A DNA stretch of 64,000 nt, taken from NCBI GenBank assembly GCA_964471165.1, contig CAYYEX010000001.1, positions 1,037-65,036 of the forward strand, read 5' to 3'. The stretch comes from an uncultured Candidatus Saccharibacteria bacterium (GTDB lineage Bacteria > Patescibacteriota > Minisyncoccia > Phycocordibacterales > UBA2100). The position numbers were made by a program, and so were the translations under genes. Below, one piece after another: positions 1 through 64,000 of the stretch. The notes beneath the pieces are model-generated. The model was not told the origin of the DNA. It did not search any database and worked only from the letters and a program-made list of their open reading frames with translations. Position 1 is the stretch's first letter, and every line of letters begins with the position of its first letter.

Positions 1-312
1 GCGCTCCAAAAACTCTTCATCGCTGGCATCAAGCGGACAATCTTCGTCGGCAGCGTCTAAAATTGGTTCTTTAAAAATAGTGATGACGTCTGGCATAACC
101 ATGCCGCCGTATTCTTCGCCACGCAGCGTTATCGGAACCCCTTGGTAGTGCCCCAGTAGCGTTTCATCGTGTGCGAGGTTGTTTTGCTCACGCGCCTCTT
201 CACTCGGCTCATCCTCAATGAGGAGGGTTACATTGTCGGCCTTATTTCGAGCCCACTCGGGCAACTTTTCATATGCCTCTGCAACGAGCTGCTGGAACTC
301 CTCATCCGTCAT
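1..312 (-). CDS. DUF1025-like metallopeptidase family protein, N-terminal part only (the gene runs off the window start). Not in the ORF track because there is no stop codon in the window.
   Basis: Minus-strand translation from the ATG at 312-310 gives MTDEEFQQLVAEAYEKLPEWARNKADNVTLLIEDEPSEEAREQNNLAHDETLLGHYQGVPITLRGEEYGG..., matching my recollection of the DUF1025 family. It starts 6 nt after the lysS stop. Confidence 0.5.
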   Translation of the reverse strand, partial: MTDEEFQQLVAEAYEKLPEWARNKADNVTLLIEDEPSEEAREQNNLAHDETLLGHYQGVPITLRGEEYGGMVMPDVITIFKEPILDAADEDCPLDASDEEFLER

Positions 313-317
313 ATGAG

Positions 318-1790
318 CTACGAAATGTCCTTCGGGCGCATGAGCGGGAAAATTTGTGTTTCGTGGGCAGGGCGGTTTTCGAGGAACGAGAAGAGTCGCT
401 CCGAGCAACCAAATCCAAAACTCGGCGGCATGCCGTATTCCATGGCACGCACATAGTCTTCGTCGAGTCGTTGTGCCTCGTCGTCTCCCGCATCGCGAAG
501 CTTCTGTTGGTCTTCAAATCGGGCGCGCTGGTCTTGTGGGTCGTTCAGTTCAGAAAAGCCCTTACCCATTTCAGAGCCCGCAAGCACCACCTGGAAGCGC
601 TCAACAACGTCGGGGTTGCCCGCTACACGCTTTGCGAGCGGTTCCAGGTACACCGGCACTCCCACGAGGAATGCAGGTCCAGCAACGCCTTTGCGGATAA
701 GTTTCCACAATCCATCTATCGCACGCGTTTTGTTTGGTGCATCACCAAACACAACACCTGCATTCTTTGCGGCCTGTATTGCCTCCTCTTCTGTGCATGA
801 AATTGCATTCACGCCGTACTCTTTCTGAATCACTTCAACGAAATCGATGATGCTCCAGTTGTCTGCCAAATCTACCGTGTGATTATTGATTTCAAACGTG
901 TACTTGCCATACACATTCTTTGCAATCGTGCGGTAGAGCTCCTGAACGAACTCCATGCCGTCGCGCATATCTTTAAACGCCTCGTAGGATTCCAGCTGCG
1001 TGTAATCCTGCAGGTGCTCGCGCGACTGGCCTTCATTTCGAAATATGCGACCGATTTCAAATACTTTTGGATAGCCTGCAACGAGCAAACGCTTAAGCCA
1101 AAGCTCGAGAGAAATACGAAGCGACACATCAATATCGAGCGCGTTGTGATGCGTTTCAAATGGTCGCGCATCGGCGCCTCCCGGCGTGCTTTCGAGCACT
1201 GGAGTTTCTACTTCTAAGAATCCTCGTTCAAGATAAAAATTACGGATAGTCTGCCAGAATTTCGAGCGGCGGATAAACATTGCCCGCACATCCTCGTTGA
1301 GCAGAATATCGAGATACCGCTGTCGCAGAATCAGTTCCTCATCCTTCAGTCCATACCAGCTGTCCGGAATCGGTAGGAGCGACTTTGCAATCATCCGCCA
1401 CGAGCGCACTTTTATCGACTGCGCTCCCCGCTTGGTCGTGTACGCAGTGCCTGTGATTTCAATAAAGTCTCCCGTATCAACAACTGCTTCGTAGAGCGCG
1501 AAAAGCGCTTCATCCATGTCGTCTTTCTGGAGCACCGACTGTAAGCGCGCCGTTCCATCGTCGATATCGGCAAACATAATGCCGCCTTGGCCTCGTGAGG
1601 CCATCACACGACCAGCCACTGTTGCGGGAGAGCCTTCGGCTTCCCGCTCTGCAAATGTGCGGACAAACTCAGCGATTGTTGCAGTGGGTTCGGCTTTTGC
1701 CGGATACGGGTCCATCCCCGCTTCCTTTAGCGCCTGGATTTTTTTCAGCCTATCGGCTCGGATATCCGCCTCGGACATGAGCGGCATCAT
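318..1790 (-). CDS. lysS: Lysine--tRNA ligase, class II. True start probably MMPLMSEADI at 1790; the ORF-track N-terminal extension to 1928 is unlikely.
   Basis: Class II aaRS core FRNEGxSxxH, plus an N-terminal anticodon-binding OB fold. Motifs ETPVLESTPGGADARPF and GRIFRNEGQSREH are present. Confidence 0.9.
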   Translation of the reverse strand: MMPLMSEADIRADRLKKIQALKEAGMDPYPAKAEPTATIAEFVRTFAEREAEGSPATVAGRVMASRGQGGIMFADIDDGTARLQSVLQKDDMDEALFALYEAVVDTGDFIEITGTAYTTKRGAQSIKVRSWRMIAKSLLPIPDSWYGLKDEELILRQRYLDILLNEDVRAMFIRRSKFWQTIRNFYLERGFLEVETPVLESTPGGADARPFETHHNALDIDVSLRISLELWLKRLLVAGYPKVFEIGRIFRNEGQSREHLQDYTQLESYEAFKDMRDGMEFVQELYRTIAKNVYGKYTFEINNHTVDLADNWSIIDFVEVIQKEYGVNAISCTEEEAIQAAKNAGVVFGDAPNKTRAIDGLWKLIRKGVAGPAFLVGVPVYLEPLAKRVAGNPDVVERFQVVLAGSEMGKGFSELNDPQDQRARFEDQQKLRDAGDDEAQRLDEDYVRAMEYGMPPSFGFGCSERLFSFLENRPAHETQIFPLMRPKDIS

Positions 1791-1809
1791 ACCACGAGGG
1801 TGTTTGCGT

Positions 1810-2940
1810 CTAGTGGCTGTGACCGTGACTCGTTTCTCTTTTGACCATAGGTGCTCGTCCCCACAAAAAACGCACTGCAATGGCGGTGGTAATCGGTACC
1901 GCAAGCACAATGCCGATGGAGCCCACAATGGTACGCACTATCTCGGTGGCAAAAATTTCTCTGTTTATACTCATGAGCACGTCACCATCGCCGTACCCAT
2001 AGAAAAGCAACAGGAGCGGAAGTGCAGCCCCCACGTACGCAATTGCCAGCGTGTTCACGAGCGCGCCAATGTGCTCTCGGCCGATGCGCAGCGCGCGCTT
2101 ATAGACCTCGAGTCGCGAAAGATGTTTTCCGGCGGATACCAACTCCTCCACGGCAACCGATTGTCCAATCGCTGCGTCATACAAAACACCGAGCGTGCCG
2201 ATAATCATGCTCCCTATCAGCAATCCAGCAATATTTAGAACCCCCCGTGTATTCATGTTCAGATACACCGTTTCGTCCGAGGAGAATCCACTCAGTTGAG
2301 CGAACGGAATTGCCACGTACGCGAGTATTCCCGTGAGCGAAACCGTGAGAATCATGCCGAACACGGCAACAGACGTCGTGCGCGTGAATCCGTGCGTGAT
2401 ATATGACGCTCCCACAATAATTATCGATGCCACACCGACAGCAACCAAAATCGGCGGGTACCCTTGCAGAATGCCCGGCAGCAGTAGAAACATTATGAAA
2501 AAGAGACTGCCCACGAGTGCAAGGAGCCCGCGCAGGCCCTGCATACCGCCAAATATCACAACCACTGCGATGAACAGCACGGTAAGGGCAAGGAGCGCTG
2601 GGAGTCGGTATGGTTCCGATACCGAATAGTATTCGCCCTCATTGAGCGCATCGGTTGTATGCATAAGATAAAACACCGTGCCTTGTTTTAGAACAAGGTA
2701 GTCATTTTCGACGGTGACAATTTTCCCCTTCTCCGGACCGTCCAACACCTCCACACTGATTGTTTGATATGTGCTTTGCACACCGGTGCCGGGGACTTCC
2801 TGCAGCTCTTGAGAGATAACCTCAAGCACTCGCGCTTTCATAGTTACCGTCGTGTCGTGCACAAGCTCCTGTGCACCTGCGCCAAATGGAACGAGACACA
2901 AAAACGCAATGACCGAGAAAAGTGCTCTGCTCAATTTCAT
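1810..2940 (-). CDS. YibE/F-like integral membrane protein with an N-terminal signal peptide and extracytoplasmic domain.
   Basis: 376 aa. A signal peptide, then a soluble domain of about 120 aa, then 7-8 transmembrane helices. This topology is typical of the YibE/F family. Confidence 0.55.
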   Translation of the reverse strand: MKLSRALFSVIAFLCLVPFGAGAQELVHDTTVTMKARVLEVISQELQEVPGTGVQSTYQTISVEVLDGPEKGKIVTVENDYLVLKQGTVFYLMHTTDALNEGEYYSVSEPYRLPALLALTVLFIAVVVIFGGMQGLRGLLALVGSLFFIMFLLLPGILQGYPPILVAVGVASIIIVGASYITHGFTRTTSVAVFGMILTVSLTGILAYVAIPFAQLSGFSSDETVYLNMNTRGVLNIAGLLIGSMIIGTLGVLYDAAIGQSVAVEELVSAGKHLSRLEVYKRALRIGREHIGALVNTLAIAYVGAALPLLLLFYGYGDGDVLMSINREIFATEIVRTIVGSIGIVLAVPITTAIAVRFLWGRAPMVKRETSHGHSH

Positions 2941-2985
2941 TACAGGATTATACGCGGAATTGATCTTTTATCGTGAACAGCTAGT

Positions 2986-3000
2986 TGCAAGTCATTTGCA
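2986..3000. promoter_or_regulatory. Inverted repeat TGCAA-gtcat-TTGCA, a candidate Fur/Zur operator overlapping the -35/spacer region of the zur-like gene promoter.
   Basis: A perfect 5+5 bp palindrome lies immediately upstream of TATACT (3007-3012), which sits 6 nt before the ATG at 3019. This region is shared with the divergent YibE/F gene. Confidence 0.3.
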
Positions 3001-3018
3001 TATATGTATACTCGCTAC

Positions 3019-3441
3019 ATGGACAACGCAGCAATACAGACTCGTCTTCGCTCCGCCGGCTTGCGGGCTACCCGACCCCGCATCGTTATCTTGCAGAAAC
3101 TAGGCGCCGCAACAAGTCCATTATCTGTTGACGAAATCTTTCGCTCTCTCTCCCGTTCACCCATCGACCGCGTAACGATTTATCGTACGCTCGAGCATTT
3201 TATCCGGGTGCGACTCGTCCGTGCGGTTGACCTTAAACGTGACGCAAAGCTCTACGAGCTGCAGGACGAGCACGACCATCATCACTTGGTCTGTGTTGAT
3301 TGCGGCACAACCGAAGACTTTACCGGTTGCAATATTGAGACGATTGCCCAGAAAGCGCTCAAAAAGAGCTCCCACTTTGCAGCAATCTCCGATCACTCTC
3401 TCGAGCTATTTGGCCGCTGCAATGCGTGCACGAGTGCATAA
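3019..3441 (+). CDS. Fur-family metalloregulator, probably Zur (zinc uptake regulator) from genomic context. An alternative upstream start at 3004 is possible.
   Basis: RPRIVILQKL winged helix, IYRTLE motif, and the HDHHHLVCVDCG metal site. It overlaps the downstream ZIP transporter gene by 16 nt, suggesting translational coupling. Confidence 0.85.
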   Translation: MDNAAIQTRLRSAGLRATRPRIVILQKLGAATSPLSVDEIFRSLSRSPIDRVTIYRTLEHFIRVRLVRAVDLKRDAKLYELQDEHDHHHLVCVDCGTTEDFTGCNIETIAQKALKKSSHFAAISDHSLELFGRCNACTSA

Positions 3442-4244
3442 TATTTATGGCTGCACTATTTTCAATTCTTGCAGGTGTTTGCGTAATGTTCGTGTCCCTC
3501 TCTGGAGTCATATTCACATCCAATCGATTCGGGCATTGGATGAAATCTCGTATCACCTACCTCGCCACGTTCTCTGCGGGGGTACTCTCCGTGCTCGCGT
3601 ACCATCTTATCGGTGAAGCATTTGAGGGCGCCACGTCACTTCCCGTTGTTGCTGCTTGCATCGTCATTGGCGTTGTCGCGCTCGAAATTGTGCACGGGTT
3701 CATTCCCGACTCACACCACCACCACGAAGAAGCAAATCACTCACACTCACATGTCGATGGTCGTCGCGTTTTATTGTCGGACGCAGTGCACAATATTACC
3801 GATGGTTTTCTCATTGTCTCGGCGTTTCTCGCAGACTGGCGCATCGGAGTAGGAGCAACCGTCGGCATTATGCTGCATGAACTTGTGCAAGAAATCTCGG
3901 AGTTCTTCGTTCTGAAGCATGCAGGATATACCGACCGACAGGCGCTGACATATAACTTCCTCTCGTCCTCAACGGTGCTTGTTGGCATCGCTATATCTCT
4001 GATTTTCGCAACAACCGGAGGCACAGTATCAATTCTTGCGGCGCTCGCGGCCGGGGGCTTCCTCTCGGTGGTGATTCGCGACCTCATACCGCATGCAATA
4101 GAATCCGCTCGTGCCAAAGGTAAATGGATGCCGCATCTAGCAGCGGTCCTGATTGGCGCAACCGTAATGCTCGCAATTACAGCCGCAATCCCTGAGCACT
4201 CCGAGGAGCACGCCACGCTGCCCAGTGTCGCCCAGTACGCGTAG
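3426..4244 (+). CDS. ZIP-family (ZupT-like) zinc/divalent cation importer.
   Basis: 8 transmembrane helices, a His-rich loop DSHHHHEEANHSHSHVDG, and the ZIP signatures HNITDG and HELVQEISEF. Confidence 0.8.
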   Translation: MHECIIFMAALFSILAGVCVMFVSLSGVIFTSNRFGHWMKSRITYLATFSAGVLSVLAYHLIGEAFEGATSLPVVAACIVIGVVALEIVHGFIPDSHHHHEEANHSHSHVDGRRVLLSDAVHNITDGFLIVSAFLADWRIGVGATVGIMLHELVQEISEFFVLKHAGYTDRQALTYNFLSSSTVLVGIAISLIFATTGGTVSILAALAAGGFLSVVIRDLIPHAIESARAKGKWMPHLAAVLIGATVMLAITAAIPEHSEEHATLPSVAQYA

Positions 4245-4257
4245 TAATTGATGCTTT

Positions 4258-5190
4258 TTACTCCGTCGATGTGACAGAATCCGCTTGTACTGCTTCCGGT
4301 GCGGGCTCGCTAGCAACTGGCTCCGACTCAGGCAACGCATCTGGCGCGTCGTCAGGTTCTGCATCCGGTTCGCTATCAGTCGCCTCGTCGATTTTTCTGT
4401 CGATAACAGGCGTTGTTGTACCGACCTCTGCATCCTCACCACTCGGTGTCGGTTCCGTCACGGCGTCCGTCGAAGTCGACGTTTCGTTGTCCGGCGTCGA
4501 ACTCGCAACTTCAACCGTCGACGTCGCTTCCAAAATTGTCTCGGTGCTTGTTGCTGTTGTCGTTGCGATTGTCACTGCATCTGTGTCGATTACGGGTGTT
4601 TCAATGGTATATGTGAGTGATTCGGCGTCCGGTCCGTAGCCGATTGCTTTGACAGTGTTTTTATCGCGATAAATTACCTGGAAACCTTTTCCCTTTGGAC
4701 TATCGTACACATTCACAGAAATGCTGTTGGAAGTGCTTGTGCCGAACTTTTCCAGAAAGTCTCCGGACTCGTACTCCGGCAATCGTTGTCTCTCTAAAAT
4801 CTGCAGGTACTTTCCATTTTTTTCGTAGTGCTCAGATTGCGCAGCTACAACCGTTTGTATAGCTATATCAATGTCTGCTAGTGAAAGCGTTTCAACAACC
4901 TCATCGGTCTGAACCTCCGGCGCGCTCGTTGCCACATCTTCAGCAATAACGACCTCCTCAACTATTGGCGTACTCGTACTGGCCTCAACGGTTTCCTCAG
5001 ATGAGGTTGCGACACTCTCCTCTGTAGCAGTAGCAATGCTCTCATCGGTAGGCGGAAGTGGCAGAATAGGGGTAGTTGTTGTTGCAAATATTTCTGCGTC
5101 GGAAGACGTTGATACTGATTGTCCGGTTGCAATAATCGGCATTGCAATGACTGCAAGAATGGTTCCGAGGGCAAAGACTCGACGTAACAT
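4258..5190 (-). CDS. Secreted acidic Thr/Glu/Ser/Ala-rich low-complexity protein (hypothetical).
   Basis: Signal peptide MLRRVFALGTILAVIAMPIIATGQ, then T/E/S-rich tracts. An extended -10 TGATAGAAT sits 8 nt upstream of the ATG. Confidence 0.5.
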   Translation of the reverse strand: MLRRVFALGTILAVIAMPIIATGQSVSTSSDAEIFATTTTPILPLPPTDESIATATEESVATSSEETVEASTSTPIVEEVVIAEDVATSAPEVQTDEVVETLSLADIDIAIQTVVAAQSEHYEKNGKYLQILERQRLPEYESGDFLEKFGTSTSNSISVNVYDSPKGKGFQVIYRDKNTVKAIGYGPDAESLTYTIETPVIDTDAVTIATTTATSTETILEATSTVEVASSTPDNETSTSTDAVTEPTPSGEDAEVGTTTPVIDRKIDEATDSEPDAEPDDAPDALPESEPVASEPAPEAVQADSVTSTE

Positions 5191-5264
5191 ATCTATCTAT
5201 TCTATCACCGCGATTAATGATGGGATTAACATATAAAAGCTGTTGCGGATGCCATATGTTTACT

Positions 5265-5678
5265 CTAGTCAACGTTAAAAAACTTCGTCGTCGATGGAGT
5301 TTGAAATGGCTTTTTTATAAACACCGTGTCGTTAAAATCGTAAGGAATATAAATGTTTATTGTTCCAGTTTCACCATCAGCTAATTCCATTTGGATCGCA
5401 TCTACTTTCTCATCTGTACGCGGATCGATAACCCCCACTGTGAAGCAGAGGCAGAGGGCCACTATCTCCCCCTCCTGCACCGTCTTTCGCAAGTCCTTTC
5501 GGATTACTTCTAATTGATCAGCGGCGTTCTCTGCGACGGGTTCATACATATGCACCTCTGGTCTACTGTGGCCTCTGCCGAGCGTAACAACAAAGGGAGC
5601 AACTTCCTCTCTTTTATTTAGCCTGACCTCAATTAGATCGAACGCGAGATTATATGTGGTTTCTAAGATTTCATTCAT
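5265..5678 (-). CDS. Putative immunity protein for the RHS C-terminal toxin (137 aa, cytoplasmic, acidic).
   Basis: Starts 11 nt after the RHS stop codon. Its AT-rich composition matches the toxin tail and differs from the rest of the window. It has no signal peptide. This position and size fit the classic toxin/immunity gene layout. Confidence 0.5.
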   Translation of the reverse strand: MNEILETTYNLAFDLIEVRLNKREEVAPFVVTLGRGHSRPEVHMYEPVAENAADQLEVIRKDLRKTVQEGEIVALCLCFTVGVIDPRTDEKVDAIQMELADGETGTINIYIPYDFNDTVFIKKPFQTPSTTKFFNVD

Positions 5679-5689
5679 AGATCAAACGT

Positions 5690-8600
5690 CTACTTACTTT
5701 TTTTAATCTCATTCAAGTTTTTCCGAATAACTTCAATCTGGTTATTCAATTGCTTTATAGTGTTACTTAGTTGAGTTCTGTGGTCAATAATCAGCTGCAT
5801 CTTGTAGGCAATCTTTTGCGCATGCGCATGAAAATCTCTAAGTTGAGCCGTCCATGCTTGATAGTTAGAATTCTTAACGTCACCAATTGTCTTGGCACTG
5901 TGGTCGAAAATATCGGGAATCCGGCTGGTGCCAGGCTTAGTTACGGACGGAATTTTTTCGGTGTTCTTAACTATCTCGGCTGCTTGTTCTCCGATGGCAC
6001 CCGCTTTCTGATTTTTTGCCAATGAAGCTGCAGCTTCCCCAGCCTTTGCTGCGCGCAACGTAAGCCCCCCAATGGCTGGTACCCCAGGCAATGCCAGCGA
6101 AGTAGTGTCGAGTCCCACTGCCCCGAGATTTGACCAGCTCGGATTGGCAAAAAAGATTCCTACTGAAATTGAAAGCATCGCAAGATCGAATCCGCTTTCT
6201 ATATAAGTTCCCTGTGGGTCTGAGAAGCGCATTGGGTTGCCTCTGCCGTACGAGTAGCTATTAAACTGTTGGGGATCGAGTAAGAAATATGGCTCACTAT
6301 TTCCAGTTATGTTTTTTAACCTCTCAAGATCCCCAATTGCTAAGTGGATCGCATCCTGACTCAAGAACTGTCCGCGAGAGTTTTGTAGATACCTAGCATT
6401 TAGATAATTTAACCCGCTAGCGTCAGTGTATTGGCCGATGAATTGATGCTTTTCGTTTGTCTGACCAGTTGAGCTTGAATAACGAATACCACCGTACGGC
6501 AGGTAGTCGAGGACTTGAAACGGGGTGCCCGAGGCATTTGTAACCACGTTTGTGGAACCAAGATGATCTGAGTGAATGTATCTTGTCGTTGTTGACCTGC
6601 CGTCTGCGGCAACTGTCGCAAGTAGCGAGTCACCTAGGAATATGTACGAAGTGGAGGTTGCTCCTGATATGTCCCAATACTTGTGCGGATACAACGTTGT
6701 GGCAGTCCCGATTGTCTGTCGTACACGCTGATTTTGATAGTCGTAGGCATAGGTGCTCGTAGCTGTGCCAGTAGCAACCTGAGTCATTCGATTGCGGTAG
6801 TCCCACGTGTGGTTCCATGCCCCCGCATTCGTTTCGTTGCCATTGTTGTCGTAAGTAAACGTTGTCCCAAATACTGATGTCGGAGCGTGCGGATTGGCGT
6901 AGCCAGTTCCAGCGTATAGGTGCGTCGGAGTCGTTGTCGCACCACCGCTCGGGCTGTCTGTACTAAATGCTGGGTTATTTACAGCAGTTAAGTCGTTGGC
7001 ACTTGCGGTGCTGTCTGCATATGATTGATTGAACTTGTAGTATGCGGCAAGTCCGGATTCCGCGCCGGTGAGCTGTGAGCCCCTATTTGTATTGATTTGC
7101 GATTGTGTACGTTTTACATTCCAGATTCGCACGTCGTCCAATAACCCATCATATCCGGCGCTCCCCGCCGAGCCATCCGAGCCATACGTCCCTATGCGAA
7201 TTCTGAATGCGTCGTTCTGCGGGTCGTCAGCGAAAGTGCTCGTCGTACCCACAGACAGACCATTCAGGAAAAACTCTGCTTTGTTGGTGATTGCGTCATA
7301 CACCACCGCAATGTGCGACCAGGTACTAGTGGCGAGACTACCGGAGACTGGCGTATCAAATCCCATAAGATTCGATGTAAAGCCAAAATGTGTCGGCTGA
7401 TAAATGAGAAATGCGTACGCACTTGGATCTGCGCCACTTTCTCGTGTTTTGCTAACCACGCCGAAAACATCGTTCATTGATTCCGGCTTTACCCATGCCT
7501 CAATGGTCATGTCACCCGTTATATCGAATGCCGTAGCGTCGTTATGATACGTGTATTGCGCGGAGCCCACTTCCAAATCAAGCGAGCCAGTGTTTCCGTT
7601 TGATGGCGACGTTGTACCCATATACGTCATGTTGCCCAGTACGTCGTAGAGATAGTACTCGGAATACGGGGACGAAGAAGCATTTGTCATCGATGCCCCT
7701 GTAAGTCTATTCAGTCCGTCGTAGGAGTAGGAGACACTTTTTGCTGCTCCGGTTTGTGTCCAATCAGTTATCTGCGTGATGTTACTGGCCGCATCGTATG
7801 TGTAGTCGATTTTCTGAAGGAACGGACTTGATGTTGCGGTTTTGGACGTGTACTTGCTCGACAGTCTGTACAAATGTGCGGCATCGTAGGTATTGACTGT
7901 TCTCACACCATTCCAGAATGTGGTGGTGCCGACTTGACCAAGCGGCGAATAGCTTGTTGTCGATGCAACATTACTCCACACGGTATCTGATGGCGCCTTT
8001 TTCCGCACCGCATACACTTGCCCACCGGGGTTATAGATATATGAAACGAGTGTGCTGTTCGGATATGTGAGGTCCGTGATATTTCCAAGGCGGTCGTACG
8101 TGTACTGCATCATGTAGTTCGTACTAGACGCAGTCGTTGTAGCAAACCGCGTGAGCCCAAGTGCGTTGTATGCGTAGCTCGACGTTGCCGACGGTGTGGC
8201 TGCAATACAAAGTCGTGTTTTGCCATCCGTACAAGTGTCGTACGTATATGTAATTTCAGTACCGCCTGAGCCTGTGTAGTCCTCACTTGTAACCCGATTG
8301 AGTCCGTCGTAGACGAAGTTCACTGTCTGACTCTTGGGATCTACTTGTTGCGATACGTTGCCTGCGAAATCATATGTAAATTGCCACAGGCCGTACGTGG
8401 AATCTGCGGGAGCGTGCAGGTCTTGCGCCTGCGTTCGACGACCGAGTCCGTCATACACGAATCCGCGCACATTCCCAAGCGCATCCGTGGTCGTTGCGAG
8501 GCTACCGGTTAAGTCCCACGTGTAGGTAGTGGTCGCGAGCGTCGAGGCATTGTGTTCTACAACATTCGCTATATTTCCGAACGCATCCTTTGATACATCT

Positions 8601-11600
8601 TTCAAATTACCCATTGGGTCGGTGGTTGTAATCGCCCAGTTCGCGTACGAGTTTGATGTTGTTCCAACAGCGTTTCCTATTGCAGTGAGCCGACCAAGCG
8701 AATCGCGAAGCGACGTGGAGTAGAGCGCAGCTGTTGCTGTCGGCGCAGAACGAGCGGTGCCCGATGAGAAATACGGCAACGTTTCTCGCCAGTTGAATCC
8801 ACTCGCGTCGTAACTCATATCTTTGACGGCGTACTGGTTGGTGGTTTCCGTGCTCGCACGGGTTTGAATCGTGCGTCCAAGGCCGTCAAGATATTCGTAG
8901 GCGTTTGTGCTTGATGCGGCGTTCAAGTTTGCTGTTCGCTGCACAGCAAACGCATTTGGCGTGTTCGTATATGTGTATTGTGTCTTTGTGACGAGCGTAG
9001 TGGGCGTCGTTTGGTCTGGCTGTTTTTCTTGCGTTGGCCGGTCAAGTGCATCGAAAATAGTTTGGAAGACTCTATTATTTTCGTCGGTCTTCTGTTTTAC
9101 TTTCCCTGCTGAGTAGTCGTATTGATAACCCACAGTGTGACTGAGCGGATTCGTGCTGGTAGCGACATATAAGTTCAGGGAATCATATACAAAGCTCGTT
9201 GTGTTGCCTCGTGGGTCTTTTTCTTGAGTAGGCAGCCCGTACAAGTTGTATGCCTTTGTGGTACTTGCGTAGGTGGACCCAGAAATCCATTTTTCTGCCT
9301 TTGTGGGATTACCCAAATTCACCGACCCATACGTGGTGTTGTCGTATGTATATTTTTCAAGAGCAATCGTTGTACCCACTGTAGTCGTTGCAGTCGAGGA
9401 CCCGCTTACTGACCATGTGCCACTTGTTGAAAACGTAAAGATGGTACTGGTTCCACTTGTCGTGCGCGAACCACCAGTCACTGTGTAAGCAGAAATGACG
9501 GACGTCGGTACTGAGATGATAACCGTCCCGTCACCACCCTTTCCACCAGCCGCGCCATCCTTACTTCCACCGCCACCCCCTCCGCGGCCATCTGTGCCTG
9601 GATTACCAGCCTGCGCTCCACCAGCACTACCACCTGCGCCACCACCACCAGTGCCGCCCGACTGGCCACCACCACTACAATTTGAGCCACCATTTCCACC
9701 ACCACCCGCATATGTCACTGAAGAACCTGTAATCGAACTCGCTGAACCATTACCTCCTGCGGACCCATCAGTTGCGGCAGCCCCCGCACCTCCGCCTGAA
9801 CCACCCTGATTACACGCGCCAGAATTTTTTCCGCCATTATTACCTTGACCCGCAGTACCGTTGCCCCCAGCGTTTGATGAGTATCCGCCGCCGCCAGAGG
9901 CACCTTGTGAACCTGTGGTTCCAAGCGCGGGCGCACCGCCACCGCCACCGTCGGAGGAGATACCGTTAAAGGTCGAAGTTGCTCCATGTGTACCATTTGA
10001 ACTCGAGTTTGCCCCAGAACCTGCGCCACCTGCGCCGACAGTCACGGTGAATGAACCGGGTATTGTGAGTGTACTTGCACCAGACTTCATGCCGCCTGCA
10101 CCGCCCCCTGCACCGCCAGAGTTAAACCAAGAACCGCCACCGCCTCCCCCGCCTCCAATGATTAAGTAGCTGTACGCAGTTGAAGTACTTGAGGTAACAG
10201 TTGTAGTTGCCGTGAAATCCAATTTTAGGGTGCGTTTTTCAGTTGGAACGCTCATGTTGACTGAACTGCTCGCTGCATAGAGAAAACTCGTGCCACGCTC
10301 ATCGTCACCCACGTCAGTGTAAGTACCATCGTCAGCACCCTGGACCTCTCCGAATTCGTCAGACTCTATCAAGTCGCCATTTGTTGTTGATGCATACGTA
10401 TATGCTTCTCCCACATCTTTATGAATAGACCCGCCATTAAACAACTGAACAAGCTTCCGTCCGAGGCCAATAAAAATGCTATTGCCGCGGTCTGCTGTAT
10501 CCCAACGATAAAATGTTCGTTGAAATAGATTTCCCGATATATCCGAGACATCCTCTCTAAACGGACGATTAACTTGTGCAAACCCTTCAGTTTGTTCGCC
10601 ACTCGTTGTTGCGGTTGCGTCTCCCTGGTTGAAATACGTCGTTACAACCGCATTCGGTTTTGTTTCTGTTGTTTTCCAAAAACCACCAAAGCGCTTGTCT
10701 CTAACCCCACGCGCGAGATACATCTTCCCGCCAGAATATGTGTACGTCGTCGCGGATGTGTTACCGAATCCGTCGTCTGTAGTTATCTTTGAAACCACCA
10801 AAAGAGAAACGGGTAGTTCGGGGTTTAAGCCTGTTTGCGCGGATTGCACATAGTTAATTGTTGTCGTACCACCGTACATGCTTCCGACGCGTTCGATGAT
10901 GTCCTGCTGCTGCTGACCATTCCCCGACCAGTTTGCGTATTCGATATTTGCGAAGTGCCCGTCCCAGTTTGAAGTGCCGTCCACGATTACCTGCGTGATA
11001 TAGCTCGGAAATGTGTATGCTGTGCTCGTAGCCCAACCGGAACCCGTATTGAGGTACACGATTTTAACGTCCGCAACCTCCGCTGGATTCATTCCAGCGG
11101 GTGCAATATTTATTGGCGCCTGATAAGCGCGGACAAAGTCCGCAAGCCCGTCGCCGTTGATATCCATGAATCTCATCCCGCGATCGTAATATTGCGAAGG
11201 CGACCCAGTTTTGTAATACGTCGGTGTTGCAATCGTCCACCGAGGGTCATCAAAAGTCTCCCAACCACGTGCGGTATTTAATCGCACCGTCGTTTTGACA
11301 TCATCCGAATGAAACCAATCATCGAGACCGTCTCCATTCACATCTACGAGCTGAGAGTAGCTTGCCACCCCGCCACTGGGTCCCGGCAAGTCCATCGGCG
11401 CAGTGTATAAGGTCGTTGTACCTGTATCCCATGCCGATCCATTTCCCAAATACGCCTTCTTTGTTTCCCCAGCGGCTGCCAGGATAAAATCCGGAAGTCC
11501 GTCGCCATTAACCTCTGCAAACAACCCTGTGGTCAAGCCAGTGCCTGGAGAATTGATGGCGAAGTTTGGCACTTCTCCTGTATATGTAGTGCTCGCAACC

Positions 11601-12895
11601 CAACTGAAACCCGTAGATGTGGCATACGAGTTGAGATAGACACCTACGGTCGAACTTCCTGATTCGGAAAGGCCCTTCGCAACATCCACTTTTCCATCAC
11701 CGTTTATGTCCACGTAGCGTACACCATATTCCTGCGGAATATTACTGCTATCTGCCCATATCCATGGGGGCGTGACACTCACAGCATTCGCTTGGTCAAG
11801 GGAAATTGAACCTTGGTATACCCCTGAGACTGATTTGAAAAGGGATATATCATTTAACCCGTTACCATTTACGTCACCGGGAACCATTGAGGCTTTATTG
11901 AGGATTAGGTCGGCAGAACTTGGCGAAACGTAGCGAGTACTCGTCGATATATACGTGAAATTAATGGGAGGCAGCGAGATTTGGGCCGCCGATTCGTCTT
12001 TTCCTGTTTGTTGAACCGATGAAAGCAGCGAACGCGAGCCGTTATTTCCCGTGGTGTACGAAAGCGCATACTTCTGAGTCCAGGAGCCTGAAACTTCGGC
12101 CAATATTTGGGTGACTCGGAATCGAGTGGTAACCCCAAATCCCTCTTTATAGCTCGTTAGCTGGTCTGCACGTGTCGATGTGGAGAACGTGATTGTCAGC
12201 GGACCGTCCGTAACGCCATTACCCGTGTAGAAAATCTTGTATGGATAAACTTGATTGAAATCCTTTACGTAGGTGTACTTTACGTAATTTCCGTTCGTAT
12301 CTCGGACTTCTTGCAACATCCAGCGATATATAAGTGTTGGCGAGGATGTAGATTCTGTTCTGCCCGACGAATCCGAGCCGAACGTGTATTTAGTGCCTTT
12401 TTTATCGTAAACGGTCCACACATTGCCGGAAAGTGTGTATGAATTATATGCCCCTGTATCAATCTTTGCCCGGTATGGACTCGATGTTGCGGTTGTGGTG
12501 GTCGCAAGCTCTCCATCTATCGAAGAACTGTAAGTCGGTTGATTGTACAGGTTCTGTACCCCCGTTTTATTCAAGCGTTCAATATATGGGATTGATAGCG
12601 ACCATCCGTATCCAACAATGCTGTTTTCTGTGCGCTGACTATTGTATTCGAGCGCTAGGTCGGGCTGCATGCCAAGGCGGCCGGGGGGAATCGACAGAGC
12701 GATTCGTTGTGTTAACGCCCCAGTTGAACCATCAACTTTTGCCTGACTACTCTGAGTAAAAACGTTTTGATTGGGAACAGAGGGCGCAGCGAGAGCGAAA
12801 GTTTTTACCGGCACCAGGGGTGCAACTACGAGAAAACAGAGAACAATAGAAATTGCCTTGTTGAAAACCGAGTCACGCAGAGAGAATACGTTCAC
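5690..12895 (-). CDS. Secreted RHS/YD-repeat polymorphic toxin, 2401 aa, with a fused TcB/TcC-like BC cocoon architecture: SpvB domain, FG-GAP repeats, Gly-rich insert, LamG-like domain, RHS repeats, RHS core, and a C-terminal toxin. It starts with GTG.
   Basis: Signal peptide. SpvB motif LSIPPGRLGMQPDLALEYNS..GYGWSL. FG-GAP motifs DVNGDGLDD, DINGDGLAD, VNGDGLPD. Many YD repeats (YTYDAASNITQITD, YSYDGLNRLT, YAYDYQNQRVRQT). RHS core YIHSDHLGSTNVV...GLNYLNARYLQNSRGQFLSQD...NPMRFSDPQG. Confidence 0.9.
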   Translation of the reverse strand: MNVFSLRDSVFNKAISIVLCFLVVAPLVPVKTFALAAPSVPNQNVFTQSSQAKVDGSTGALTQRIALSIPPGRLGMQPDLALEYNSQRTENSIVGYGWSLSIPYIERLNKTGVQNLYNQPTYSSSIDGELATTTTATSSPYRAKIDTGAYNSYTLSGNVWTVYDKKGTKYTFGSDSSGRTESTSSPTLIYRWMLQEVRDTNGNYVKYTYVKDFNQVYPYKIFYTGNGVTDGPLTITFSTSTRADQLTSYKEGFGVTTRFRVTQILAEVSGSWTQKYALSYTTGNNGSRSLLSSVQQTGKDESAAQISLPPINFTYISTSTRYVSPSSADLILNKASMVPGDVNGNGLNDISLFKSVSGVYQGSISLDQANAVSVTPPWIWADSSNIPQEYGVRYVDINGDGKVDVAKGLSESGSSTVGVYLNSYATSTGFSWVASTTYTGEVPNFAINSPGTGLTTGLFAEVNGDGLPDFILAAAGETKKAYLGNGSAWDTGTTTLYTAPMDLPGPSGGVASYSQLVDVNGDGLDDWFHSDDVKTTVRLNTARGWETFDDPRWTIATPTYYKTGSPSQYYDRGMRFMDINGDGLADFVRAYQAPINIAPAGMNPAEVADVKIVYLNTGSGWATSTAYTFPSYITQVIVDGTSNWDGHFANIEYANWSGNGQQQQDIIERVGSMYGGTTTINYVQSAQTGLNPELPVSLLVVSKITTDDGFGNTSATTYTYSGGKMYLARGVRDKRFGGFWKTTETKPNAVVTTYFNQGDATATTSGEQTEGFAQVNRPFREDVSDISGNLFQRTFYRWDTADRGNSIFIGLGRKLVQLFNGGSIHKDVGEAYTYASTTNGDLIESDEFGEVQGADDGTYTDVGDDERGTSFLYAASSSVNMSVPTEKRTLKLDFTATTTVTSSTSTAYSYLIIGGGGGGGGSWFNSGGAGGGAGGMKSGASTLTIPGSFTVTVGAGGAGSGANSSSNGTHGATSTFNGISSDGGGGGAPALGTTGSQGASGGGGYSSNAGGNGTAGQGNNGGKNSGACNQGGSGGGAGAAATDGSAGGNGSASSITGSSVTYAGGGGNGGSNCSGGGQSGGTGGGGAGGSAGGAQAGNPGTDGRGGGGGGSKDGAAGGKGGDGTVIISVPTSVISAYTVTGGSRTTSGTSTIFTFSTSGTWSVSGSSTATTTVGTTIALEKYTYDNTTYGSVNLGNPTKAEKWISGSTYASTTKAYNLYGLPTQEKDPRGNTTSFVYDSLNLYVATSTNPLSHTVGYQYDYSAGKVKQKTDENNRVFQTIFDALDRPTQEKQPDQTTPTTLVTKTQYTYTNTPNAFAVQRTANLNAASSTNAYEYLDGLGRTIQTRASTETTNQYAVKDMSYDASGFNWRETLPYFSSGTARSAPTATAALYSTSLRDSLGRLTAIGNAVGTTSNSYANWAITTTDPMGNLKDVSKDAFGNIANVVEHNASTLATTTYTWDLTGSLATTTDALGNVRGFVYDGLGRRTQAQDLHAPADSTYGLWQFTYDFAGNVSQQVDPKSQTVNFVYDGLNRVTSEDYTGSGGTEITYTYDTCTDGKTRLCIAATPSATSSYAYNALGLTRFATTTASSTNYMMQYTYDRLGNITDLTYPNSTLVSYIYNPGGQVYAVRKKAPSDTVWSNVASTTSYSPLGQVGTTTFWNGVRTVNTYDAAHLYRLSSKYTSKTATSSPFLQKIDYTYDAASNITQITDWTQTGAAKSVSYSYDGLNRLTGASMTNASSSPYSEYYLYDVLGNMTYMGTTSPSNGNTGSLDLEVGSAQYTYHNDATAFDITGDMTIEAWVKPESMNDVFGVVSKTRESGADPSAYAFLIYQPTHFGFTSNLMGFDTPVSGSLATSTWSHIAVVYDAITNKAEFFLNGLSVGTTSTFADDPQNDAFRIRIGTYGSDGSAGSAGYDGLLDDVRIWNVKRTQSQINTNRGSQLTGAESGLAAYYKFNQSYADSTASANDLTAVNNPAFSTDSPSGGATTTPTHLYAGTGYANPHAPTSVFGTTFTYDNNGNETNAGAWNHTWDYRNRMTQVATGTATSTYAYDYQNQRVRQTIGTATTLYPHKYWDISGATSTSYIFLGDSLLATVAADGRSTTTRYIHSDHLGSTNVVTNASGTPFQVLDYLPYGGIRYSSSTGQTNEKHQFIGQYTDASGLNYLNARYLQNSRGQFLSQDAIHLAIGDLERLKNITGNSEPYFLLDPQQFNSYSYGRGNPMRFSDPQGTYIESGFDLAMLSISVGIFFANPSWSNLGAVGLDTTSLALPGVPAIGGLTLRAAKAGEAAASLAKNQKAGAIGEQAAEIVKNTEKIPSVTKPGTSRIPDIFDHSAKTIGDVKNSNYQAWTAQLRDFHAHAQKIAYKMQLIIDHRTQLSNTIKQLNNQIEVIRKNLNEIKKSK
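5693..6208 (-). other. Variable C-terminal toxin domain of the RHS protein (172 aa after DPQG). No recognisable catalytic family. It has a hydrophobic segment and a C-terminal coiled coil.
   Basis: It follows the RHS aspartyl-protease/cleavage motif. Local GC drops sharply relative to the upstream 6.5 kb of the same gene. Confidence 0.6.
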
Positions 12896-12902
12896 GGAAA
12901 AG

Positions 12903-12919
12903 CCGTGGCGGTGCCACAG
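12903..12919 (-). terminator. Weak hairpin plus a CUUUUCC run between the pyrB stop and the RHS GTG start. It may be a partial terminator or attenuator.
   Basis: Minus-strand RNA reads CUGUGGC-ACC-GCCACGG, a 7 bp stem with one G.U pair, then CUUUUCC directly abutting the GTG at 12895. Confidence 0.25.
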
Positions 12920-12991
12920 ACTTTCTTAGCCTACCAATCAAAACATGATGAAGTTTACACATCTTCTGTGTATAACTTCACAAAATGATTA

Positions 12992-13906
12992 TTAGGAGAG
13001 TGCGTGCTCGGGGTCGAAGATGAGTTTGAGGATGGCCATGCGGATGATGACACCGTAACCCACTTGTTTAAAGTAGACAGCATGTGGCGATTGGTCCACG
13101 TCTGGTGTGATTTCTCCCACGCGCGGGAGCGGGTGAATGATGATGGCTCCCTCTTTCATCGAATCCGCAAGTGGGCGGTTGATTACGTAGTGGCCTTTTG
13201 TGCGCTCATATGCTTCTGGCGAGAGGCGCTCTTTTTGAATGCGGGTTTGGTAAATCACATCGGCGTCCTTCATTGCGTCAGCGAGCGAGTCTGTCTCGTG
13301 ATAGGTCACACCACTCGCCTTCAAGTGGTCTTTCAATTCGTCGGTCATCGTAAGCTCCGGCATGGAAACGCCGGTGATGGTTACATCTTTGTATTTACTC
13401 AAGAGGTATGAGAGCGAGCGCGCAGAACGGTAGTAACGCAAATCGCCGATGATTGCCACGTGTGCACCATCAATGCGGCCAAACTCTCGTTCAATCGTGT
13501 ATAAATCCAACAGCGCCTGTGTGGGGTGTTGCCCCGCGCCATCGCCTGCGTTGATGATTGGCACACCCGAAACAGCGGCAGCTCGCTCTGCGGTGCCGAT
13601 TTCTGGGTGGCGAATTACAATCGCGTCGGCGTAATTATTCAAAACCTGGATTGTGTCCTCGAGTGTTTCGCCCTTGATTGCGCTCGACATTTCGTTGGCG
13701 TTCTCAGCGGTGATTACCTGGCCACCCAAACGGAACATTGCGGACTCAAACGAAAAACGTGTGCGCGTGCTCGGTTCATAAAAAAGCGAGGCAAGTATTT
13801 TGCCGTGTAACGAATCATCCCGATGATTCTCCATCTTTGTCGCAATTGCGAACAACTCTTTTAAAGCGGCACGGTCAAACTGCTGGGTTTCAAGTAAGTG
13901 GTGCAT
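12992..13906 (-). CDS. pyrB: Aspartate carbamoyltransferase catalytic subunit.
   Basis: STRTR motif in FYEPSTRTRFSFE, HPTQALLDLYTI, and the HPLP motif. 304 aa. Confidence 0.92.
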   Translation of the reverse strand: MHHLLETQQFDRAALKELFAIATKMENHRDDSLHGKILASLFYEPSTRTRFSFESAMFRLGGQVITAENANEMSSAIKGETLEDTIQVLNNYADAIVIRHPEIGTAERAAAVSGVPIINAGDGAGQHPTQALLDLYTIEREFGRIDGAHVAIIGDLRYYRSARSLSYLLSKYKDVTITGVSMPELTMTDELKDHLKASGVTYHETDSLADAMKDADVIYQTRIQKERLSPEAYERTKGHYVINRPLADSMKEGAIIIHPLPRVGEITPDVDQSPHAVYFKQVGYGVIIRMAILKLIFDPEHALS

Positions 13907-13922
13907 CGAAAAGGATTATATA
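13907..13922 (-). promoter_or_regulatory. A -10 element TATATAAT located 8 nt upstream of the pyrB ATG, indicating a leaderless or near-leaderless transcript.
   Basis: Minus-strand sequence reads GGTATATAATCCTTTTCG-ATG. There is no Shine-Dalgarno sequence. Confidence 0.35.
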
Positions 13923-13939
13923 CCTTTTTTTAAGGCATT

Positions 13940-14659
13940 TTATCGAATGGAGAGCGGACTGCCATCGAGCCTGAACCACCCGATAATACTCTCGAAGAAC
14001 CCTTGTTTCTGCACGAGGGCGAGCGACTCGCTTACTGGTTGCGAATACCACCCCACAGTCTGCGACTCCAACACGCGAGTTCTTGTGTTAAATGTGCCAT
14101 AGGCTTTCACTGTGTCCCCCGGCACCAAATTACTCAGATAGCCCTTGTTGCCGTTCATGGTCACAATAGAGCCCGCAGTAACCTGAATCGTCGATGTTCC
14201 TGTATTTGTTTGTACCAGCACATCGTCTGTCGCCACAGAAAGCACAACTCCCTCCAAGGACGTTCCCTCTTGTAGTATGCTCTCGTTCCACAGTGTGCCT
14301 GCACGCACCGACAGAGAGGCCGCTTGCATGTCGAGCAGTCCCGAGAAACCGATTTTATCTCCCACCTGCACATATGGCTGCTCAGCTGCTTGCTCGGGTT
14401 CAAAATTTGTCGCCCCGGTAACGTGAATAATCCATTCTACTTTTGCCGGACCCCACTTCGAAGTGGCCCGAATTTCGGCGCCTGTAACCGACGTTACCTG
14501 CGCACCGTGAACAATCGTTTGCCCGTTTGCCGCGATAGATACAGATGCCTGCGTGTCCGCATATGCCGTAAGAGCATTACCGAAATAGAGGACGCCAATT
14601 ACCGCACCGATAATCGCCACGACCACGTGACGAAATGTACTGGATTTAAAAAAGTGCAT
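13940..14659 (-). CDS. Secreted hypothetical protein. Probable start MHFFKSS at 14659; the track's TTG start at 14671 is also possible.
   Basis: An N-terminal transmembrane/signal segment VVVAIIGAVIGVLYFGNALTAYA. No recognised domain. Confidence 0.5.
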   Translation of the reverse strand: MHFFKSSTFRHVVVAIIGAVIGVLYFGNALTAYADTQASVSIAANGQTIVHGAQVTSVTGAEIRATSKWGPAKVEWIIHVTGATNFEPEQAAEQPYVQVGDKIGFSGLLDMQAASLSVRAGTLWNESILQEGTSLEGVVLSVATDDVLVQTNTGTSTIQVTAGSIVTMNGNKGYLSNLVPGDTVKAYGTFNTRTRVLESQTVGWYSQPVSESLALVQKQGFFESIIGWFRLDGSPLSIR

Positions 14660-14672
14660 ACGACATATCAAA

Positions 14673-14704
14673 ATACGACCTCTAGTAATTCACTGAGGTC
14701 GTAT
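14673..14704 (-). terminator. A 10 bp perfect hairpin (ATACGACCTC / GAGGTCGTAT, 12 nt loop) followed on the minus strand by UUUGAUAU. Candidate intrinsic terminator or attenuator after the histidine phosphatase gene.
   Basis: Perfect inverted repeat seen directly in the sequence. A U-rich tract follows it on the minus strand. Confidence 0.4.
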
Positions 14705-14738
14705 CATGACGCACGAATGCTGAATACACCGTGAAGCG

Positions 14739-15377
14739 CTATCCCAAATGTGCGTGGTCGTTGTATGTCCACAATCGCCACGAAGCATCCTGCTCAAAGC
14801 TCTCTTGGTATCGCAGGACTGTTATCCCCGTATTCTGCATGTCTGCAGAGCGTTGAATACTCTGATATGACTCCGGTGTAAGCATGTCTTTAAGGAGCAC
14901 ACGAGCCACGATTGTTCTGAGAAAAAAACCATGTGTCACAACAACGATCGCCGACTCCTGCCGATCACACAGATAGCTTAGTGCTTCGTCCGCACGGCGT
15001 ACGAGATCTTCAAAATTCTCGCTATCCTCCACGCGCATTCCCGTCGTATAGAGACTCGTCTCCCACTGTCGCCAAATCACGTTGGCTGCCTCATCGGAAT
15101 AGGGCTTACCGTTGATACTCGTCGGCTTGATGCGCTCGACAAATAGCTCCGAATACTCCGGAGATTTATTCGTTTTCTTAGCGATCATTTCTGCCGTTTC
15201 TCTTGCGCGCGTGAACGGGCTTGCAACGAGCGCATCAAACGAGATCTTACTAATTCGTTCCGCGATCAACGCTGCCTGTTCTCTTCCGGCCTCATTCAAC
15301 GGCGAAGTCGGCTCCTGGAAAACAGGGGCCACATTGGCTTCGCTTTGTCCGTGTCGAACAAGGTAAACCGTCTTCAT
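14739..15377 (-). CDS. Histidine phosphatase superfamily protein (phosphoglycerate mutase family).
   Basis: N-terminal VRHGQSEAN catalytic motif. Confidence 0.8.
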   Translation of the reverse strand: MKTVYLVRHGQSEANVAPVFQEPTSPLNEAGREQAALIAERISKISFDALVASPFTRARETAEMIAKKTNKSPEYSELFVERIKPTSINGKPYSDEAANVIWRQWETSLYTTGMRVEDSENFEDLVRRADEALSYLCDRQESAIVVVTHGFFLRTIVARVLLKDMLTPESYQSIQRSADMQNTGITVLRYQESFEQDASWRLWTYNDHAHLG

Positions 15378-15383
15378 GCCGCT

Positions 15384-16643
15384 TTAGAGCGCAAACATCC
15401 CTTTCTTGTAGATAACCACCGTCTTTCCATTCTTGAGATGCGCGGTCACAGTGCGATCTGTGGTTGAGATCATATCGGTGTGTACAGAAGAATCATTGAA
15501 GCCAAGTTTCTGTGCCTCTTTGGTCGAGAGCTTGCTCACGTCGCCCGCATAGGTGTCGCGATACGACATACCCACAGCGATATGTGTGTTACCGAATGGC
15601 CCACCCATGTTCTCGTCGAAGAGCGTCTCTGCCATGAACTTGGTAATGCGTGAGTGGCGTTTGTCGGTGAGCGAGTACTCGCCCACTTTATTTGCGTCCT
15701 TGGTTGCAATCATTTCTTGCAGGAGCTTTTCGTTGGTCTTTGCTGTTGCTTTCACCACGAGGCCGTCTTTGAACCAAAGCTGAATGCCCGTTACCTTGCT
15801 GCCATAGCGATAGAGCGGTTGGTTGAAACGAATCCATCCGTTGGTTCCGCGCCAGTCCGGTGAGGTGAAAATTTCGAAGCTCGGAATGTTGCGGCCAGAG
15901 CCTGCCATCCATGAGCGCTTTTCGCCCAGTGTAATCCACAAATCCATGTCTTCTCCCACTGCATGGAGCTTGTCGATTTGAGGCGAGAGTTTATTGAGCT
16001 TGCCGCGGAACATATCGATTTCCTTGTATACCGATTTCCATTTTTTGATTGGGTCCTTTTCGTCGAGGAAGCACGCTTTGATTATCTGGTTCCAGTATTC
16101 CTTTTCTGAAATGCCGGCTTCTTTCGCCATTGCCGGTGTGCCGTACAAACAAATAGTCCAGGTGAACTTGTTGTTCCACTCTTTTTGATTGAGCCAATCC
16201 TTGTACGGCTTCATGGCAAGGCCGCGGCGCATTATCTTCTTCGGGTCCACACCTTTGAGCGCATGTGGGTCTGCGTCGGAGAAAATGTAGAGCGAGTGGT
16301 CAATTTGTTCCGCAATACCTTTCAAGTACGCCTTCGGAAAGAAATCGAGCTGGTGGTCCTTGGCGTTTTCGTAGAAAAAACGCGTAAAGCTTTCTGCACG
16401 GCGCTTGTCGCCTTGCTCGTCGTCAGGTGAGTAATTGGAGATTACGTGTCCACCGCTTTTTACTATTGCGTTGCAAATGGCCGCAAAAAGCGGCTTTCCT
16501 GATTCAGTCGCGGAAACACGCACGACTTCTCCTTTTTTAATTCCTTTGCCGCCGCCAAGGGCAAAGTTGACCATAACGTCAGCGTATTTTTCTAAAATTT
16601 CCTTTGATGGTGTGTAAGACATCTCGTGAGCGTACTTGCTCAT
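15384..16643 (-). CDS. Aminopeptidase, M29 family (AmpS/PepS-like).
   Basis: 419 aa. N-terminal MSKYAHEMSYTPSKEILEKYADVMVNFALGGGKGIKKGEVV, typical of thermophilic-type M29 aminopeptidases. Confidence 0.8.
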   Translation of the reverse strand: MSKYAHEMSYTPSKEILEKYADVMVNFALGGGKGIKKGEVVRVSATESGKPLFAAICNAIVKSGGHVISNYSPDDEQGDKRRAESFTRFFYENAKDHQLDFFPKAYLKGIAEQIDHSLYIFSDADPHALKGVDPKKIMRRGLAMKPYKDWLNQKEWNNKFTWTICLYGTPAMAKEAGISEKEYWNQIIKACFLDEKDPIKKWKSVYKEIDMFRGKLNKLSPQIDKLHAVGEDMDLWITLGEKRSWMAGSGRNIPSFEIFTSPDWRGTNGWIRFNQPLYRYGSKVTGIQLWFKDGLVVKATAKTNEKLLQEMIATKDANKVGEYSLTDKRHSRITKFMAETLFDENMGGPFGNTHIAVGMSYRDTYAGDVSKLSTKEAQKLGFNDSSVHTDMISTTDRTVTAHLKNGKTVVIYKKGMFAL

Positions 16644-16675
16644 GAGGAGTTTGTCTAGAAAGGGTTCTGGCGGTC

Positions 16676-17380
16676 CTACTGGTCCCCTCCGGTAGACGAA
16701 CTAAACTCGGTAGCGAGTACCACATGCATGGCATCTACCAAGGCTCGTTGTGTCTCGAGCGAAAACGATTCGGTTGCTTCGACAGATGTCATCGGCTGAA
16801 CACGATTGGAAACTGCCGCTTTCAATTCTGCTGAGTGTTTGGATGCAGCGAATGCGTACCAGGGGTACGACACTTCGACTCTTCCATCGATATATGTGCT
16901 AACCGTGATTTTCATTACGACCGAAACAAACTTAAGTACTTTTGCAGGCTGCGCATAGGTAATGCGCACGTGTGTGTCGGCGGTTTCTATAGATTGTATT
17001 TTGTTGTCCTCACGCATGAGTTCACGCGTATATGCAGAAAGCTCGGCCGCAGTCAGTGCTTCTACAGACATAGTCGACATGTCTTCTGCTGCTGTTGTTT
17101 TTGCCTGCATCATCATTCGAGTAGGAGCCGGCGCTTCGAGCGTGGGGTTGGCCTGCATCATGAGCGACGCTTCGGGCGCTGCCGGTGGCACAAAACTGGC
17201 ATCGTCGTCGCCAAGAATTCCCCGAACCATGTTTCGCAAGCCCTGACCGAGGCCTCCACCGGAGTCCGCTTCAGCACTTGCAGAAGCTTCCGCACCCACT
17301 GTGGATTGTGCAGAAATAGCCCCTGCCCATCCGAGGACAGAAACGATAATGATGAGTGGAAGAATCGCCTGTTTTTTCAT
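16676..17380 (-). CDS. Secreted hypothetical protein.
   Basis: Signal peptide MKKQAILPLIIIVSVLGWAGAISAQ. Confidence 0.5.
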   Translation of the reverse strand: MKKQAILPLIIIVSVLGWAGAISAQSTVGAEASASAEADSGGGLGQGLRNMVRGILGDDDASFVPPAAPEASLMMQANPTLEAPAPTRMMMQAKTTAAEDMSTMSVEALTAAELSAYTRELMREDNKIQSIETADTHVRITYAQPAKVLKFVSVVMKITVSTYIDGRVEVSYPWYAFAASKHSAELKAAVSNRVQPMTSVEATESFSLETQRALVDAMHVVLATEFSSSTGGDQ

Positions 17381-17389
17381 ACTTCAAAA

Positions 17390-17440
17390 GTATACCCCGA
17401 AGGGTACCTTCATCTATGAGACGTGCCCAGAGGGCATGTC
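17390..17440. terminator. Two adjacent GC-rich hairpins between the RND pump stop and the next gene. One has a UUCG tetraloop and a U-run on the minus strand; the other has a U-run on the plus strand.
   Basis: Hairpin A is GUACCC-UUCG-GGGUA(U) followed by CUUUUG on the minus strand. Hairpin B is GACGUGCCC-aga-GGGCAUGUC followed by UUUCUUG on the plus strand. Confidence 0.3.
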
Positions 17441-17447
17441 TTTCTTG

Positions 17448-20400
17448 CTAGTACGGGCCCGAACCGTGCGATTTGCGCAAACCAAGCGTTTTTGCAATTG
17501 CGTGCCCGGCACTATCTTCAGGTCCGTACATGTTGTCCCCGGGCGTGCCTTTCTTAGCAATGAGCCAGACGAGATACACAATGTTTATTCCCGGCACGAG
17601 CGTGAGCAGCGAAACGAATCCATCGTAGCCGATATCGTGCAGTCGGCGAATCTGCAGACCAGTTATCACTGCGTAGACAACTGAGATAACGAGAATCATT
17701 GCGTACATCGACGGAATGAATGCTGATGCTACGGAAACCAGCATAAACAGTGCGGCGGCGAGAACGAGTGACGCCACGAATCCAATGATGAAGTGTGTGC
17801 GATTCAATCGCCCCGCAAAGAAGTTGTAGAGCATTCCTTGTGGCACAGGCGTACCTGCAGCACGGCCGCCCACTGGGCTCAGTACATTGAACTGCTTCGC
17901 AATCACGCTCCCCGGCCAGCGTCGCACAAGAATTGGCACGAATACAAGCGTGAGAAGCATCGCAAACGAAAGACCGAAGAGAATTGCAAGCGCCAGCGGG
18001 CCGAACAGCGCCGAGGCAAACGTGAGCGGAATCATACCGATTACTGTTGTGAGCGTGGTGAGCACAATAGGGCGCAAGCGCGTTGTGGAAGCATCAGTCA
18101 CAATCTCGGTAAAGCTTCTACCGTGGCTGTCTTTCATGCGTTTAATCATCGCATCCATGAGAATAATGGCGTGGTTGATGATAACGCCGGCGAGCGCAAT
18201 GAGACCCATCATCGATGGGAACGAGAGCGGTTGAAACGCAATCGTGAGTCCGAAGAACACACCAATGAGTGAGAGCGGTACAATCGAAAGCAAGAATGAT
18301 GTGAAACGGAACGAATCGAATGCGAGCACGAGAATCACGAACATGAGCGCGAGGCCCGCGACCAGTGAGAGACCCATTTCTGCGAATGACTTGTTAGTTT
18401 CTTCGTTCTCACCGCCTATGGACTCTGTGATTCCTGCTGGCAGGTTCTCTGTTGGGAACTTTTCGTGGAATGCCGCAAGTACTTCTGCCGGCGTATGACC
18501 TGCTTCAACGGCACTTGAGAGCGTTACAACACGCTGTCTATCCTCGTGTGCAATTGCTGCGTTCGACTGAGACACCCCTTCCGTAATCACCGAGCCAAGC
18601 AGCACAGATGTGCCACTTTGGGTTATGAGTGGAATCTGTCGCAGACTATCGATGGTTGTGTTGTTGGCATCGTGCGGGTCTGTGTAGTTTGGATTGAGAT
18701 TGAGCGACACAACGATTTCAACATCTTTATCACCGCCTGTGAGTTTTGTGGCTGTCGCGCCAGAAACCGCAGTGCGCAGTGTTGCTGCAACTTGAGCCGG
18801 TGAGAGCCCGAGCGCGGCCAACTTGCCACGGTCAATCGTGAGTTCGTACTGTGTTCCATCAAACTTGTTCGACGAATCCACCGTTGTTGCACCCGGGGTT
18901 TGCTCCAGCTGTTCTCGCGCGTGACTAACCGTTGCGTTGAGCACTTCCTGGTCCTTTCCAAGATACTTGATGAGCACTGCTGCACCCACTGGCGGTCCAC
19001 CAGATGGCTCACCCACTCGAATTTCTGCTGACTTAATATCTGCAACTTTCTTTTTAATTTCCGTAACAACTTCCGCAGATGTTTTCTCATGGCCCTCCAC
19101 GAGGTTGATTGTGATGTTGGCAAAGCGCGCATCTGACTGCGGGCCCATACCGGTCGTATCCGAGAAAGAGCTCTGCGAGCCAACCGTTGTTACTAATGAC
19201 TCCACGTCCTCCTGTTCGTAGAGGATTTCTTCGATGGTTCGTGCCACAAGGTCGGTCTGATTGAGTGCAGTTCCCGCAGGCTTTTCAATATCCACATAGA
19301 CTACGTCGCCGTTTTCTCCAGGGAAAAAACTCACTTTCATAAGTCCGGTTACCGGCAACAGAATTGCGACAAACAAACCAACGAGCATCGTGGTAATAAA
19401 CCAGTTCTGGAACCAACGGTTCTCAAGAATCTTCGTCAATCGTGCCGAGTACCACTGTCGAGCCTGCTCAGCGTAGTCATCCTGTCGTTTGGCAAGTTCG
19501 CTCTCGTGCGCTCCCTCAAACATGTTCGCGAGCGTTGGTACAAGACCGAGCGCCACGAAGATTGACGCCATAAGCACGAAGATGATGGTGAACGGAATGG
19601 ATGCGATAAATTCCCCGACGATGCCGGAAATAAAGAAGAGTGGGAAGAATACTGCCACGGTTGTCATCGTGCCGCCGATGAGCGGCCACGCGTATTCGTG
19701 TAGCGACTCAATCGCGGCGCGCTTTTTGTCGTGATGCAGTCGCGTGCGCGTATGAATTGCCTCAACCATCACGATCCCCGCGTCAATCAAGATACCGATT
19801 GCGAGAATAAGTGCGAAAAGCGAAACGACGTTGAATGAGTTGCCAGTATACAAAAGGCCGACGAATGCAATGAAGAACGACAGCGGAATAGAAAGCCCTG
19901 CTACTACCGCCTCGCGCCAGCCAATCGTCGCAAAGAGAACAAGCATGATGAGCGCCACGGTCTCCAATCCAGTTCGCGTCAGTTCACTAAGGTTTTTACT
20001 AATCTCTTCGGAGAAGTCGAAAGAAACGACCACCTTGCTCCCGTCGAGCAACTGGTTTGGTTGTTGGAGTTCGGTCAACCGCGCTTTAACTGCTTTGGTC
20101 ACAGTGGTAATGTCGTTTCCCTTTACCTTAAAAACATAGAGTGTCATTGCCTGCTCCGATGGTTCTCCCGCCATAGAAATACGCGAATATGAACGCGCGT
20201 CCTCCACGCCGTCTGTCACATCTGCGATGTCACGCAAATACACGACCTGCCCGTTCACGTTAAGCACTGCAATGCCAGCAATATCGGCAGTGTCGTCGAT
20301 TGAGCCCTTGAAGTCGATTGCGTAGGAAACATCGTCCACCGTAATAGACCCGACTGGCAGCGATGCGTTTGATGCAGCAATAGCCCCTACGATTTGTGAG

Positions 20401-20996
20401 AGTGAAATATTGAGGCGCGCTATCTCTTCTTTACGAACCACAACTTGAATCTCTCGGTCGCGCACACCCGAGACGTCGACGCGATTGACTCCTTTTACAG
20501 CCTGCAGGTCGCTCTTGAGAGATTCCGCGAGTTCTGCAAACTGTGCAGGTGGCACGTCGGCTGAAACAGAAATAAATTGGATTGGCTGGTCCGAGAGATT
20601 TACATCGCTCACGACCGGAGTCGTGGCTTCCTCTGGCAAGTCCGGTACCACCTTATCGACTTCGTCCTTCAGTTTTTGGATTGATTTATCGAGGTCGGCA
20701 TTCGCGTTGAACTCAACAACAATCACCGCGAGGCTTTCACGCGAGTTCGATGTGAGCTTGCTCATGTCGGGCAAATTCGCAAGACGCTCTTCTACCTTGT
20801 TTGTGATAAGACGCTCCACATCTTCCGGCGACGCTCCCGGCAACACAATAGAAACAACGCCAACCGGAATAGATACGTCGGGCGTGGATTCCTTTGTAAT
20901 TTGGAATGCAGCGACGGCGCCCCACAAACTGAGTGCCAAAATCACGAGGATTGTGAACTGTCGTCGTTCAATGAAAAACTGCCAGAGGGGAACCAT
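17448..20996 (-). CDS. RND (AcrB/HAE1-type) efflux permease carrying a C-terminal DUF805 domain fusion (about 140 aa).
   Basis: 1182 aa, 12+ transmembrane helices, and two large periplasmic loops typical of AcrB. The C-terminus reads GRLNRTHF...RRLHDIGYDGF...GTPGDNMYGPEDS, matching DUF805 (the RRLHD and G.P.NRYGP motifs). Confidence 0.9.
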   Translation of the reverse strand: MVPLWQFFIERRQFTILVILALSLWGAVAAFQITKESTPDVSIPVGVVSIVLPGASPEDVERLITNKVEERLANLPDMSKLTSNSRESLAVIVVEFNANADLDKSIQKLKDEVDKVVPDLPEEATTPVVSDVNLSDQPIQFISVSADVPPAQFAELAESLKSDLQAVKGVNRVDVSGVRDREIQVVVRKEEIARLNISLSQIVGAIAASNASLPVGSITVDDVSYAIDFKGSIDDTADIAGIAVLNVNGQVVYLRDIADVTDGVEDARSYSRISMAGEPSEQAMTLYVFKVKGNDITTVTKAVKARLTELQQPNQLLDGSKVVVSFDFSEEISKNLSELTRTGLETVALIMLVLFATIGWREAVVAGLSIPLSFFIAFVGLLYTGNSFNVVSLFALILAIGILIDAGIVMVEAIHTRTRLHHDKKRAAIESLHEYAWPLIGGTMTTVAVFFPLFFISGIVGEFIASIPFTIIFVLMASIFVALGLVPTLANMFEGAHESELAKRQDDYAEQARQWYSARLTKILENRWFQNWFITTMLVGLFVAILLPVTGLMKVSFFPGENGDVVYVDIEKPAGTALNQTDLVARTIEEILYEQEDVESLVTTVGSQSSFSDTTGMGPQSDARFANITINLVEGHEKTSAEVVTEIKKKVADIKSAEIRVGEPSGGPPVGAAVLIKYLGKDQEVLNATVSHAREQLEQTPGATTVDSSNKFDGTQYELTIDRGKLAALGLSPAQVAATLRTAVSGATATKLTGGDKDVEIVVSLNLNPNYTDPHDANNTTIDSLRQIPLITQSGTSVLLGSVITEGVSQSNAAIAHEDRQRVVTLSSAVEAGHTPAEVLAAFHEKFPTENLPAGITESIGGENEETNKSFAEMGLSLVAGLALMFVILVLAFDSFRFTSFLLSIVPLSLIGVFFGLTIAFQPLSFPSMMGLIALAGVIINHAIILMDAMIKRMKDSHGRSFTEIVTDASTTRLRPIVLTTLTTVIGMIPLTFASALFGPLALAILFGLSFAMLLTLVFVPILVRRWPGSVIAKQFNVLSPVGGRAAGTPVPQGMLYNFFAGRLNRTHFIIGFVASLVLAAALFMLVSVASAFIPSMYAMILVISVVYAVITGLQIRRLHDIGYDGFVSLLTLVPGINIVYLVWLIAKKGTPGDNMYGPEDSAGHAIAKTLGLRKSHGSGPY

Positions 20997-21000
20997 ATGC

Positions 21001-22638
21001 TTAGAGAGTGGTCACGGCCTGCCCTTCGCGCAATCCTCTGGCATCGGTAACAATCTCCATATCTGGAGTGACACCCGAAGTAATCACTACGCGCTCACCG
21101 AGGAGCGGTCCCACTACGATTTCATGCGCAACAAGCGTCCCATCAGAGCCAACGGTGAACACCACTGTTTTATCGGCGCCAATCTTAATCGCGGAAATCG
21201 GTACAGAGATTTTGGAAATATTCGAGTTGATGCGCGTGTTTGCACGAGTAATTTCAATCGTTACCGACTGGCCGTTGACGAGTGCAGAATCTCCAGCAGA
21301 AACACCAATGCGCACCTCAATCTTTTTTGTAACAGGGTCGAGTGCTGGCGCCACGCGCGTAACTACCCCGGTCACATTTTCTTCAATTGATACCTTGCTA
21401 CCTGCAGTGACGTCGCGAGCATCATTCTCTGTCACGTAGGCCACGATTTCGAGCGCACCGTTGTTCGCCACGGTGAGCACGGGCGCTGTCTGCTGCACAT
21501 AGTCTCCGCGCTTGAGGGAAAACGAATTGATAGTGCCCGAAATTGGTGCCCGAATGTAGCTCTTTTCCAGATTTGCACGTGCTGCCGCCAAACCCCCCTG
21601 CGCCTGCTTAAGCCCCGCTTGTGCTGCTGCAATGTCTTCCGGCTGACCACCCGTCACACCTTGCTCAAGATTCTTTTCAGCAATTGTGAGTCCCTGACTT
21701 TTTGCAGAAAGATTTTCCTTAGCACCCGAAATAGCGGAGAGTGCTGCGTTGAGTGACGCGCGGGCGGCAATCGCATTTGCCTGATGAGTGGCGATGGTCG
21801 CAGAAGAAACATTTCCACTTGGTATAGCATTATTAAGTGCGCGAATAATCTGGTCGAAAAACGCTCGCGCGGCTCGCACTTCAGTTTCCGTACGGTCGAG
21901 TTCCCCATTGAGGTCGGAGGCTGTTGTTATTTGTTTCGAAACGCTTGCTTGCCGCTCCAGAACTGGCCCCATCGACAAACGAGTGTTGTTTATGTTCGTA
22001 ACGAGTTGCGAATCCGCACTCGATACACTGAAAAAAGGATTTGTACTGTCTGGGTTAGAGAACATGCTGTCTCCGGTGCCTCGCACTGCACCATCAACCG
22101 TTGAATATGCAGAGAGCAACGCGTTTACGGCGCTGGATTTTGCAGAAACGTTGCCGGATTGTGCTGTTTGGAGTGAGGCTTCAAGAATGGCCTTCTGCTC
22201 TTCGCGAGAACCTCCAGAAATCTTAGAAAGCGCCGCCTGTGCAGCATCAACGGAGCCCTGCGCAGAGAGAACAGCTGCGCTTTCTGAAGCATTTTCAATA
22301 GATGCAACAACCGTACCGGCGGAAACACCATCGCCAAGTTGGCGATTCACACTCACGACCTGGCCCGACTTTTCAGCGCGTACCGTTGCCTCTGAGGTCG
22401 ACTGCACAACACCAACAATAGAGAGGCCGGGTTGCTCCGAGGAAAGCTCAGCAATACTTTTTACCTCAACCTGTCGTGCGGCGCTTTCCTGTACTTCGGC
22501 GTCGTTACCTTTACCGAGAAATGTAAGTACACCAAAAACGACAGCGAGCACAAGCACCGTTACAGCGGCGATTTTTTTCCAGCCATATCGTTTGAGCGAA
22601 TTGAGTACAGAGTCGAGCGCGGAAAATAGATTTTTCAT
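21001..22638 (-). CDS. RND efflux periplasmic adaptor (membrane fusion protein, HlyD family).
   Basis: N-terminal transmembrane helix, a long Ala/Ser-rich coiled coil, and C-terminal beta-barrel domains. It sits immediately upstream of the RND pump. Confidence 0.75.
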   Translation of the reverse strand: MKNLFSALDSVLNSLKRYGWKKIAAVTVLVLAVVFGVLTFLGKGNDAEVQESAARQVEVKSIAELSSEQPGLSIVGVVQSTSEATVRAEKSGQVVSVNRQLGDGVSAGTVVASIENASESAAVLSAQGSVDAAQAALSKISGGSREEQKAILEASLQTAQSGNVSAKSSAVNALLSAYSTVDGAVRGTGDSMFSNPDSTNPFFSVSSADSQLVTNINNTRLSMGPVLERQASVSKQITTASDLNGELDRTETEVRAARAFFDQIIRALNNAIPSGNVSSATIATHQANAIAARASLNAALSAISGAKENLSAKSQGLTIAEKNLEQGVTGGQPEDIAAAQAGLKQAQGGLAAARANLEKSYIRAPISGTINSFSLKRGDYVQQTAPVLTVANNGALEIVAYVTENDARDVTAGSKVSIEENVTGVVTRVAPALDPVTKKIEVRIGVSAGDSALVNGQSVTIEITRANTRINSNISKISVPISAIKIGADKTVVFTVGSDGTLVAHEIVVGPLLGERVVITSGVTPDMEIVTDARGLREGQAVTTL

Positions 22639-22648
22639 AAATTCAAAA

Positions 22649-23101
22649 TTATTGTAATGACGAGTGCGAGTGTCCTCGAACGAGTTTTTTAAGAATGCTG
22701 CACAATGAGCCCACTTCCGACTCGTCGAGCGTAGAGAATGCGTGTCGCATCATCTCTTCCGACTGATCTGCGTAACTTTCCAGCACCTTCTTGCCTGCCG
22801 GAGTGACCGAAAGCACCACTTCGCGTCTGTCAGCACCAGTTTTTCGCTCAACCATACCCCGCTCCACTAAGTGGGCGATGAGCGACGTAACCGAAGGTGC
22901 CTTGATGCGCAGGTACGCCGCAACATCGTGCATTGTTGGAGAATCGTTTCGCTCGATAAAGTGCATTGTCTGCAGTCGGAGCCATGCATTCGGGTCAGAT
23001 TGCTTGGCACCTGGCAGTTTTTGCCGAATTATCTGACGCGTCTCAAAAAAGAGCCCCGAAAGCTCTCCATACATCGTATTTTTAAGTGCTTTTTCAGCCA
23101 T
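22649..23101 (-). CDS. MarR-family transcriptional regulator.
   Basis: Winged helix: PTMHDVAAYLRIKAPSVTSLIAHLVERGMVERKTGADRREV. Confidence 0.85.
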   Translation of the reverse strand: MAEKALKNTMYGELSGLFFETRQIIRQKLPGAKQSDPNAWLRLQTMHFIERNDSPTMHDVAAYLRIKAPSVTSLIAHLVERGMVERKTGADRREVVLSVTPAGKKVLESYADQSEEMMRHAFSTLDESEVGSLCSILKKLVRGHSHSSLQ

Positions 23102-23104
23102 CAG

Positions 23105-23129
23105 AATTACTTAGGAGTCCTAAGTAATT
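23105..23129. promoter_or_regulatory. Perfect 12-1-12 palindrome AATTACTTAGGA-g-TCCTAAGTAATT, 4 nt upstream of the marR ATG. Candidate MarR operator, downstream of a TTGCAT-N17-TAGACT promoter-like element.
   Basis: Read directly from the sequence. A 25 bp dyad like this is the canonical MarR-type operator arrangement for autoregulation. Confidence 0.5.
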
Positions 23130-23177
23130 AGTCTACCGTCACCTCTTCATGAATGCAAGCAGGCTGTGCGCCCGCTC

Positions 23178-23762
23178 CTATTGTAGACGCACGGTCCCAA
23201 TGAGCTCGGAAAAGTCCTTGCGAATTACCTCGGCCGGGTCAATGTAGGTAACGCTCAACATAACAATGTTAGAACCGTGTGCCAGCACAATGCTCTCCCC
23301 ACGATACAAACCGTCCCACGTATACGAATATGCACTCTCTTCTGCAACCGTGCTTGTAGCAAGATCGTCCACTAGAGCAAGCTTGTAGTTCGAAGCGGAA
23401 GTATCAGTAATCCACTTTTTGAGCGGTAGCTTGTCGATTCCATTGCCGAAAATATCTATTGTAATTGCAGGTGGACCTTCCCCTGCTGTGGGAATATTCG
23501 CAGCTGCTGTTTTATCGATAAGCACTATTGAATAGTGAGAACGCTCGCCGTTGCCTACTTCGCGCTCCGAAAGCACATAGTAACCAGGATATGAAAACCT
23601 GACTCCGAGCGTGGCGTTATCGTAGAGTCGCTGCACGGGCGTGTCGGGCTCGTTTTCGCCAATCGCTGGAGTGGATTCAGGCCGTGCAGTCAGGTATACC
23701 GCACCAAAAATCACGGCGAGTACTACTATGAGTGCAATCGCACGGAACATAGATGGACGCAT
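23178..23762 (-). CDS. Secreted/membrane-anchored hypothetical protein.
   Basis: N-terminal transmembrane segment MRPSMFRAIALIVVLAVIFGAVYL. Confidence 0.5.
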   Translation of the reverse strand: MRPSMFRAIALIVVLAVIFGAVYLTARPESTPAIGENEPDTPVQRLYDNATLGVRFSYPGYYVLSEREVGNGERSHYSIVLIDKTAAANIPTAGEGPPAITIDIFGNGIDKLPLKKWITDTSASNYKLALVDDLATSTVAEESAYSYTWDGLYRGESIVLAHGSNIVMLSVTYIDPAEVIRKDFSELIGTVRLQ

Positions 23763-23767
23763 ACAAT

Positions 23768-24844
23768 CTACAACGTTTTCTCACCACTCTTCTTACTCTC
23801 GGTCGGTGCGATAAAAGAATGGAGCGACAAAAGTGCGAGCAAAAGCGCCATTGAAAGCGGTCCTAAAAAGAGCCCGACGGGGCCAAACAATGCGAGCCCA
23901 CCAAGAACTGAGAGCAGAACGAGCAGCGGATGCATCTCGGTGCCTCTGCCCATGAGCTTTGGCCCGAGGATGTTGTCTATGACTCCGACCCCCATCGTCC
24001 ACACAGCGAGCCCGATAGCTGGGGGTACAGCGCCTGCAATGAGCAAATACAGAATTGCGGGGACGAGCACCAGAGCAGTACCGATTGGCGGAATGAGCGA
24101 GACCACAATCGCAACCAGTCCCCACACAACCGGGTTCGGCACGCCAAAAATTGCCATACCGATACCAGCGAGCACTCCCTGGATAGCCGCGATAGCGAGC
24201 TTGCCTTTTACCACCGAGTTCACTGCAGTTTCCAGCTTGTGTACGATTTGTTCGTCATCGCTGTCTCGCAGTGGTGAGAGTTCAATTAAATAATCCTTCA
24301 GTCGTGCGCCGTCGCGTAGCAAGTAATAGAGCGTTACAAAGAAGATAAAGAGACTCAGAAACAGCGCCGCAATCGATGAGAATGCCGAACCAATGTTCAT
24401 CACTATCCACGATGCACCTTGTCGCGCGTAGTCGTCGAATCCAGTCGAAATCTCGCGCAGCGATTGTGACGCATTCGGAATGTACTGGTCGATTTTCGGA
24501 CCATTGGTGAGCACCCATTGCGAAAACACGCGCTGCGTATCGGTGTCACTGAGCGAGCCGTACAAAGTTTGTGCTTCCTTGAGCAACTGCATCGAAACGA
24601 ATATCACCGGGATGAGGATTACGAAGATGCTCACTGCGAGTGTCATGAGTGCCGCAAGCGATTCCTTGCGCCTCACACGCACGAGTATGCTGCGGTAAAC
24701 CGGCTGGAGCACTACCGCAAATACCGCACCAAGGGCAAGTGCCGAAAAGAATGGTGCAACGACAAGAAACGCAACCCATGCCGCGCCGGCAAGGAGCGCA
24801 AGAAGAAAATAGTGCTGCGAAGACCCGCCTTTCATATGAGCCAT
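23768..24844 (-). CDS. AI-2E family transporter (PerM/YhhT-like). Probable start MAHMKGG; the track extension to 24997 would overlap the upstream gene.
   Basis: 8 transmembrane helices. The topology and length are typical of the UPF0118/AI-2E family. Confidence 0.7.
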   Translation of the reverse strand: MAHMKGGSSQHYFLLALLAGAAWVAFLVVAPFFSALALGAVFAVVLQPVYRSILVRVRRKESLAALMTLAVSIFVILIPVIFVSMQLLKEAQTLYGSLSDTDTQRVFSQWVLTNGPKIDQYIPNASQSLREISTGFDDYARQGASWIVMNIGSAFSSIAALFLSLFIFFVTLYYLLRDGARLKDYLIELSPLRDSDDEQIVHKLETAVNSVVKGKLAIAAIQGVLAGIGMAIFGVPNPVVWGLVAIVVSLIPPIGTALVLVPAILYLLIAGAVPPAIGLAVWTMGVGVIDNILGPKLMGRGTEMHPLLVLLSVLGGLALFGPVGLFLGPLSMALLLALLSLHSFIAPTESKKSGEKTL

Positions 24845-24872
24845 TATAGCAATTCTCCGTCGTTCATGCGCG

Positions 24873-27524
24873 TCACGCGCGATGAAATGTACGGAGGACC
24901 CATTTTGCCCCCTCCACGAGGGCCACATTGAACACGAGCCAGCCCGCAATGAAGAGAATCCATGTAAACGATATCGGCACAAGCTCGAGCAAATCACGCA
25001 ATGCCGGGATAGTCATCGAGGCCAACAGCATCGCAACGGCTATCCCTATGCCGTAGTTAAGTGCACGGTTGTCGAAAAGCGGGTACGAGAAAATGGGCGC
25101 GTGCAGACTTTTTATGGAATACGCGATAATGAGAATGTACCCCGCAAAACTCAAGAAGAGTACCGTGCGCGTAACATCGAGCGGTACTCCAAAGCGCAAC
25201 AGGCCCGCATAGAGAACAAACAGTAGATACGACGTAAGTATTCCCACCCCAAACGTAATATATTTCACCTCTGTATTGAAAATAGCGCCGTGGGTTTTTT
25301 CCTTCCCAACATCTCGATTTTCCTCAAACGCAAATGCGACCGCCGGAAGAGAGCCGGTGAACAAGTTCACCCAAATGATTTGCATTGCAGAGAGCGGCAG
25401 CGGTAATCCCATAACGAGTGCGCCGCCGATAAGAAATACTTCGTCGAGGCAGTTCGACATGAGATACACAAAGGTCTTTCGAATATTGGAGATGATTCTG
25501 CGCCCTTCTTCGATTGCAAGTACGATGGTTTCAAAATTATCATCAAGGAGTACTAGATCCGCCGCGCTCTTAGCAACGTCTGTGCCAGAGCCCAAAGCGA
25601 TACCAATGTTCACCGCCTTGAGCGAGGGCGCATCATTTACGCCGTCACCCGTCATCGCAACAACTTCGCCCCGCTCCTGGAACAACTTCCCGATGCGCAG
25701 TTTGTCTTCTGGGGTAACACGCGCACAGATTTTAATCAGTGGCAGACGTGCCTTAAGCTCCTTATCGGTGAGTTGCCGTATCTCATCCCCCGTCATCACG
25801 TTATTTTCACTCACCTTCCACCCCAGTTCGCGCGCCACAGCCATGGCAGTGCCTTTCAAATCGCCAGTCAGCATTACCACGCGCGCGCCCTTGCGCTCTA
25901 TGCGAGCAACTGCATCTTTTGCTTCGGGGCGTATGGGGTCGTAGAGCACAAGGATTCCCGAAAAACGCATATTCACCACTTTAGTGAAATCAATTTTCTT
26001 TTTCCCAGGGTTTTCAATGCGAGCAACACCAACGAGTCGCTTTCCCTCCTCGCTGAGTTTCTGAATCATCTCTTCGATGGCAATATATTCGTCTTTCGTG
26101 AGTTCGGAGTGCTTGAGCAGAACATCCGGCGCTCCGAGAATAACCACGTGCCCGGATTTATTATCACGAGCAGCAGAGAACTTCGCCGTGGAATTAAACG
26201 GCATGAGTGTCGTGCGGCGGTCTTTTGTAAGCGCGAGCGTATCGAGCCCCGCGCTCGCTGCGGCGAGCGCAATATTGGTTTCAATGGCTCTCCCGATAAA
26301 ACGCCACGACTTCTGTTCGTCGTGCGGATTTTCCACGATTGCCTCTGTTGAAATCAATGCGTCACCGAGGAGCTGTTTTTCGTCATGTCCAAACTCTGTC
26401 GCCGGAGCCGTACCATGTATAAGGTGCGTTGCGGTGAGGATTCCAGTAACCTGCATTTTTGCTTGGGTAAGTGTGCCTGTCTTGTCGGTCATCACTACAG
26501 TTGTCGAGCCCAGAGTTTCCGCCGCAGCAAGGGAGCGCATGATGCCCCTTTTCTTTGAAATCCGCTCCACACCAACAGCGAGAATAACCGTGAGCGCTAT
26601 TGGAAGCGCCTCAGGCACTGCCCCGATTGACGTTGCCACTGCGAGCAGCAACATCTCAAGAACCGGCTCTCCGCGTGAGATGCCCAGAAAGAAAAGACCG
26701 GTCACGATTATAAAAACGGCACCGAGTATCACCCACGCGAGATTTGAAAGTGATTTTTGCAACGGGGTTGCCTCGTCAGTCGCAGCGGAAACGAGCTGCG
26801 CAATGCGCCCGATTTCTGTGTGGTTTCCGGTGCCCACAACGACCGCAGTTGCAGAGCCCTCCACAACAAGCGAGCCAGCGTAGGCAATGTTTGTGCGCTC
26901 AGTTACCTGGGCTCCCTCAGAGACCATATCTACATGCTTATGAACAGGCAGCGATTCCCCCGTCAGAAATGACTCTTCGAGCGATATGTCGTTTTCCGTA
27001 ACAATGCGCATGTCTGCGGGGACGCGTGAACCGAGCACGAGGCGCACCACATCACCCGGCACTAAGAACGACGAGTCGATTTCGTGCTCGTGGCCACCGC
27101 GTATTACGCGCGCACGCTCTTTCATGTAGACCTCGAGTCGCTCCAAAGTATTTTCTGCGCGATTCTCCTGGAAAAATCCGAGTCCCACGTTTACAGCTAC
27201 CGCAAGAAAGATTACGAACGTTTCCACATACTCCTGGAGCACGATTGTGATTCCTGCGGCCGCAACAAGGATGAATACGAGCGGGCTGGCAAACTGCCTC
27301 GCGAAAATTAAGAACGCCTGCGCGTGTTTGCGCCCTTGTATTTCGTTTGGGCCAAATGTAGCAAGCCGGGAAATGGCTTCTTCTTCGGAGAGACCATTCT
27401 CGCTCGATTTCAAAAGCGCGAGCACTTCCATTTCGGTATGTGCCCACGGAAATGTATCCGGAAGATCAGTGTCCTCGTGTACTGCGCGATAAAAAGACAT
27501 GCGTGTGAACTCAGGTTCGTACAC
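24873..27524 (-). CDS. P2-type cation-transporting P-type ATPase (Ca2+/Mg2+-like). The start may be the ATG at 27500.
   Basis: DKTGTLT phosphorylation site, TGDGVNDAPSLK hinge, VPEALPIALTVILAVG ion-site helix, 10 transmembrane helices. Confidence 0.9.
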   Translation of the reverse strand: MYEPEFTRMSFYRAVHEDTDLPDTFPWAHTEMEVLALLKSSENGLSEEEAISRLATFGPNEIQGRKHAQAFLIFARQFASPLVFILVAAAGITIVLQEYVETFVIFLAVAVNVGLGFFQENRAENTLERLEVYMKERARVIRGGHEHEIDSSFLVPGDVVRLVLGSRVPADMRIVTENDISLEESFLTGESLPVHKHVDMVSEGAQVTERTNIAYAGSLVVEGSATAVVVGTGNHTEIGRIAQLVSAATDEATPLQKSLSNLAWVILGAVFIIVTGLFFLGISRGEPVLEMLLLAVATSIGAVPEALPIALTVILAVGVERISKKRGIMRSLAAAETLGSTTVVMTDKTGTLTQAKMQVTGILTATHLIHGTAPATEFGHDEKQLLGDALISTEAIVENPHDEQKSWRFIGRAIETNIALAAASAGLDTLALTKDRRTTLMPFNSTAKFSAARDNKSGHVVILGAPDVLLKHSELTKDEYIAIEEMIQKLSEEGKRLVGVARIENPGKKKIDFTKVVNMRFSGILVLYDPIRPEAKDAVARIERKGARVVMLTGDLKGTAMAVARELGWKVSENNVMTGDEIRQLTDKELKARLPLIKICARVTPEDKLRIGKLFQERGEVVAMTGDGVNDAPSLKAVNIGIALGSGTDVAKSAADLVLLDDNFETIVLAIEEGRRIISNIRKTFVYLMSNCLDEVFLIGGALVMGLPLPLSAMQIIWVNLFTGSLPAVAFAFEENRDVGKEKTHGAIFNTEVKYITFGVGILTSYLLFVLYAGLLRFGVPLDVTRTVLFLSFAGYILIIAYSIKSLHAPIFSYPLFDNRALNYGIGIAVAMLLASMTIPALRDLLELVPISFTWILFIAGWLVFNVALVEGAKWVLRTFHRA

Positions 27525-27585
27525 GTAGTATATCGTGCCCTATCACGCTGTAGGACCTGTGTCGTTCATCTCGTGAACAGCGCAC

Positions 27586-28635
27586 CTAGTAGTCGTCTTC
27601 TTCGTCCTCGGCATTCTGAGCGGCAAGCGCCGCTGCAGCTGCCTCGCGCGCAGCTTCCTCCTCCTCTTGATGCACTTTTTCTTTCTGAATTTCGTTTAAT
27701 ATCTTTGTCACATACGCCATAGAAACAGGGTCGAGGAGTGAAATAGGCGTTGCGGTGATTTTTTTCTTTTTGAACGCAGCAACTTTCGCCTGCAACTCTT
27801 CCTCGGAAACGGCGTCGGATTTTGAAAGAAATACGTGTTCCTCTTTTTCGGCAAGCTCATCGCTGTATGCTTTCAGCTCTGCGCGAACAGTTTTGTAGTC
27901 ACCAAGCACATCTTCGCTTTCGGCAGAGACAAAATGAAAGAGTGTTTTTGTACGCGAGATGTGGCGCAGAAACTTTACGCCGAGCCCCTTACCGTCTGAG
28001 GCCCCTTCAATCAGCCCCGGAATGTCTGCGATAACGAGCCCGTAGTAGGCACCAAGGTGCGGCTCAAGCGTTGTGAACTGATAGTTGGCAACCTTGCTCT
28101 TTGCGTTGGTGAGTTCGTTGAGCAGTGACGACTTACCCACGTTGGGGAGTCCCACAAGACCCACATCGGCAATGAGGCGCAGTTCCAGCTGATATTCCAC
28201 AATGTCGCCAGGCGTTCCATCCTCGGCTTCTTTTGGAGTGGTATTGGTGGACGAGCGAAACTTGTAGTTGCCGCGCCCGCCTTTTCCCCCGCCAGCAGCA
28301 AGCACTCGCTGACCCACCTTTGTGATGTGTTTTTCAAACCCACTTTCGAGGTTTCGAATGATGGTTCCCGCCGGCACATAGAGCACCAAATCCGGGCCCG
28401 CAGCACCGTCGATAGACTGGCCCCGACCATTGCCACCGGGCTTGGCCTTTATTTCTTTTTTGGCAGCGTAAAATGCGAGCGCATCGATGTTCGAAACGCC
28501 TTCAAAATAGATGTTGCCACCGCGACCACCGTCTCCGCCCACCGGCCCGAGATTGAGTCGCGTCTTATTGAACGCAACGGCACCATTGCCGCCTGCGCCC
28601 GCTTCAAGCCTGATTGTTACATCGTCGATTAACAT
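27586..28635 (-). CDS. obg: GTPase Obg/CgtA.
   Basis: Gly-rich Obg fold (GGDGGRGGNIYF), a G domain (GLPNVGKSSLL), and an acidic C-terminal tail. Confidence 0.9.
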   Translation of the reverse strand: MLIDDVTIRLEAGAGGNGAVAFNKTRLNLGPVGGDGGRGGNIYFEGVSNIDALAFYAAKKEIKAKPGGNGRGQSIDGAAGPDLVLYVPAGTIIRNLESGFEKHITKVGQRVLAAGGGKGGRGNYKFRSSTNTTPKEAEDGTPGDIVEYQLELRLIADVGLVGLPNVGKSSLLNELTNAKSKVANYQFTTLEPHLGAYYGLVIADIPGLIEGASDGKGLGVKFLRHISRTKTLFHFVSAESEDVLGDYKTVRAELKAYSDELAEKEEHVFLSKSDAVSEEELQAKVAAFKKKKITATPISLLDPVSMAYVTKILNEIQKEKVHQEEEEAAREAAAAALAAQNAEDEEDDY

Positions 28636-28675
28636 ACTGATAGTGAAGGTTGGCCTAATGTAGCATATTGGCTCC

Positions 28676-29374
28676 TCATAATGCGTTGCGGATTTTTTCG
28701 AACCATAATTTGTACCCCGCGCTCGATGGATGCAGCCCGTCTTCCGCGAGATATATTTCAGGCTCTTTGATGAATGGGTCCTCCCGTGGTTCGGTGTACA
28801 AGTTCACATACGTGCCCCCTGCATCTCGAACCACGGCGGCAAGTGCAGCATGATACGCGAGCGTGCGCTTGGTGTATTGCGCATTCAATACTTTTGGGAA
28901 TAGCTGGGTGCCTCCCACGTTCCCCGCCATGTACACAATAAGGTGGTCGTGCTTCGGCAGCCCCACAAGAAGGATTCTCAAGTATTCAGCATTCCCCTCT
29001 GGCCGAGCGAAGCGGATGACATCGTTTGCTCCGATACCAATCAATATATAGCTGTACTTTTCCTTTCGGATTTCCTGCACTTGGCGTGCCAAATCGCGCA
29101 CTCGTGCTCCCGAAACTGCAAAATTATCGAGCACCGTTGCATGCACCTCGCGTGCAAGCAATGCCGCAAGCGTGTCCTCTGGTTTGTCGGCACCCACGCC
29201 CACTGCAGTGCTGTCGCCAAGAACGAGTACTGAAACTGTGCGCTCACCCTTGAGCGAAAACGGAACCGCACGCTCAACAAGACTGCGTGAGACGCGCACC
29301 TTGCGAAGAAACGACAATGCGGAGTACCCACATACCAAAAGTACAACCAAGATGACAACAACGAGGATTTTCAT
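28676..29374 (-). CDS. SGNH/GDSL-family hydrolase, N-terminally membrane-anchored.
   Basis: GDS motif in VLVLGDSTAVGVGA. An N-terminal transmembrane helix. Confidence 0.7.
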   Translation of the reverse strand: MKILVVVILVVLLVCGYSALSFLRKVRVSRSLVERAVPFSLKGERTVSVLVLGDSTAVGVGADKPEDTLAALLAREVHATVLDNFAVSGARVRDLARQVQEIRKEKYSYILIGIGANDVIRFARPEGNAEYLRILLVGLPKHDHLIVYMAGNVGGTQLFPKVLNAQYTKRTLAYHAALAAVVRDAGGTYVNLYTEPREDPFIKEPEIYLAEDGLHPSSAGYKLWFEKIRNAL

Positions 29375-29380
29375 TCACAC

Positions 29381-29420
29381 CATTATAACTAACAACATCC
29401 CCGGCATTTCACCGGGGATG
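29381..29420 (-). terminator. Intrinsic terminator after the DUF5666-like gene: a 9 bp hairpin CATCCCCGG / CCGGGGATG followed by a U-rich tract. It overlaps a TATAAT -10 (29382-29387) for the GDSL gene, 7 nt before that gene's ATG.
   Basis: Minus-strand RNA reads CAUCCCCGG-UGAAAUG-CCGGGGAUG-UUGUUAGUUAUAAUGG. Confidence 0.6.
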
Positions 29421-29446
29421 CTTTAGAAACCTTAGAGAGAAGTGTC

Positions 29447-30217
29447 TTACTTCCAGAAGTGTCGAACCCAGTTGAGTCCCTGTGTGAGAATCACGATGAA
29501 TGACGCGTTCTGTGGTGTGCTTGAGGCTGTCGTTGATGTGCTGACTACGAGCACGTGAGCCCCAACAGTGAGTGCGCCCGCACTTGCTGGCGTACCGTTC
29601 ACCGAGTACTTCGTTGCAGTGTTGGTAACAACTGTCGATGTTCCTGTAGAGCCAAAGCTCGAGAACGTGACCGCTGCTCCATTAATTGCTGTTACGATAC
29701 CTGCCTCAAATGTGCGGAATACTTTACCGGTGAGGTCGGAGTGACTACGCACTTTGGTTGCAACGATTGTTGAACCCGTGAGTGTGCCCGTCACCGATAC
29801 CTTGTCGCCGATTTTAATCGAGCCGAGTGTAACGGCAGCATTCGTGCGTCCGGTAAATACTGCGTTTGCAGCGTTTACTGAATAGATTGCACCGTGCGCT
29901 CCCTGGACCGTAAGAGTCGAACCACTGATTGCTGTTACGCTACCTTTGACCACGAACTGCTTTGTTGTCGTTGCAGTGATAGAAGTGGCGTGACTCGCCT
30001 TACGCTGCTCTTTGCGGTCCTCGCGAGCTTCAGTGCGCTCTTCTTTGCTATCCTCGCGCTGTTCTGCTCGTTCCTCGTGGAGAATCTTTGCGAAGGCGCC
30101 TAAATGCAGACCATTGTTTGACTTATCCTTGTTTGAATCCGCGAATACTGGCGCTGCGGCAAGAAGCGTAAGGGCGATTATGCCCGTCGCAGCTGCCTTA
30201 GATGTAATTGAGTACAT
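29447..30217 (-). CDS. Secreted DUF5666-like protein with a charged (E/R/K-rich) linker. Paralog of the gene at 35661..36338.
   Basis: Signal peptide. Repeated motifs of the form GSVTAISGSTLTV...GDKVSVTGTLTGSTIVAT, resembling the DUF5666 beta-rich repeats. Confidence 0.5.
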   Translation of the reverse strand: MYSITSKAAATGIIALTLLAAAPVFADSNKDKSNNGLHLGAFAKILHEERAEQREDSKEERTEAREDRKEQRKASHATSITATTTKQFVVKGSVTAISGSTLTVQGAHGAIYSVNAANAVFTGRTNAAVTLGSIKIGDKVSVTGTLTGSTIVATKVRSHSDLTGKVFRTFEAGIVTAINGAAVTFSSFGSTGTSTVVTNTATKYSVNGTPASAGALTVGAHVLVVSTSTTASSTPQNASFIVILTQGLNWVRHFWK

Positions 30218-30354
30218 GATTTTGATTTCTACTTAGTAAGTGCCGCTCTAAACGCGACATTACTAAGACGTCCTTCATGGACCCATGTTACTTGACATGA
30301 TGTATATACTGTCGTGTTGTTTCAGCCCACACAGTGTCACCCCTAATAGAATTG

Positions 30355-31578
30355 CTACTCGTAGCGCAATGCTTCGATTGGATTGAGCGAGGCAGCCCGG
30401 CGCGCTGGATAGTAACCGAAGATGATTCCGATTGCACCGGAGACACCAAATGCAATCAGAATAGAGGAAACGGATACACTCGTACTCAAGAGCCCCGTGA
30501 GATTCACAAGGAATGAAATAAGCCATCCCAACGCTATCCCAATTGAGCCGCCGACGACCGTGAGTGCAACCGCCTCTGCTAAGAATTGTTGGCTAATGTC
30601 GCTTTTTTTTGCTCCGATTGCCTTTCGCAAACCAATTTCGCGCGTGCGCTCCGTAACAGTGGTGAGCATCATGTTCATAATGCCAATGCCTCCGACCACG
30701 AGCGATATTCCGCCGATTGCAGCGAGTAAATACGTGAGTGTTGAGGTAACGCTCGAAGCGGTGGAAAGCAGGTCGTTCTGGTTGAAAACCGTAAAGTCTG
30801 CCTCAGCGTCAGGTTTTATTTTGTGTCGTTCAAGCAAGAGCGCAGTAATATCTGCCTGCACCTGCGCCATACTCTCTGGATTAGACGCTTGTACGGCAAT
30901 GGTTGAAAGATATTGGTTGCCAGAAAGAAATCGCTGTGCACTTTTCACCGGGATAAATACTTGGTCGTCTTGATTTGTGAATCCGGAACCGCCTTTTGTT
31001 GCGGTAATACCAATAATCTTGAACTCCATACCGTTGATACGAACCACCTGGCCTACGACACCCTCGACCCCTTCACCAAACAGGTCGTCGCGAACCGTCG
31101 GACCAAGCACGACAACTTTCGATGCAGATAGATTTTGTGTTTCTGAAATAAATACACCGTCGGAGACTTCCACATTGCGAATTTGCGAGTATGCGGCAGT
31201 AACACCGTTGACCGTCGTATTCGTATTTGCTCCCTTGGCGGTAAGTTGGTAGCGCCCTGTGACTTGTCCATCGACCGCTTGTACATCGGCAACTGATGTA
31301 ATGGCCTCTGCGTCTGCTTGCGTGAGCGTGCGTGCGGAGCCTCGGCCGCTTGAGGCGCCAAATCCCTGTCCGCGCTGTGCCCCCGGAATAACCTGGATAA
31401 GATTCGAGCCGAGAGATTCGATACTCGAGGAAATTGTTTTTGATGCGCCCGTGCCGATAGAAACCATGGCAATCACGGACGAGATGCCGATAACGATACC
31501 CAAAATGGTGAGTCCCGAGCGGACTTTGTTGGCAGAGAGTGCGCTATATGTTTCGTGCGCGAGGTCGTTTATTTTCAT
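30355..31578 (-). CDS. ABC transporter permease, MacB/FtsX family.
   Basis: N-terminal transmembrane helix, a large periplasmic domain, and a C-terminal FtsX 3-transmembrane bundle. Starts with MKINDLAHETYSALSANKVRSGLTILGIVIGISSVIAM. Confidence 0.85.
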   Translation of the reverse strand: MKINDLAHETYSALSANKVRSGLTILGIVIGISSVIAMVSIGTGASKTISSSIESLGSNLIQVIPGAQRGQGFGASSGRGSARTLTQADAEAITSVADVQAVDGQVTGRYQLTAKGANTNTTVNGVTAAYSQIRNVEVSDGVFISETQNLSASKVVVLGPTVRDDLFGEGVEGVVGQVVRINGMEFKIIGITATKGGSGFTNQDDQVFIPVKSAQRFLSGNQYLSTIAVQASNPESMAQVQADITALLLERHKIKPDAEADFTVFNQNDLLSTASSVTSTLTYLLAAIGGISLVVGGIGIMNMMLTTVTERTREIGLRKAIGAKKSDISQQFLAEAVALTVVGGSIGIALGWLISFLVNLTGLLSTSVSVSSILIAFGVSGAIGIIFGYYPARRAASLNPIEALRYE

Positions 31579-32288
31579 GACGTTTCGTGATGCGCATGTT
31601 TGCGCACATGTGTCTTTGCGTCGGAAACGATGACCCCGTCGCGCAGTGTAATGATTCGCTCTGCATGCTGCGCCACATCGGGCTCATGGGTAATGAGCAC
31701 CACGGTGCGTCCGTGCTCGCGATTAAGCCGCTGGAATGTGCCGAGGACAATTTCTCCTGTTTTTGTATCCAGATTTCCCGTTGGTTCATCGGCCAAAATC
31801 AGCGCAGGGTTATTGACGAGCGCTCGCGCAATTGCGACGCGTTGAATTTGTCCGCCAGAAATCTGATTACTCTTGTGCGAAAAGTGTGTTTCGGTGAGCC
31901 CCGCAGCGTGGAGCGCCTCTGTCGCGCGTCGCACACGCTCACCCTCCTCAACACCTGCATACACGAGCGGCAACATCACGTTGCGAAGCACAGTGGTGCG
32001 AGGCAACAGGTTGAACGCTTGGAACACAAATCCAATCTTGTCTTTGCGGATGTCGGCGAGCTCCTCGTCATTGAGCTGAGACACATCTTTTCCGTCGAGG
32101 TGATATGTACCGCTTGTGGGTGTATCAAGGCAACCGAGAATGTGCATAAGAGTCGACTTTCCGGAACCTGACGGTCCCATGATTGCCACAAACTCGCCGT
32201 CGTTAATCGTAAAACTCACTCCCTTGAGCGCGTCGAATGCAGTGTCCCCGGTTCCGTACGTTTTTCGTATGTCGTTTGCTTCGAGCAT
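31575..32288 (-). CDS. ABC transporter ATP-binding protein (MacB-type ATPase). Start MLEANDIRKTYG at 32288.
   Basis: Walker A GPSGSGKST, signature LSGGQIQRVAIARAL, Walker B ILADEPTGNLD. Confidence 0.9.
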   Translation of the reverse strand: MLEANDIRKTYGTGDTAFDALKGVSFTINDGEFVAIMGPSGSGKSTLMHILGCLDTPTSGTYHLDGKDVSQLNDEELADIRKDKIGFVFQAFNLLPRTTVLRNVMLPLVYAGVEEGERVRRATEALHAAGLTETHFSHKSNQISGGQIQRVAIARALVNNPALILADEPTGNLDTKTGEIVLGTFQRLNREHGRTVVLITHEPDVAQHAERIITLRDGVIVSDAKTHVRKHAHHETS

Positions 32289-32292
32289 AGCG

Positions 32293-34116
32293 CTAGAAGC
32301 GAATTGCTCCACCAGGCGGGGCACCGCCCGTGCGCGTCGCTCCCCCGGTTGCACCTGTAGTCCGCGTGGTTGCACTTGCCGCAGCGGCGCTCGCAGTACT
32401 GGTGCGCGTTACGATTTGCTGTCCTTCCGTGAGTCCTGAAATAATTTCAATACTTGTGTCGTCGGAAATTCCGGTCTGTACGCTCATCTGTTTGGGTTCA
32501 ACTTTTGAAGTAACTCCTTGCATGCCTGCACTGGTGTCGAGCGCTGGCTCAAACACGAGCACGTACTGTGTATCGCCCCGTGTTTTTACCGCCGAGGATG
32601 GAACGGTGAGCACATCGGTCTTTGCATCTGTAATAATAGACGCGTTTACGGTCATGCCTGGCTTAATGCGGTCGTCCTGGGAATCAAAGGCAATTTTTAC
32701 TGTGTAGCTCACAACACCTTGCGAAACAGTGCCGAGTGTATCAATCTCGGCAACGGAACCCGTGAGTGTGAGTTCATCGATTGCGTCGAACGTGAGCGTC
32801 GCTTTGTCGTTCAGAGACACCTTCGTTGCATCAACTTCGTTGAGCGAGAGCGTTGCAATCTTTCGCTCAGTAACAATCGTTGCAATCGCGCCGCCGTTCG
32901 AAACACGCTCGCCTGTCTTTGCCGCGACCGTAGCTATCGTGCCACCAAATGGTGCGCGAATTGAGTAATCAGCGAGTGTATTGAGTGCATCCTGAACCGC
33001 GTCCTCTCGCTGTCGAACCGTGAGTTCCACGCTACGCACATCAAGTTCGTCTGGACCGTCCTGCACATCGACGAGCGATTGCTGTTTCTCAGCGATAGAG
33101 CGCTTGGCACTCGCAATGCTTTGCACGGTCGTCTTTATCGTAGAGGCGTCACCTGAAATTGCAGTGATGTGCACTGCACCCGTGGTATTCAAATCGCCAA
33201 GCGTAGTGAGCGCGTTCGTAGCTGAAGGGGCAACGGAGTGCTGCTGGCCCTCCATAGTTGTTTTGTAAAGGCGGATATAGGCTTCCGTGCTTTTTACCGC
33301 ATCGGCAAATGCATTGAGCATCGGCTCTGTTTGCCCGAGCATTGCATCTATTTCAGCCGGTGTCTGGCTTGATGCAAGTTTTTGGTAGTTCGAATATGCA
33401 CTGTCGTAGGCTGTTTTTGCCGCAGTGAACTTTTGATACGCGTCATTGCGATACGCACCTGCTTTGTCGGTGTACTGGTCCATCGCGTTTTTATAAAAAT
33501 CCATATTCCACTGGGAATGGTTTGCATCGGTGCCAGTGAGAATGTTTTCGAGCGAGCGCACCATATCGGGCGCATCGAGGAATGTGCTCACAATATCTCC
33601 GCTCGCATCAGAATACGCTTTTACTAGGTTTTCCTCTGCAGTGGTTTTGCTGTCTTCGGCACTCGCAAGTGCGTTTTGTGCCTGTGTGAGTGTGAGTCCG
33701 GACGCTGGCTTTTTTAACTTTTCGAGTGAGAGTTTTGCATTTTCAAGATTTGTCTGCGCATCGCGCAGTGCACGCTGAGCATCGCCGGCATCCACGCGAG
33801 CAATCGTTGCTCCTGCTCCCACTTTCTGTCCGGCTTTTACTCCCACATAGGTGAGGTCGCCGGCAACGTCGGCTGTGATGTCGAGCTGATTTGACGCAGA
33901 TACTTGGCCAGAGGCAGAAACCGACGCAACAATTGTTGCGCGATTCACTACGCCGAGTGTGTACACAGGGTCGCCTTCGGTCGAGGTCAGCGCGGAGTAG
34001 CCGTAGTAGCCGCCACCAAGTACAGCCACGGCAATGAGCGCCGCCATAACCTTATGCGTTGCTGCCCAGGCGCCCAGAGTGCCGAGTTTAGTGAAAAGCG
34101 TGTGGAAAATCCCCAT
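32293..34116 (-). CDS. Periplasmic adaptor (MacA/HlyD-like membrane fusion protein) with a C-terminal Thr/Gly/Ala-rich tail. Start MGIFHTL at 34116.
   Basis: N-terminal transmembrane helix, long coiled-coil hairpin, and barrel domains. It heads a macA-like/ATPase/permease operon. A TACAAT sits 6 nt upstream of the ATG. Confidence 0.75.
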   Translation of the reverse strand: MGIFHTLFTKLGTLGAWAATHKVMAALIAVAVLGGGYYGYSALTSTEGDPVYTLGVVNRATIVASVSASGQVSASNQLDITADVAGDLTYVGVKAGQKVGAGATIARVDAGDAQRALRDAQTNLENAKLSLEKLKKPASGLTLTQAQNALASAEDSKTTAEENLVKAYSDASGDIVSTFLDAPDMVRSLENILTGTDANHSQWNMDFYKNAMDQYTDKAGAYRNDAYQKFTAAKTAYDSAYSNYQKLASSQTPAEIDAMLGQTEPMLNAFADAVKSTEAYIRLYKTTMEGQQHSVAPSATNALTTLGDLNTTGAVHITAISGDASTIKTTVQSIASAKRSIAEKQQSLVDVQDGPDELDVRSVELTVRQREDAVQDALNTLADYSIRAPFGGTIATVAAKTGERVSNGGAIATIVTERKIATLSLNEVDATKVSLNDKATLTFDAIDELTLTGSVAEIDTLGTVSQGVVSYTVKIAFDSQDDRIKPGMTVNASIITDAKTDVLTVPSSAVKTRGDTQYVLVFEPALDTSAGMQGVTSKVEPKQMSVQTGISDDTSIEIISGLTEGQQIVTRTSTASAAAASATTRTTGATGGATRTGGAPPGGAIRF

Positions 34117-34203
34117 AAAGTGATTGTATCTCAGTCGGTTATAGAAAACGGCCATGAGCCGCGTACCCACTAATACACCCGGGACAAGCAGTTTATTTCA
34201 TTC

Positions 34204-34983
34204 TTACTCCACTGCTGGTGGAGGTGGCATGAGGAAGCGTACTTTGCCACTGCCCGCTTCTGCCTTGTGGACGCCGAACGCGCGGATTACGTCGCCTTCG
34301 CGGTCCCCCGCCACAAATACTACATCGCCTATCTGCAGATTGGACGAGGTGGCACGCGCATCGTTGGCGGGGAGAATAATCGTGAGCGTCGTTGTGGCAT
34401 TTCGATGATGGTCTTCGACTACGAGTCTGCCAACACCGATTTCCGTGATGGTGCAGCGGCAGATGCCATCGTGCGGAGCTCGGCGCGCCCCGCCGTAGAG
34501 CTCTTTGAAAAATGGAGGGAGACGATGTTCGCCCTCTGCACGAACCATGATGCGGTCGTTGAAGCGCGTGCCGCGGTCGAGCGCGAAACCTGTTGCAAAC
34601 GTAACAAGCAAGATACCGCCAAGTACATAGAGTATCGGGAGACGATATCCAAACTTGAATGTGCGCAGCAACCACTCAAGGAGTGCGATGAATGCTATAT
34701 CGAGCACGAGAAACGGCCACGGGAAAAACCAAAAGAATGCGGCAATACCACGCGGACCGAATGCAAAAAATGCCTCGTGGCTGTTAATGCGAATGGAGAA
34801 CAGAATGAAGTTAAATATAAATATCGACATGGAGAGCACGAGAAACGCAACAGCCGCAACAGCCACGATTTGCAACGTGAAATAGAGACGCGGCCGCATT
34901 ACAATGCGCTCCGTTTTGATTTGCCCCATGATTTTGTCGCGGAGCGTATCTGTCATATTCGGTTTTTCGTTTTTATGCTCCAT
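34204..34983 (-). CDS. Putative membrane anti-sigma factor (hypothetical membrane protein downstream of, and overlapping, the ECF sigma gene).
   Basis: Position immediately after the sigma gene. Several transmembrane helices, then a C-terminal extracytoplasmic beta-rich domain. No conserved zinc-binding anti-sigma domain motif recognised. Confidence 0.4.
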   Translation of the reverse strand: MEHKNEKPNMTDTLRDKIMGQIKTERIVMRPRLYFTLQIVAVAAVAFLVLSMSIFIFNFILFSIRINSHEAFFAFGPRGIAAFFWFFPWPFLVLDIAFIALLEWLLRTFKFGYRLPILYVLGGILLVTFATGFALDRGTRFNDRIMVRAEGEHRLPPFFKELYGGARRAPHDGICRCTITEIGVGRLVVEDHHRNATTTLTIILPANDARATSSNLQIGDVVFVAGDREGDVIRAFGVHKAEAGSGKVRFLMPPPPAVE

Positions 34984-35554
34984 AGATGTCTTTGTCTTTT
35001 TCGTCGTATTTTGCTCGTAATGCTTCCTTCGCACGTTTCAGTCGAATTCCAACAGTGCCCTGTGGCACCTGGAGAATATCGGCAATGTCTTTGTAGGCCA
35101 TGTCTTCAAAATAGTGCAGCACGAGGACTTCTCGGTACTTCGATGGAATCTGTGTAAGTCCGCGCTCGAGGTAGCTGCGCATATCTTTTTGCTCGCGTTC
35201 GTTTTCTGCCGGATCTTCGTAGGCAGTGTGTGGAATAATGGTGTCGAAATCAAACGGGAGCAGTGGGCGCTTTTCATTTTTGCGAATCTCGTTTACAAAC
35301 GCGTTGTGTGCAATACGATATATCCATGGAGGGAATCGCTGTGACGTGTCGAAGCTTTGAATATTTTGATACGCGCTGATGAAAATGTCTTGCACGATAT
35401 CCTGCCTGTCTTCGTTGCGAGCAAGAAACTTGCGGCCATAGCGCAGCAGCTTTGCTTCGTAGCGGCCCACCAGTTCGCCAAAGCTTTCGGTGTCGCCCGC
35501 TTGTACGCGTGCAGTAATTGCCTCGTCTGTTTCCTCTGCGCTCATTGCCGACAT
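34973..35554 (-). CDS. ECF (sigma-70 family, group 4) RNA polymerase sigma factor.
   Basis: Region 2 DIVQDIFISAYQNIQSFD and region 4 helix-turn-helix YKDIADILQVPQGTVGIRLKRAKEALR. Confidence 0.85.
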   Translation of the reverse strand: MSAMSAEETDEAITARVQAGDTESFGELVGRYEAKLLRYGRKFLARNEDRQDIVQDIFISAYQNIQSFDTSQRFPPWIYRIAHNAFVNEIRKNEKRPLLPFDFDTIIPHTAYEDPAENEREQKDMRSYLERGLTQIPSKYREVLVLHYFEDMAYKDIADILQVPQGTVGIRLKRAKEALRAKYDEKDKDIYGA

Positions 35555-35590
35555 AGTACGTGTGAATGTTCAATCGTTCCATCGTGTGCC

Positions 35591-35624
35591 GCAGACCCCC
35601 TACGCTGTAAGCTCGGGGGTCTGC
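35591..35624. other. A 10 bp perfect hairpin GCAGACCCCC-(14 nt)-GGGGGTCTGC between the DUF5666 gene and the ECF sigma gene. Downstream of it is GGAAC-N15-CGTAC, an ECF-like promoter-like element abutting the sigma start codon.
   Basis: Read directly from the sequence. No U-run follows on either strand. Confidence 0.35.
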
Positions 35625-35660
35625 GCGCTATTGGATTAGTTTGTCGAAAATCAGGAGTGT

Positions 35661-36338
35661 TTACTGATTAACGGCCGGAGCACCTGGTGGTACGGGCATG
35701 TCATCCATGATGGTCTTTGCCGTTACCGTTGTACCTGACACATCGCCGTGTACACCAATGTTGTCTCCAACTTGAATGTCGGAGAGTGCGCCAGCTGTCA
35801 TTTTCTGAACGGTGGCAGAGCCTGCGTTTACGGTGTAGCTCGTCCCATCGTGCCCGGTAACCGTGACGGTTGAACCGTTGACCGCCGTAACTTTACCCAT
35901 AACGCCGTGTCCGCGACCGTGTTTGCCAGGGCCACCCATGCCGCGACCGCCGAACTTTCCTTCAATTACGTCGGTTGCTGAAAGCGTGGTGCCGGAGAGT
36001 GTGCCCATCGCGCTGATTTCATCTCCCACTGCGATTTCTGCAATGGTAACCGTGGTTGGTGTCGCGCCTTCTACTCCTTTCTTGAACGTAGCTGCGCTCG
36101 CATCAATCGTGAATGTGGCACTGTCGCGCTCACTTGTGATGGTAATAGTTGTTCCGTTTACTGCAGTAACAGTTCCGTGAACGTGCGGCCCCTTAGCGGG
36201 GCGCATGCCTCGTGTTTGCGCAACTTCCGTTGTGCCTTCCTGTGCTGAGGCAATCGTGGTGATTCCAGCTACTGCGCCGCCCGTGATAAGTAGGAGGGCG
36301 AGGGCCGGAATAGTGACGAGTGTTTGTCGTTTTGTCAT
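35661..36338 (-). CDS. Secreted DUF5666 domain protein.
   Basis: Signal peptide. Repeats of the form HGTVTAVNGTTITITSERDSATFTI and MGKVTAVNGSTVTVTGHDGTSYTV. Confidence 0.6.
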   Translation of the reverse strand: MTKRQTLVTIPALALLLITGGAVAGITTIASAQEGTTEVAQTRGMRPAKGPHVHGTVTAVNGTTITITSERDSATFTIDASAATFKKGVEGATPTTVTIAEIAVGDEISAMGTLSGTTLSATDVIEGKFGGRGMGGPGKHGRGHGVMGKVTAVNGSTVTVTGHDGTSYTVNAGSATVQKMTAGALSDIQVGDNIGVHGDVSGTTVTAKTIMDDMPVPPGAPAVNQ

Positions 36339-36575
36339 AACGTGTAATTTGAACTTCTAAATTGTTCGAGGTAGACGTCTCTGCCCTCGTAATCTAATAC
36401 ACGCCAGCTGCACAAAATATTTCACTCGGTGATTCTATAGAAATCCATGAAGTACAGATTCATTTTTCATCGCACCTTCCGGGTGACTATTCAACAATGC
36501 TCAACGGTCGAGCCAATTATGACTAATGAACGACTCTTACGTTAGTAAATTCCTTTACCCAATAAGATATAAGAT

Positions 36576-37430
36576 ATGCAATTCTCAAACACGAGACAGC
36601 TCGGAATCCTTGCAGTTGGAGCAACACTTGCTCTCTCACTCATGGTCGGGTTTGCGCCGTATGTGCGCGCTGACACAGCTACAACTACTGGCACAACAAC
36701 ACGAAGCTACGTATTCGATACTCATCTTACCGGTGAGAATCAAGTGCCCTCCGTAGCGGCAACAACGAGCACCACCACCAGCGGCCTGAGCACAACAACA
36801 GGCCACGCACGTGTGTGGTTCGACATGACAAACGCAACCGGTTCTGCAACCACGACCACATCGATGTGGCAGTGGCTCGGTGTGTGGAACGGTGACGACG
36901 TCACGGCAGCTCACTTGCACTGCGGCCTACCAGGCGCCAACGGGCCCGTCGTGCTCGACATGTATCACCCGAGCGCGAGCAGCACCGATGTGAACGGGAC
37001 ACTCGTAGCAAGCTCTACCGTGGGCGCATCCAACCTCCACGCAACCACAACCGGCTGCTCGATGCCGATTACAAGCCTCACTGAGCTTGGCAACGCACTC
37101 AAGGCAGGAATCATCTACGCCAACGTGCATTCGCTCGCGTATCCGAGCGGTGTGGTGCGCGGACAGATGATGCTCACGTCTTCCAGCTCAATGAGCACGA
37201 GCACCACGACTCCTCCCATGGGTACCACCACTCCTCCGGGTGGCGGACACGGCACAACAACTCCTCCTGGTGGAACAACCACTCCCCATCTACCAGGGCT
37301 CGGTGGACTCGGATCAAGCATCAATGACTTGATTGCCAAACTCTTCGGACGAATCCACGTCATTCTCGAGAACTTCATTCCGGAGATACCTAACCTCCCC
37401 GGAGTACGAACCGAACGAACGGCTCGCTAG
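36576..37430 (+). CDS. Secreted CHRD domain protein with a C-terminal Thr/Pro/Gly-rich repeat tail.
   Basis: CHRD signatures LTGENQVP, AHLHCGLPGANGPVV, ANVHSLAYPSGVVRGQ. Signal peptide. Confidence 0.75.
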   Translation: MQFSNTRQLGILAVGATLALSLMVGFAPYVRADTATTTGTTTRSYVFDTHLTGENQVPSVAATTSTTTSGLSTTTGHARVWFDMTNATGSATTTTSMWQWLGVWNGDDVTAAHLHCGLPGANGPVVLDMYHPSASSTDVNGTLVASSTVGASNLHATTTGCSMPITSLTELGNALKAGIIYANVHSLAYPSGVVRGQMMLTSSSSMSTSTTTPPMGTTTPPGGGHGTTTPPGGTTTPHLPGLGGLGSSINDLIAKLFGRIHVILENFIPEIPNLPGVRTERTAR

Positions 37431-37469
37431 TTCTCCCTCCTCCCCTTGTAGCCTCCGCTACAAACAGAA

Positions 37470-37497
37470 CCCCCGCCATTCAGCGGGGGTTTTGTTA
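37470..37497 (+). terminator. Rho-independent terminator of the CHRD gene: a 7 bp stem CCCCCGC / GCGGGGG, a 6 nt loop, then UUUUGUUAUUU.
   Basis: Read directly from the sequence. Confidence 0.8.
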
Positions 37498-37526
37498 TTT
37501 CTCTATTGGTGGTGGAGCTTCTAAAA

Positions 37527-37904
37527 TTAATTTTGGCGTAAATTATTCATTGTCGCGATGCCAATGTAGATAAATACACAAAACAGCAAAGGAGCCCCAA
37601 ATTGCACAATTTCACTTGTTAAAAGCGGGTAGGCTTGTATGTAAGTCCGCAAAGCTTCGTCATGTAGAGACGTTGCAACTCCATTCAATATGCCGAATGA
37701 TGCGGCCCAAACATAAAAAATCGATCCGCTCGGATTGATGCCAAGAATTTTATTTGTTAAATATATACTAAGAAGACCTGCCACATAGAGAGGGATACTG
37801 ACAATTATATTTATTATCAGGAGGGATGACAGATTGGGTTCAATGAAACTCAACCTAAAATAAAGGGATGCCGATAGAATTACAAAGATTAATGAAATGA
37901 ACAC
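37527..37904 (-). CDS. Small 4-transmembrane membrane protein (hypothetical), encoded in an AT-rich islet.
   Basis: 125 aa and strongly hydrophobic. The local GC is far below the window average. Confidence 0.4.
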   Translation of the reverse strand: MFISLIFVILSASLYFRLSFIEPNLSSLLIINIIVSIPLYVAGLLSIYLTNKILGINPSGSIFYVWAASFGILNGVATSLHDEALRTYIQAYPLLTSEIVQFGAPLLFCVFIYIGIATMNNLRQN

Positions 37905-38049
37905 CAGTTACCCAAGTATTGCTTTTCTCATATTTTATATAAAACATTTTTTCGGAGTTGAATTATGATTTAAAAGGACGTATCCCCCACTACCCAACAG
38001 AGCGTGGCAGGATTTAAATGGTACGTAACACCTTGTTCTCACCTTATTC

Positions 38050-38646
38050 TTAGATCTGAGTCGCTTGTATCCGCGTCAAAATGTCTGAAATGTTTCCTTT
38101 TTCTGCCAGGTCATTCACATCCACATCGTAAGCGGCTTTTATCTTTGCGATGTACGTATCGTTCGTTTCCTCCACATGAAAGTCCCAAAGACTGGACTCA
38201 TCGGACATGAACAAAGTATCGTTTTCATGAAAACCGAGTACCTTGACGGCAAAATCATGAGCAAGTTCTCCCATTGCATCCATTCTCACAGAGGGGGCGA
38301 ACTCAATCGGCTTATTTGTGCCAGGTCGGGGCAAGGGTTTTGTGGCCTTGTATTCGTCGAAGTGCTTCCTTAGCTGAGCAAACGCTTCCTCGCGGGTGTC
38401 ACCCCCACCAGAAATGCCCCAACCAAAAACCGTTACACTCCATGCTAACGGTTTGAAGCGCGCAGAAGGTAGAAACTGCTGCTCCTTGCTCGTGTCGAAT
38501 TGCTGTATTGTAAGTGGGTAATCAGATAGATTCCAATCATTCTTGGATAATGATTGGAAGTACTTGCGAATAGCATCAACCCCAACCATCCCATTGGTAA
38601 GACAGTCTTTAACCGAGAGCCTGCTGCTTGTATCTACTCCGAGCAT
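38050..38646 (-). CDS. Cytoplasmic hypothetical protein of about 198 aa, start MLGVDTSS. The track's longer version overlaps the upstream gene by 134 nt. It contains a weak HicB/UPF0150-like segment.
   Basis: The segment WSVTVFGWGISGGGDTREEAFAQLRKHFDEY resembles the PDLPGC..GdT.EEA motif of HicB-like folds. This assignment is weak. Confidence 0.45.
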   Translation of the reverse strand: MLGVDTSSRLSVKDCLTNGMVGVDAIRKYFQSLSKNDWNLSDYPLTIQQFDTSKEQQFLPSARFKPLAWSVTVFGWGISGGGDTREEAFAQLRKHFDEYKATKPLPRPGTNKPIEFAPSVRMDAMGELAHDFAVKVLGFHENDTLFMSDESSLWDFHVEETNDTYIAKIKAAYDVDVNDLAEKGNISDILTRIQATQI

Positions 38647-38665
38647 AAAGACACGAATAAAACAC

Positions 38666-40432
38666 TCAAAATCCGTTGGCGGAGTTGATGGCGGCGCGGG
38701 TTTTGGGGCCAACGGTGCCAGTTTGTGCAATGCCAGCACTCTTTTGATATTTGATGAGTGCGGCTTTGGTGCCCTGTCCAAAGTATCCCTTGGTAACACC
38801 TACTGGCATCGTCAAAAATCCTTTCGATTCGAGGAATGTTTGCAGTGAGATAACTTCTGGGTCTTTAGAACCAGGGTTGAGATTTTTTGTAATCTTTCCA
38901 GCTTTCCCTACTGCTGTTGGCACAACCGTCGGCGCACTCGGTACTACCGCAGATGGAGTTACTACGGCCGATGTCTGCAAACCACCCGCTGCAAAGTAGT
39001 GCTTGATTCCAGTTTTGATGTACGCGGTAATCACATCAGCACTCACATTCTCGTCGTTATCAGGATGCGAAATGCGACCTACGATTCCTGCTACATCATT
39101 CTCGGTTTTGCCTGGGAACTTGAGCTTTGCGGTTGAGAGTCCCGAGATAGAAGAAAGCATATTGAACACTGTGTCGCTGTCGTCCGATGAGTACACATTG
39201 GCTGCGGCTCCGGCTAAGTCTGGGAAGAGTTTTTTGAATCCCGGTGCTCCAGCCGTGTCAGCAAAGCGACCGAACACGAGCCCAGCGTGCATGTATGACG
39301 CGCCTGTACCCAGATTGCGGCCACCGTCGAACGCGGTATCAAACGAGCTTTCGTACAACACGCCTGCCTCTGTTGGCGAGATGACGTGTGTGCGGTTTAA
39401 ATCTTCGTTGAGAATGCGCTTATTCACGTCGGTGAATATTTTCTTGTGCATCAGTGTCTGGAAGTACACGGCAATACCCTCGTCGAGAAACGGTGCGCGA
39501 TACCCATTACCCCGAAACAGAGTCTGTTGATTCATCGCAAGATGCATCATTTCGTGCGCGAGCGTTTCCGCGATTTCCTCGGTTGTTTTGCTTTTTGTGA
39601 GTTGGTTGTTGAACACAACAATATTTGGGTTTGCGGCAATTGCTTCTGCCTCGAAACCGATTTGCCCGACGGTGCTCAGGTTGTCTGAGATGATTAACAC
39701 CTTGTCTGGTGTTTTTATACCCACATTCGTGAGCATGGTGTCGTCGAGCGTGCCAAGCAATGCAAGTGCTGCGCCGATTTTTTGCACCTCGTCATACGTG
39801 CCAGAAACGGTGTACTTGCCGAATTGCTGCACGGTTCCAGCTGCGCTGGTTTGGAACACCACTACGATGGGCTCGTACTGCGCATGTGACGGGGAGTAGT
39901 GAATGCCGATTGTGTTTGCGCTTGTGGTTGCCTCGCTTGGCCAGAGTGAGATTATTTTCCAGTCACTCGGGAACGTGATTTGCATAGATGGGTCAATGCG
40001 CGACGGGCCGCCCGCCATCCAGAACTCGTACATAGCTACCGGCCCTTTGAAATACGGTGTCATCGTGTAGGTCACATCGTAGAGCTGAACCAGGTTGGGG
40101 TCGGCACTGTTTACCGGTACGCCGAGCACTTCGTCGTACACCTGCACTGGAAACACCTGCTTCTTCGAGTACGTCTCCTGCATCTTTGTGAGTTTGTACC
40201 TAGTGCTCGCGGCCTGCCCGTATGCAGAATATTCTGGTAGATAGAACTGATTATCGGCCGTATTGCGCACAAATGGTATGCGCCACACACCAACTGCACT
40301 GAAATCGCGATTGATAGTAATGGTGGCAAGCTGCGGGTCTACAGACCCTGAATATGCTGCTGCCAACGATGGCACTATTGCTATGAGTGACACGAGCGTC
40401 GTGAGAACTACTTTTCGTATTGATGTACTCAT
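38666..40432 (-). CDS. Secreted zinc metallopeptidase (HExxH) with a C-terminal peptidoglycan-binding domain.
   Basis: Signal peptide, HEMMHLAMNQ zinc-binding motif, and a C-terminal PG_binding_1-like repeat LQTFLESKGFL...GYFGQGTKAALIKYQKSAGI. Confidence 0.7.
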   Translation of the reverse strand: MSTSIRKVVLTTLVSLIAIVPSLAAAYSGSVDPQLATITINRDFSAVGVWRIPFVRNTADNQFYLPEYSAYGQAASTRYKLTKMQETYSKKQVFPVQVYDEVLGVPVNSADPNLVQLYDVTYTMTPYFKGPVAMYEFWMAGGPSRIDPSMQITFPSDWKIISLWPSEATTSANTIGIHYSPSHAQYEPIVVVFQTSAAGTVQQFGKYTVSGTYDEVQKIGAALALLGTLDDTMLTNVGIKTPDKVLIISDNLSTVGQIGFEAEAIAANPNIVVFNNQLTKSKTTEEIAETLAHEMMHLAMNQQTLFRGNGYRAPFLDEGIAVYFQTLMHKKIFTDVNKRILNEDLNRTHVISPTEAGVLYESSFDTAFDGGRNLGTGASYMHAGLVFGRFADTAGAPGFKKLFPDLAGAAANVYSSDDSDTVFNMLSSISGLSTAKLKFPGKTENDVAGIVGRISHPDNDENVSADVITAYIKTGIKHYFAAGGLQTSAVVTPSAVVPSAPTVVPTAVGKAGKITKNLNPGSKDPEVISLQTFLESKGFLTMPVGVTKGYFGQGTKAALIKYQKSAGIAQTGTVGPKTRAAINSANGF

Positions 40433-40434
40433 AC

Positions 40435-41022
40435 CTATCGAATGGTGACGCTATCTGCAATCGCTTGCAGCGTTGGCGCATAATTTGAGAACGTGCCCAA
40501 GTACACCGCTGATGTTACGAATGCTTTCCCGTTTTTGAATGCAATGGATGTGTTGGAGAATTGTCGGTAACCAGGCACCGAGTAGTTTGCCTCGATGAGG
40601 TACACCTTTGCATCACCCTCGCCTTTTGTAGTAGCTTTTGTGACCTTGTAGTCTATGTGGCCATTCGTTGCCTGGTCGATATAAAAGTCGACGAGTTCAT
40701 CCTTGCTGATGCGGCTGATTACTTTTGTACTCAAGCCAAAAATCGCCTCGGGCGAGCCCGACGAAATAACAACGTATTTCGTAGTGCGACTAAACAAGTC
40801 GGTCTCTTGTGTTACGTACACATCCTCTTCCTTGCCGCCACGAAACGCGGTGTATTCCCGGTTAAAGATTTTCCACCCGGTTGGTGCAAATACCACATAC
40901 CCGTTGGGGCTGGTATATGCGTTGGTAACTTCCCCGTAAACCACCTGTCCCCCGAATAATAGAGCAACTGCGAGCGCTGCAATCACAATCGCCGCCGAGC
41001 GACGGTGCTGGGTTAAATTCAT
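40435..41022 (-). CDS. Secreted hypothetical protein.
   Basis: Signal peptide AAIVIAALAVALLFGG. Starts 3 nt after the stop of the upstream peptidase gene. Confidence 0.5.
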   Translation of the reverse strand: MNLTQHRRSAAIVIAALAVALLFGGQVVYGEVTNAYTSPNGYVVFAPTGWKIFNREYTAFRGGKEEDVYVTQETDLFSRTTKYVVISSGSPEAIFGLSTKVISRISKDELVDFYIDQATNGHIDYKVTKATTKGEGDAKVYLIEANYSVPGYRQFSNTSIAFKNGKAFVTSAVYLGTFSNYAPTLQAIADSVTIR

Positions 41023-41132
41023 GAAGCAATCGTATCACTTCAATATAGGTGTGCCACCTTTAAATAGAAAAAGCGCGGCAAAGCGCGCTCTTTCGTCGTG
41101 TTGAGAACAATGATTCAGAGGGCTCGGAAGCG

Positions 41133-41429
41133 TTAACGTCGCCGATAGCCGTAGTAACTGCGCTCGGTATCGATGATGTTTACGTCGGGCCGATTGTGGC
41201 GGCGCTCGGGATATTGGCCGTTCGGCAGATAGCCGTAGTCGCCTCCGCGTGGAGCGCGTCGCTCGGGCGGGGGTTCATGATCGCGGCCATCCTGCAGATT
41301 AACCGCGCGCGTGTCGGTACGCCGCGAAGTCTGTGCCACTACCGCCGATGCGCCGAAGCAGCTCAGCAAAAACACTGCCCCTACCAGATGCGGGAGTCCG
41401 TTCTTCATCGCCTTATATCCTCCACTCAA
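41133..41429 (-). CDS. Small secreted Arg/Tyr/Pro-rich protein (hypothetical).
   Basis: Signal peptide MKNGLPHLVGAVFLLSCFGASAVVAQ, then a basic low-complexity tail ending YYGYRRR. Confidence 0.4.
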   Translation of the reverse strand: MSGGYKAMKNGLPHLVGAVFLLSCFGASAVVAQTSRRTDTRAVNLQDGRDHEPPPERRAPRGGDYGYLPNGQYPERRHNRPDVNIIDTERSYYGYRRR

Positions 41430-41492
41430 TTGAGGCTCACTCAGCCCGCTGCCAAACTACCAGAGGAATTGCACCGAGGCTATGTATATCGA

Positions 41493-41527
41493 TTGACAGA
41501 TTAAAGTCACGTTGTACTGTGCAGACT
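41493..41527 (+). promoter_or_regulatory. Promoter-like element TTGACA-N16/17-TACTGT upstream of the small plus-strand membrane gene, with a GGGAGG Shine-Dalgarno sequence 7 nt before its ATG.
   Basis: A perfect -35 hexamer. This is one of the few clear Shine-Dalgarno sequences in the window. Confidence 0.3.
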
Positions 41528-41565
41528 GCTGAAAGGAATAACGCTGCAACCCGGGAGGCACCACT

Positions 41566-41883
41566 ATGGGCCACTATCTGCGCGGACTGCTCAACATCTG
41601 GCGAATCATGTACGTTGACCTGATTCTGGACACGTTGTTCGGAAAAGTAGCCGTGCTGTTCTACTTCGGCGTTTTGCTCCATGCCGCCGTCGGCGCCCTG
41701 GGCCTCATCAAGCCGCTGATGTATGCCTCGCCGCATTTCATGCAAGTCATCGCCTACTGGCTGGCGCACAGCGCGCTTTGGTTCTTCGTCATCACAGGCA
41801 GTATCGCGGCATTCGTCTACACCGCGCTCTATGTGCTGCGCATCTTGTTCCCCGACGAGTTCAGGCGAATCACTGGCTTTTGA
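41566..41883 (+). CDS. Small 3-transmembrane membrane protein (hypothetical).
   Basis: 105 aa, hydrophobic. Preceded by GGGAGG. Confidence 0.5.
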   Translation: MGHYLRGLLNIWRIMYVDLILDTLFGKVAVLFYFGVLLHAAVGALGLIKPLMYASPHFMQVIAYWLAHSALWFFVITGSIAAFVYTALYVLRILFPDEFRRITGF

Positions 41884-41943
41884 AACGAGCCGTTGAGCAA
41901 CCTCAAAACGCAATGACCGCCAATTCAGGCGGTCATTTGTTTT

Positions 41944-42561
41944 CTATACTGTCGTCTGAGCAGAAACCGGCACGGGAGTTGCAACGTAATTTTGTTTAAT
42001 TACTTTCGCAAGAAATCGCCACAAGAAGAATTCTCCGATGAGTGAAACAAAGACTCCCGGAAGCGCCAGAACCACACTCGCAAGCATCCAACCAGCGATT
42101 CTGTTCCAAAGCGTTACTCGTTTTGCAGATGCACCGAACTCGTCCACGTATGCAGTAAAGTGATCCGCAATGCGAATAAGCACAATTCCGTTGACACAAA
42201 GAAGTGGAATCAGTGCCGCGAGCACGATGACAAGGAACGTGGGGTCCATATAATCTGGAAACGAGTACGGAATCATAAGAATCACCTCCGCAACATTCAC
42301 CAACAACAATGTGTTAGCGGTCTTTTCAAGACTCTCGTCCTTTCGCAATTGTGCAAACGCGCGAACACTGTTGAGGAACGTTAGGAACAATACGCAATAA
42401 ATCAAACTCTGTACGGGAGTAATGTAGCGCAGCGGGAGGTCTTTCTGGCTCACCTGCACCACCACGTACTCCATTCCGATGTAGGAAACGAACAGTGCGA
42501 TAAACACCCAGCAAGCCAACCAACCGTACCAGATTGCCTTTTGCGGCGTCATGCGGAACAT
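41944..42561 (-). CDS. Integral membrane hypothetical protein (about 6 transmembrane helices).
   Basis: Hydrophobic profile. Abuts sppA. Confidence 0.5.
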   Translation of the reverse strand: MFRMTPQKAIWYGWLACWVFIALFVSYIGMEYVVVQVSQKDLPLRYITPVQSLIYCVLFLTFLNSVRAFAQLRKDESLEKTANTLLLVNVAEVILMIPYSFPDYMDPTFLVIVLAALIPLLCVNGIVLIRIADHFTAYVDEFGASAKRVTLWNRIAGWMLASVVLALPGVFVSLIGEFFLWRFLAKVIKQNYVATPVPVSAQTTV

Positions 42562-42562
42562 A

Positions 42563-43357
42563 CTAGTTTTCGCAGATTTTTGCGTAACCCATCTTTGATT
42601 CTAGGTACTCGAGTGCTTCGTCTTGTCCCCCGACCTCGTCGATGAGCTTCTTCTCAACCGCCATCTTTCCAAGCATGAACGAGCCGTCGGCCATTGTTTT
42701 TACTTCCCCCGCTGGTAGTGAACGTGCCGCAGAAACTGCATCTATAAAATTCTGCTGGACTACTTTTACATCGCGTTCAAGCAGTGCCTTTTCTTCGTTG
42801 GTAAGTGGCTTATCGGGGTTGCCCAAGTCCTTGAACTTACCAGAGCTGATGACATTGTACGTAATGCCTTCTTTCGCATTCTTTACAGACGAATCCGTGT
42901 ACGAGAACGTTGCTCCGATAGAACCAATCTGCGAGTTTGCAGATGCAAATATGCGGTCCGTACCAATCGCCGCCCAGTACGCTGCAGAAACTCCGCTGCT
43001 GCGGATAACAGCAACAATGGGCTTCTCAAAGTTTTTGAATGCGTTGGAGAACTCCTCTCCGGCGACTGCCGATCCGCCAGGAGAATCAATTTCAACAATT
43101 ATGCCGTCAATCGTAGATGAGCGTTCAAGCTCGTGCATATACAACGAAATGCCCTGACTCGTTGTGTATGCAGGCATAGACGCACTTATGTCATCACTGC
43201 CAGAGATTTCCGGAACGGAAGCAGTCAAAACCCCATTTAAATAAAGTGTCTGGACGTTACAGGGTTCAGCGAGAACTTTTACCCCCCATCCAAGACCAAC
43301 ACCTACAATAATCATTGATAGGCCGACGCCTACGCTTAACAGTTTATGGTCGAACAT
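42563..43357 (-). CDS. sppA: Signal peptide peptidase SppA (S49 family, short form).
   Basis: IVAVIRSSGVSAAYWAAIGTDRIFASANSQIGSIG; the Ser/Lys dyad context. Confidence 0.8.
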   Translation of the reverse strand: MFDHKLLSVGVGLSMIIVGVGLGWGVKVLAEPCNVQTLYLNGVLTASVPEISGSDDISASMPAYTTSQGISLYMHELERSSTIDGIIVEIDSPGGSAVAGEEFSNAFKNFEKPIVAVIRSSGVSAAYWAAIGTDRIFASANSQIGSIGATFSYTDSSVKNAKEGITYNVISSGKFKDLGNPDKPLTNEEKALLERDVKVVQQNFIDAVSAARSLPAGEVKTMADGSFMLGKMAVEKKLIDEVGGQDEALEYLESKMGYAKICEN

Positions 43358-43417
43358 GTGAGCATGTTAGCAAACTTTCACCCGCGCGCTAATACGCCAT
43401 AATGGCCAAAAATGTGT

Positions 43418-44689
43418 CTAGGCGTGGTGCGTTTCGGTGAGTTTGATGGTGGTGTCGATTGCAATATGGTCTGCTGGTTTGCGGCGCACGAGCGCAATGT
43501 ATCCATACACAACTGCTATCAACATTGCTGCACCTCCCGTTGCCAGCGAGAGTCGGGCGTTCGTAAACTCCCCAATCCAACCAATAATCGGTCCTCCAAT
43601 CGGCGTGGAGCCCATCATCGCCATACTCCATATCGCCATTACGCGTCCGCGCATTTCAGGATGCGCCTCCATTTGAATCATTGAGTTTGCGGTTGAAACC
43701 ATGTTGACCGTAAAGAATCCCACGAGCACCATGCCCGCAATCGCAAGCCCGAGCGACGGTGCGATTGACGCGAGCAAGATACTAAAGCCAGACAGCGCTC
43801 CAAAAGAAAGAAATGCACTTGGCCCTGTTTCTTTTCTACTCGCCGCTACAACACCACCAATTGCAGCCCCCGCGCCAAACGCCGACATCAATGCTGCGTA
43901 ACCTCCCGCGTCGGAGAGGAACGTTTCTTTGGCGAGGAGTGCCAGACTGATTTGAAACTCAAATGTAAACGTGCCGACAAGCGCAATCATAATCATGAGA
44001 TCGCGGATGAGCGGTGTCTGCCAGACGTAGCGCCACCCCTCGCGCAGCTGCCCCGCAGCGCGTGCTGCAGGTGTCGAGCGGTTCATATCCTCGTCCTTTA
44101 TCGTGCGCAGGATAAACGCAGCAACCACATACGTGATTGCATTGAAAAAGAAACAAAAGCCGATACCAACCGTCGCAATTAAGATACCTCCGATGGATGG
44201 TCCGATTGCGCGCGCCAAGTTGTTCACCGATGCGTTGAGGCTAATAGCGTTCTTCAAATGGTCTGGTGGAACGATTTCGGAAATGATGGTTTGTCGGGCC
44301 GGCATTTCAAACACTCGCACAAAACCGAGCGCGAGTGCAAATATATAGAGCATCCACACCTGCATGATGTTTAGGAGCACGAATGTACCAAGCACAACCG
44401 ACGTCACAATGTATGCGTATTGCGTGTACTGCAGAATTTTCTTTTTGTCGGCGCGGTCTGCAAGCAACCCACCCCATGGCGCAAATAAAAGCAGCGGCAG
44501 AAACTGAGCCGCCACAATCAAACCCAACTGCCCTCCCGAACCAGTGAGCTGCAGGCCAAGCCAGCCGAGCGCCACAATCTGCATCCAGGTGCCAGAGAGC
44601 GCAATCGCCTGCGAAATAAACAGCTGTCGATAGTTAAAAACTGAGAGCGACGCAAAAGCGGACTCCCCGAACTTTGTTATTCGGTCCAT
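43418..44689 (-). CDS. MFS transporter.
   Basis: 12 transmembrane helices. The MFS loop 2-3 motif GGLLADRADKKK. Confidence 0.85.
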   Translation of the reverse strand: MDRITKFGESAFASLSVFNYRQLFISQAIALSGTWMQIVALGWLGLQLTGSGGQLGLIVAAQFLPLLLFAPWGGLLADRADKKKILQYTQYAYIVTSVVLGTFVLLNIMQVWMLYIFALALGFVRVFEMPARQTIISEIVPPDHLKNAISLNASVNNLARAIGPSIGGILIATVGIGFCFFFNAITYVVAAFILRTIKDEDMNRSTPAARAAGQLREGWRYVWQTPLIRDLMIMIALVGTFTFEFQISLALLAKETFLSDAGGYAALMSAFGAGAAIGGVVAASRKETGPSAFLSFGALSGFSILLASIAPSLGLAIAGMVLVGFFTVNMVSTANSMIQMEAHPEMRGRVMAIWSMAMMGSTPIGGPIIGWIGEFTNARLSLATGGAAMLIAVVYGYIALVRRKPADHIAIDTTIKLTETHHA

Positions 44690-44709
44690 AGTTCACTGGG
44701 CCCGCAGGC

Positions 44710-45477
44710 CTATGACTTCGATTTAAAGTGTTGCGAAAATCCTTCGAATGATTTTAAGAGCTCGAGCGGTACACCAAACACAATCGTGTTCGATGCGTCA
44801 GACGAAATATCATTGATAGATTGCAACGTGCGCAAATGCAGTGCACCTGGAACCTCTGCAAGAATGCGAGCCGCCTCGGCCATGTTGTGTGCTGCCGCAA
44901 GCTCTCCTTCGGAGTTGATGATGACAGCGCGCTTTTCGCGCTCTGCTTCAGCCTGTTTGGCAATTGTGCGCTCCATGTCTCCGGGGAGTGATACATCGCG
45001 TAGTTCAACGCTAATTACATTCAATCCCCACGCCGCAGATTCCTTGTCGAGGATTTCCGCGATTCGAGTTGCGAGCTTTTCGCGCTGCGCCAAGAGCTCA
45101 TCGAGTGTTACCTCGCCCACAATATTGCGCATTGTGGTCTGTGCGAACTGAGATATTGCGTAGCGAAAATCCTCGACTTCGATGATTGCTTTTTCTGCGC
45201 TCTCCACTTTGTAGTACAAGACTGCGTTCACGGTTACAGACACATTGTCTCGAGTGATTGCTTTTTGGTCTGGCACGTCGACTGCTTTCACGCGCATGTC
45301 GACTTTCTGATAACCCTGAAAGACTGGGATTACCAAGCGCCACCCCGGTTCCATGATGCGCGTAAACTTACCCAGTGTGAACTTAACGCCGCGTTCGTAC
45401 TGATTGATTTGCTTAATGCTCACCAAAATAATGGCGCCGACAACTACGAGAAATGGGACGATGAATGGCATATACAT
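44710..45477 (-). CDS. SPFH/band-7 (stomatin/prohibitin-like) membrane protein.
   Basis: N-terminal transmembrane helix, then RGVKFTLGKFTRIMEPGWRLVIPVFQ...DVPDQKAITRDNVSVTVNAVLYYKV. Confidence 0.85.
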   Translation of the reverse strand: MYMPFIVPFLVVVGAIILVSIKQINQYERGVKFTLGKFTRIMEPGWRLVIPVFQGYQKVDMRVKAVDVPDQKAITRDNVSVTVNAVLYYKVESAEKAIIEVEDFRYAISQFAQTTMRNIVGEVTLDELLAQREKLATRIAEILDKESAAWGLNVISVELRDVSLPGDMERTIAKQAEAEREKRAVIINSEGELAAAHNMAEAARILAEVPGALHLRTLQSINDISSDASNTIVFGVPLELLKSFEGFSQHFKSKS

Positions 45478-45566
45478 GGAGTATACCCCGTGAGATAAAA
45501 TATATCTAAAGCCCTCTACCATCTTGATGTGGTTATCTCATGGGATATAGCAAACCGATCGGAATG

Positions 45567-45591
45567 CAAAACGCCGGCACAGCGGCCGGCG
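45567..45591 (-). terminator. Intrinsic terminator after the membrane gene at 45623..46006: CGCCGGC-acagcg-GCCGGCG then UUUUG.
   Basis: A 7 bp GC stem plus a U-run on the minus strand. Confidence 0.55.
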
Positions 45592-45622
45592 TTTCGAACC
45601 TCGAAAAAGACGAGGGAAATCT

Positions 45623-46006
45623 CTAGAGAAGCTGGAATCCGTAGGCCACCAAGTAGCCACCCACGAGCACCGAAGCAACTGCTCCACTCATGAACCATTC
45701 CGACCGGTTGAACGACTTGATGAACTTCTGAGTCGTACGGTATGGCGAGGCAAGGTAAATCAAGCCTTCCACGAGAAGCATGTATCCGATGATGGCGAAA
45801 ACGCCTTGTATGGACCACGTAATCGTTGGGAAAGCGAGCGCAAGCGCCAGACCAGCACCGATTTCGATGACCGCGAGGGTCAAGAGTACCGGACGGTTGC
45901 CAGCTAGCTCGGAAATCGCTGGCATCACTGCCTTGCGGCGAATGAGAATTATGATTCCGATAATGAGGAAGTACAAACCAAACAACTTAGCGAGAAAGAT
46001 CTCCAT
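45623..46006 (-). CDS. Small membrane protein (4 transmembrane helices), hypothetical.
   Basis: Hydrophobic, 127 aa. Confidence 0.5.
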   Translation of the reverse strand: MEIFLAKLFGLYFLIIGIIILIRRKAVMPAISELAGNRPVLLTLAVIEIGAGLALALAFPTITWSIQGVFAIIGYMLLVEGLIYLASPYRTTQKFIKSFNRSEWFMSGAVASVLVGGYLVAYGFQLL

Positions 46007-46105
46007 GTAGTAATAAAAGTAGAACTATTAATGTATGTACAAAGAATATCACGCACTCTGTGCGTGGATACGTCAATACACATTGGTGTGTGCATATCTT
46101 TTCAA

Positions 46106-46138
46106 ATAAAAAACGTGCCGTGTCGGCACGTTTTTTAT
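46106..46138. terminator. Bidirectional intrinsic terminator: AAAAAACGTGCCG-tgt-CGGCACGTTTTTT.
   Basis: An 8 bp stem flanked by an A-run and a T-run, 15 nt after the stop of the minus-strand YeaQ-like gene. Confidence 0.75.
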
Positions 46139-46152
46139 ACAGTGTATGCGGC

Positions 46153-46404
46153 TTACACGCTGCGGAATAGTCGCACTACAAATAGCAGTGCAATGGCACC
46201 GACAACAGATACGACAAGGCTGTAAATGTTGAATCCTGTAACACCAGCACTGCCGAATGCGTTGAACAGCATTCCCCCGATAAATGCTCCAATGACACCG
46301 ACTACGATGTTCAAGAAAATACCTTGAGAGCCGTCTGTGCCCATAATGAGCGATGCAATCCACCCAGCGATACCGCCGAGAACGAGAAAAGCGAGAACTT
46401 CCAT
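46153..46404 (-). CDS. GlsB/YeaQ/YmgE family (transglycosylase-associated) small membrane protein.
   Basis: LVLGGIAGWIASLIMG...NIVVGVIGAFIGGMLFNAFG. Confidence 0.8.
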   Translation of the reverse strand: MEVLAFLVLGGIAGWIASLIMGTDGSQGIFLNIVVGVIGAFIGGMLFNAFGSAGVTGFNIYSLVVSVVGAIALLFVVRLFRSV

Positions 46405-46558
46405 ACAATAGATGTGTTACTTGTTACTGCTAATGTCCGCCTAATGCCGCGGATGTATACACGATATACAGTCATAGATGGAGTGATTATGAAGAAGTTC
46501 ATACTTGCGCATTCAGCCGCGACCTGCACAATGCCAGTCTATGGAATCCCTTTTCCCC

Positions 46559-47251
46559 ATGCGCATCAATAAGTACCTCGCCCATATGAAAATCTGCACC
46601 CGCAAGGCGGCGGATGAGTACATCACGAAGGGGCTGGTCAAGATAAACGGCAAGAAGGCGGTTCTCGGAGATAAGGTGGCTGAGAACGACAAGGTGGTGG
46701 TGGACCTCCCGAAGCAGACGTTCCGCTATCTCGCCTACAACAAGCCGCGCGGCATCATCACTCATTCCGCTCAGAAAAACATCGACCCGGAAGAGAAAGA
46801 CATCAAGGAAATAATGCCTGTTGAAGGCGTGTTCCCTGTGGGTCGTCTCGACAAAGATTCCTATGGACTCATCATCCTCACCGACGACGGACGCCTCACG
46901 GATGCGCTCTTAAATCCTGAGCATGAACACGAAAAAGAGTACGACGTTGTGTGCGCCACAAAGCTCCCGAGCTATTTCAAAGGCCGCCTCGAAGCCGGTA
47001 TCGATATTGGCGGCTACACCACCAAGCCCTGCACTATCATGATGCGCGGTGACAGAAAGTTCACCATCAAGCTTACCGAGGGTAAGAAACACCAAATTCG
47101 CCGAATGGTTGGTGCACTCGGGCAGAGCACCGTCGACCTGCGTCGCACGCGGATTCTCAATATCGAAATTGGTTCACTCAAATCCGGTCAGTACCGCAAA
47201 ATCAATGGTGCAGAACTCCATACGTTTCTAAAAAAACTCGGTCTCTCGTAA
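46559..47251 (+). CDS. RsuA/RluB-family pseudouridine synthase (S4 domain plus catalytic domain).
   Basis: MRINKYLAHMKICTRKAADEYI S4 motif. Catalytic GRLDKDSYGLIILTDDG. Confidence 0.85.
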   Translation: MRINKYLAHMKICTRKAADEYITKGLVKINGKKAVLGDKVAENDKVVVDLPKQTFRYLAYNKPRGIITHSAQKNIDPEEKDIKEIMPVEGVFPVGRLDKDSYGLIILTDDGRLTDALLNPEHEHEKEYDVVCATKLPSYFKGRLEAGIDIGGYTTKPCTIMMRGDRKFTIKLTEGKKHQIRRMVGALGQSTVDLRRTRILNIEIGSLKSGQYRKINGAELHTFLKKLGLS

Positions 47252-47265
47252 TTTTCTTACGGCTT

Positions 47266-47817
47266 TTACTTGAAGAGTGCGACGAACTCGCCGTAGCCTT
47301 CTTTCTCCAAATCAGCTGCGGGAACAAAACGTAGTGCAGCAGAATTCATACAATAACGCAGTCCGGCTGGTTGCGGACCATCCTGAAACACATGACCCAG
47401 GTGGGAGTTGGCGTGTTTGGAGCGTATTTCGACACGCTCAACACCGAGTGTGGAATCTTTAACCTCGAGCACATTTTCTGCAACGAGTGGCTTGGTGAAC
47501 GACGGCCAACCGGTGCCGGAGTCGTATTTATCGGTGGACGAAAAAAGCACTTCGCCCGAAACAATGTCCACGTATATACCCGGCTCGTAGTTGTCCCAGT
47601 ATTCATTCTGAAACGCTGGCTCGGTGCCATTCTTTTGTGTGACTTCAAACTGGATGGGTGTGAGGCGCGCCTGCACGCGCTCTGCAGCGTATCGCTCTTC
47701 GGGCGTTCGTGTATCTACGACATTCTCGCGGGATTTTTGCTGCCCTGCAGCAAACACCGCCGCCGCAAGCGCTAGCAGCATTACCGCGAAGAACGAGAGC
47801 TTCAGGCTCGTGTTCAT
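47266..47817 (-). CDS. msrB: Peptide methionine-(R)-sulfoxide reductase MsrB, with an N-terminal signal peptide (exported form).
   Basis: [23 protein letters not shown] catalytic Cys. Signal peptide [25 protein letters not shown]. Confidence 0.85.
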
Positions 47818-47861
47818 AGCCTTAGCGTAGCACGCAAAAATATATGCAACAGAGCTGCAAA

Positions 47862-49310
47862 CTACTTCAGGAGGTCGAGCGTGTCGTCAATACGAATCTC
47901 ACGTACGAACTCGGGCACGTGGCTTACCAGAACCATGGCTCCTTCGTAAGAGTCGAGCGCCTTAGCGATAACCGGAATGTGTCGGAAGTTAATGTGGTTG
48001 GTCGGCTCGTCGAGAATAAGGAGTGCTGGTTCAAGCAGTACCAAGCGCGCAAACGCTACAAGCCCTTTCTGCCCCTCGGAAAGGTGCCCGATTTTTGTGT
48101 GTATGATGTCGCCCGTCAGCAAGAACCCTGCGGCAACATGACGCATCGTTTCCTCATATTTCTTTTTCATCACGCCGAGCAGTTCGTCGTGCACGGTCTT
48201 TTCAAAGTCGAGGTTCGAAAAGTCTTGGCGGTAATACCCTACTTTTGTCCCCGGTAATATCGTAGAACCCTCCTCTTTATTCACGATTGCCTCAAGCAAT
48301 GTTGATTTTCCGATACCGTTTGGCCCCGCAAGCAACAGGTGCTGATTCTTTTTGAGGATGACAGTCTTCTTCTTTACCTTCGGTTTATGGTCGAGAATTA
48401 CTTTGTATGACTCGATGCGCAAAATTTCTCCAACCATATTCTCTGGCGTTGGAATTTTGAACGGCTTAATTGTTCTGTCTTCGCGGCGGACATCCACCAT
48501 CTCTTCTTCCGCATCTTCTGCCGCCTGACGCATACGCTTTGCCACAAGTCGCATGCCGCCGCCTTTGTGCGCAAATACGTTCGCTTGGTCCTTGTTTGCC
48601 TGTATTTTCTTGGCGAGCTGCGCATTCTTGGCATTCTCCTTTTCGATGCGGGCCTTGATATCCCCGAGCACATCATTGTAGTTACCCGTGTACTGTTCCA
48701 CCTTCTGTGTGTGCACATCAAGATAGAGCACGCCCTGTGTAAATGCATTCAAAAAGTCGGCATCGTGTGAAATAACCACGCATGTTTTTTCGTACTGCTG
48801 CAAAAACTTTGTGAGATGCGCGATACCCGCTTTATCGAGATTGTTGGTCGGCTCGTCGAGTAGAAGAACATCGGGCTTCTGAATAAGCGCAGAGGCAAGC
48901 AGAAGGCGCGCCTGTTGTCCGCCAGAGAATGATTTTACGATTCGCTCGTGCGGAGCGTGGAGGTTTACGATTTCGAGCACATCATCAATCTTGGGGTCAA
49001 TGTCGTAGACTTTTTGAGGAAACACACTCTGAAAGAAGTCACGCACCGTGAGTTCCAATTCTGCGCGGGGTATTACCTGCCGAGCGATTGCAATAGAGAG
49101 TCCGTGCTCGAGGTTAACCTTGCCTCCCTCGGGTTCGATTGCGCCCGTAATGAGACCGAATATGGTGCTCTTGCCTGCACCGTTCTGACCCATGAGTGTG
49201 AGCTTCGCTCCTTTGCGTATGCTAAAGGTGGCCTCATCGAGGATTTTCTTTTTTGCGTTGTATTCGTAGGACACGCCATCAAAGCGCACCAGGGTGGGAA
49301 TGCCAGACAT
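47862..49310 (-). CDS. ABC-F family ATPase (two ABC domains, no transmembrane domain).
   Basis: Two sets of Walker A, ABC signature and Walker B motifs separated by a charged linker. About 483 aa. Start MSGIPTL at 49310. Confidence 0.9.
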
Positions 49311-49320
49311 CTGAAGCAAC

Positions 49321-49584
49321 CTACCGTACCTTTCGCGAATCACCAACTTTATTGATGAGCACAAGCTTCTGAGCCCGAGTGAATTTTTTGATTTGGGCCT
49401 CGCGTTTAAGAGCGGTGCCGCGTGTGCGCTTACGTTCTATGTATTCAAATTTGAGTGCCCCGCGAGAACGCGTGTACTTGCTTGCGGTACCGGCTTTGTG
49501 CGCTTTGAGTCTGCGCGCAGTGTCGTTGGTGATGCCCGTGTAGAGCGAACCATCGCGACATCGGAGCACATACACAAAATACAT
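49321..49584 (-). CDS. GIY-YIG nuclease domain small protein (UPF0213-like).
   Basis: MYFVYVLRCRDGSLYTGITNDTARRLKAH... Confidence 0.75.
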   Translation of the reverse strand: MYFVYVLRCRDGSLYTGITNDTARRLKAHKAGTASKYTRSRGALKFEYIERKRTRGTALKREAQIKKFTRAQKLVLINKVGDSRKVR

Positions 49585-49611
49585 AGCCCTGATGCTAGCA
49601 CCCACAATGCA

Positions 49612-49633
49612 AAACCACCCCAGAAGGGGTGGT
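49612..49633 (-). terminator. Intrinsic terminator CCACCCC-UUCU-GGGGUGG followed by UUUUG, 8 nt after the stop of the small candidate ORF and 27 nt upstream of the GIY-YIG start.
   Basis: A perfect 7 bp GC stem, a 4 nt loop, and a U-run on the minus strand. Confidence 0.6.
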
Positions 49634-49640
49634 TGCGTGA

Positions 49641-49784
49641 CTACGCGAGTGCTTTAGCGCACGGGAGGCAGGAGGATTGCATTGGGCGCGTCTTAATGTA
49701 TTTGCCGCCGCATGCGCATGTAACCACCTGAACCGCGTTCGGGTTCTCGATCCATTTACCGTCCTGAAGAAAATTTTTTGACAT
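49641..49784 (-). CDS. Candidate small ORF of 47 aa with a C-x-C...C-x2-C zinc-ribbon-like pattern (MSKNFLQDGKWIENPNAVQVVTCACGGKYIKTRPMQSSCLPCAKALA). Shorter than the 60 aa ORF-track cutoff. Speculative.
   Basis: It sits in a 368 bp intergenic region and is followed directly by the terminator. Four Cys are arranged like a zinc ribbon. No Shine-Dalgarno sequence is apparent. Confidence 0.3.
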   Translation of the reverse strand: MSKNFLQDGKWIENPNAVQVVTCACGGKYIKTRPMQSSCLPCAKALA

Positions 49785-49973
49785 AGTGTTGTGTGTCTTC
49801 AAACGAATGCTGATCTGCCTGTCTATTCAGGCGGCACCGGGGTGCCTGTATTCACTGTCTAACTGTCCCAAGGACTTCGACCTAAGCCGCGTGTCCTGGT
49901 CTTAAAACCGAGGAGAAAGTAGGACTTCGCCTATTCTGTCATGACTAGAACTACTTGTCAAGCTATCCGTCGT

Positions 49974-51218
49974 CTAGCGCGGGACGCAAGCCAGTTTCGT
50001 GGCACCGGGCGGGGCGTCACAGATGCCGGAAATGGTGTCACCTCGTGGGCTCGTAAACGAGCAGCGGTCGTTGAACGTCTTTGCAGAGCATGCCTGTGTT
50101 GCCTCTTGCGGCGGAGTTCCTGCCTGCGCAGGCGGACCCCCTTGGGCCCCTTGCTGAAGGTTTGGTGGAACTCTGCTGGGCTGGCTTTGCGCACCTTGCT
50201 GTGGAGAGCCCGATGGTCCAGTGGTAACTGGCTTTGCTCGGAAGCAACTTGCTGAGTATGGGAAATCTACTGTCATCACATAATGGTATGACGACTTCTT
50301 TTTTCCATCGATAATCACATCGCTCGTGATTCCGTGGCACTCATCGAGGTCGTCGGTTGTGAGATATTTTCCCGCCGCAACTTTTGCTCCTGTAATTGGA
50401 AATCCGTCATAGGCGTAGCCGATAACCGTTTCAACCGCCGTGTCTTTGATGCACCGGGAAAGACCATGGTAGTGATACTCGCCGGAACCCTGGGGATGCC
50501 CGTCGCAGCTATCTTGCAATTCGTGTGCCGGGGCATCGCGCAGTCCAGCATCAAACGCATTGAAGAGCGGCACGCCCGAAAGCATGATGCCCACCTCTCC
50601 CCCCATGCAATATGGGGTTTCAGAATAAACAGGATTGATGGGAAGCTTTTGTGTGATTGATTGCGCCGAAATTGTATTAGGATTCGGGTCGTACGCTGCA
50701 GCCGGGTCGTTGCGAGAAACCGGAAATGTGCCGGTTGTGTGCGAGAGGGGCAGCGCATTTCCTGAGAGCGTGCGGGTGGTCCCCGAAACAGTGTTCGTAA
50801 ATCGGGCATTCGGCCACGACACACTGCCAGAGATGGAAATCTTTTCTTTGTAGTTCCACGCGTTTCCCTGCATCCATGGACCGTTCACGCTCGAGCCAGG
50901 ATTATCTCTTCGCTCATTGCACAAAAATACAGAACCTTTCTTCGCAACTTTTGTGGAATATTTATAGTCGCCGAGCGGCACCATGCCGTCCTGGTACATC
51001 GTGTCGGCGAGCGTGAGTAGTTTTGCCTGAGAAAGTGCAACTTGCCTGGTGATTCCCGAGGTTGCTGGAATCGTTACGCTGACCGACGTTGCAACGACGG
51101 CCGCGTTGTTTGCCTGCAATGCAGAATCAGGCGCCGTAAGCGACGAGAGTGGCCCTGCAATGAACCATACGGATATGAGAAGTCCGAACACAACCAGTAC
51201 TGGCTTGTTGAAGTTCAT
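49974..51218 (-). CDS. Secreted YHYH-domain protein with a Pro/Gln-rich, Cys-containing C-terminal tail.
   Basis: Signal peptide. The GEYHYHG motif. Confidence 0.7.
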   Translation of the reverse strand: MNFNKPVLVVFGLLISVWFIAGPLSSLTAPDSALQANNAAVVATSVSVTIPATSGITRQVALSQAKLLTLADTMYQDGMVPLGDYKYSTKVAKKGSVFLCNERRDNPGSSVNGPWMQGNAWNYKEKISISGSVSWPNARFTNTVSGTTRTLSGNALPLSHTTGTFPVSRNDPAAAYDPNPNTISAQSITQKLPINPVYSETPYCMGGEVGIMLSGVPLFNAFDAGLRDAPAHELQDSCDGHPQGSGEYHYHGLSRCIKDTAVETVIGYAYDGFPITGAKVAAGKYLTTDDLDECHGITSDVIIDGKKKSSYHYVMTVDFPYSASCFRAKPVTTGPSGSPQQGAQSQPSRVPPNLQQGAQGGPPAQAGTPPQEATQACSAKTFNDRCSFTSPRGDTISGICDAPPGATKLACVPR

Positions 51219-51249
51219 ACATACAGTATATCGTGCAAGGGCACGCGGA

Positions 51250-51702
51250 CTACTTTATACGCGCACGTATGTGTGCAAAATCGACGGCACTCACCGGCTG
51301 CACCGAAAGGCGCGAGCCACGCTGTACGAGCACCATCGCACCAAGCACACTGTCCGATTTTATTTCTGTAAGCAACAGTGGCCTTACTGCCTTTTCCACG
51401 AACTCCAGGTCCACGCAATCCCAAACCGGCTTATCGCGCGTAGCGCGCGGCTCAAAATATTCTCCCGACTTTTTAAACTGCGAGTCATCGGCGTGTGCTG
51501 CCGAAGCCACGCGCGCCACTCCTGCCACGCACATCGGATTCGTACTCGAATGATAAAACAACACGAGGTCGCCTTTTTTCATGCTACGCATGTGATTGCG
51601 CGCCTGGTAGTTTCGCACGCCCTCCCACGCAGTTTTTTTATCTCGCTTGAGGTCGTCGATAGAGTAGGTGTCGGGTTCCGACTTTATGAGCCAGTACTGC
51701 AT
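51250..51702 (-). CDS. EVE (PUA-like) domain protein.
   Basis: MQYWLIKSEPDTYSIDDL...WEGVRNYQARNHMRSMKKGDLVLFYHSS. Confidence 0.8.
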   Translation of the reverse strand: MQYWLIKSEPDTYSIDDLKRDKKTAWEGVRNYQARNHMRSMKKGDLVLFYHSSTNPMCVAGVARVASAAHADDSQFKKSGEYFEPRATRDKPVWDCVDLEFVEKAVRPLLLTEIKSDSVLGAMVLVQRGSRLSVQPVSAVDFAHIRARIK

Positions 51703-51711
51703 AGATTTGCA

Positions 51712-52104
51712 CTAATCGCCAAGATAAAAGAGTGATTCCTGCTGCGGGCGCATCGAACGGCATCTGGTTGGTGCAGTTGAATCTGTGGAAAGCTCGGCCT
51801 CCACGTCGCCGGGAAGAAAAATCACGCCGCCACCCGAGTATGCGCCCTGGTTCCCAAGTCGCAGTGTTGTTCTTTTGAGATAATCCGCGCTGGTTGCCGG
51901 AACAATTTCAATGGTCGACATGTTCTCCGACGCGATAACAGTGAATTCACTGCCATCGTCACAGCGATATCCATACTCGAACATGTCCGCTGTTTGTTGT
52001 TCACTATCTGAGCTGAAATCTGATGGTATGGCGCGCGTGTACCCAATAAGAGTGCCAAAAATGACAGATACAAGCACAACCGATAAGACCAGTCGTTTGC
52101 TCAT
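51712..52104 (-). CDS. Secreted small protein, possibly MliC-like (lysozyme inhibitor fold). Assignment is weak.
   Basis: Signal peptide, the Y.C..GS.FTV pattern, and the size are reminiscent of MliC. Confidence 0.4.
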   Translation of the reverse strand: MSKRLVLSVVLVSVIFGTLIGYTRAIPSDFSSDSEQQTADMFEYGYRCDDGSEFTVIASENMSTIEIVPATSADYLKRTTLRLGNQGAYSGGGVIFLPGDVEAELSTDSTAPTRCRSMRPQQESLFYLGD

Positions 52105-52113
52105 ATGCGTATA

Positions 52114-52341
52114 TTATATCCGCTCTATGATTTCAAAACTTTTGGATGGGTGGTGATGACCGCTAATTATGCGTATGTCGCTCACGGGAACGCGATAGTA
52201 CACCGAAAGCATCGAGCGCACGCGGTCGTTTGCGCGGTTGTCTGCAGCGGGCTCTTTGACTGATATTTGCAGCTTGTTATCCGAAATGGTGATTTGTGTC
52301 TCGCGCCTCGCCCCTGCGTTTACTCGTACGCGCACAATCAT
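52114..52341 (-). CDS. DUF167 (YggU) family protein.
   Basis: VRVRVNAGARRETQI...VKEPAADNRANDRV...IISGHHHPSK. Confidence 0.75.
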   Translation of the reverse strand: MIVRVRVNAGARRETQITISDNKLQISVKEPAADNRANDRVRSMLSVYYRVPVSDIRIISGHHHPSKSFEIIERI

Positions 52342-52928
52342 ACGACTGTCTCCATAATCCTGTCGCGCAACGCATCAATCCCCTTGCCACTCTCGGTCGA
52401 CGTTTGCAGAATATCGTTCGTTTCTGCAAGTTCTTTTACTTTGATGAGCTGGGCTGCAAGGTCTTTTTGGGAGAGCTTGTCGACTTTGTTTAAAACAATC
52501 ATGTATGGGCGGCCCTTTTCCTTGAGCATCTTTATCATCTCTTGATCAAATCGAGTAAGACCCGCTTTTGAATCCAAGATGAGCACTGTAAGCAGCGGAT
52601 GTGCCTCGTCGGAGGTGAAGTACCAAATGATAAGCTTGCGAAGTTTCTCACGGTCCTGCACTCCTGCCGCGGCGTATCCGTATCCGGGCAAGTCGACAAA
52701 GTAATGGGTTTTGTTAATGAAAAAGATATTGATTTCTGTTGTTTTTCCCGGCTTGTCACCGACTCGCGCGAGTTTTTTTACGCCGGTAAGTGCATTCAAT
52801 ATGCTCGATTTTCCCACGTTCGAGCGGCCGATAAATGCGATTTGCGGGATTCCGTCGCTCAGAGTCTCGTCGCTACCGCGCAAACCTTTCAAAAATTCAG
52901 CGGACACTATTTTTGTGGCCATATTCAT
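52338..52928 (-). CDS. engB: Ribosome biogenesis GTPase EngB/YsxC/YihA.
   Basis: G1 motif GRSNVGKSS and G3 motif DLPGYGYA. The typical size of 196 aa. Confidence 0.9.
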   Translation of the reverse strand: MNMATKIVSAEFLKGLRGSDETLSDGIPQIAFIGRSNVGKSSILNALTGVKKLARVGDKPGKTTEINIFFINKTHYFVDLPGYGYAAAGVQDREKLRKLIIWYFTSDEAHPLLTVLILDSKAGLTRFDQEMIKMLKEKGRPYMIVLNKVDKLSQKDLAAQLIKVKELAETNDILQTSTESGKGIDALRDRIMETVV

Positions 52929-53827
52929 AGCGCAGCAGCCTTACACTCGTCGCTACAAAACGCTCGCCCACTTTCAGTTGTGCATGCCTCACACGCCAGA
53001 AAATGATAGTGACACGTGTCTTCCGCGCAATCTACATAGTTTTCGGTTGTTGCATTACAGAGGCGACACGTGCCGATTACTTCGCGCTCTCCACCGAAAT
53101 CCATCGTAAGCCGTTTGTCGAATGTGTAGAGCGTGCCTTTAAAATCTTTGCCTGGATACTTTTCCATATACGAATGTATGCCACCATCGAGCTGGTGCAC
53201 ATCGGTAAATCCGTGAGTTTGCAGGTAGGCGGCCATTTTCTCGCAGCGCACGCCGCCGGTGCACACCGTAACGACCGTTTTTTCCTTAAGCGGCTCGAGT
53301 TTGTTCATGGAGAGTGGCAGGTGTCGAGAGGCCGAGATGTCGGGCTGGACTGAGCCTTCAAAATGTCCGGAGGCAAACTCGTAATTGTTGCGCATGTCGA
53401 TAACAGTAAATTCACGCTTACTTTCAAACCACGCACGCAACTCCTCAGGCGACAGCCGTGGCGCAGTGCGCTCAATCGGATTTGCTTCCTCAGGAGTGAA
53501 TCCCGTACCCACGATTTCCTTGCGAACCTTCACTGAGAGTGATGGAAAACTTGTCCCCGTTCCCGCGCTCCGCTTGATTTGCATATCTTGGAGTCGGTCG
53601 TCCTGCACAATCCGCTGCGCGAACGCTTCTACGGTGTCCACGCTTCCTTCTACGGTGGCGTTAATACCCTCGGAGGCCACGATAATGCGCCCCGTGAGCT
53701 GGAGCGACTCGGCGAGCTCACGGACACCAGCGGCGACAACCTCGGGGTCTTCGAGAAACACGTACTTATAGAACAACAGCACACGGAACGTGCTGTTGTG
53801 CGGAGTTGAACGGGTTTCCGTTGGCAT
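52925..53827 (-). CDS. trhO: Rhodanese-domain tRNA U34 hydroxylase TrhO (YceA/UPF0176 family). Start MPTETRS at 53827.
   Basis: FRVLLFYKYV..EDPE...GRIIVASEGINATVEG N-terminal domain, a rhodanese Cys loop, and a C-terminal Cys cluster. Confidence 0.8.
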   Translation of the reverse strand: MPTETRSTPHNSTFRVLLFYKYVFLEDPEVVAAGVRELAESLQLTGRIIVASEGINATVEGSVDTVEAFAQRIVQDDRLQDMQIKRSAGTGTSFPSLSVKVRKEIVGTGFTPEEANPIERTAPRLSPEELRAWFESKREFTVIDMRNNYEFASGHFEGSVQPDISASRHLPLSMNKLEPLKEKTVVTVCTGGVRCEKMAAYLQTHGFTDVHQLDGGIHSYMEKYPGKDFKGTLYTFDKRLTMDFGGEREVIGTCRLCNATTENYVDCAEDTCHYHFLACEACTTESGRAFCSDECKAAAL

Positions 53828-53854
53828 GGCGAGTACTATAACAGAAACAAAATC

Positions 53855-53880
53855 TTGTGCGGAATCCCTGCGTGATACAA
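53855..53880 (+). promoter_or_regulatory. Promoter-like TTGTGC-N14/15-(TG)ATACAAT, 9 nt upstream of the M15 peptidase ATG (leaderless-type).
   Basis: An extended -10 TGaTACAAT at 53872-53880. ATG at 53890. Confidence 0.3.
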
Positions 53881-53889
53881 TCGTGGTCC

Positions 53890-54780
53890 ATGAATACCCG
53901 CACCGTCTTTTCCCCCACCACAATCGCTGCCACACTCTCGCTGGCGCTCGCGATTACACTGGTGTGGGGCACGAACGAGTTAAATAAGCTCAAAGTAGCG
54001 TACACAACGGAACGCGAAGTGAATGCACGGCTTTCGAGCCAGTCGGAAGATTTGTCGACCAAGCTTGCTGCCGCACTCGCTCTCTCCGAGGATTTGAAGT
54101 CCTTACTCGAAAAGAGTCAGTCGGAAAAAGCTGCGCTTGGCTCGCAGGTACAAACTATTTCTGCAACGGTCGGCCAGCTCGATAAGCTGAGCAAAACCGA
54201 TAAACAGTTACTCGCAAAGTATTCCTCTGTGTACTTCCTGAACGAAAACTATATTCCGCCACGGCTCCTGCCGATTGATGCGGCCTACCTTGCACGTCCC
54301 GACAAGGAGGAATATTTTCTTGCAAGCGCTATGCATCACCTGAACGCACTTATGAGTGCTGCACGAGCGCAGGGTGTTACCCTACAGGCACTTTCCGCGT
54401 ATCGGTCGTTTGATGTGCAGGCTGCGTTAAAAGAAGGATACAAAGTGACATATGGCGCAGGGACCGCAAATTCTTTTTCTGCAGACCAAGGATATTCTGA
54501 ACATCAGCTCGCAACAACAATCGACTTTACGATGCCGGAGTTACAGGCACGACTTGCAGGGTTTGATAAAACGCCTGGCTATCCGTGGCTACAGGCGCAC
54601 GCACATGAACACGGCTTTATATTGTCGTATCCAAAAGGAAATGGGCATTTTGTGTTTGAACCATGGCACTGGCGCTATGTGGGAGTGGAACTCGCCACAC
54701 GACTGCACGAGGACGGCAAATACTTCTACGACCTCGACCAACGCCTCATCGACACATATCTGATTTCCTTCAACGACTAA
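53890..54780 (+). CDS. D-alanyl-D-alanine carboxypeptidase, peptidase M15B (VanY-like), with an N-terminal transmembrane helix and coiled coil.
   Basis: SEHQLATTIDF and FEPWHWRYVG zinc-site motifs. Confidence 0.8.
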   Translation: MNTRTVFSPTTIAATLSLALAITLVWGTNELNKLKVAYTTEREVNARLSSQSEDLSTKLAAALALSEDLKSLLEKSQSEKAALGSQVQTISATVGQLDKLSKTDKQLLAKYSSVYFLNENYIPPRLLPIDAAYLARPDKEEYFLASAMHHLNALMSAARAQGVTLQALSAYRSFDVQAALKEGYKVTYGAGTANSFSADQGYSEHQLATTIDFTMPELQARLAGFDKTPGYPWLQAHAHEHGFILSYPKGNGHFVFEPWHWRYVGVELATRLHEDGKYFYDLDQRLIDTYLISFND

Positions 54781-55183
54781 CGTTGAGATACGTAATGGTG
54801 AGTTGCAAGACTGTCGCAAACGATACCCAGAGCACGTATGGAATATTTACGTAGCTAACCCATGGCATGTACGGGTATATCACAATGAGCGCCCACACGA
54901 GCGTTGCAAGAACAAGCACGATATCGATTGCAGCCAACCCATTACTCCGCAGCACGAATTGCAGCGGAGTAAATGCCGCATTGAAAACGAGATTCAAAGC
55001 AAACGGCAGCGCAACACTCCACGGGAGCGTACCTATCCATGCGCGATAGAACACCGCGCCAAACGAAACAGCGATGATTGCATACAACACGCTCCATACG
55101 GGACCGAAGAGCCACGATGGCGGTGCCCATGACGGACGGAGTAAATCCGCGTAGCGCTCGGCGCTCTCAGTTGCGTTAGGCAT
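54770..55183 (-). CDS. tspO: TspO/MBR (tryptophan-rich sensory protein).
   Basis: LLRPSWAPPSWLFGPVWSVLYAIIAVSFG. 5 transmembrane helices, 137 aa. Confidence 0.85.
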   Translation of the reverse strand: MPNATESAERYADLLRPSWAPPSWLFGPVWSVLYAIIAVSFGAVFYRAWIGTLPWSVALPFALNLVFNAAFTPLQFVLRSNGLAAIDIVLVLATLVWALIVIYPYMPWVSYVNIPYVLWVSFATVLQLTITYLNVSR

Positions 55184-55209
55184 AGAAAAGTACGAACCTT
55201 GATTATGTT

Positions 55210-55968
55210 TTACTGAACTCGCTGAAACGAAAGCGTATTGCCGCGTTCCATGTATGTCATTTCAAGAGACTCGGGAGTAAGTTTGTTCACGCGAAAGTTC
55301 AGTATGACCGAAGTATCCTTGGAGTCCGAAATTTGCACATAGGTTACTCCCGCATCAAGCGGGAACGCTACCGTGAGCGGCTTAGTCTTGGTGAATGTTT
55401 TCCATGTGCCAGTCGCGTCAGCTTCGCCGTCGAAATAATCAACCTGTACACCGCCGGTTTTAAACTCGCGAACAAACAGCGGGTCGTCCGTGCTCTGCCA
55501 AACTCCAACAATGTTTTGGTCCACCGCAGCCGCAACGTCCTGTGCTGTGCCCGCACCCTCTGCAGCATCTCCAAAGTTGAATGGCGCCACATCAGCACTT
55601 GGAACCGGATTGCAGTCGAGTGTCTGTCCTGCAGCAACTACATGCACGCTTTCCCCGGCGCCCGTAAAGACGATACTCTCACCAACAAATTCATTTGTAA
55701 CCGACTTGTTCTGCTGCAGTGTTGATTGTACGAACGTGGCGTTCGAGCCCGGAATAAGGGTAATTGACGACATATCGGCCGTCGGAATCATTTTGAACTC
55801 AACACCACCGGTGCAGCTGTACGCATAGGAACCCATCTCCAGCACACCAACAGATTGGTCTTTATCGTAGTGGGTATAGAGCACCACTCCCACTAGCACC
55901 ACAACAAATACTATTGCCGCGAGGTATGTATGTCTCATACACAGAAGTATGAGCTTCTTGGCCACCAT
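55210..55968 (-). CDS. Secreted/membrane-anchored hypothetical protein.
   Basis: N-terminal transmembrane segment LAAIVFVVVLVGVVLY. Confidence 0.5.
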   Translation of the reverse strand: MVAKKLILLCMRHTYLAAIVFVVVLVGVVLYTHYDKDQSVGVLEMGSYAYSCTGGVEFKMIPTADMSSITLIPGSNATFVQSTLQQNKSVTNEFVGESIVFTGAGESVHVVAAGQTLDCNPVPSADVAPFNFGDAAEGAGTAQDVAAAVDQNIVGVWQSTDDPLFVREFKTGGVQVDYFDGEADATGTWKTFTKTKPLTVAFPLDAGVTYVQISDSKDTSVILNFRVNKLTPESLEMTYMERGNTLSFQRVQ

Positions 55969-55970
55969 TT

Positions 55971-56004
55971 GTCAAAGGCGCCAGGATTCCCTGGCGCCTT
56001 TGAC
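55971..56004. other. A 15 bp perfect inverted repeat GTCAAAGGCGCCAGG-attc-CCTGGCGCCTTTGAC, 3 nt upstream of the start codon at 55968. It is followed on the plus strand by UUUUAUGCCCGCUUUUU.
   Basis: Read directly from the sequence. A second 6 bp hairpin lies at 56058-56075. Confidence 0.5.
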
Positions 56005-56159
56005 TTTTATGCCCGCTTTTTGGCGGCCCGTGCTTTGAGCATCGTAGCTTTTGTCGCAAGACGCTTTTTCGTCTTACGGGACTTCGACTTTCGCGGCGCG
56101 ATTGGTGAAATTCTTCCCATGTGCAGATTGTACACTCCACAAAGCCACGGGTCGAATCG

Positions 56160-56561
56160 CTAACCTCTCTTTTTAGTCAGCTTTTCGCGCCTCGGCAATA
56201 CCTTGCCGGGCGTGACCCCGGCGATAGCTCGGGGCTTTGCTGATTTCTTGACTGACTTTTTGGCGGGTAGCGACTTGGCAATAGCGAACAGAATGGCTGG
56301 CAAATCTTCCAGCTGCGAGAGTTGCGATTCCTCAACAATATAGTGTGGCCGTGCACCAGGATACGGCGCACCTTTTTCACACTCGCTCTCAAGCGCAGCA
56401 CTTGCCGGTAGGATTTTTACGTGGAGCATGTCGTCGCACACGAGCGCCACAACCTTTCCACTCGCATAGAGCGCATATTCGCCAAACATGGCACGAGCGG
56501 TAAACCGTTTGTCGTCGAGTTTATCCAATATAAACTCTATCGTTTCTTTCTGCGTCGACAT
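56160..56561 (-). CDS. TfoX N-terminal domain protein.
   Basis: MFGEYALYASGKVVALVCDDMLHVK resembles the TfoX_N consensus. Confidence 0.65.
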   Translation of the reverse strand: MSTQKETIEFILDKLDDKRFTARAMFGEYALYASGKVVALVCDDMLHVKILPASAALESECEKGAPYPGARPHYIVEESQLSQLEDLPAILFAIAKSLPAKKSVKKSAKPRAIAGVTPGKVLPRREKLTKKRG

Positions 56562-56563
56562 GG

Positions 56564-56986
56564 TTATTCAGACTCAACGTGTCGTTTGAGATTGTCGAGA
56601 ATACTCTGCCATCCTGCCCGCTGCATTTCAATAGAATTTTCATGCTCTCGGTCGAACACCGTTGTTACGCGCGTCGCCTCTCCTTCAGCCTTGAATGTAT
56701 TTATTGCCTTTCGTGCGTCGTCGCCATCCATTACGTATGCAATACTTTCGTGCGGTGTAATTTCGGTGTAAATGCCTGTAAAATCAAAACCCGCGCTGCC
56801 GTCCCTGGCTTCCATCCGGGTCAGGAAGCGCCCACCGACTTTCAAATCATTTTCGGCACGCGGCGTATGCCAATCGGGGGATGCGTTACTCCAGTCAGTA
56901 ATGTGCGATGGCTCCGTAAAGCACGCCCACACTTTGCTCACTGGTGCATTGATACGTGTTTCTACGGTGATTGTTTCGCTGTTCAT
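56564..56986 (-). CDS. SRPBCC / Aha1-like (activator of Hsp90 ATPase homolog) domain protein.
   Basis: TITVETRINAPVSKVWACFTEP... Confidence 0.8.
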   Translation of the reverse strand: MNSETITVETRINAPVSKVWACFTEPSHITDWSNASPDWHTPRAENDLKVGGRFLTRMEARDGSAGFDFTGIYTEITPHESIAYVMDGDDARKAINTFKAEGEATRVTTVFDREHENSIEMQRAGWQSILDNLKRHVESE

Positions 56987-57012
56987 AGATTCTGTGTATT
57001 TTGCACCATCTT

Positions 57013-57369
57013 TTAGAACTCGTGAAGTTTGTCTGTAAAATCCACGATGCGATTCCTTTTGTCGACAGATATTTTCTCTTTTTTGTAGAGCGCCATGCGC
57101 TTTGCGTGATACTCGGGCGACGTCCAGATTCTGCCGTCGCTATACACGATTCGGTGAAATGGGATTTTCTTCTCCCCTTTTTCCCATGCCTTGCCAAGAA
57201 TCCCGGTAATACTGCGCGCAGCCATTCCCCCGCCGCCAGCGGCGCGCGCGAGTGCAGCGTAGGTGGTAACTCGCCCTGCGGGAACAGACAGCGCAAGCGC
57301 GACCACCCGTTCACTGAATGTCTTTTTTGCCGCTTTATGCGTAAGCGGACGCTCTTCAAAAAGTGTCAT
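57013..57369 (-). CDS. MGMT-family DNA-binding protein of alkyltransferase-like (ATL) type. The active-site Cys is replaced by Phe.
   Basis: VTTYAALARAAG...KIPFHRIV, where the catalytic PCHRV motif would be. Confidence 0.75.
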   Translation of the reverse strand: MTLFEERPLTHKAAKKTFSERVVALALSVPAGRVTTYAALARAAGGGGMAARSITGILGKAWEKGEKKIPFHRIVYSDGRIWTSPEYHAKRMALYKKEKISVDKRNRIVDFTDKLHEF

Positions 57370-57401
57370 GCCCTGAGTATACAGAACAGAGGAGTCGGTT
57401 T

Positions 57402-57965
57402 CTATTTGGATTTCGAAACAGTAAACACAAAGCGGTATGACGAGCTTGGAGTTACTTCATCGGATTTCGGACTCGGGCTGAGTTCGGTAAATGTGATTGT
57501 GTATCCGTCTTTTTCAATCGGCTGGCCGATTTCTAGGACTTCTGAAGTAGTGCCAGCGTTCGTTGAAATAGTGGCTCGCACGTGCGCGGTTCCCGCCCAG
57601 ATACACTGCACATCTGTGGGACAGCGACTGTCGTCTACAAGTTCGGTCGGGGTAATCGTCACATTCAATCCGGTCATTGTCTGACCGAGCGTCGTGCGAA
57701 TAGTTGCGGATGTCGCTTCGGGCGTCGGACACGCGGCAAAGGCGCAGTTTGTCCCGGTACGGCCAACAGTGCTTCCGTCCGGACACACCTTTGCGTCCCC
57801 ATTACATTCGTATGAAATCGGTGGAATACCAACCACCTTTCCCTGTGTTGTTGTTGCAGCGAGTGCAGGGTTTGTTGTCGTGTTCATGCTTCCCCAGGCG
57901 AGCCACCCCAAAACCACGAGTGCTCCCGCGACGGCGAAAATAGGGATTATCTTGTACATCCTCAT
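57402..57965 (-). CDS. Secreted hypothetical protein with several Cys pairs.
   Basis: Signal peptide MRMYKIIPIFAVAGALVVLGWLAWGS. Confidence 0.5.
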   Translation of the reverse strand: MRMYKIIPIFAVAGALVVLGWLAWGSMNTTTNPALAATTTQGKVVGIPPISYECNGDAKVCPDGSTVGRTGTNCAFAACPTPEATSATIRTTLGQTMTGLNVTITPTELVDDSRCPTDVQCIWAGTAHVRATISTNAGTTSEVLEIGQPIEKDGYTITFTELSPSPKSDEVTPSSSYRFVFTVSKSK

Positions 57966-58004
57966 TAGACGGCTGAGAAATTCATGTATTACAGCGGAAA
58001 TATT

Positions 58005-58721
58005 TTACACGCCTTGTACGCCGAACAGATTACCAATGAAGAACGTAACGAGCATCGCAAAACCACCCCCGGCAACCATGCGCAAAGTTACGTGACCGAC
58101 GCGCGCCTTGCTCACACGCGCGCTGAGCACCCCTGTAATTACCAGAGCCAGAAGCACTGCCACAAACGTGGCAATCACTTTGTATTCCTGCGGGGGCAGC
58201 AGAATCGCAGCAAGCGGAATGATGGCACCCACAGTAAACGAAGCAGCGGAGGCAAATGCTGCTTGCCACGCACTCGTGAGTTCATTCGGGTCGATATGCA
58301 ACTCAGCTTCAACGTGAGCACCAAACGCGTCGTGCTCGGTGAGCTCTCGCGCAACAAGCTCGGCCGTTGCGCGACCAAGACCTTTCTGTTCATAAATTTT
58401 CGTAAGCTCTTCCAACTCTTCTTCTGGAAAGTTTTCTAGTTCATACTTTTCTTTTGCGAGCAGTGCTTTTTCCGTGTCGCGCTGACTGCTCACGGACACA
58501 AACTCACCCACCGCCATGGACAGCGCGCCCGCTGTAAGACCTGCGATACCAGCGATAAAAATGGCAGATGCAGACGAGGTCGCACCGGCAACGCCCACCA
58601 CGAGGGCTGCCACCGAAACTATTCCGTCGTTTGCCCCGAGCACTGCGGCTCGTAGCCAATTGGTATGCGAAAGAGATTCATCGTTATGCGGCTCAAAATG
58701 CTCATTTGATGATTCAGTCAT
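58005..58721 (-). CDS. VIT1/CCC1-family iron/manganese transporter.
   Basis: WLRAAVLGANDGIVSVAALVVGVAGA. 5 transmembrane helices. Confidence 0.85.
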   Translation of the reverse strand: MTESSNEHFEPHNDESLSHTNWLRAAVLGANDGIVSVAALVVGVAGATSSASAIFIAGIAGLTAGALSMAVGEFVSVSSQRDTEKALLAKEKYELENFPEEELEELTKIYEQKGLGRATAELVARELTEHDAFGAHVEAELHIDPNELTSAWQAAFASAASFTVGAIIPLAAILLPPQEYKVIATFVAVLLALVITGVLSARVSKARVGHVTLRMVAGGGFAMLVTFFIGNLFGVQGV

Positions 58722-58731
58722 ACGGGAGAGT

Positions 58732-59409
58732 CTACCACTTACTTCGAATATGCTGACGAAACGACGCTCCGACAGTGAGTCCGATTGCGATACCTACGCA
58801 GGCACCTGCAACAAACTCCGAAAACCAATGCGCTGCAAGTGACACACCGATGCCGATATAGAGCGCATAAATCACCGAATAAAACAAAACGTGTTTATTT
58901 TTCGGAAACAAGGTTATGAGCGTAAACGCCATGGCAAAAGCTATCGCCGTATGAGAAGACGGCCAGCCCCAAAATATGCCATTCTGCCAAAGACCAAACT
59001 GAAATCCATGACTGGAGTCCACGAGTAGGTTGTGTATGTCGGGTTGTATGCGGCCTGTGAATACCTTGAGGGCAGAAGTTACGAGTGAACCGATTAATAC
59101 CGCCTGTCCAAGCGCCCACCCAACGATGGTTATCCGTGTCGCATGACCAAGGGCTCCGGCAACAATCAAATAGAGCGCGAGAGAAACGGGTAAAAAAGCA
59201 CCGATTACAAGCGCCGGGAAGAACATTCTGTTGAGTTCCGGATCCTGTACCGCACGCAGATACTGCCAATCGAATCCTGTTTGCACGATTACATAGGTTG
59301 ACGCAACTGCCGTAACGAGAAATAGAAACTTTTTGCCTGCAAAGCTCATCACAATATTGCGCGGCAGCGTGCGAAGAAAGTATCCGAACATAACAGCAGT
59401 ATAAGACAC
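58732..59409 (-). CDS. PAP2-family phosphatase (lipid phosphatase, undecaprenyl-diphosphatase-like).
   Basis: KVFTGRIQPD, PSSHTA, and HWFSEF motifs. 6 transmembrane helices. Confidence 0.8.
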   Translation of the reverse strand: MSYTAVMFGYFLRTLPRNIVMSFAGKKFLFLVTAVASTYVIVQTGFDWQYLRAVQDPELNRMFFPALVIGAFLPVSLALYLIVAGALGHATRITIVGWALGQAVLIGSLVTSALKVFTGRIQPDIHNLLVDSSHGFQFGLWQNGIFWGWPSSHTAIAFAMAFTLITLFPKNKHVLFYSVIYALYIGIGVSLAAHWFSEFVAGACVGIAIGLTVGASFRQHIRSKW

Positions 59410-59422
59410 TCATCCCTGTGTG

Positions 59423-59605
59423 CTAATCGTCGAGCAAATCTTTGTCGCGGAGACGTTTTTTGTTCTCTTTCCACCCTTCGACGAGCTTCGTCCAGCCGAG
59501 TACACCGATTGCCCCGCCCATCGCTTCATTCTCCTCAGTATTAAACGGATACTTTTCGAGCATTTTTATAAGAACTGCAATCATTTCCTTGTCTTCCATG
59601 GGCAA
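59423..59605 (-). CDS. Small cytoplasmic hypothetical protein (60 aa).
   Basis: An ORF 13 nt upstream of, and co-oriented with, the PAP2 gene. No recognised family. Confidence 0.3.
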   Translation of the reverse strand: MPMEDKEMIAVLIKMLEKYPFNTEENEAMGGAIGVLGWTKLVEGWKENKKRLRDKDLLDD

Positions 59606-59763
59606 AATTGTACCCTCGTGCTGCTGTCAGGTCACGCTGTGAAGCCTCGGCAAGCCAAATTGGCTCTCCACAGGGCACGCTCCTCCATATGAGAGAGATG
59701 ACATACTTATGGTGTACGAGCGGTCGACTCGTCACAGAGTCAATACATACACATACACACTAT

Positions 59764-60003
59764 ATGAAAGCATTGCACATGGTCGCGTTTGTCCTCGCTA
59801 TGGTGGGCGCCCTCAACTGGGGCCTCATCGGCATCGGGGGCTTTATGAGCACAGACCTCAACGTTGTTGGCATGATTCTCGGATCAATGCCAATGCTTGA
59901 ATGGGCAGTTTACGTGCTTGTCGGTTTGTCTGCCGTATACCTTGTGATAACACATAAGGGCACGTGCACGGTTTGCGCTTCGAGCGCCCCGCAGCAGATG
60001 TAG
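59764..60003 (+). CDS. DUF378 small membrane protein. Start MKALHM at 59764.
   Basis: VAFVLAMVGALNWGLIGIGGF...VYVLVGLSAVYLV. Confidence 0.7.
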   Translation: MKALHMVAFVLAMVGALNWGLIGIGGFMSTDLNVVGMILGSMPMLEWAVYVLVGLSAVYLVITHKGTCTVCASSAPQQM

Positions 60004-60021
60004 GTATTTTTTGTGAGATGC

Positions 60022-60049
60022 AAAAGAGCGGGCACGAGCCCGCTCTTTT
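60022..60049. terminator. Bidirectional intrinsic terminator AAAAGAGCGGGC-acga-GCCCGCTCTTTT, shared by the DUF378 gene (plus strand) and msrA (minus strand).
   Basis: A 12 bp stem. U-runs follow on both strands. Confidence 0.8.
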
Positions 60050-60060
60050 GTTTATCATTT

Positions 60061-60549
60061 TTATTTCAGATAGCTATCAAAGTAAATCGCGTGGCACGTG
60101 TAGCCTCCGGGATTTTTTTGAAGGTAATCCTGGTGATAACTTTCTGCTTCGTGAAATCCGGTAAATGGCTCGAGCGTGGTTACCACCGGGTTATTCCAGC
60201 GCTCTGATTGGTTCACAATGTCGATGAACTTGAGTGCCTCTTCTTTTTCCTCGTCGTTTCGGAAAAAGATAACAGAGCGATACGACGTTCCCCTGTCGTT
60301 GCCCTGCTGATTGAGTGTTGTGGGATTATGAATCTGGAAAAAGAAGTCCAGAATTTTTTTGAACGATGTTTGGTCGGTATCGTACTCAATTTCTACTGCC
60401 TCGGCGTGCCCCGTGTGGTTTTCGTATGTCGGGTTGGGCTCACTGCCGCCGGCATAGCCGACACGTGTGTGAACTACGCCCGGTTGCGTGCGAATCAAAT
60501 CCTGCAGTCCCCAGAAACAGCCTCCACCGAGTACGACAGTCTTTGTCAT
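60061..60549 (-). CDS. msrA: Peptide methionine-(S)-sulfoxide reductase MsrA.
   Basis: [11 protein letters not shown] active site. 162 aa. Confidence 0.9.
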
Positions 60550-60555
60550 GCCCTC

Positions 60556-62136
60556 TTAGAGACTATTGAGCACTGCGCGAGTGTTTTTGGCGACGTAGCC
60601 GGTAACAGGCAGCCCGTGTTTCGTTTGGAACTTTTTTACCGCCGCTTCAGTGCCAGCACCAAAGTATCCTGTTGGTTCAGCCGTAAGGAATCCCAGCTTC
60701 ACGAGCAGCTTCTGCAACTCCAACACGTCGGTTTCGTCGTCGCTACCCACACCCATGAAGTGTTCGAATTTGTACTTAGTTCCAGAGGGAGTGGTTGTGA
60801 CCGCCGCTGTCGTAGACGTGGTGCCCGCCGTAATCGTGTTCAGTTCAAGACGCGTGCCCGGGCCGACGGCACCAAGCTGGTCGAGCCCGTGTGCGGCCTG
60901 GAACTTTTTGACCGCTGCAACTGTAGAAGGCCCGAAATATCCATTGGGAGCAACCTTCAGAAATCCGAGCTTCGAAAGAAGTTTCTGCAACTCCATAACT
61001 TCGTCGTTCTCGGAGCCCTGTTTCAAGTACGATGTGAATACGTATCCCGTACCCGCTGTTCCCCCTGTTGTTCCTGCTGCAAGTTGTGCCTGCAGTGCTG
61101 CCAACTGCGCCGCGAGCGTTGAGGCAGTGGTGCCGGATGTGGTTGCGGCGGTAGTCGTAACTGGTGGATTGAGGAGCACACCATTTGGGCCCAGGACGTT
61201 AATGGTGAGCGTGGTCGTTGCGCTCTGCCCATATACACCTACCTGCCCCTTAAACGTCGCAACGTGCTGTCCCGCATCAGAGGCGGTTGGTATCCATGTC
61301 ACCAAACCCGAGGTGTTCACATTGTTGTTTGTGAGCGTGCTCTGTCCGGTAAACTTGTCAGTTACGGAAAATCCGGTTGGCTGATACCCCGTTGGGTTGA
61401 GCGTGAATGTGAGCATTTGCCCCGGAGAAATATTGAGATTGAGGTTCGACGGCGCGGCGAGTGTTGGGCCAGAACCCACACGAACAACCGTGGTCGCCGA
61501 TGCGCTATGCCCCTGAGAATCGTTCGCATACACCGTAATGGCATGTTCGCCATTTTGGGTTGCGTCTGGTGTCCACGAGAAGTTCCCCGACGAGCCGATT
61601 GTTACTGTGTTTACGCTCGAGCCACCAAATGAGTCGCTTGCGATGAATGTGGGGTTCACAAATCCAGGCGAGGAAACAGAGAATGAAAACGTGGTGCCCG
61701 GCATAACCACGCTTCCCGGAACAACTGAATTAATCGAAATCGATGGGGGCGGTAGCACGGTGATTGATTGCGTGACTGTTGCGCTGTTGCCACCACTGTC
61801 GTTTACCTGAATGGTAATGAGGTGCGTGCCGATGTCGGAAACAATTGGCACCCACTGAAAGTTTCCACCGAAGTTTATGTTTGTGGAATTGATGGTGCTC
61901 CCCGCAAAAGAGTCTGTGAGCTGATAGTACGGAGTATTGAAACCAGTCACGGCCACTTTAAATGTGACGCTGGTTTTTGCCATCGGGGTTGCACCAGGCG
62001 AAAGGTTCTCTATTGCTGCAGTTGCAGCACTTGCAAACGCGGTTGGAATGAATAATGCGGCGAGCGCGAGGGATCCCAAGAGAGATTGTTTGAGAGTAAT
62101 CATTCCCTGAGTATATATCGAATTTTGTTTTCGCAA
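60556..62136 (-). CDS. Secreted protein with tandem Ig-like/PKD-like beta domains and two C-terminal peptidoglycan-binding domains.
   Basis: Signal peptide. Repeated beta-rich segments. Two copies of the ELQKLL.KLGFL...GYFG..T.AAVKKFQ..HGL pattern (PG_binding_1-like). Confidence 0.7.
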   Translation of the reverse strand: MRKQNSIYTQGMITLKQSLLGSLALAALFIPTAFASAATAAIENLSPGATPMAKTSVTFKVAVTGFNTPYYQLTDSFAGSTINSTNINFGGNFQWVPIVSDIGTHLITIQVNDSGGNSATVTQSITVLPPPSISINSVVPGSVVMPGTTFSFSVSSPGFVNPTFIASDSFGGSSVNTVTIGSSGNFSWTPDATQNGEHAITVYANDSQGHSASATTVVRVGSGPTLAAPSNLNLNISPGQMLTFTLNPTGYQPTGFSVTDKFTGQSTLTNNNVNTSGLVTWIPTASDAGQHVATFKGQVGVYGQSATTTLTINVLGPNGVLLNPPVTTTAATTSGTTASTLAAQLAALQAQLAAGTTGGTAGTGYVFTSYLKQGSENDEVMELQKLLSKLGFLKVAPNGYFGPSTVAAVKKFQAAHGLDQLGAVGPGTRLELNTITAGTTSTTAAVTTTPSGTKYKFEHFMGVGSDDETDVLELQKLLVKLGFLTAEPTGYFGAGTEAAVKKFQTKHGLPVTGYVAKNTRAVLNSL

Positions 62137-62151
62137 ATTGTAGGGTGCAAG

Positions 62152-62559
62152 TCACGAATCAAGTGTCTTCACAAAACTCAGGATAGTGTCTCGGACTTCG
62201 CGCGTTTGATCAACATTCATTTGATATGGATCGTCAACGTCCCAATAGATGACATCACGTACTCCAGTTACATACTCCGGCAACGTATCGCGTGACTCAA
62301 GCACAACTATCCTGTCTGCTGATTTGGCCATCGCTTCGGTGATTTGATTGCGCACATTTTTTGATGCGTCGATACCGAGCTCGCGGAGAACCTCGAGCGT
62401 TTCTTTTGCGGGAGCAAAATCGCCAAGCTGTTCATTTTCACGCTCAAACACATGGGTACCGGCAGAAATCACATCGCTTTCTCCGGTGCGTTGCCTGAAA
62501 ATCATTTCGGCCATCTGGCTGCGCCCTACGTTTCCTTTACAGATAAACAAAGTTCTCAT
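62152..62559 (-). CDS. Low-molecular-weight phosphotyrosine phosphatase / ArsC-type arsenate reductase family. Start MRTLFIC.
   Basis: CX5R P-loop in CKGNVGRSQMAE. Confidence 0.75.
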   Translation of the reverse strand: MRTLFICKGNVGRSQMAEMIFRQRTGESDVISAGTHVFERENEQLGDFAPAKETLEVLRELGIDASKNVRNQITEAMAKSADRIVVLESRDTLPEYVTGVRDVIYWDVDDPYQMNVDQTREVRDTILSFVKTLDS

Positions 62560-62567
62560 ATTCAATC

Positions 62568-63116
62568 TCAACTTCGAGACTGCGCGAGACCTTCGACAAC
62601 CATAGCGTTTGGGAGCGCTGCAAGAAATGCACCTGTCACAGCAAGCTTTGAGGTACGTAGCCCGCTCCCGATAATTACGTATTCGGAATCAGCAACCGCC
62701 TTGTCTATCAGTATCGTCCAGTCAGCGGGCAGCCCAACAGGTGTAATTGCACCGTATTCCATTGCAGAATGTGTAACGGCCGCTTCCATCGGCGCAAACG
62801 AAACCTTTCGCGCATCGAGTGTTTTGCGCACAACGCCGTTCACGTCGGCTCGTGTACTCCCCAAAACCACACACGCCGCATACCACGTGCGCTCACCTCG
62901 CTTTGCCTCGAGCACAACGCAGTTTGCAGCCTGAGCCATAGACACATTGTAGTGTTCGCAAAAAGCTGCAGTGTCTGAGATTGCGGGGTCGATTTCCGCC
63001 ACGCCCACCGTTTCTATCAGGGGCGATTCAGTGAGCGCGCGCAACACTGGCTCAGCCACAATACCGAGCCGTTGCCCTACCGGACCCACCTGCAGCGAAC
63101 CGAGTTTTATATCCAT
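62568..63116 (-). CDS. Possible YbaK/ProX-like aminoacyl-tRNA deacylase domain protein (weak assignment); otherwise hypothetical.
   Basis: Size and the segment SAMEYGAITPVGLP are reminiscent of the YbaK fold. Confidence 0.35.
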   Translation of the reverse strand: MDIKLGSLQVGPVGQRLGIVAEPVLRALTESPLIETVGVAEIDPAISDTAAFCEHYNVSMAQAANCVVLEAKRGERTWYAACVVLGSTRADVNGVVRKTLDARKVSFAPMEAAVTHSAMEYGAITPVGLPADWTILIDKAVADSEYVIIGSGLRTSKLAVTGAFLAALPNAMVVEGLAQSRS

Positions 63117-63133
63117 AACGCCAGCATACGAAA

Positions 63134-63490
63134 TTACTGTCCAAATCGGTAGCCATTGATGAGGAAGGCGCCAGCGAGAGCGAGCACTATCCCGATTATC
63201 TGGTACCCGGTTAGTTGCTCACGAAATATAACTACAGCGGCGGCAACCATGAGCAGCGAGTAAAATACAATATACAAATTCGCATACACCGCGAGCTCTC
63301 CATGGTTTATAAAGACGAATACTGCGAGCACGATTTGTATAAGGTAGAGAACGCACGCAATGAGCATCCACGGGCTTGTGAGTGCATCGTAGTAGCTACC
63401 TGGTTCACTCACTTTTTTAATAAGCGCATCCGCGACTACAATAAGCAACGCCGAAGCAAACATCACAGAGAGTCCGATTCCATTGAGCAT
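63134..63490 (-). CDS. Small 4-transmembrane DMT/SMR-like membrane protein.
   Basis: 118 aa, four hydrophobic helices. EamA-half-like. Confidence 0.5.
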   Translation of the reverse strand: MLNGIGLSVMFASALLIVVADALIKKVSEPGSYYDALTSPWMLIACVLYLIQIVLAVFVFINHGELAVYANLYIVFYSLLMVAAAVVIFREQLTGYQIIGIVLALAGAFLINGYRFGQ

Positions 63491-63635
63491 AAAATATTAT
63501 TGTTCTTTCCAAATCTTAAAAACACACATTGGTAAGGGGCAGATATAGAGGACCTTTTTTTCTCTGTCGTAAAACGCACCAACCCAAAAGTCGTACCAGA
63601 GAAATTGAAAGCTCAAGCGCAGATTCCTCATGGCC

Positions 63636-64000
63636 TCAGAAGTCAAACTCGTGAATCGTGGCATTGTCGGCTTCTATACGCTGTGCCTGCGGGTACAGGA
63701 TGTGCATCGCATCGATGACTCCCCCGTGGCTCGCCACGAGAATAGTTTTGCTTGGATACTCCGTCTTCATTTCTGTAACAAACTTTGCTACACGTTGTTT
63801 AAGGTCTTCAGCGCTATCCCCGCCATGTGCCCGATAGTCGAACGCGATATCGATATCTTTTTGATGCACGTCGTGGTCGCCTGTAAGCACTTCGATTTCC
63901 GGCCACGTGTGCCCCGCAAGCGCGCCATAGCGAAGTTCTTTTATATCGTCGTTGAGGAGGATAGTTGCGCCGAGTTTTTTATTGAGAATTGTTGCGGTTT
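63636..64000 (-). CDS. Histidine phosphatase family protein, C-terminal part. The gene probably continues past the window end.
   Basis: C-terminal VASHGGVIDA motif. The reading frame stays open upstream of the track's Met at 63890. Confidence 0.55.
   Translation of the reverse strand, partial: TATILNKKLGATILLNDDIKELRYGALAGHTWPEIEVLTGDHDVHQKDIDIAFDYRAHGGDSAEDLKQRVAKFVTEMKTEYPSKTILVASHGGVIDAMHILYPQAQRIEADNATIHEFDF

Follow-up and report, generated by a model that had tools for sequence, protein, structure and literature searches.

Tox-REase-7 nucleases have been described by a signature of GxxxE, IxD, ExK and Q motifs and by their association with RHS proteins (Zhang et al. 2012, PMC3482391). 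One of them, the CdiA2-CT toxin of Acinetobacter baumannii DSM30011, causes DNA breaks and is neutralised by its CdiI2 (PMC6831553). Other carriers are CdiA tails of Pseudomonas and Acinetobacter and the T6SS effectors CJ488_0980/0982 of Campylobacter jejuni. TcB-TcC proteins (TcdB2-TccC3, YenB-YenC2) combine an SpvB N-terminus, an FG-GAP propeller, an RHS shell, an RHS core with aspartyl autoprotease motifs and a variable C-terminal cargo, which is a eukaryote-directed enzyme. A homologous RHS core, a two-aspartate self-cleavage logic and a cognate immunity gene characterise the T6SS Rhs effectors (Tse15, RhsA of P. protegens, Tse5, and the Rhs proteins of Salmonella and Photorhabdus), for which solved cocoons exist. 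WapA of Bacillus subtilis and other Sec-dependent YD/RHS toxins of single-membrane bacteria are said, in work attributed to Koskiniemi et al. in 2013, to act in contact-dependent inhibition; the WapA toxins are tRNases. CdiA-CT tails are reportedly bipartite (as Willett et al. are said to have set out in 2015), an entry domain at the N-terminus being joined to a toxin at the C-terminus.

We analysed a window, that is, the whole stretch of 64 kb of DNA, in which the minus strand carries a complete RHS gene with a small ORF behind it. Their features, in the order of translation, are the following.

5690..12895, minus strand: complete RHS polymorphic toxin gene (2401 aa, GTG start, stop codon at 5690-5692; ORF list and translation)
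12788..12895, minus strand: predicted N-terminal Sec-type signal peptide or membrane anchor, residues 1-36, with a putative cut between ...TFALA and AP (hydrophobic peak and sequence)
12260..12730, minus strand: SpvB / TcB N-terminal domain, residues 56-212 (Pfam PF03534, E 1.4e-17, 64 bits for a cutoff of 22)
11315..11524, minus strand: FG-GAP repeats, beta-propeller region, residues 458-527 (Pfam FG-GAP)
9512..10207, minus strand: glycine-rich scaffold insertion, residues 897-1128 (Pfam Gly_rich_2, PF21722, E 4.2e-17)
6209..8941, minus strand: RHS/YD-repeat shell, DUF6443 (residues 1319-1393) through residue 2229, where the RHS core ends (Pfam)
7091..7567, minus strand: LamG / concanavalin-like shell insertion, residues 1777-1935 (Pfam Laminin_G_3, E 8.1e-22, model positions 2-151 of 151)
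6209..6505, minus strand: RHS-associated core with aspartyl autoprotease motifs, residues 2131-2229 (NCBIfam Rhs_assc_core, TIGR03696, E 3.3e-11, above cutoff)
6353-6355, minus strand: D2181 (FLSQDA), core aspartate motif
6218-6220, minus strand: D2226 of DPQG (residues 2226-2229), core aspartate motif, with predicted cleavage after G2229
6002..6208, minus strand: hydrophobic pre-toxin segment with two hydrophobic helices, residues 2230-2298 (second hydrophobic peak; conserved in the related locus L001)
5756..6001, minus strand: Tox-REase-7 PD-(D/E)xK nuclease domain, residues 2299-2380 (Pfam PF15649)
5265..5678, minus strand: candidate cognate immunity gene (137 aa, ATG start; predicted cytoplasmic, pI 4.6, unnamed alpha+beta family)

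The small ORF begins at 5678, which leaves a gap of 11 nt behind the RHS stop codon (5690-5692). This gap, the two protein lengths, the position of DPQG and the 172-aa tail behind it all agreed with the initial annotation, and independent gene calls in public assemblies gave identical 2401-aa and 137-aa products. No Shine-Dalgarno-like sequence was evident upstream of either gene. The GC content of the toxin/immunity module was 0.444 vs 0.511 for the window, which places it at the 1.7th percentile. The relatives of the locus point to Patescibacteria (CPR), and it is from them that we deduce a probable CPR origin of the window.

The RHS protein contained only two hydrophobic peaks, the first of which spans residues 6-40, and its close relatives have equivalent N-termini. 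The Pfam FG-GAP match itself covered residues 458-484 (E 3.4e-7, above cutoff), and FG-GAP_3 scored 24.3 bits, just under its cutoff of 26.9. Nine stretches matched Pfam RHS_repeat (E 1.9e-13), with YD motifs scattered across residues 1182-2049. The Pfam and NCBIfam matches bear out the earlier proposal of a polymorphic toxin of fused, BC-like SpvB/FG-GAP/RHS type, whose cleavage motif is C-terminal. Gly_rich_2, DUF6443 and Laminin_G_3 are three Pfam domains that were absent from the initial annotation. The first of these was found in some scaffold relatives only, and the LamG domain gave the sole direct PDB sequence match (4dqa) of the whole RHS protein.

All the elements listed above for TcB-TcC proteins recur in this protein, which differs from them by its signal peptide and its glycine-rich and LamG insertions, and by a cargo that is an antibacterial-type nuclease accompanied by an immunity gene. 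With WapA it shares a signal peptide, an RHS/YD body, a variable nuclease at the C-terminus, an immunity gene beside it and, in related loci, orphan tail/immunity cassettes; WapA, however, lacks the SpvB and FG-GAP propeller front end, and Pfam detected no cell-wall-binding domain in the window protein. Unlike the T6SS Rhs effectors, it begins with a signal peptide and SpvB, has no PAAR/VgrG-binding part and has no T6SS genes nearby. Indeed, Pfam found no PAAR/VgrG, LXG/WXG or CdiB/FHA-type delivery domain in the RHS protein, and no T6SS, T7SS or CDI (T5SS) delivery genes were present among the 20 window ORFs that were scanned, including every ORF of at least 400 aa. Sec export with a WapA/Rhs-like antibacterial function is the best reading of the RHS protein, as had been suspected.

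RHS toxins were recognised by RHS/YD repeats together with an RHS-associated core ending in PxxxxDPxG, a pattern that the end of the core (NPMRFSDPQG) fits. When compared with the PDB, the core profile matched the solved structures of Tse15, YenC2, TccC2 and TcdB2-TccC3 (E 2e-11, for Tse15, to 1e-8). Both D2181 and D2226 are present and are equivalent to the positions that were mutated from D to N in Tse15 entry 8uxt. From these conserved motifs we infer that the two aspartates would release the tail autoproteolytically by a cut after DPQG.

The tail is bipartite, the hydrophobic pre-toxin segment being followed by the nuclease. The segment had no Pfam match. Its residues 2231-2290 were 56% identical (E 2e-25) to the sequence at the same position in a relative, P0171, whose toxin domain is different. 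This is the same modular logic as in the bipartite CdiA-CT tails, although the segment has no sequence relation to the CdiA entry domains and, unlike them, is hydrophobic. A hydrophobic stretch right behind the cleavage motif is only a weak trend in the tails of the relatives (39% vs 28% exceeding a Kyte-Doolittle value of 1.5), and we therefore do not propose it as a family-wide rule.

The initial annotation had found no recognisable nuclease, deaminase or ADP-ribosyltransferase motif in the tail. This was not sustained, as residues 2299-2380 matched Tox-REase-7 over its full length (E 7e-18, 65.1 bits for a gathering cutoff of 25, model positions 1-84 of 84), with candidate catalytic residues E2303 (GAIGE, 2299-2303), D2328 (RIPD, 2325-2328), D2339 and K2341 (GDVK, 2338-2341) and Q2346 (NYQ, 2344-2346) that fit the signature. 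These motifs are invariant in 7 homologous tails. By its sequence, the tail is a Tox-REase-7 family nuclease with intact motifs, and by analogy with the Acinetobacter family member CdiA2-CT it would be expected to break DNA. As in the known Tox-REase-7 systems, the full domain with its GxxxE, IxD, (D/E)xK and Q motifs is C-terminal in a polymorphic toxin and is directly followed by an immunity gene. It differs from them in its carrier, which is a putatively Sec-exported SpvB/RHS cocoon and not CdiA (T5SS) or T6SS cargo, in its third motif, D-V-K and not the usual E-x-K, and in its immunity partner, as none of the profiles of the immunity families reported for Tox-REase-7, ImmHEAT, Imm23 and Imm54, matched the 137-aa protein.

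Profile searches, which the initial annotation had proposed for both parts of the pair, thus identified the toxin (PF15649) and found no relative of the 137-aa protein in Pfam (E<=1), NCBIfam or the PDB. The claim of an undescribed pair holds for the immunity partner and fails for the toxin. Direct PDB sequence searches with the tail and with the 137-aa ORF gave nothing meaningful, the best matches being TatA (E 0.86) and designed coiled coils. The family of the small protein was revealed by an exhaustive HMMER search; with a word-indexed search, the small ORF had 2 relatives and the tail 1. Related loci were gathered with a 5-sequence alignment. None of the 56 family members matched Pfam at E<=0.01, and a 52-sequence profile of the family found nothing in the PDB. 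Modelling of the 137-aa protein alone, another of the checks put forward earlier, gave a confident fold when AF2 was run with the 52-sequence alignment (pLDDT 94.2), superseding a run with just 2 sequences (pLDDT 60). According to this model the product is a real, folded protein. Its family is previously unnamed and seemingly undescribed.

In 6 of 7 independent loci, a Tox-REase-7 tail was followed after 3-11 nt by a close homolog of the small protein (at least 44% identity). Besides the window itself, the linked pair was present in L001, in L005 (Ca. Ryanbacteria), in L008, at the orphan tail of L004 and in the orphan array of L014. Across loci, the identities of toxin and immunity protein dropped together (69/65, 63/53, 56/54 and 57/50 percent). 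The small protein is acidic, whereas the tail is basic (pI 9.6). Remote relatives (21-30% identity) were found in non-toxin neighbourhoods, namely between MR_MLE enzymes, next to DUF885 and near cytochrome bd genes, which indicates that the fold is not dedicated to immunity. The initial annotation had named homologs unlinked to RHS loci as evidence against its proposal; such homologs do exist, but among these remote relatives and not in the close clade. In view of the linkage and of the replacement of the gene along with the tail in another locus (see below), the 137-aa ORF is very probably the cognate immunity gene, as first proposed.

Among the 120 closest scaffold relatives listed, 97 had a tail of 104-231 aa behind the core motif, and these tails fell into 47 unrelated clusters. 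With 62% identity over 93% of the query, P0070 is the nearest relative; it is syntenic with the window and has an unrelated tail. Its nucleotide homology with the window extends from the upstream intergenic region to position 6396, stops there, and returns, at the protein level only, in a downstream gene of 310/318 aa. In this syntenic locus (L019), tail and small gene have been jointly swapped for a different tail and an Imm33-like gene. Tail and immunity gene therefore form a mobile cassette, swapped in one piece between loci that are otherwise syntenic. A search for orphan cassettes, also suggested in the initial annotation, found no further tails, additional immunity copies or orphan RHS cores in the rest of the 64-kb window; orphan tail/immunity arrays were present in L005, L008 and L014, and L004 has an orphan tail without a shell.

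The resemblance to TcB-TcC, with SpvB, FG-GAP propeller and RHS core in one chain and a core profile matching TcdB2-TccC3 and YenC2, raises the question of whether the protein belongs, as the BC subunit, to a true ABC (Tc) toxin complex. A TcA encoded elsewhere would then dock on the propeller and the tail would be delivered into eukaryotic cells, for instance of protists or insects. Some scaffold relatives even carry TcdB_toxin_midN (PF12256). Yet in the RHS protein itself Pfam detected neither this domain nor its middle/C counterpart (PF12255) at E<=1, a further difference from TcB-TcC. The window also contains no TcA-sized ORF, in agreement with the initial annotation, the next largest products being an AcrB-type pump (1182 aa) and a P-type ATPase (883 aa), and there was none among the genes called in the fetched flanks of L005, L018 and L019. 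A signal peptide of its own does not fit a Tc subunit either, and a nuclease cargo of antibacterial type, an immunity gene dedicated to it and orphan cassettes typify the polymorphic toxins used between bacteria. We consider a Tc toxin quite unlikely. That the 137-aa protein acts as a chaperone or adaptor, or that it has a housekeeping function unrelated to the toxin and is encoded downstream by chance, is suggested by its remote homologs, which stand alone in metabolic neighbourhoods, and by its failure to match any known immunity family. This is quite unlikely in view of the position of the close clade behind Tox-REase-7 tails in 6 of 7 loci, the co-divergence with the toxin and the joint replacement in L019. 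Furthermore, a chaperone of the scaffold would have no task at L004, where the tail has no shell, and at L014, an orphan array. That the small protein is acidic and the nuclease basic agrees with the role of an inhibitor, and a known HEAT-repeat immunity gene occupies the same downstream position behind the more distant Tox-REase-7 tail of L018.

The GTG start that lacks a clear ribosome-binding site, and the D that replaces E in the ExK motif, could also mean that the locus is a decayed or inactive relic, with a nuclease-dead tail or a protein that is no longer exported, and has no current toxic role. D-x-K is, however, a standard variant of PD-(D/E)xK, and D-V-K was present in 5 of 5 close homologous nuclease tails. 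The 7.2-kb ORF is uninterrupted, the nuclease motifs and both protease aspartates are all conserved, and an intact immunity gene has been kept, so that decay appears very unlikely.

We therefore favour, with a probability of about 0.8, a chromosomal RHS-class toxin/immunity module, most likely of Patescibacteria (CPR), with predicted toxicity, autocleavage, export and toxin-immunity binding. The N-terminal signal peptide would direct the 2401-aa protein to the Sec pathway for export. By homology to solved Rhs/Tc shells, SpvB, the FG-GAP propeller and the RHS/YD repeats would build a TcB-TcC-like cocoon, bearing the glycine-rich and LamG lectin-like domains as two extra surface insertions, and the last 172 residues would be enclosed in it. 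The core autoprotease, with D2181 and D2226, would cut behind DPQG. The hydrophobic pre-toxin segment of about 65 aa, common to tails with different toxins, may aid membrane passage, a more speculative step, and the Tox-REase-7 part would cut the recipient's DNA. The producing cell and its kin would be protected by the acidic 137-aa protein, found linked to the toxin, which would bind and block the basic nuclease.

The toxin itself adds little, since RHS proteins with Tox-REase-7 have been on record since 2012 (PMC3482391). The seemingly undescribed immunity family, with a confident predicted fold and no close solved relative, is on that ground a candidate for a new way to inhibit an enzyme of the restriction-endonuclease fold. 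The syntenic loci also provide a clean natural example of whole-cassette replacement in uncultivated CPR-like bacteria. The recurring pre-toxin segment and the lectin-like shell insertions are hints as to how a cocoon of BC type could function when it has no TcA injector. A broader proposal, which we regard as tentative and rather doubtful, is that in CPR/Patescibacteria, which live attached to other bacteria, Sec-exported SpvB/RHS cocoons would be self-contained delivery devices dispensing with TcA: the LamG and glycine-rich insertions would bind targets, the hydrophobic segment would carry the nuclease across the recipient membrane, and the 137-aa protein would represent a new structural class of PD-(D/E)xK inhibitor derived from a widespread housekeeping fold. 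In a narrow literature search, CPR polymorphic toxins appear little studied; they might be relevant to competition by these episymbionts or to their relations with the host.

Two genes make up the locus, and their 2401-aa and 137-aa products are identical in the public gene calls for this 308-kb contig.

Genes of the locus (window coordinates) and features of the RHS protein (residues)
5690-12895, minus strand: RHS toxin gene, 2401 codons, GTG start
5265-5678, minus strand: small ORF, 137 codons, ATG start, 11 nt past the RHS stop codon
Residues 6-40: signal-peptide-like N-terminal segment (...TFALA/AP), first hydrophobic peak
Residues 56-212: SpvB (Pfam, E 1.4e-17)
From residue 458: FG-GAP (Pfam, E 3.4e-7)
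Residues 897-1128: Gly_rich_2 (Pfam)
Residues 1319-1393: DUF6443 (Pfam)
Residues 1777-1935: LamG/concanavalin-like domain (Pfam, E 8e-22)
Nine stretches: RHS repeats (Pfam)
Residues 2131-2229: RHS-associated core TIGR03696 (NCBIfam, E 3.3e-11)
Residues 2226-2229: DPQG motif, followed by a 172-aa tail

Pfam and NCBIfam confirmed each of the SpvB, FG-GAP, RHS-repeat and RHS-core assignments of the initial annotation, from which Gly_rich_2, DUF6443 and the LamG-like domain were absent. Hydrophobicity peaks only twice along the protein, at the N-terminus and directly past the cleavage motif, from residue 2232. A core-region profile built from the window and related loci matched solved Rhs/Tc shells (E 2e-11 to 1e-8), including Tse15, RHS2/YenC2, TccC2, TcdB2-TccC3, several T6SS Rhs proteins and teneurins. 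Two Tse15 structure entries are distinguished by D-to-N changes at both catalytic aspartates, whose equivalents in the window are D2181 (FLSQDA) and D2226 (DPQG). Judged from its sequence, the RHS protein would be exported and would cleave itself.

The tail had been described as an unrecognisable, previously undescribed toxin. We found that Pfam Tox-REase-7 (PF15649) matches residues 2299-2380 over its entire length (model positions 1-84 of 84), the isolated tail scoring 65 bits against a cutoff of 25 (E 7e-18); Tox-REase-7 is also what public precomputed annotation assigns to this protein. This family is defined by the motifs GxxxE, IxD, ExK and Q, is carried by RHS, filamentous-haemagglutinin and tail-fibre scaffolds, and has ImmHEAT, Imm23 and Imm54 as immunity partners (Zhang et al. 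2012, PMC3482391). The window tail shows GAIGE (2299-2303), RIPD (2325-2328), GDVK (2338-2341) and NYQ (2344-2346), which are invariant or conservatively kept across seven homologous tails. Because the match is full-length and the family motifs are present, the central claim of an undescribed toxin is unsupported. Acinetobacter baumannii CdiA2-CT, another member, breaks the DNA of E. coli beyond repair, and the cognate CdiI2 alone neutralises it (PMC6831553); two Tox-REase-7-bearing C. jejuni T6SS effectors contribute to competitor killing (bioRxiv 10.64898/2026.03.25.714310). By analogy, the window tail would act as a DNase.

The 137-aa protein had no Pfam or NCBIfam match even at E<=1 and no sequence relative in the PDB. 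Searched exhaustively with HMMER, 1.84 billion representatives yielded 65 proteins at E<=1e-3, 8 of them at E<=1e-10, and no Pfam or NCBIfam family matched any of the 52-56 family members scanned. Close homologs (at least 44% identity) were recovered from seven independent loci, the window included, and in six of these a Tox-REase-7 tail precedes the gene by 3-11 nt.

Close homologs of the 137-aa protein in related loci
L001: RHS C-terminus, then the homolog
L004: orphan 126-aa tail without a shell, then the homolog
L005 (same locus as L015), Candidatus Ryanbacteria: full RHS protein, then the homolog
L008 (same locus as L009), TARA ocean sample: Tox-REase-7 tail, then the homolog
L014, Hainich groundwater: homolog inside an array of orphan RHS-core/tail/immunity modules
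L016, the seventh locus: N-terminally truncated homolog adjoining a transposase-like gene

The identities of toxin and small protein to those of the window fall in parallel (69/65, 63/53, 56/54 and 57/50 percent). The 137-aa protein has a pI of 4.6 (acidic), the tail one of 9.6 (basic). Further evidence came from L018, the locus of the RHS relative P0162, where a more distant Tox-REase-7 tail with canonical ExK is followed by a HEAT-repeat protein, the known ImmHEAT pairing. Since an ImmHEAT-type protein occupies the same place there, the gene position directly past the tail is the immunity position. With linkage as the main evidence, together with parallel divergence and the L018 arrangement, the 137-aa ORF is very probably an immunity gene, as proposed earlier, and its product would inhibit the nuclease. 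The clade of Tox-REase-7 nucleases that includes the window's thus uses a different, unnamed immunity family.

The fold itself is not dedicated to immunity: remote family members (21-30% identity) are stand-alone genes in non-toxin neighbourhoods, and recruitment to immunity seems confined to one clade. These remote homologs (L006/L007, L010-L012 and L013) belong to a broader family, likewise unnamed, of alpha+beta proteins about 140 aa long that share conserved motifs (PF...DV.V..P....DAI...LE...G....V.PY); examples lie between mandelate-racemase-type enzymes, beside DUF885, or in the vicinity of cytochrome bd and a BrnT/BrnA pair. A structure model of the window's 137-aa protein (5268-5678, minus strand) reached TM-scores of about 0.6-0.67 only to uncharacterised BFVD phage proteins of 186-223 aa (E about 2e-3 to 2e-2), one of them from Mycobacterium phage Catdawg.

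Between the cleavage motif and the nuclease lies a hydrophobic segment (residues 2231-2290, GFDLAMLSISVGIFFANPSW... LALPGVPAIGGLTL), which is conserved in L001. The RHS relative P0171 has a 56%-identical stretch (E 2e-25) at this position, and its toxin part differs from that of the window and gives a weak GIY-YIG signal (E 0.0018). Because the segment is common to proteins with different toxin parts, the released tail consists of a reusable pre-toxin segment and a variable toxin. Willett et al. 2015 reportedly described CdiA-CT tails as an entry domain plus a toxin domain, and the window tail is analogous in logic. The Tox-REase-7 tails of L005, L008 and L014 have different linkers, often hydrophobic too, and hydrophobic stretches past the core motif were weakly enriched among 97 relatives (from the best 120 of 477). 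A role of the segment in membrane passage is speculation. The gene past P0171 begins like the Imm26 gene placed second downstream in L001, which suggests that a past cassette displacement left an orphan immunity gene behind (L001 1301-2160; L020 8750-8890). With its Imm26 and DUF4259 genes past the immunity homolog, L001 is a poly-immunity locus.

A whole-protein search gave 477 relatives at E<=1e-20. Nearly all of the best 120 combine SpvB, FG-GAP/VCBS and RHS, with varying inserts (Gly_rich_2, LamG, Ig_Rha78A_N, PKD, CBM). Where the source names an organism, these 120 are mostly Patescibacteria/CPR (Kaiserbacteria, Paceibacterota, Pacebacteria, 'Patescibacteria group'), others being Bradyrhizobium, Vicinamibacterales and Methanoperedens. 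An NPxxxxDxxG core end with a tail of 104-231 aa (median 194) was present in 97 of the 120, and these 97 tails fell into 47 unrelated BLAST clusters. The scaffold is a cocoon-type RHS protein that is truly polymorphic. The nearest of the listed relatives, P0070, is syntenic and 62% identical over 93% of the query. Nucleotide homology between the window and its locus, L019, extends from the intergenic region upstream, across the RHS gene, to window position 6396; the tail and small ORF have none, and L019 carries instead an unrelated Cys-rich tail and an Imm33-like gene. Past the small ORF, similarity returns at the protein level only (310 aa vs 318 aa, 43% identity). The GC content of the tail and small ORF (5265-6208) is 0.444 vs 0.511 for the window, the 1.7th percentile of equal-sized windows. 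Taken together, the tail clusters, the homology gap and the low GC show that this unit is an exchangeable cassette.

An AcrB-type pump encoded at 17448-20996 (minus strand) bears a C-terminal DUF805 domain and shares a 90%-identity cluster with a protein on an NCBI contig, possibly that of P0071, an RHS protein of 61% identity whose tail differs. Should P0071 and the clustered pump share one contig, the toxin tip has been swapped in a closely related genome. The 64-kb window contains no orphan RHS/tail/immunity modules. Orphan RHS-core/tail modules occur in L014 (1961-2980, 3440-4522, 5043-6206) and L005 (Ryanbacteria; 6603-11110), each with its own signal-peptide-like N-terminus (e.g. MRYIPRIFSALLALISLTTPVFVGAQ), a partial core, a distinct tail and a small ORF of its own downstream. 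Instead of being silent cassettes, these modules may be expressed and secreted as mini-toxins in their own right.

The neighbours of the locus are housekeeping or transport genes, among them aspartate/ornithine carbamoyltransferase, M29 peptidase, histidine phosphatase, an AcrB/HlyD/MacB efflux set, P-type ATPase, Zip transporter, Fur, YibE/F, class II aminoacyl-tRNA synthetase and peptidoglycan-binding proteins. As noted initially for TcA, no TcA-sized ORF was found in the 64 kb, nor any T6SS, T7SS or CdiB gene among the 20 ORFs scanned, which took in all those of at least 400 aa. The closest likeness is to WapA-type Sec-dependent RHS/YD toxins, with which the window protein shares a signal peptide but to which it adds a TcB-like front end. 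Directly downstream of the immunity gene, 4258-5190 (minus strand) encodes a 310-aa secreted protein, low-complexity and Thr/Glu/Ala-rich, without a Pfam match. Over its central part (YFEKNGKYLQIL...GKGFQVIY...GYGP), identity to the 318-aa product encoded at the same L019 position is 43%. This conservation may mark it as a partner of the RHS locus or simply as a neighbour. A GC-rich hairpin with a T run behind it (12903-12919, minus strand), 8 nt upstream of the RHS GTG start, probably terminates transcription of the carbamoyltransferase gene that lies upstream. Neither the RHS nor the immunity gene is preceded by an evident Shine-Dalgarno-like sequence, and ARAGORN and Rfam (gathering thresholds) found no tRNA, rRNA or other RNA family in the 64 kb. 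The window genes are almost entirely on the minus strand; several efflux sets (HlyD, MacB/FtsX, ABC, RND) are among them, as are the genes for two large proteins with peptidoglycan-binding domains (38666-40432 and 60556-62136).

In sum, what the initial annotation observed is borne out, and its interpretation holds in part, the toxin reading giving way to Tox-REase-7: the locus is an RHS polymorphic toxin with an already known nuclease domain. The novelty is modest and lies in an unnamed immunity family whose fold has no close solved relative, a hydrophobic pre-toxin segment common to different tails and a BC-type cocoon without TcA in what is likely a CPR genome.

Follow-up and report, generated by a model that had tools for sequence, protein, structure and literature searches.

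Gene organization at the locus

Three genes on the reverse strand of the 64,000-nucleotide stretch of DNA analyzed here (the window) encode a MarR-family regulator, an HlyD-type membrane fusion protein (MFP), and an RND permease that continues in frame into a DUF805 domain (Table 1). The MFP gene lies 4 nt upstream of the RND-DUF805 gene in the same operon, and the MarR-MFP-RND synteny was conserved in all relatives examined. The fusion ORF was uninterrupted, with zero internal stops, and the identical 1182-aa protein (P0001) was present on three contigs. Measured against the closest unfused relatives, which end at 1038 aa, the extension is 144 aa, in agreement with the tail of about 140 aa past an AcrB-like C-terminus that had been proposed from the sequence alone. 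The span assigned to it in that sequence-only reading (17448-17900) covers essentially the whole tail; the true junction is at window position ~17912, at the codons for ...RRWPG at the end of TM12. A terminator and promoter scan around the gene end gave nothing informative. An internal start at Met1055, which would yield a separate DUF805 protein, was considered and rejected, as it was not conserved in other fused lineages.

Table 1. Features of the RND-DUF805 locus, in window coordinates
Feature	Position	Strand	Remarks
RND permease-DUF805 fusion ORF	17448..20996	-	1182 aa; stop TAG 17448-17450
RND permease body, residues 1-1028	17913..20996	-	ACR_tran; ends ...VPILVRRWP
Linker, residues 1029-1054	17835..17912	-	26 aa between RND body and DUF805
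DUF805 module, residues 1055-1160	17517..17834	-	Pfam match 1060-1159
DUF805 TM helix A, residues 1066-1090	17727..17801	-	predicted in-to-out
DUF805 TM helix B, residues 1096-1121	17634..17711	-	ends in invariant RRLHD
DUF805 third hydrophobic element, residues 1126-1147	17556..17621	-	putative re-entrant hairpin
GTPGDNMYGP (1150-1159) and C-terminal segment particular to fused lineages	17451..17549	-	
HlyD-type membrane fusion protein	21001..22638	-	545 aa; HlyD_3 E 2.9e-18, HlyD_D23
MarR-family regulator, first in operon	22649..23101	-	150 aa; MarR_2 E 8.5e-11

The permease and its C-terminal module

The permease part belongs to the RND superfamily: ACR_tran (PF00873) matched residues 5-1023 (E 1.3e-180; profile positions 2-1016 of 1021) with 603 bits against a Pfam cut-off of 28. 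Hydropathy and AF2 secondary structure gave 12 TM helices and two large extracytoplasmic porter/docking loops (TM1 12-36, loop 40-327, helices 328-550, loop 565-861, helices 863-1026). The best NCBIfam match, RND_permease_2, scored 501.5 bits, under its cut-off of 1250, and the AcrB equivalog scored 158 against 2150. Since these subfamily and equivalog cut-offs were missed, the pump would be classed as an RND permease outside the curated AcrB/HAE1 members. The AcrB-type proton relay consists of an Asp-Asp pair in TM4 and a Lys in TM10. Read from the sequence rather than from a structure-based alignment to AcrB, TM4 of this permease is ILIDAGIV, with one Asp (D405) that was invariant in 55 homologs, and TM10 is VIINHAIILMD, with no Lys. 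The best PDB sequence matches were the solved MexK, TriC-like (6vej), MdtB, and ZneA (query residues 8-1027, E 1e-89 to 1e-64), which come from diderm bacteria having outer-membrane channels. These chains end at query residues 1017-1027 and have nothing matching 1029-1182; none of the solved RND chains among the PDB matches extended past query residue 1027.

The tail was identified as a complete DUF805 module, as had been claimed. On the tail alone the DUF805 profile (PF05656) scored 63.7 bits (E 2.6e-17), far over the Pfam gathering cut-off of 25.7, and on the full protein it scored 58.2 bits (E 1e-15), matching residues 1060-1159 and profile positions 4-111 of 111. All three motifs picked out beforehand were found: GRLNRTHF (1062-1069), RRLHDIGYDGF (1117-1127), and GTPGDNMYGPEDS (1150-1162). 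An alignment of 60 DUF805 sequences contained five invariant residues (R1118, H1120, D1121, N1155, and G1158) and six conserved in at least 90% (G1062, R1063, R1066, G1126, P1135, and G1150), all of which are kept here, and so are the family motifs GRxxR, RRLHD, the P in the third hydrophobic element, and GxxGxNxYGxxP. RRLHD (1117-1121), encoded at window positions 17634-17648, is predicted to face the cytoplasm.

With a deep alignment, AlphaFold folded the tail confidently as DUF805 (AF2 pLDDT 89.7), with two long TM helices and a third hydrophobic element split at V-P-G into 8- and 11-residue helices. In the full-length AF2 model, for which the tail alignment was shallow, the tail was placed at low confidence (pLDDT 31-62) and the third element appeared as one low-confidence helix. 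The only meaningful Foldseek match of the tail was the DUF805 protein of phage DSS3_VP1 (probability 1.00, TM 0.51/0.66), and the structure search found no analogue of the fold in the PDB. Because of the break at V-P-G, together with an argument from tandem repeats and flanking domains that both termini lie on the same side (see below), the third element is probably a re-entrant hairpin in this predicted structure. Of the three TM helices originally proposed, two therefore stand as long helices and the third probably gives way to the hairpin.

The linker starts with a conserved juxtamembrane helix of a few residues, VIAKQF (1030-1035); the remainder is a tether that evolves fast and is predicted to be disordered. 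Amino acid identity of the linker to the ortholog described below was 56% (pN 0.35), and residues 1040-1066 had pLDDT <50 in the full-length AF2 model. Its length was held at 26-30 aa across fused lineages, all of which share the junction motif x[IVL]x[AR]x[QE]F.

Other fused pumps and selection on the tail

A search for further RND-DUF805 fusions, suggested by the sequence-only reading, was successful. The ortholog P0391, found in GCA_021733565.1 and GCA_964419595.1, is 1182 aa long, 90.5% identical to the window protein without gaps, and located in the same MarR-MFP-RND operon and synteny. P0392 (1183 aa) and P0394/P0119 form a separate clade of fused pumps, and L036/P0122 is a further lineage. 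Besides the ortholog, the fused architecture was present in CPR pumps of the Kaiserbacteria/Paceibacterota type from three more lineages, all with the same junction motif and the same C-terminal end, which reads ...K.(H/Y)G..PY in the alignment of fused tails. Among the 150 best DUF805 representatives, the ...PY end occurred only in three proteins of the fused subfamily (P0122, P0125, and P0132) and in P0128. The searches gave no stand-alone member of this DUF805 subfamily, and P0132 is probably only part of a longer protein. Because the ortholog is gap-free in two assemblies and the same junction recurs in further lineages, the fusion is genuine and not an assembly artefact. The possible frameshift or stop raised earlier was absent, the same continuous 1182-codon frame being present in this independent ortholog with substitutions biased toward synonymous sites. 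The central claim, that a complete DUF805 is joined covalently to the C-terminus of an AcrB-like RND permease, is supported by profiles, orthologs, and selection.

Comparison with the ortholog showed 70% nucleotide identity in the tail and no indels in its 154 codons. The DUF805 part had pN 0.13 and pS 0.60 (pN/pS about 0.2 over 105 codons), with omega about 0.12, and the AcrB part had omega about 0.02; the omega values are approximate, since dS is near saturation. This pattern of substitution indicates that the DUF805 tail is under purifying selection and that selection maintains the fusion.

Unfused relatives and the history of the tail

Among the 120 best full-length RND homologs, 3 carried DUF805, as did 1 of approximately 120 C-terminal fragments among the matches listed, counts that are not a full census because the index seems to favour length-matched candidates. 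These proportions, taken with the extent of the solved chains described above, bear out the description of the fusion as unusual. With the tail alone as query, a word-index homology search gave no matches; with TM7-12 plus the tail it gave short fragments only. Scanning genome contigs with the single tail gave no matches, and scanning with an alignment gave distant stand-alone DUF805 genes only. The metagenome scan gave one locus (L006), on a palindromic, heavily frameshifted contig that offers weak corroboration only. The rarity of the fusion and its repeated absence in relatives were counted against an accessory role for the tail.

The closest unfused relatives form a sister clade (P0002-P0012) from Candidatus Kaiserbacteria/Paceibacterota. 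These proteins, annotated 'efflux RND transporter permease subunit', are 1038 aa long and 84-86% identical to the window pump over residues 1-1028. They are encoded in an identical MarR-MFP-RND operon with the same flanking genes: an AI-2E transporter, a P-type ATPase, a 231-aa gene, an M29 peptidase, and an OTCase. They end 9-10 residues after RWPG and are followed by a separate gene for a 90-93-aa soluble protein. DNA homology between the window and the unfused relatives ends at 17909 and resumes at 17407, and a separate DUF805 gene downstream of acrB was absent from all of the unfused relatives examined. L036, which belongs to the same superclade as P0002-P0012, combines the tail with the small downstream gene, a gene content suggesting that the sister clade lost the tail. 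The tail is dispensable in close relatives and its distribution across the clade is patchy.

Two simple routes to the fusion were rejected. Joining of adjacent genes by stop-codon loss does not fit, as the downstream gene in the unfused relatives encodes the unrelated 90-93-aa soluble protein, and replacement of the small gene by the tail as a simple cassette does not fit, as L036 has both. A search for recombination breakpoints showed that the residues setting the fused clade apart are grouped only in the last turn of TM12 (L1014, F1019, I1022, and R1025), three of them being common to L036.

DUF805 in other contexts

DUF805 is a large and widespread family for which, to our knowledge, no function has been established. 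The family comprised 5390 representative clusters at E ≤ 1e-3, and architectures were read from the best 150. Tandem DUF805 repeats occurred in 33 of these 150, and fusion partners included Zn-ribbons, FHA, kinase, and protease domains and an APC permease. The description of DUF805 as normally a stand-alone protein consequently holds only in part: stand-alone forms exist, but tandem and fused forms are also common among the best representatives. Many unrelated partners would fit a generic module without an efflux-specific role, and this too was counted against an accessory role at the pump. The stand-alone proteins (E. coli YhaH/YhaI) share with the window tail the full-length profile, the invariant residues, and the predicted fold; the tail differs in forming the C-terminal part of a transporter of 1182 aa and in its subfamily-specific ...K.YG..PY end. 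In E. coli, yhaHI is mildly induced by CpxR (PMC2731931), and two phages require YhaH (PMC12548472).

None of the 24 inter-repeat linkers measured contained a clear TM-grade hydrophobic stretch, and cytoplasmic domains flank DUF805 on both sides (Zn-ribbon or FHA at the N-terminus, kinase or Zn-ribbon coiled coil at the C-terminus). From the tandem repeats and the cytoplasmic domains on either side, both ends of DUF805 are predicted to lie in the cytoplasm, as would suit a module attached to the cytoplasmic end of TM12.

The sequence-only reading had also taken the fusion as a hint of a general link between DUF805 and efflux. This found no independent support: none of the 23 stand-alone DUF805 loci had an RND or MFP gene within 5 kb, so that conserved acrB-DUF805 neighbourhoods were not seen at these loci, and the nearest relatives of the pump are tail-less. 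A parallel is an APC amino-acid permease (P0146), a secondary transporter with multiple TM helices that likewise carries DUF805 at its cytoplasmic C-terminus. It differs from the window pump in transporter superfamily and in carrying two DUF805 domains in tandem, and its sequence is N-terminally truncated.

Proposed role of the fused module

We consider it about an even chance (roughly 0.5) that this genuine, selected fusion, in a CPR bacterium of the Kaiserbacteria/Paceibacterota type, has DUF805 as an optional, flexibly tethered accessory membrane subunit of the pump. The cytoplasmic C-terminus of the permease would continue as a juxtamembrane helix after TM12, a flexible linker, and a complete DUF805, which would enter from the cytoplasm, make two membrane passes and a re-entrant hairpin, and return to the cytoplasm. 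The invariant polar cluster (GRxxR, RRLHD, and GxxGxNxYGxxP) would then lie at the interface of the inner leaflet and the cytoplasm, beside the transmembrane domain of the pump. RND permeases form trimers, so three tethered DUF805 units would be expected per pump. DUF805 would keep its own generic activity while held 1:1 next to the pump, and it may modulate or support the pump rather than form transport machinery.

AcrZ and YajC are small membrane proteins that bind AcrB at its transmembrane domain. They resemble the proposed arrangement in concept only, as small accessory membrane partners beside an RND permease that are dispensable for basic pump function; they are separate single-TM polypeptides, whereas DUF805 is covalently tethered and predicted to have two TM helices plus a hairpin. 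In the Pfam search the tail matched DUF805 alone and showed no homology to AcrZ or YajC. By this analogy, the role of DUF805 would most likely be comparable to theirs, and its ancestry would not.

The fusion sets a hard constraint on the topology of the family: the N-terminus of DUF805 has to be cytoplasmic, and the tandem-repeat data extend this to the C-terminus. It also leads to a concrete hypothesis open to testing, in which DUF805 serves secondary transporters as an accessory subunit. With the partner already tethered at 1:1, the fused pump lends itself to structural work. To RND biology it contributes a rare architecture, in which pumps of monoderm CPR bacteria have additional membrane elements. 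As a clue to the role of DUF805 it is modest and weak, because the fusion is rare, lost from and dispensable in close relatives, and the partners of DUF805 are of many kinds.

The accessory reading has one serious competitor, which we regard as possible: DUF805 may carry out a membrane function of its own, unrelated to efflux, having become joined to the pump through a chance deletion or insertion at the 3' end of the RND gene and being kept only for cost-free expression and membrane insertion. The many unrelated partners of DUF805, its frequent occurrence alone or in tandem, the lack of RND or MFP neighbours at the 23 stand-alone loci, and the tail-less pumps of relatives are all consistent with this, and a linker that is long, disordered, and quick to evolve points away from fixed docking. 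It accounts less readily for the retention of the architecture, junction motif, and subfamily-specific C-terminal end in at least three diverged lineages, for a linker length that stays at 26-30 aa, or for a DUF805 subfamily with no stand-alone gene found (P0132 being probably a fragment), and the APC permease with DUF805 at the same position hints at a transporter-related role.

A stronger version of that hint is unlikely: DUF805 could be a dedicated transporter-associated regulatory subunit, docking on RND and APC transmembrane domains, with its invariant, cytoplasm-facing R/H/D/N cluster and hairpin binding an inner-leaflet lipid or small ligand. If this were true, the CPR fusions would be a 'Rosetta stone' for the function of DUF805, a family whose uncharacterised members number in the thousands and include E. 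coli YhaH/YhaI.

Less probable still is that the tail, recently acquired or degenerating, is functionless and heading for loss. Its patchy distribution and apparent loss in the sister clade would fit such decay, as would a single in-frame TAA inside the DUF805 module on contig L005, but the cluster mates P0392 and P0125 have Ser at that position. The low pN/pS and omega, measured between two species near synonymous saturation, the zero indels in the tail, and the intact family-invariant residues largely refute this possibility at the sequence level.

An assembly or gene-calling artefact, whether from a chimeric contig or from a frameshift that ran two neighbouring genes together, can be virtually dismissed, for although the source is a metagenome-assembled CPR genome and some related contigs are poor (L006 as described; L005 and L036 with single in-frame stops), the unfused relatives have no downstream DUF805 gene available for such a join, three contigs carry the identical ORF, the gap-free ortholog in two other assemblies shows codon-position-biased divergence, and the same junction is found in two more clades. 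The stop on L036 is an in-frame TGA inside the AcrB part; recoding of UGA as Gly was judged unlikely, as the codon occurs once, all other Gly codons are GGN, and the gene terminates at TAG.

Architecture of the fused permease

The permease P0001 was encoded by a single ORF of 1182 uninterrupted codons (window 17448..20996, minus strand). Pfam placed ACR_tran at residues 5-1023 (E 1.3e-180) and DUF805 at residues 1060-1159 (model positions 4-111 of 111). Against a gathering score of 25.7, DUF805 reached 58.2 bits with the whole protein as query and 63.7 bits (E 2.6e-17) with the tail by itself. The sequence-only reading of an RND permease continuing in frame into DUF805 is correct, and each of the motifs it quoted (GRLNRTHF, RRLHDIGYDGF and GTPGDNMYGPEDS) was found in P0001. 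NCBIfam likewise put the body among RND permeases, at scores far below all curated subfamily cut-offs, so it is a divergent RND pump rather than a curated AcrB/HAE1 member. The alignments to the closest solved relatives, MexK, a TriC-like pump, MdtB and ZneA, all ended at query residue 1017-1027. In the RND clade from CPR genomes, TM4 had one invariant Asp (ILIDAGIV), and TM10 (VIINHAIILMD) had no Lys equivalent. The proton-relay region (window 18150-18220 and 19760-19800; RND residues ~400-410 and ~935-948) appears to differ from that of AcrB.

Homologs of P0001 came from Candidatus Kaiserbacteria/Paceibacterota (CPR/Patescibacteria). The fused gene was the last of an operon in the order MarR, HlyD-type membrane fusion protein (MFP), RND, and this arrangement was kept in all close relatives, as was wider synteny with genes for an AI-2E transporter, a P-type ATPase, a 231-235-aa protein, M29 peptidase, histidine phosphatase and OTCase. 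A FolB gene lay between the M29 peptidase and histidine phosphatase genes in the related loci L001 and L002 (L001 10450-12675) and was missing in the window (14739..16643) and in the ortholog locus L034, a small flux in gene content within otherwise conserved synteny.

Positions of features and, for segments of P0001, divergence between the window and L034 (Nei-Gojobori)
Feature	Position	aa identity	pN	pS	omega
MarR	window 22649..23101
HlyD-type MFP	window 21001..22638
RND body	residues 1-1028	93%	0.048	0.71	about 0.02
Linker	residues 1029-1055	56%	0.35	0.82	not computable, dS saturated
DUF805 module	residues 1056-1160	78%	0.13	0.60	about 0.12
Short amphipathic helix (AlphaFold2)	residues 1055-1060
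Long helix A (AlphaFold2)	residues 1066-1090
Long helix B, ends in RRLHD (AlphaFold2)	residues 1096-1121
Third hydrophobic element, first half, 8 residues (AlphaFold2)	residues 1126-1133
Third hydrophobic element, second half, 11 residues, past V-P-G break (AlphaFold2)	residues 1137-1147
90-93-aa soluble gene	L001 9256-9537; L004 7260-7532; L036 1169-1399

Independent occurrences and selection

An identical protein was present on three contigs, and a gap-free ortholog of 1182 aa (P0391, 90.5% identical, same operon) occurred in two other NCBI assemblies, GCA_021733565.1 and GCA_964419595.1, so the unbroken frame was also found elsewhere. A second clade with the same architecture comprised P0392 (1183 aa) and P0394/P0119, with 80% identity between these and 65-66% identity to the window protein. 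A third lineage was found on the short contig L036 (P0122), where the RND frame entered at the contig edge and continued over TM11-12, the linker and DUF805. All fused lineages shared a juxtamembrane motif x[IVL]x[AR]x[QE]F after RWPG, a linker of 26-30 residues, and a subfamily-specific C-terminal end, ...K.(Y/H)G..PY.

Two contigs carried single in-frame stops. On L005, a TAA within the DUF805 module (3853-3855; GYDGFA*LLAF) cut P0022 to 1129 aa; the frame beyond it was intact up to the conserved ...LPY end, and the cluster mates P0392 and P0125 had Ser at this position. On L036, a TGA (127-129) replaced the invariant Gly987 of the permease (TTVI*MIPL vs TTVIGMIPL), which in a contig of 1.4 kb probably reflects an error or a mutation; recoding of UGA as Gly was considered unlikely. 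Both stops seem to stem from strain mutation or sequencing error, rather than to count against the architecture. A palindromic, heavily frameshifted 6.2-kb contig (L006, Ga0137414_1252989) had RND C-terminal halves, each followed by DUF805-like sequence, on both strands and ammonium-transporter fragments at both ends, and is probably an inverted-repeat assembly artifact.

The 3549-nt genes of the window and L034 aligned without gaps, with synonymous sites close to saturation (pS 0.60-0.71). By this comparison, the tail is translated in the P0001 frame and is under purifying selection weaker than that on the pump, and the linker acts as a spacer.

Distribution and history

The fusion had been called unusual, and this was the case: of the 120 top-ranking full-length RND homologs, DUF805 was carried only by P0001, P0022 and P0119, and P0122 was the sole carrier among about 120 C-terminal fragments. 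In a neighbor-joining tree the window was nested inside an unfused clade (P0002-P0012, 84-86% identical), while P0022/P0119 formed a separate fused clade. DNA homology between the window and its unfused sister clade ended at 17909, at the RWPG codons, and resumed at 17407; in the sister clade the corresponding interval was filled by an unrelated 90-93-aa soluble gene. The encoded protein (MKKVVVF...EFACDD...) was conserved, with only a weak P-II-like match (E 0.07).

The unfused relatives examined had no separate DUF805 gene downstream of RND, and trivial stop-codon loss between neighbors was therefore rejected as the origin of the fusion. The small gene followed RND in the unfused relatives and in fused L036, and was missing in the window and L034. 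L036 belonged to the superclade of the window (71-75 identical positions over the final 85 RND residues, vs 61-66 for the other fused clade). Because L036 has both the tail and the small gene, the comparison favors an older fusion, with the tail later lost in P0002-P0012 and the window lineage losing the small gene. A possible alternative is lateral exchange of the 3' end. Under either history the pump is evidently functional without the tail. The fusion is rare, dispensable and, as far as searchable, confined to one CPR clade.

The DUF805 module and its topology

At a threshold of E<=1e-3, an exhaustive HMMER search yielded 5390 representative clusters with DUF805. The best 150 were all 700 aa or shorter, since the fused pumps are masked by the RND clusters that contain them. 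Tandem DUF805 repeats occurred in 33 of these 150 and N-terminal zinc ribbons in at least 15, with single fusions to FHA, a Ser/Thr kinase, a trypsin-like protease and, at the C-terminus of the partner, an APC amino-acid permease. The latter (P0146, 548 aa, N-terminally truncated) carried two tandem modules and is a second transporter-DUF805 fusion. The literature retrieved is silent on DUF805 function and mentions the domain only in passing; in E. coli, yhaH-yhaI is mildly CpxR-induced (PMC2731931), and two coliphages need YhaH for infection (PMC12548472).

The AlphaFold2 model of the tail (60-sequence alignment) was confident, with a pLDDT of 89.7 and a pTM of 0.82. Foldseek found no PDB analogue, and its only BFVD match was a phage DUF805 model.

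The C-terminus of RND permeases is cytoplasmic, and the N-terminus of DUF805 in P0001 is therefore cytoplasmic as well. At 24 tandem-repeat junctions, linkers of 17-95 residues lacked a clear transmembrane-grade hydrophobic segment, with one borderline. Cytoplasmic-type domains preceded DUF805 (Zn-ribbon, FHA) or followed it (kinase in P0177, Zn-ribbon coiled coil in P0236) with no clear TM segment between, P0177 having one borderline hydrophobic stretch. The cytoplasmic RND end, the repeat linkers, the flanking domains and the broken third helix of the model together argue for a predicted N-in/C-in topology of two TM helices and a re-entrant hairpin, which would place the invariant polar residues of DUF805 all on the cytoplasmic side.

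Relation of DUF805 to the pump

RND-DUF805 represents a new variation on the domain architecture of RND permeases. The best-supported reading, with a probability of about 0.5 that counts in its well-established structural part, is that DUF805 is an optional, flexibly tethered accessory module, present 1:1 with each RND protomer. Three modules would then accompany each RND trimer and, beside the pump at the inner-leaflet interface, may retain the generic activity of DUF805. In the full-length AlphaFold2 model, in which only four sequences covered the tail, pLDDT was about 70-90 in the RND body, below 50 in the linker (1040-1066) and 31-62 in the tail. There was no sign of fixed docking on the pump. 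That DUF805 modulates the pump is a tentative proposal. The functional link to efflux suggested by the sequence-only reading gained no independent support from gene neighborhoods: no RND permease or MFP lay within 5 kb of stand-alone DUF805 genes at 23 loci from diverse genomes.

The main rival to the accessory module, and less probable than it, is a passenger DUF805 with a function independent of the pump. Decay of the tail as a relic is very improbable, and is largely excluded by the purifying selection between the window and L034 and by the independent assemblies. An artifactual fusion has next to no probability given the same selection, the gap-free gene alignment and those assemblies. The chief value of the fusion lies in constraining the topology of the uncharacterized DUF805 family and in providing a testable lead on it.

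Other features of the window

A 2401-aa ORF (5690..12895, minus strand) had SpvB, FG-GAP, Gly_rich_2, DUF6443, RHS repeats and Laminin_G_3, with a C-terminal Tox-REase-7 nuclease domain, and is a polymorphic toxin of the RHS/Tc type encoded in a CPR genome. A candidate immunity gene, with no Pfam match, is the 310-aa ORF downstream (4258..5190). A second HlyD-type membrane fusion protein (625 aa, 32293..34170, minus strand) and the adjacent ORFs 31575..32375 and 30355..31578 are probably a MacAB-like ABC efflux set. Two large proteins (38666..40432 and 60556..62136, minus strand) had C-terminal peptidoglycan-binding PG_binding_1 domains, together with a SprT-like metalloprotease motif in one and Big_13 in the other.
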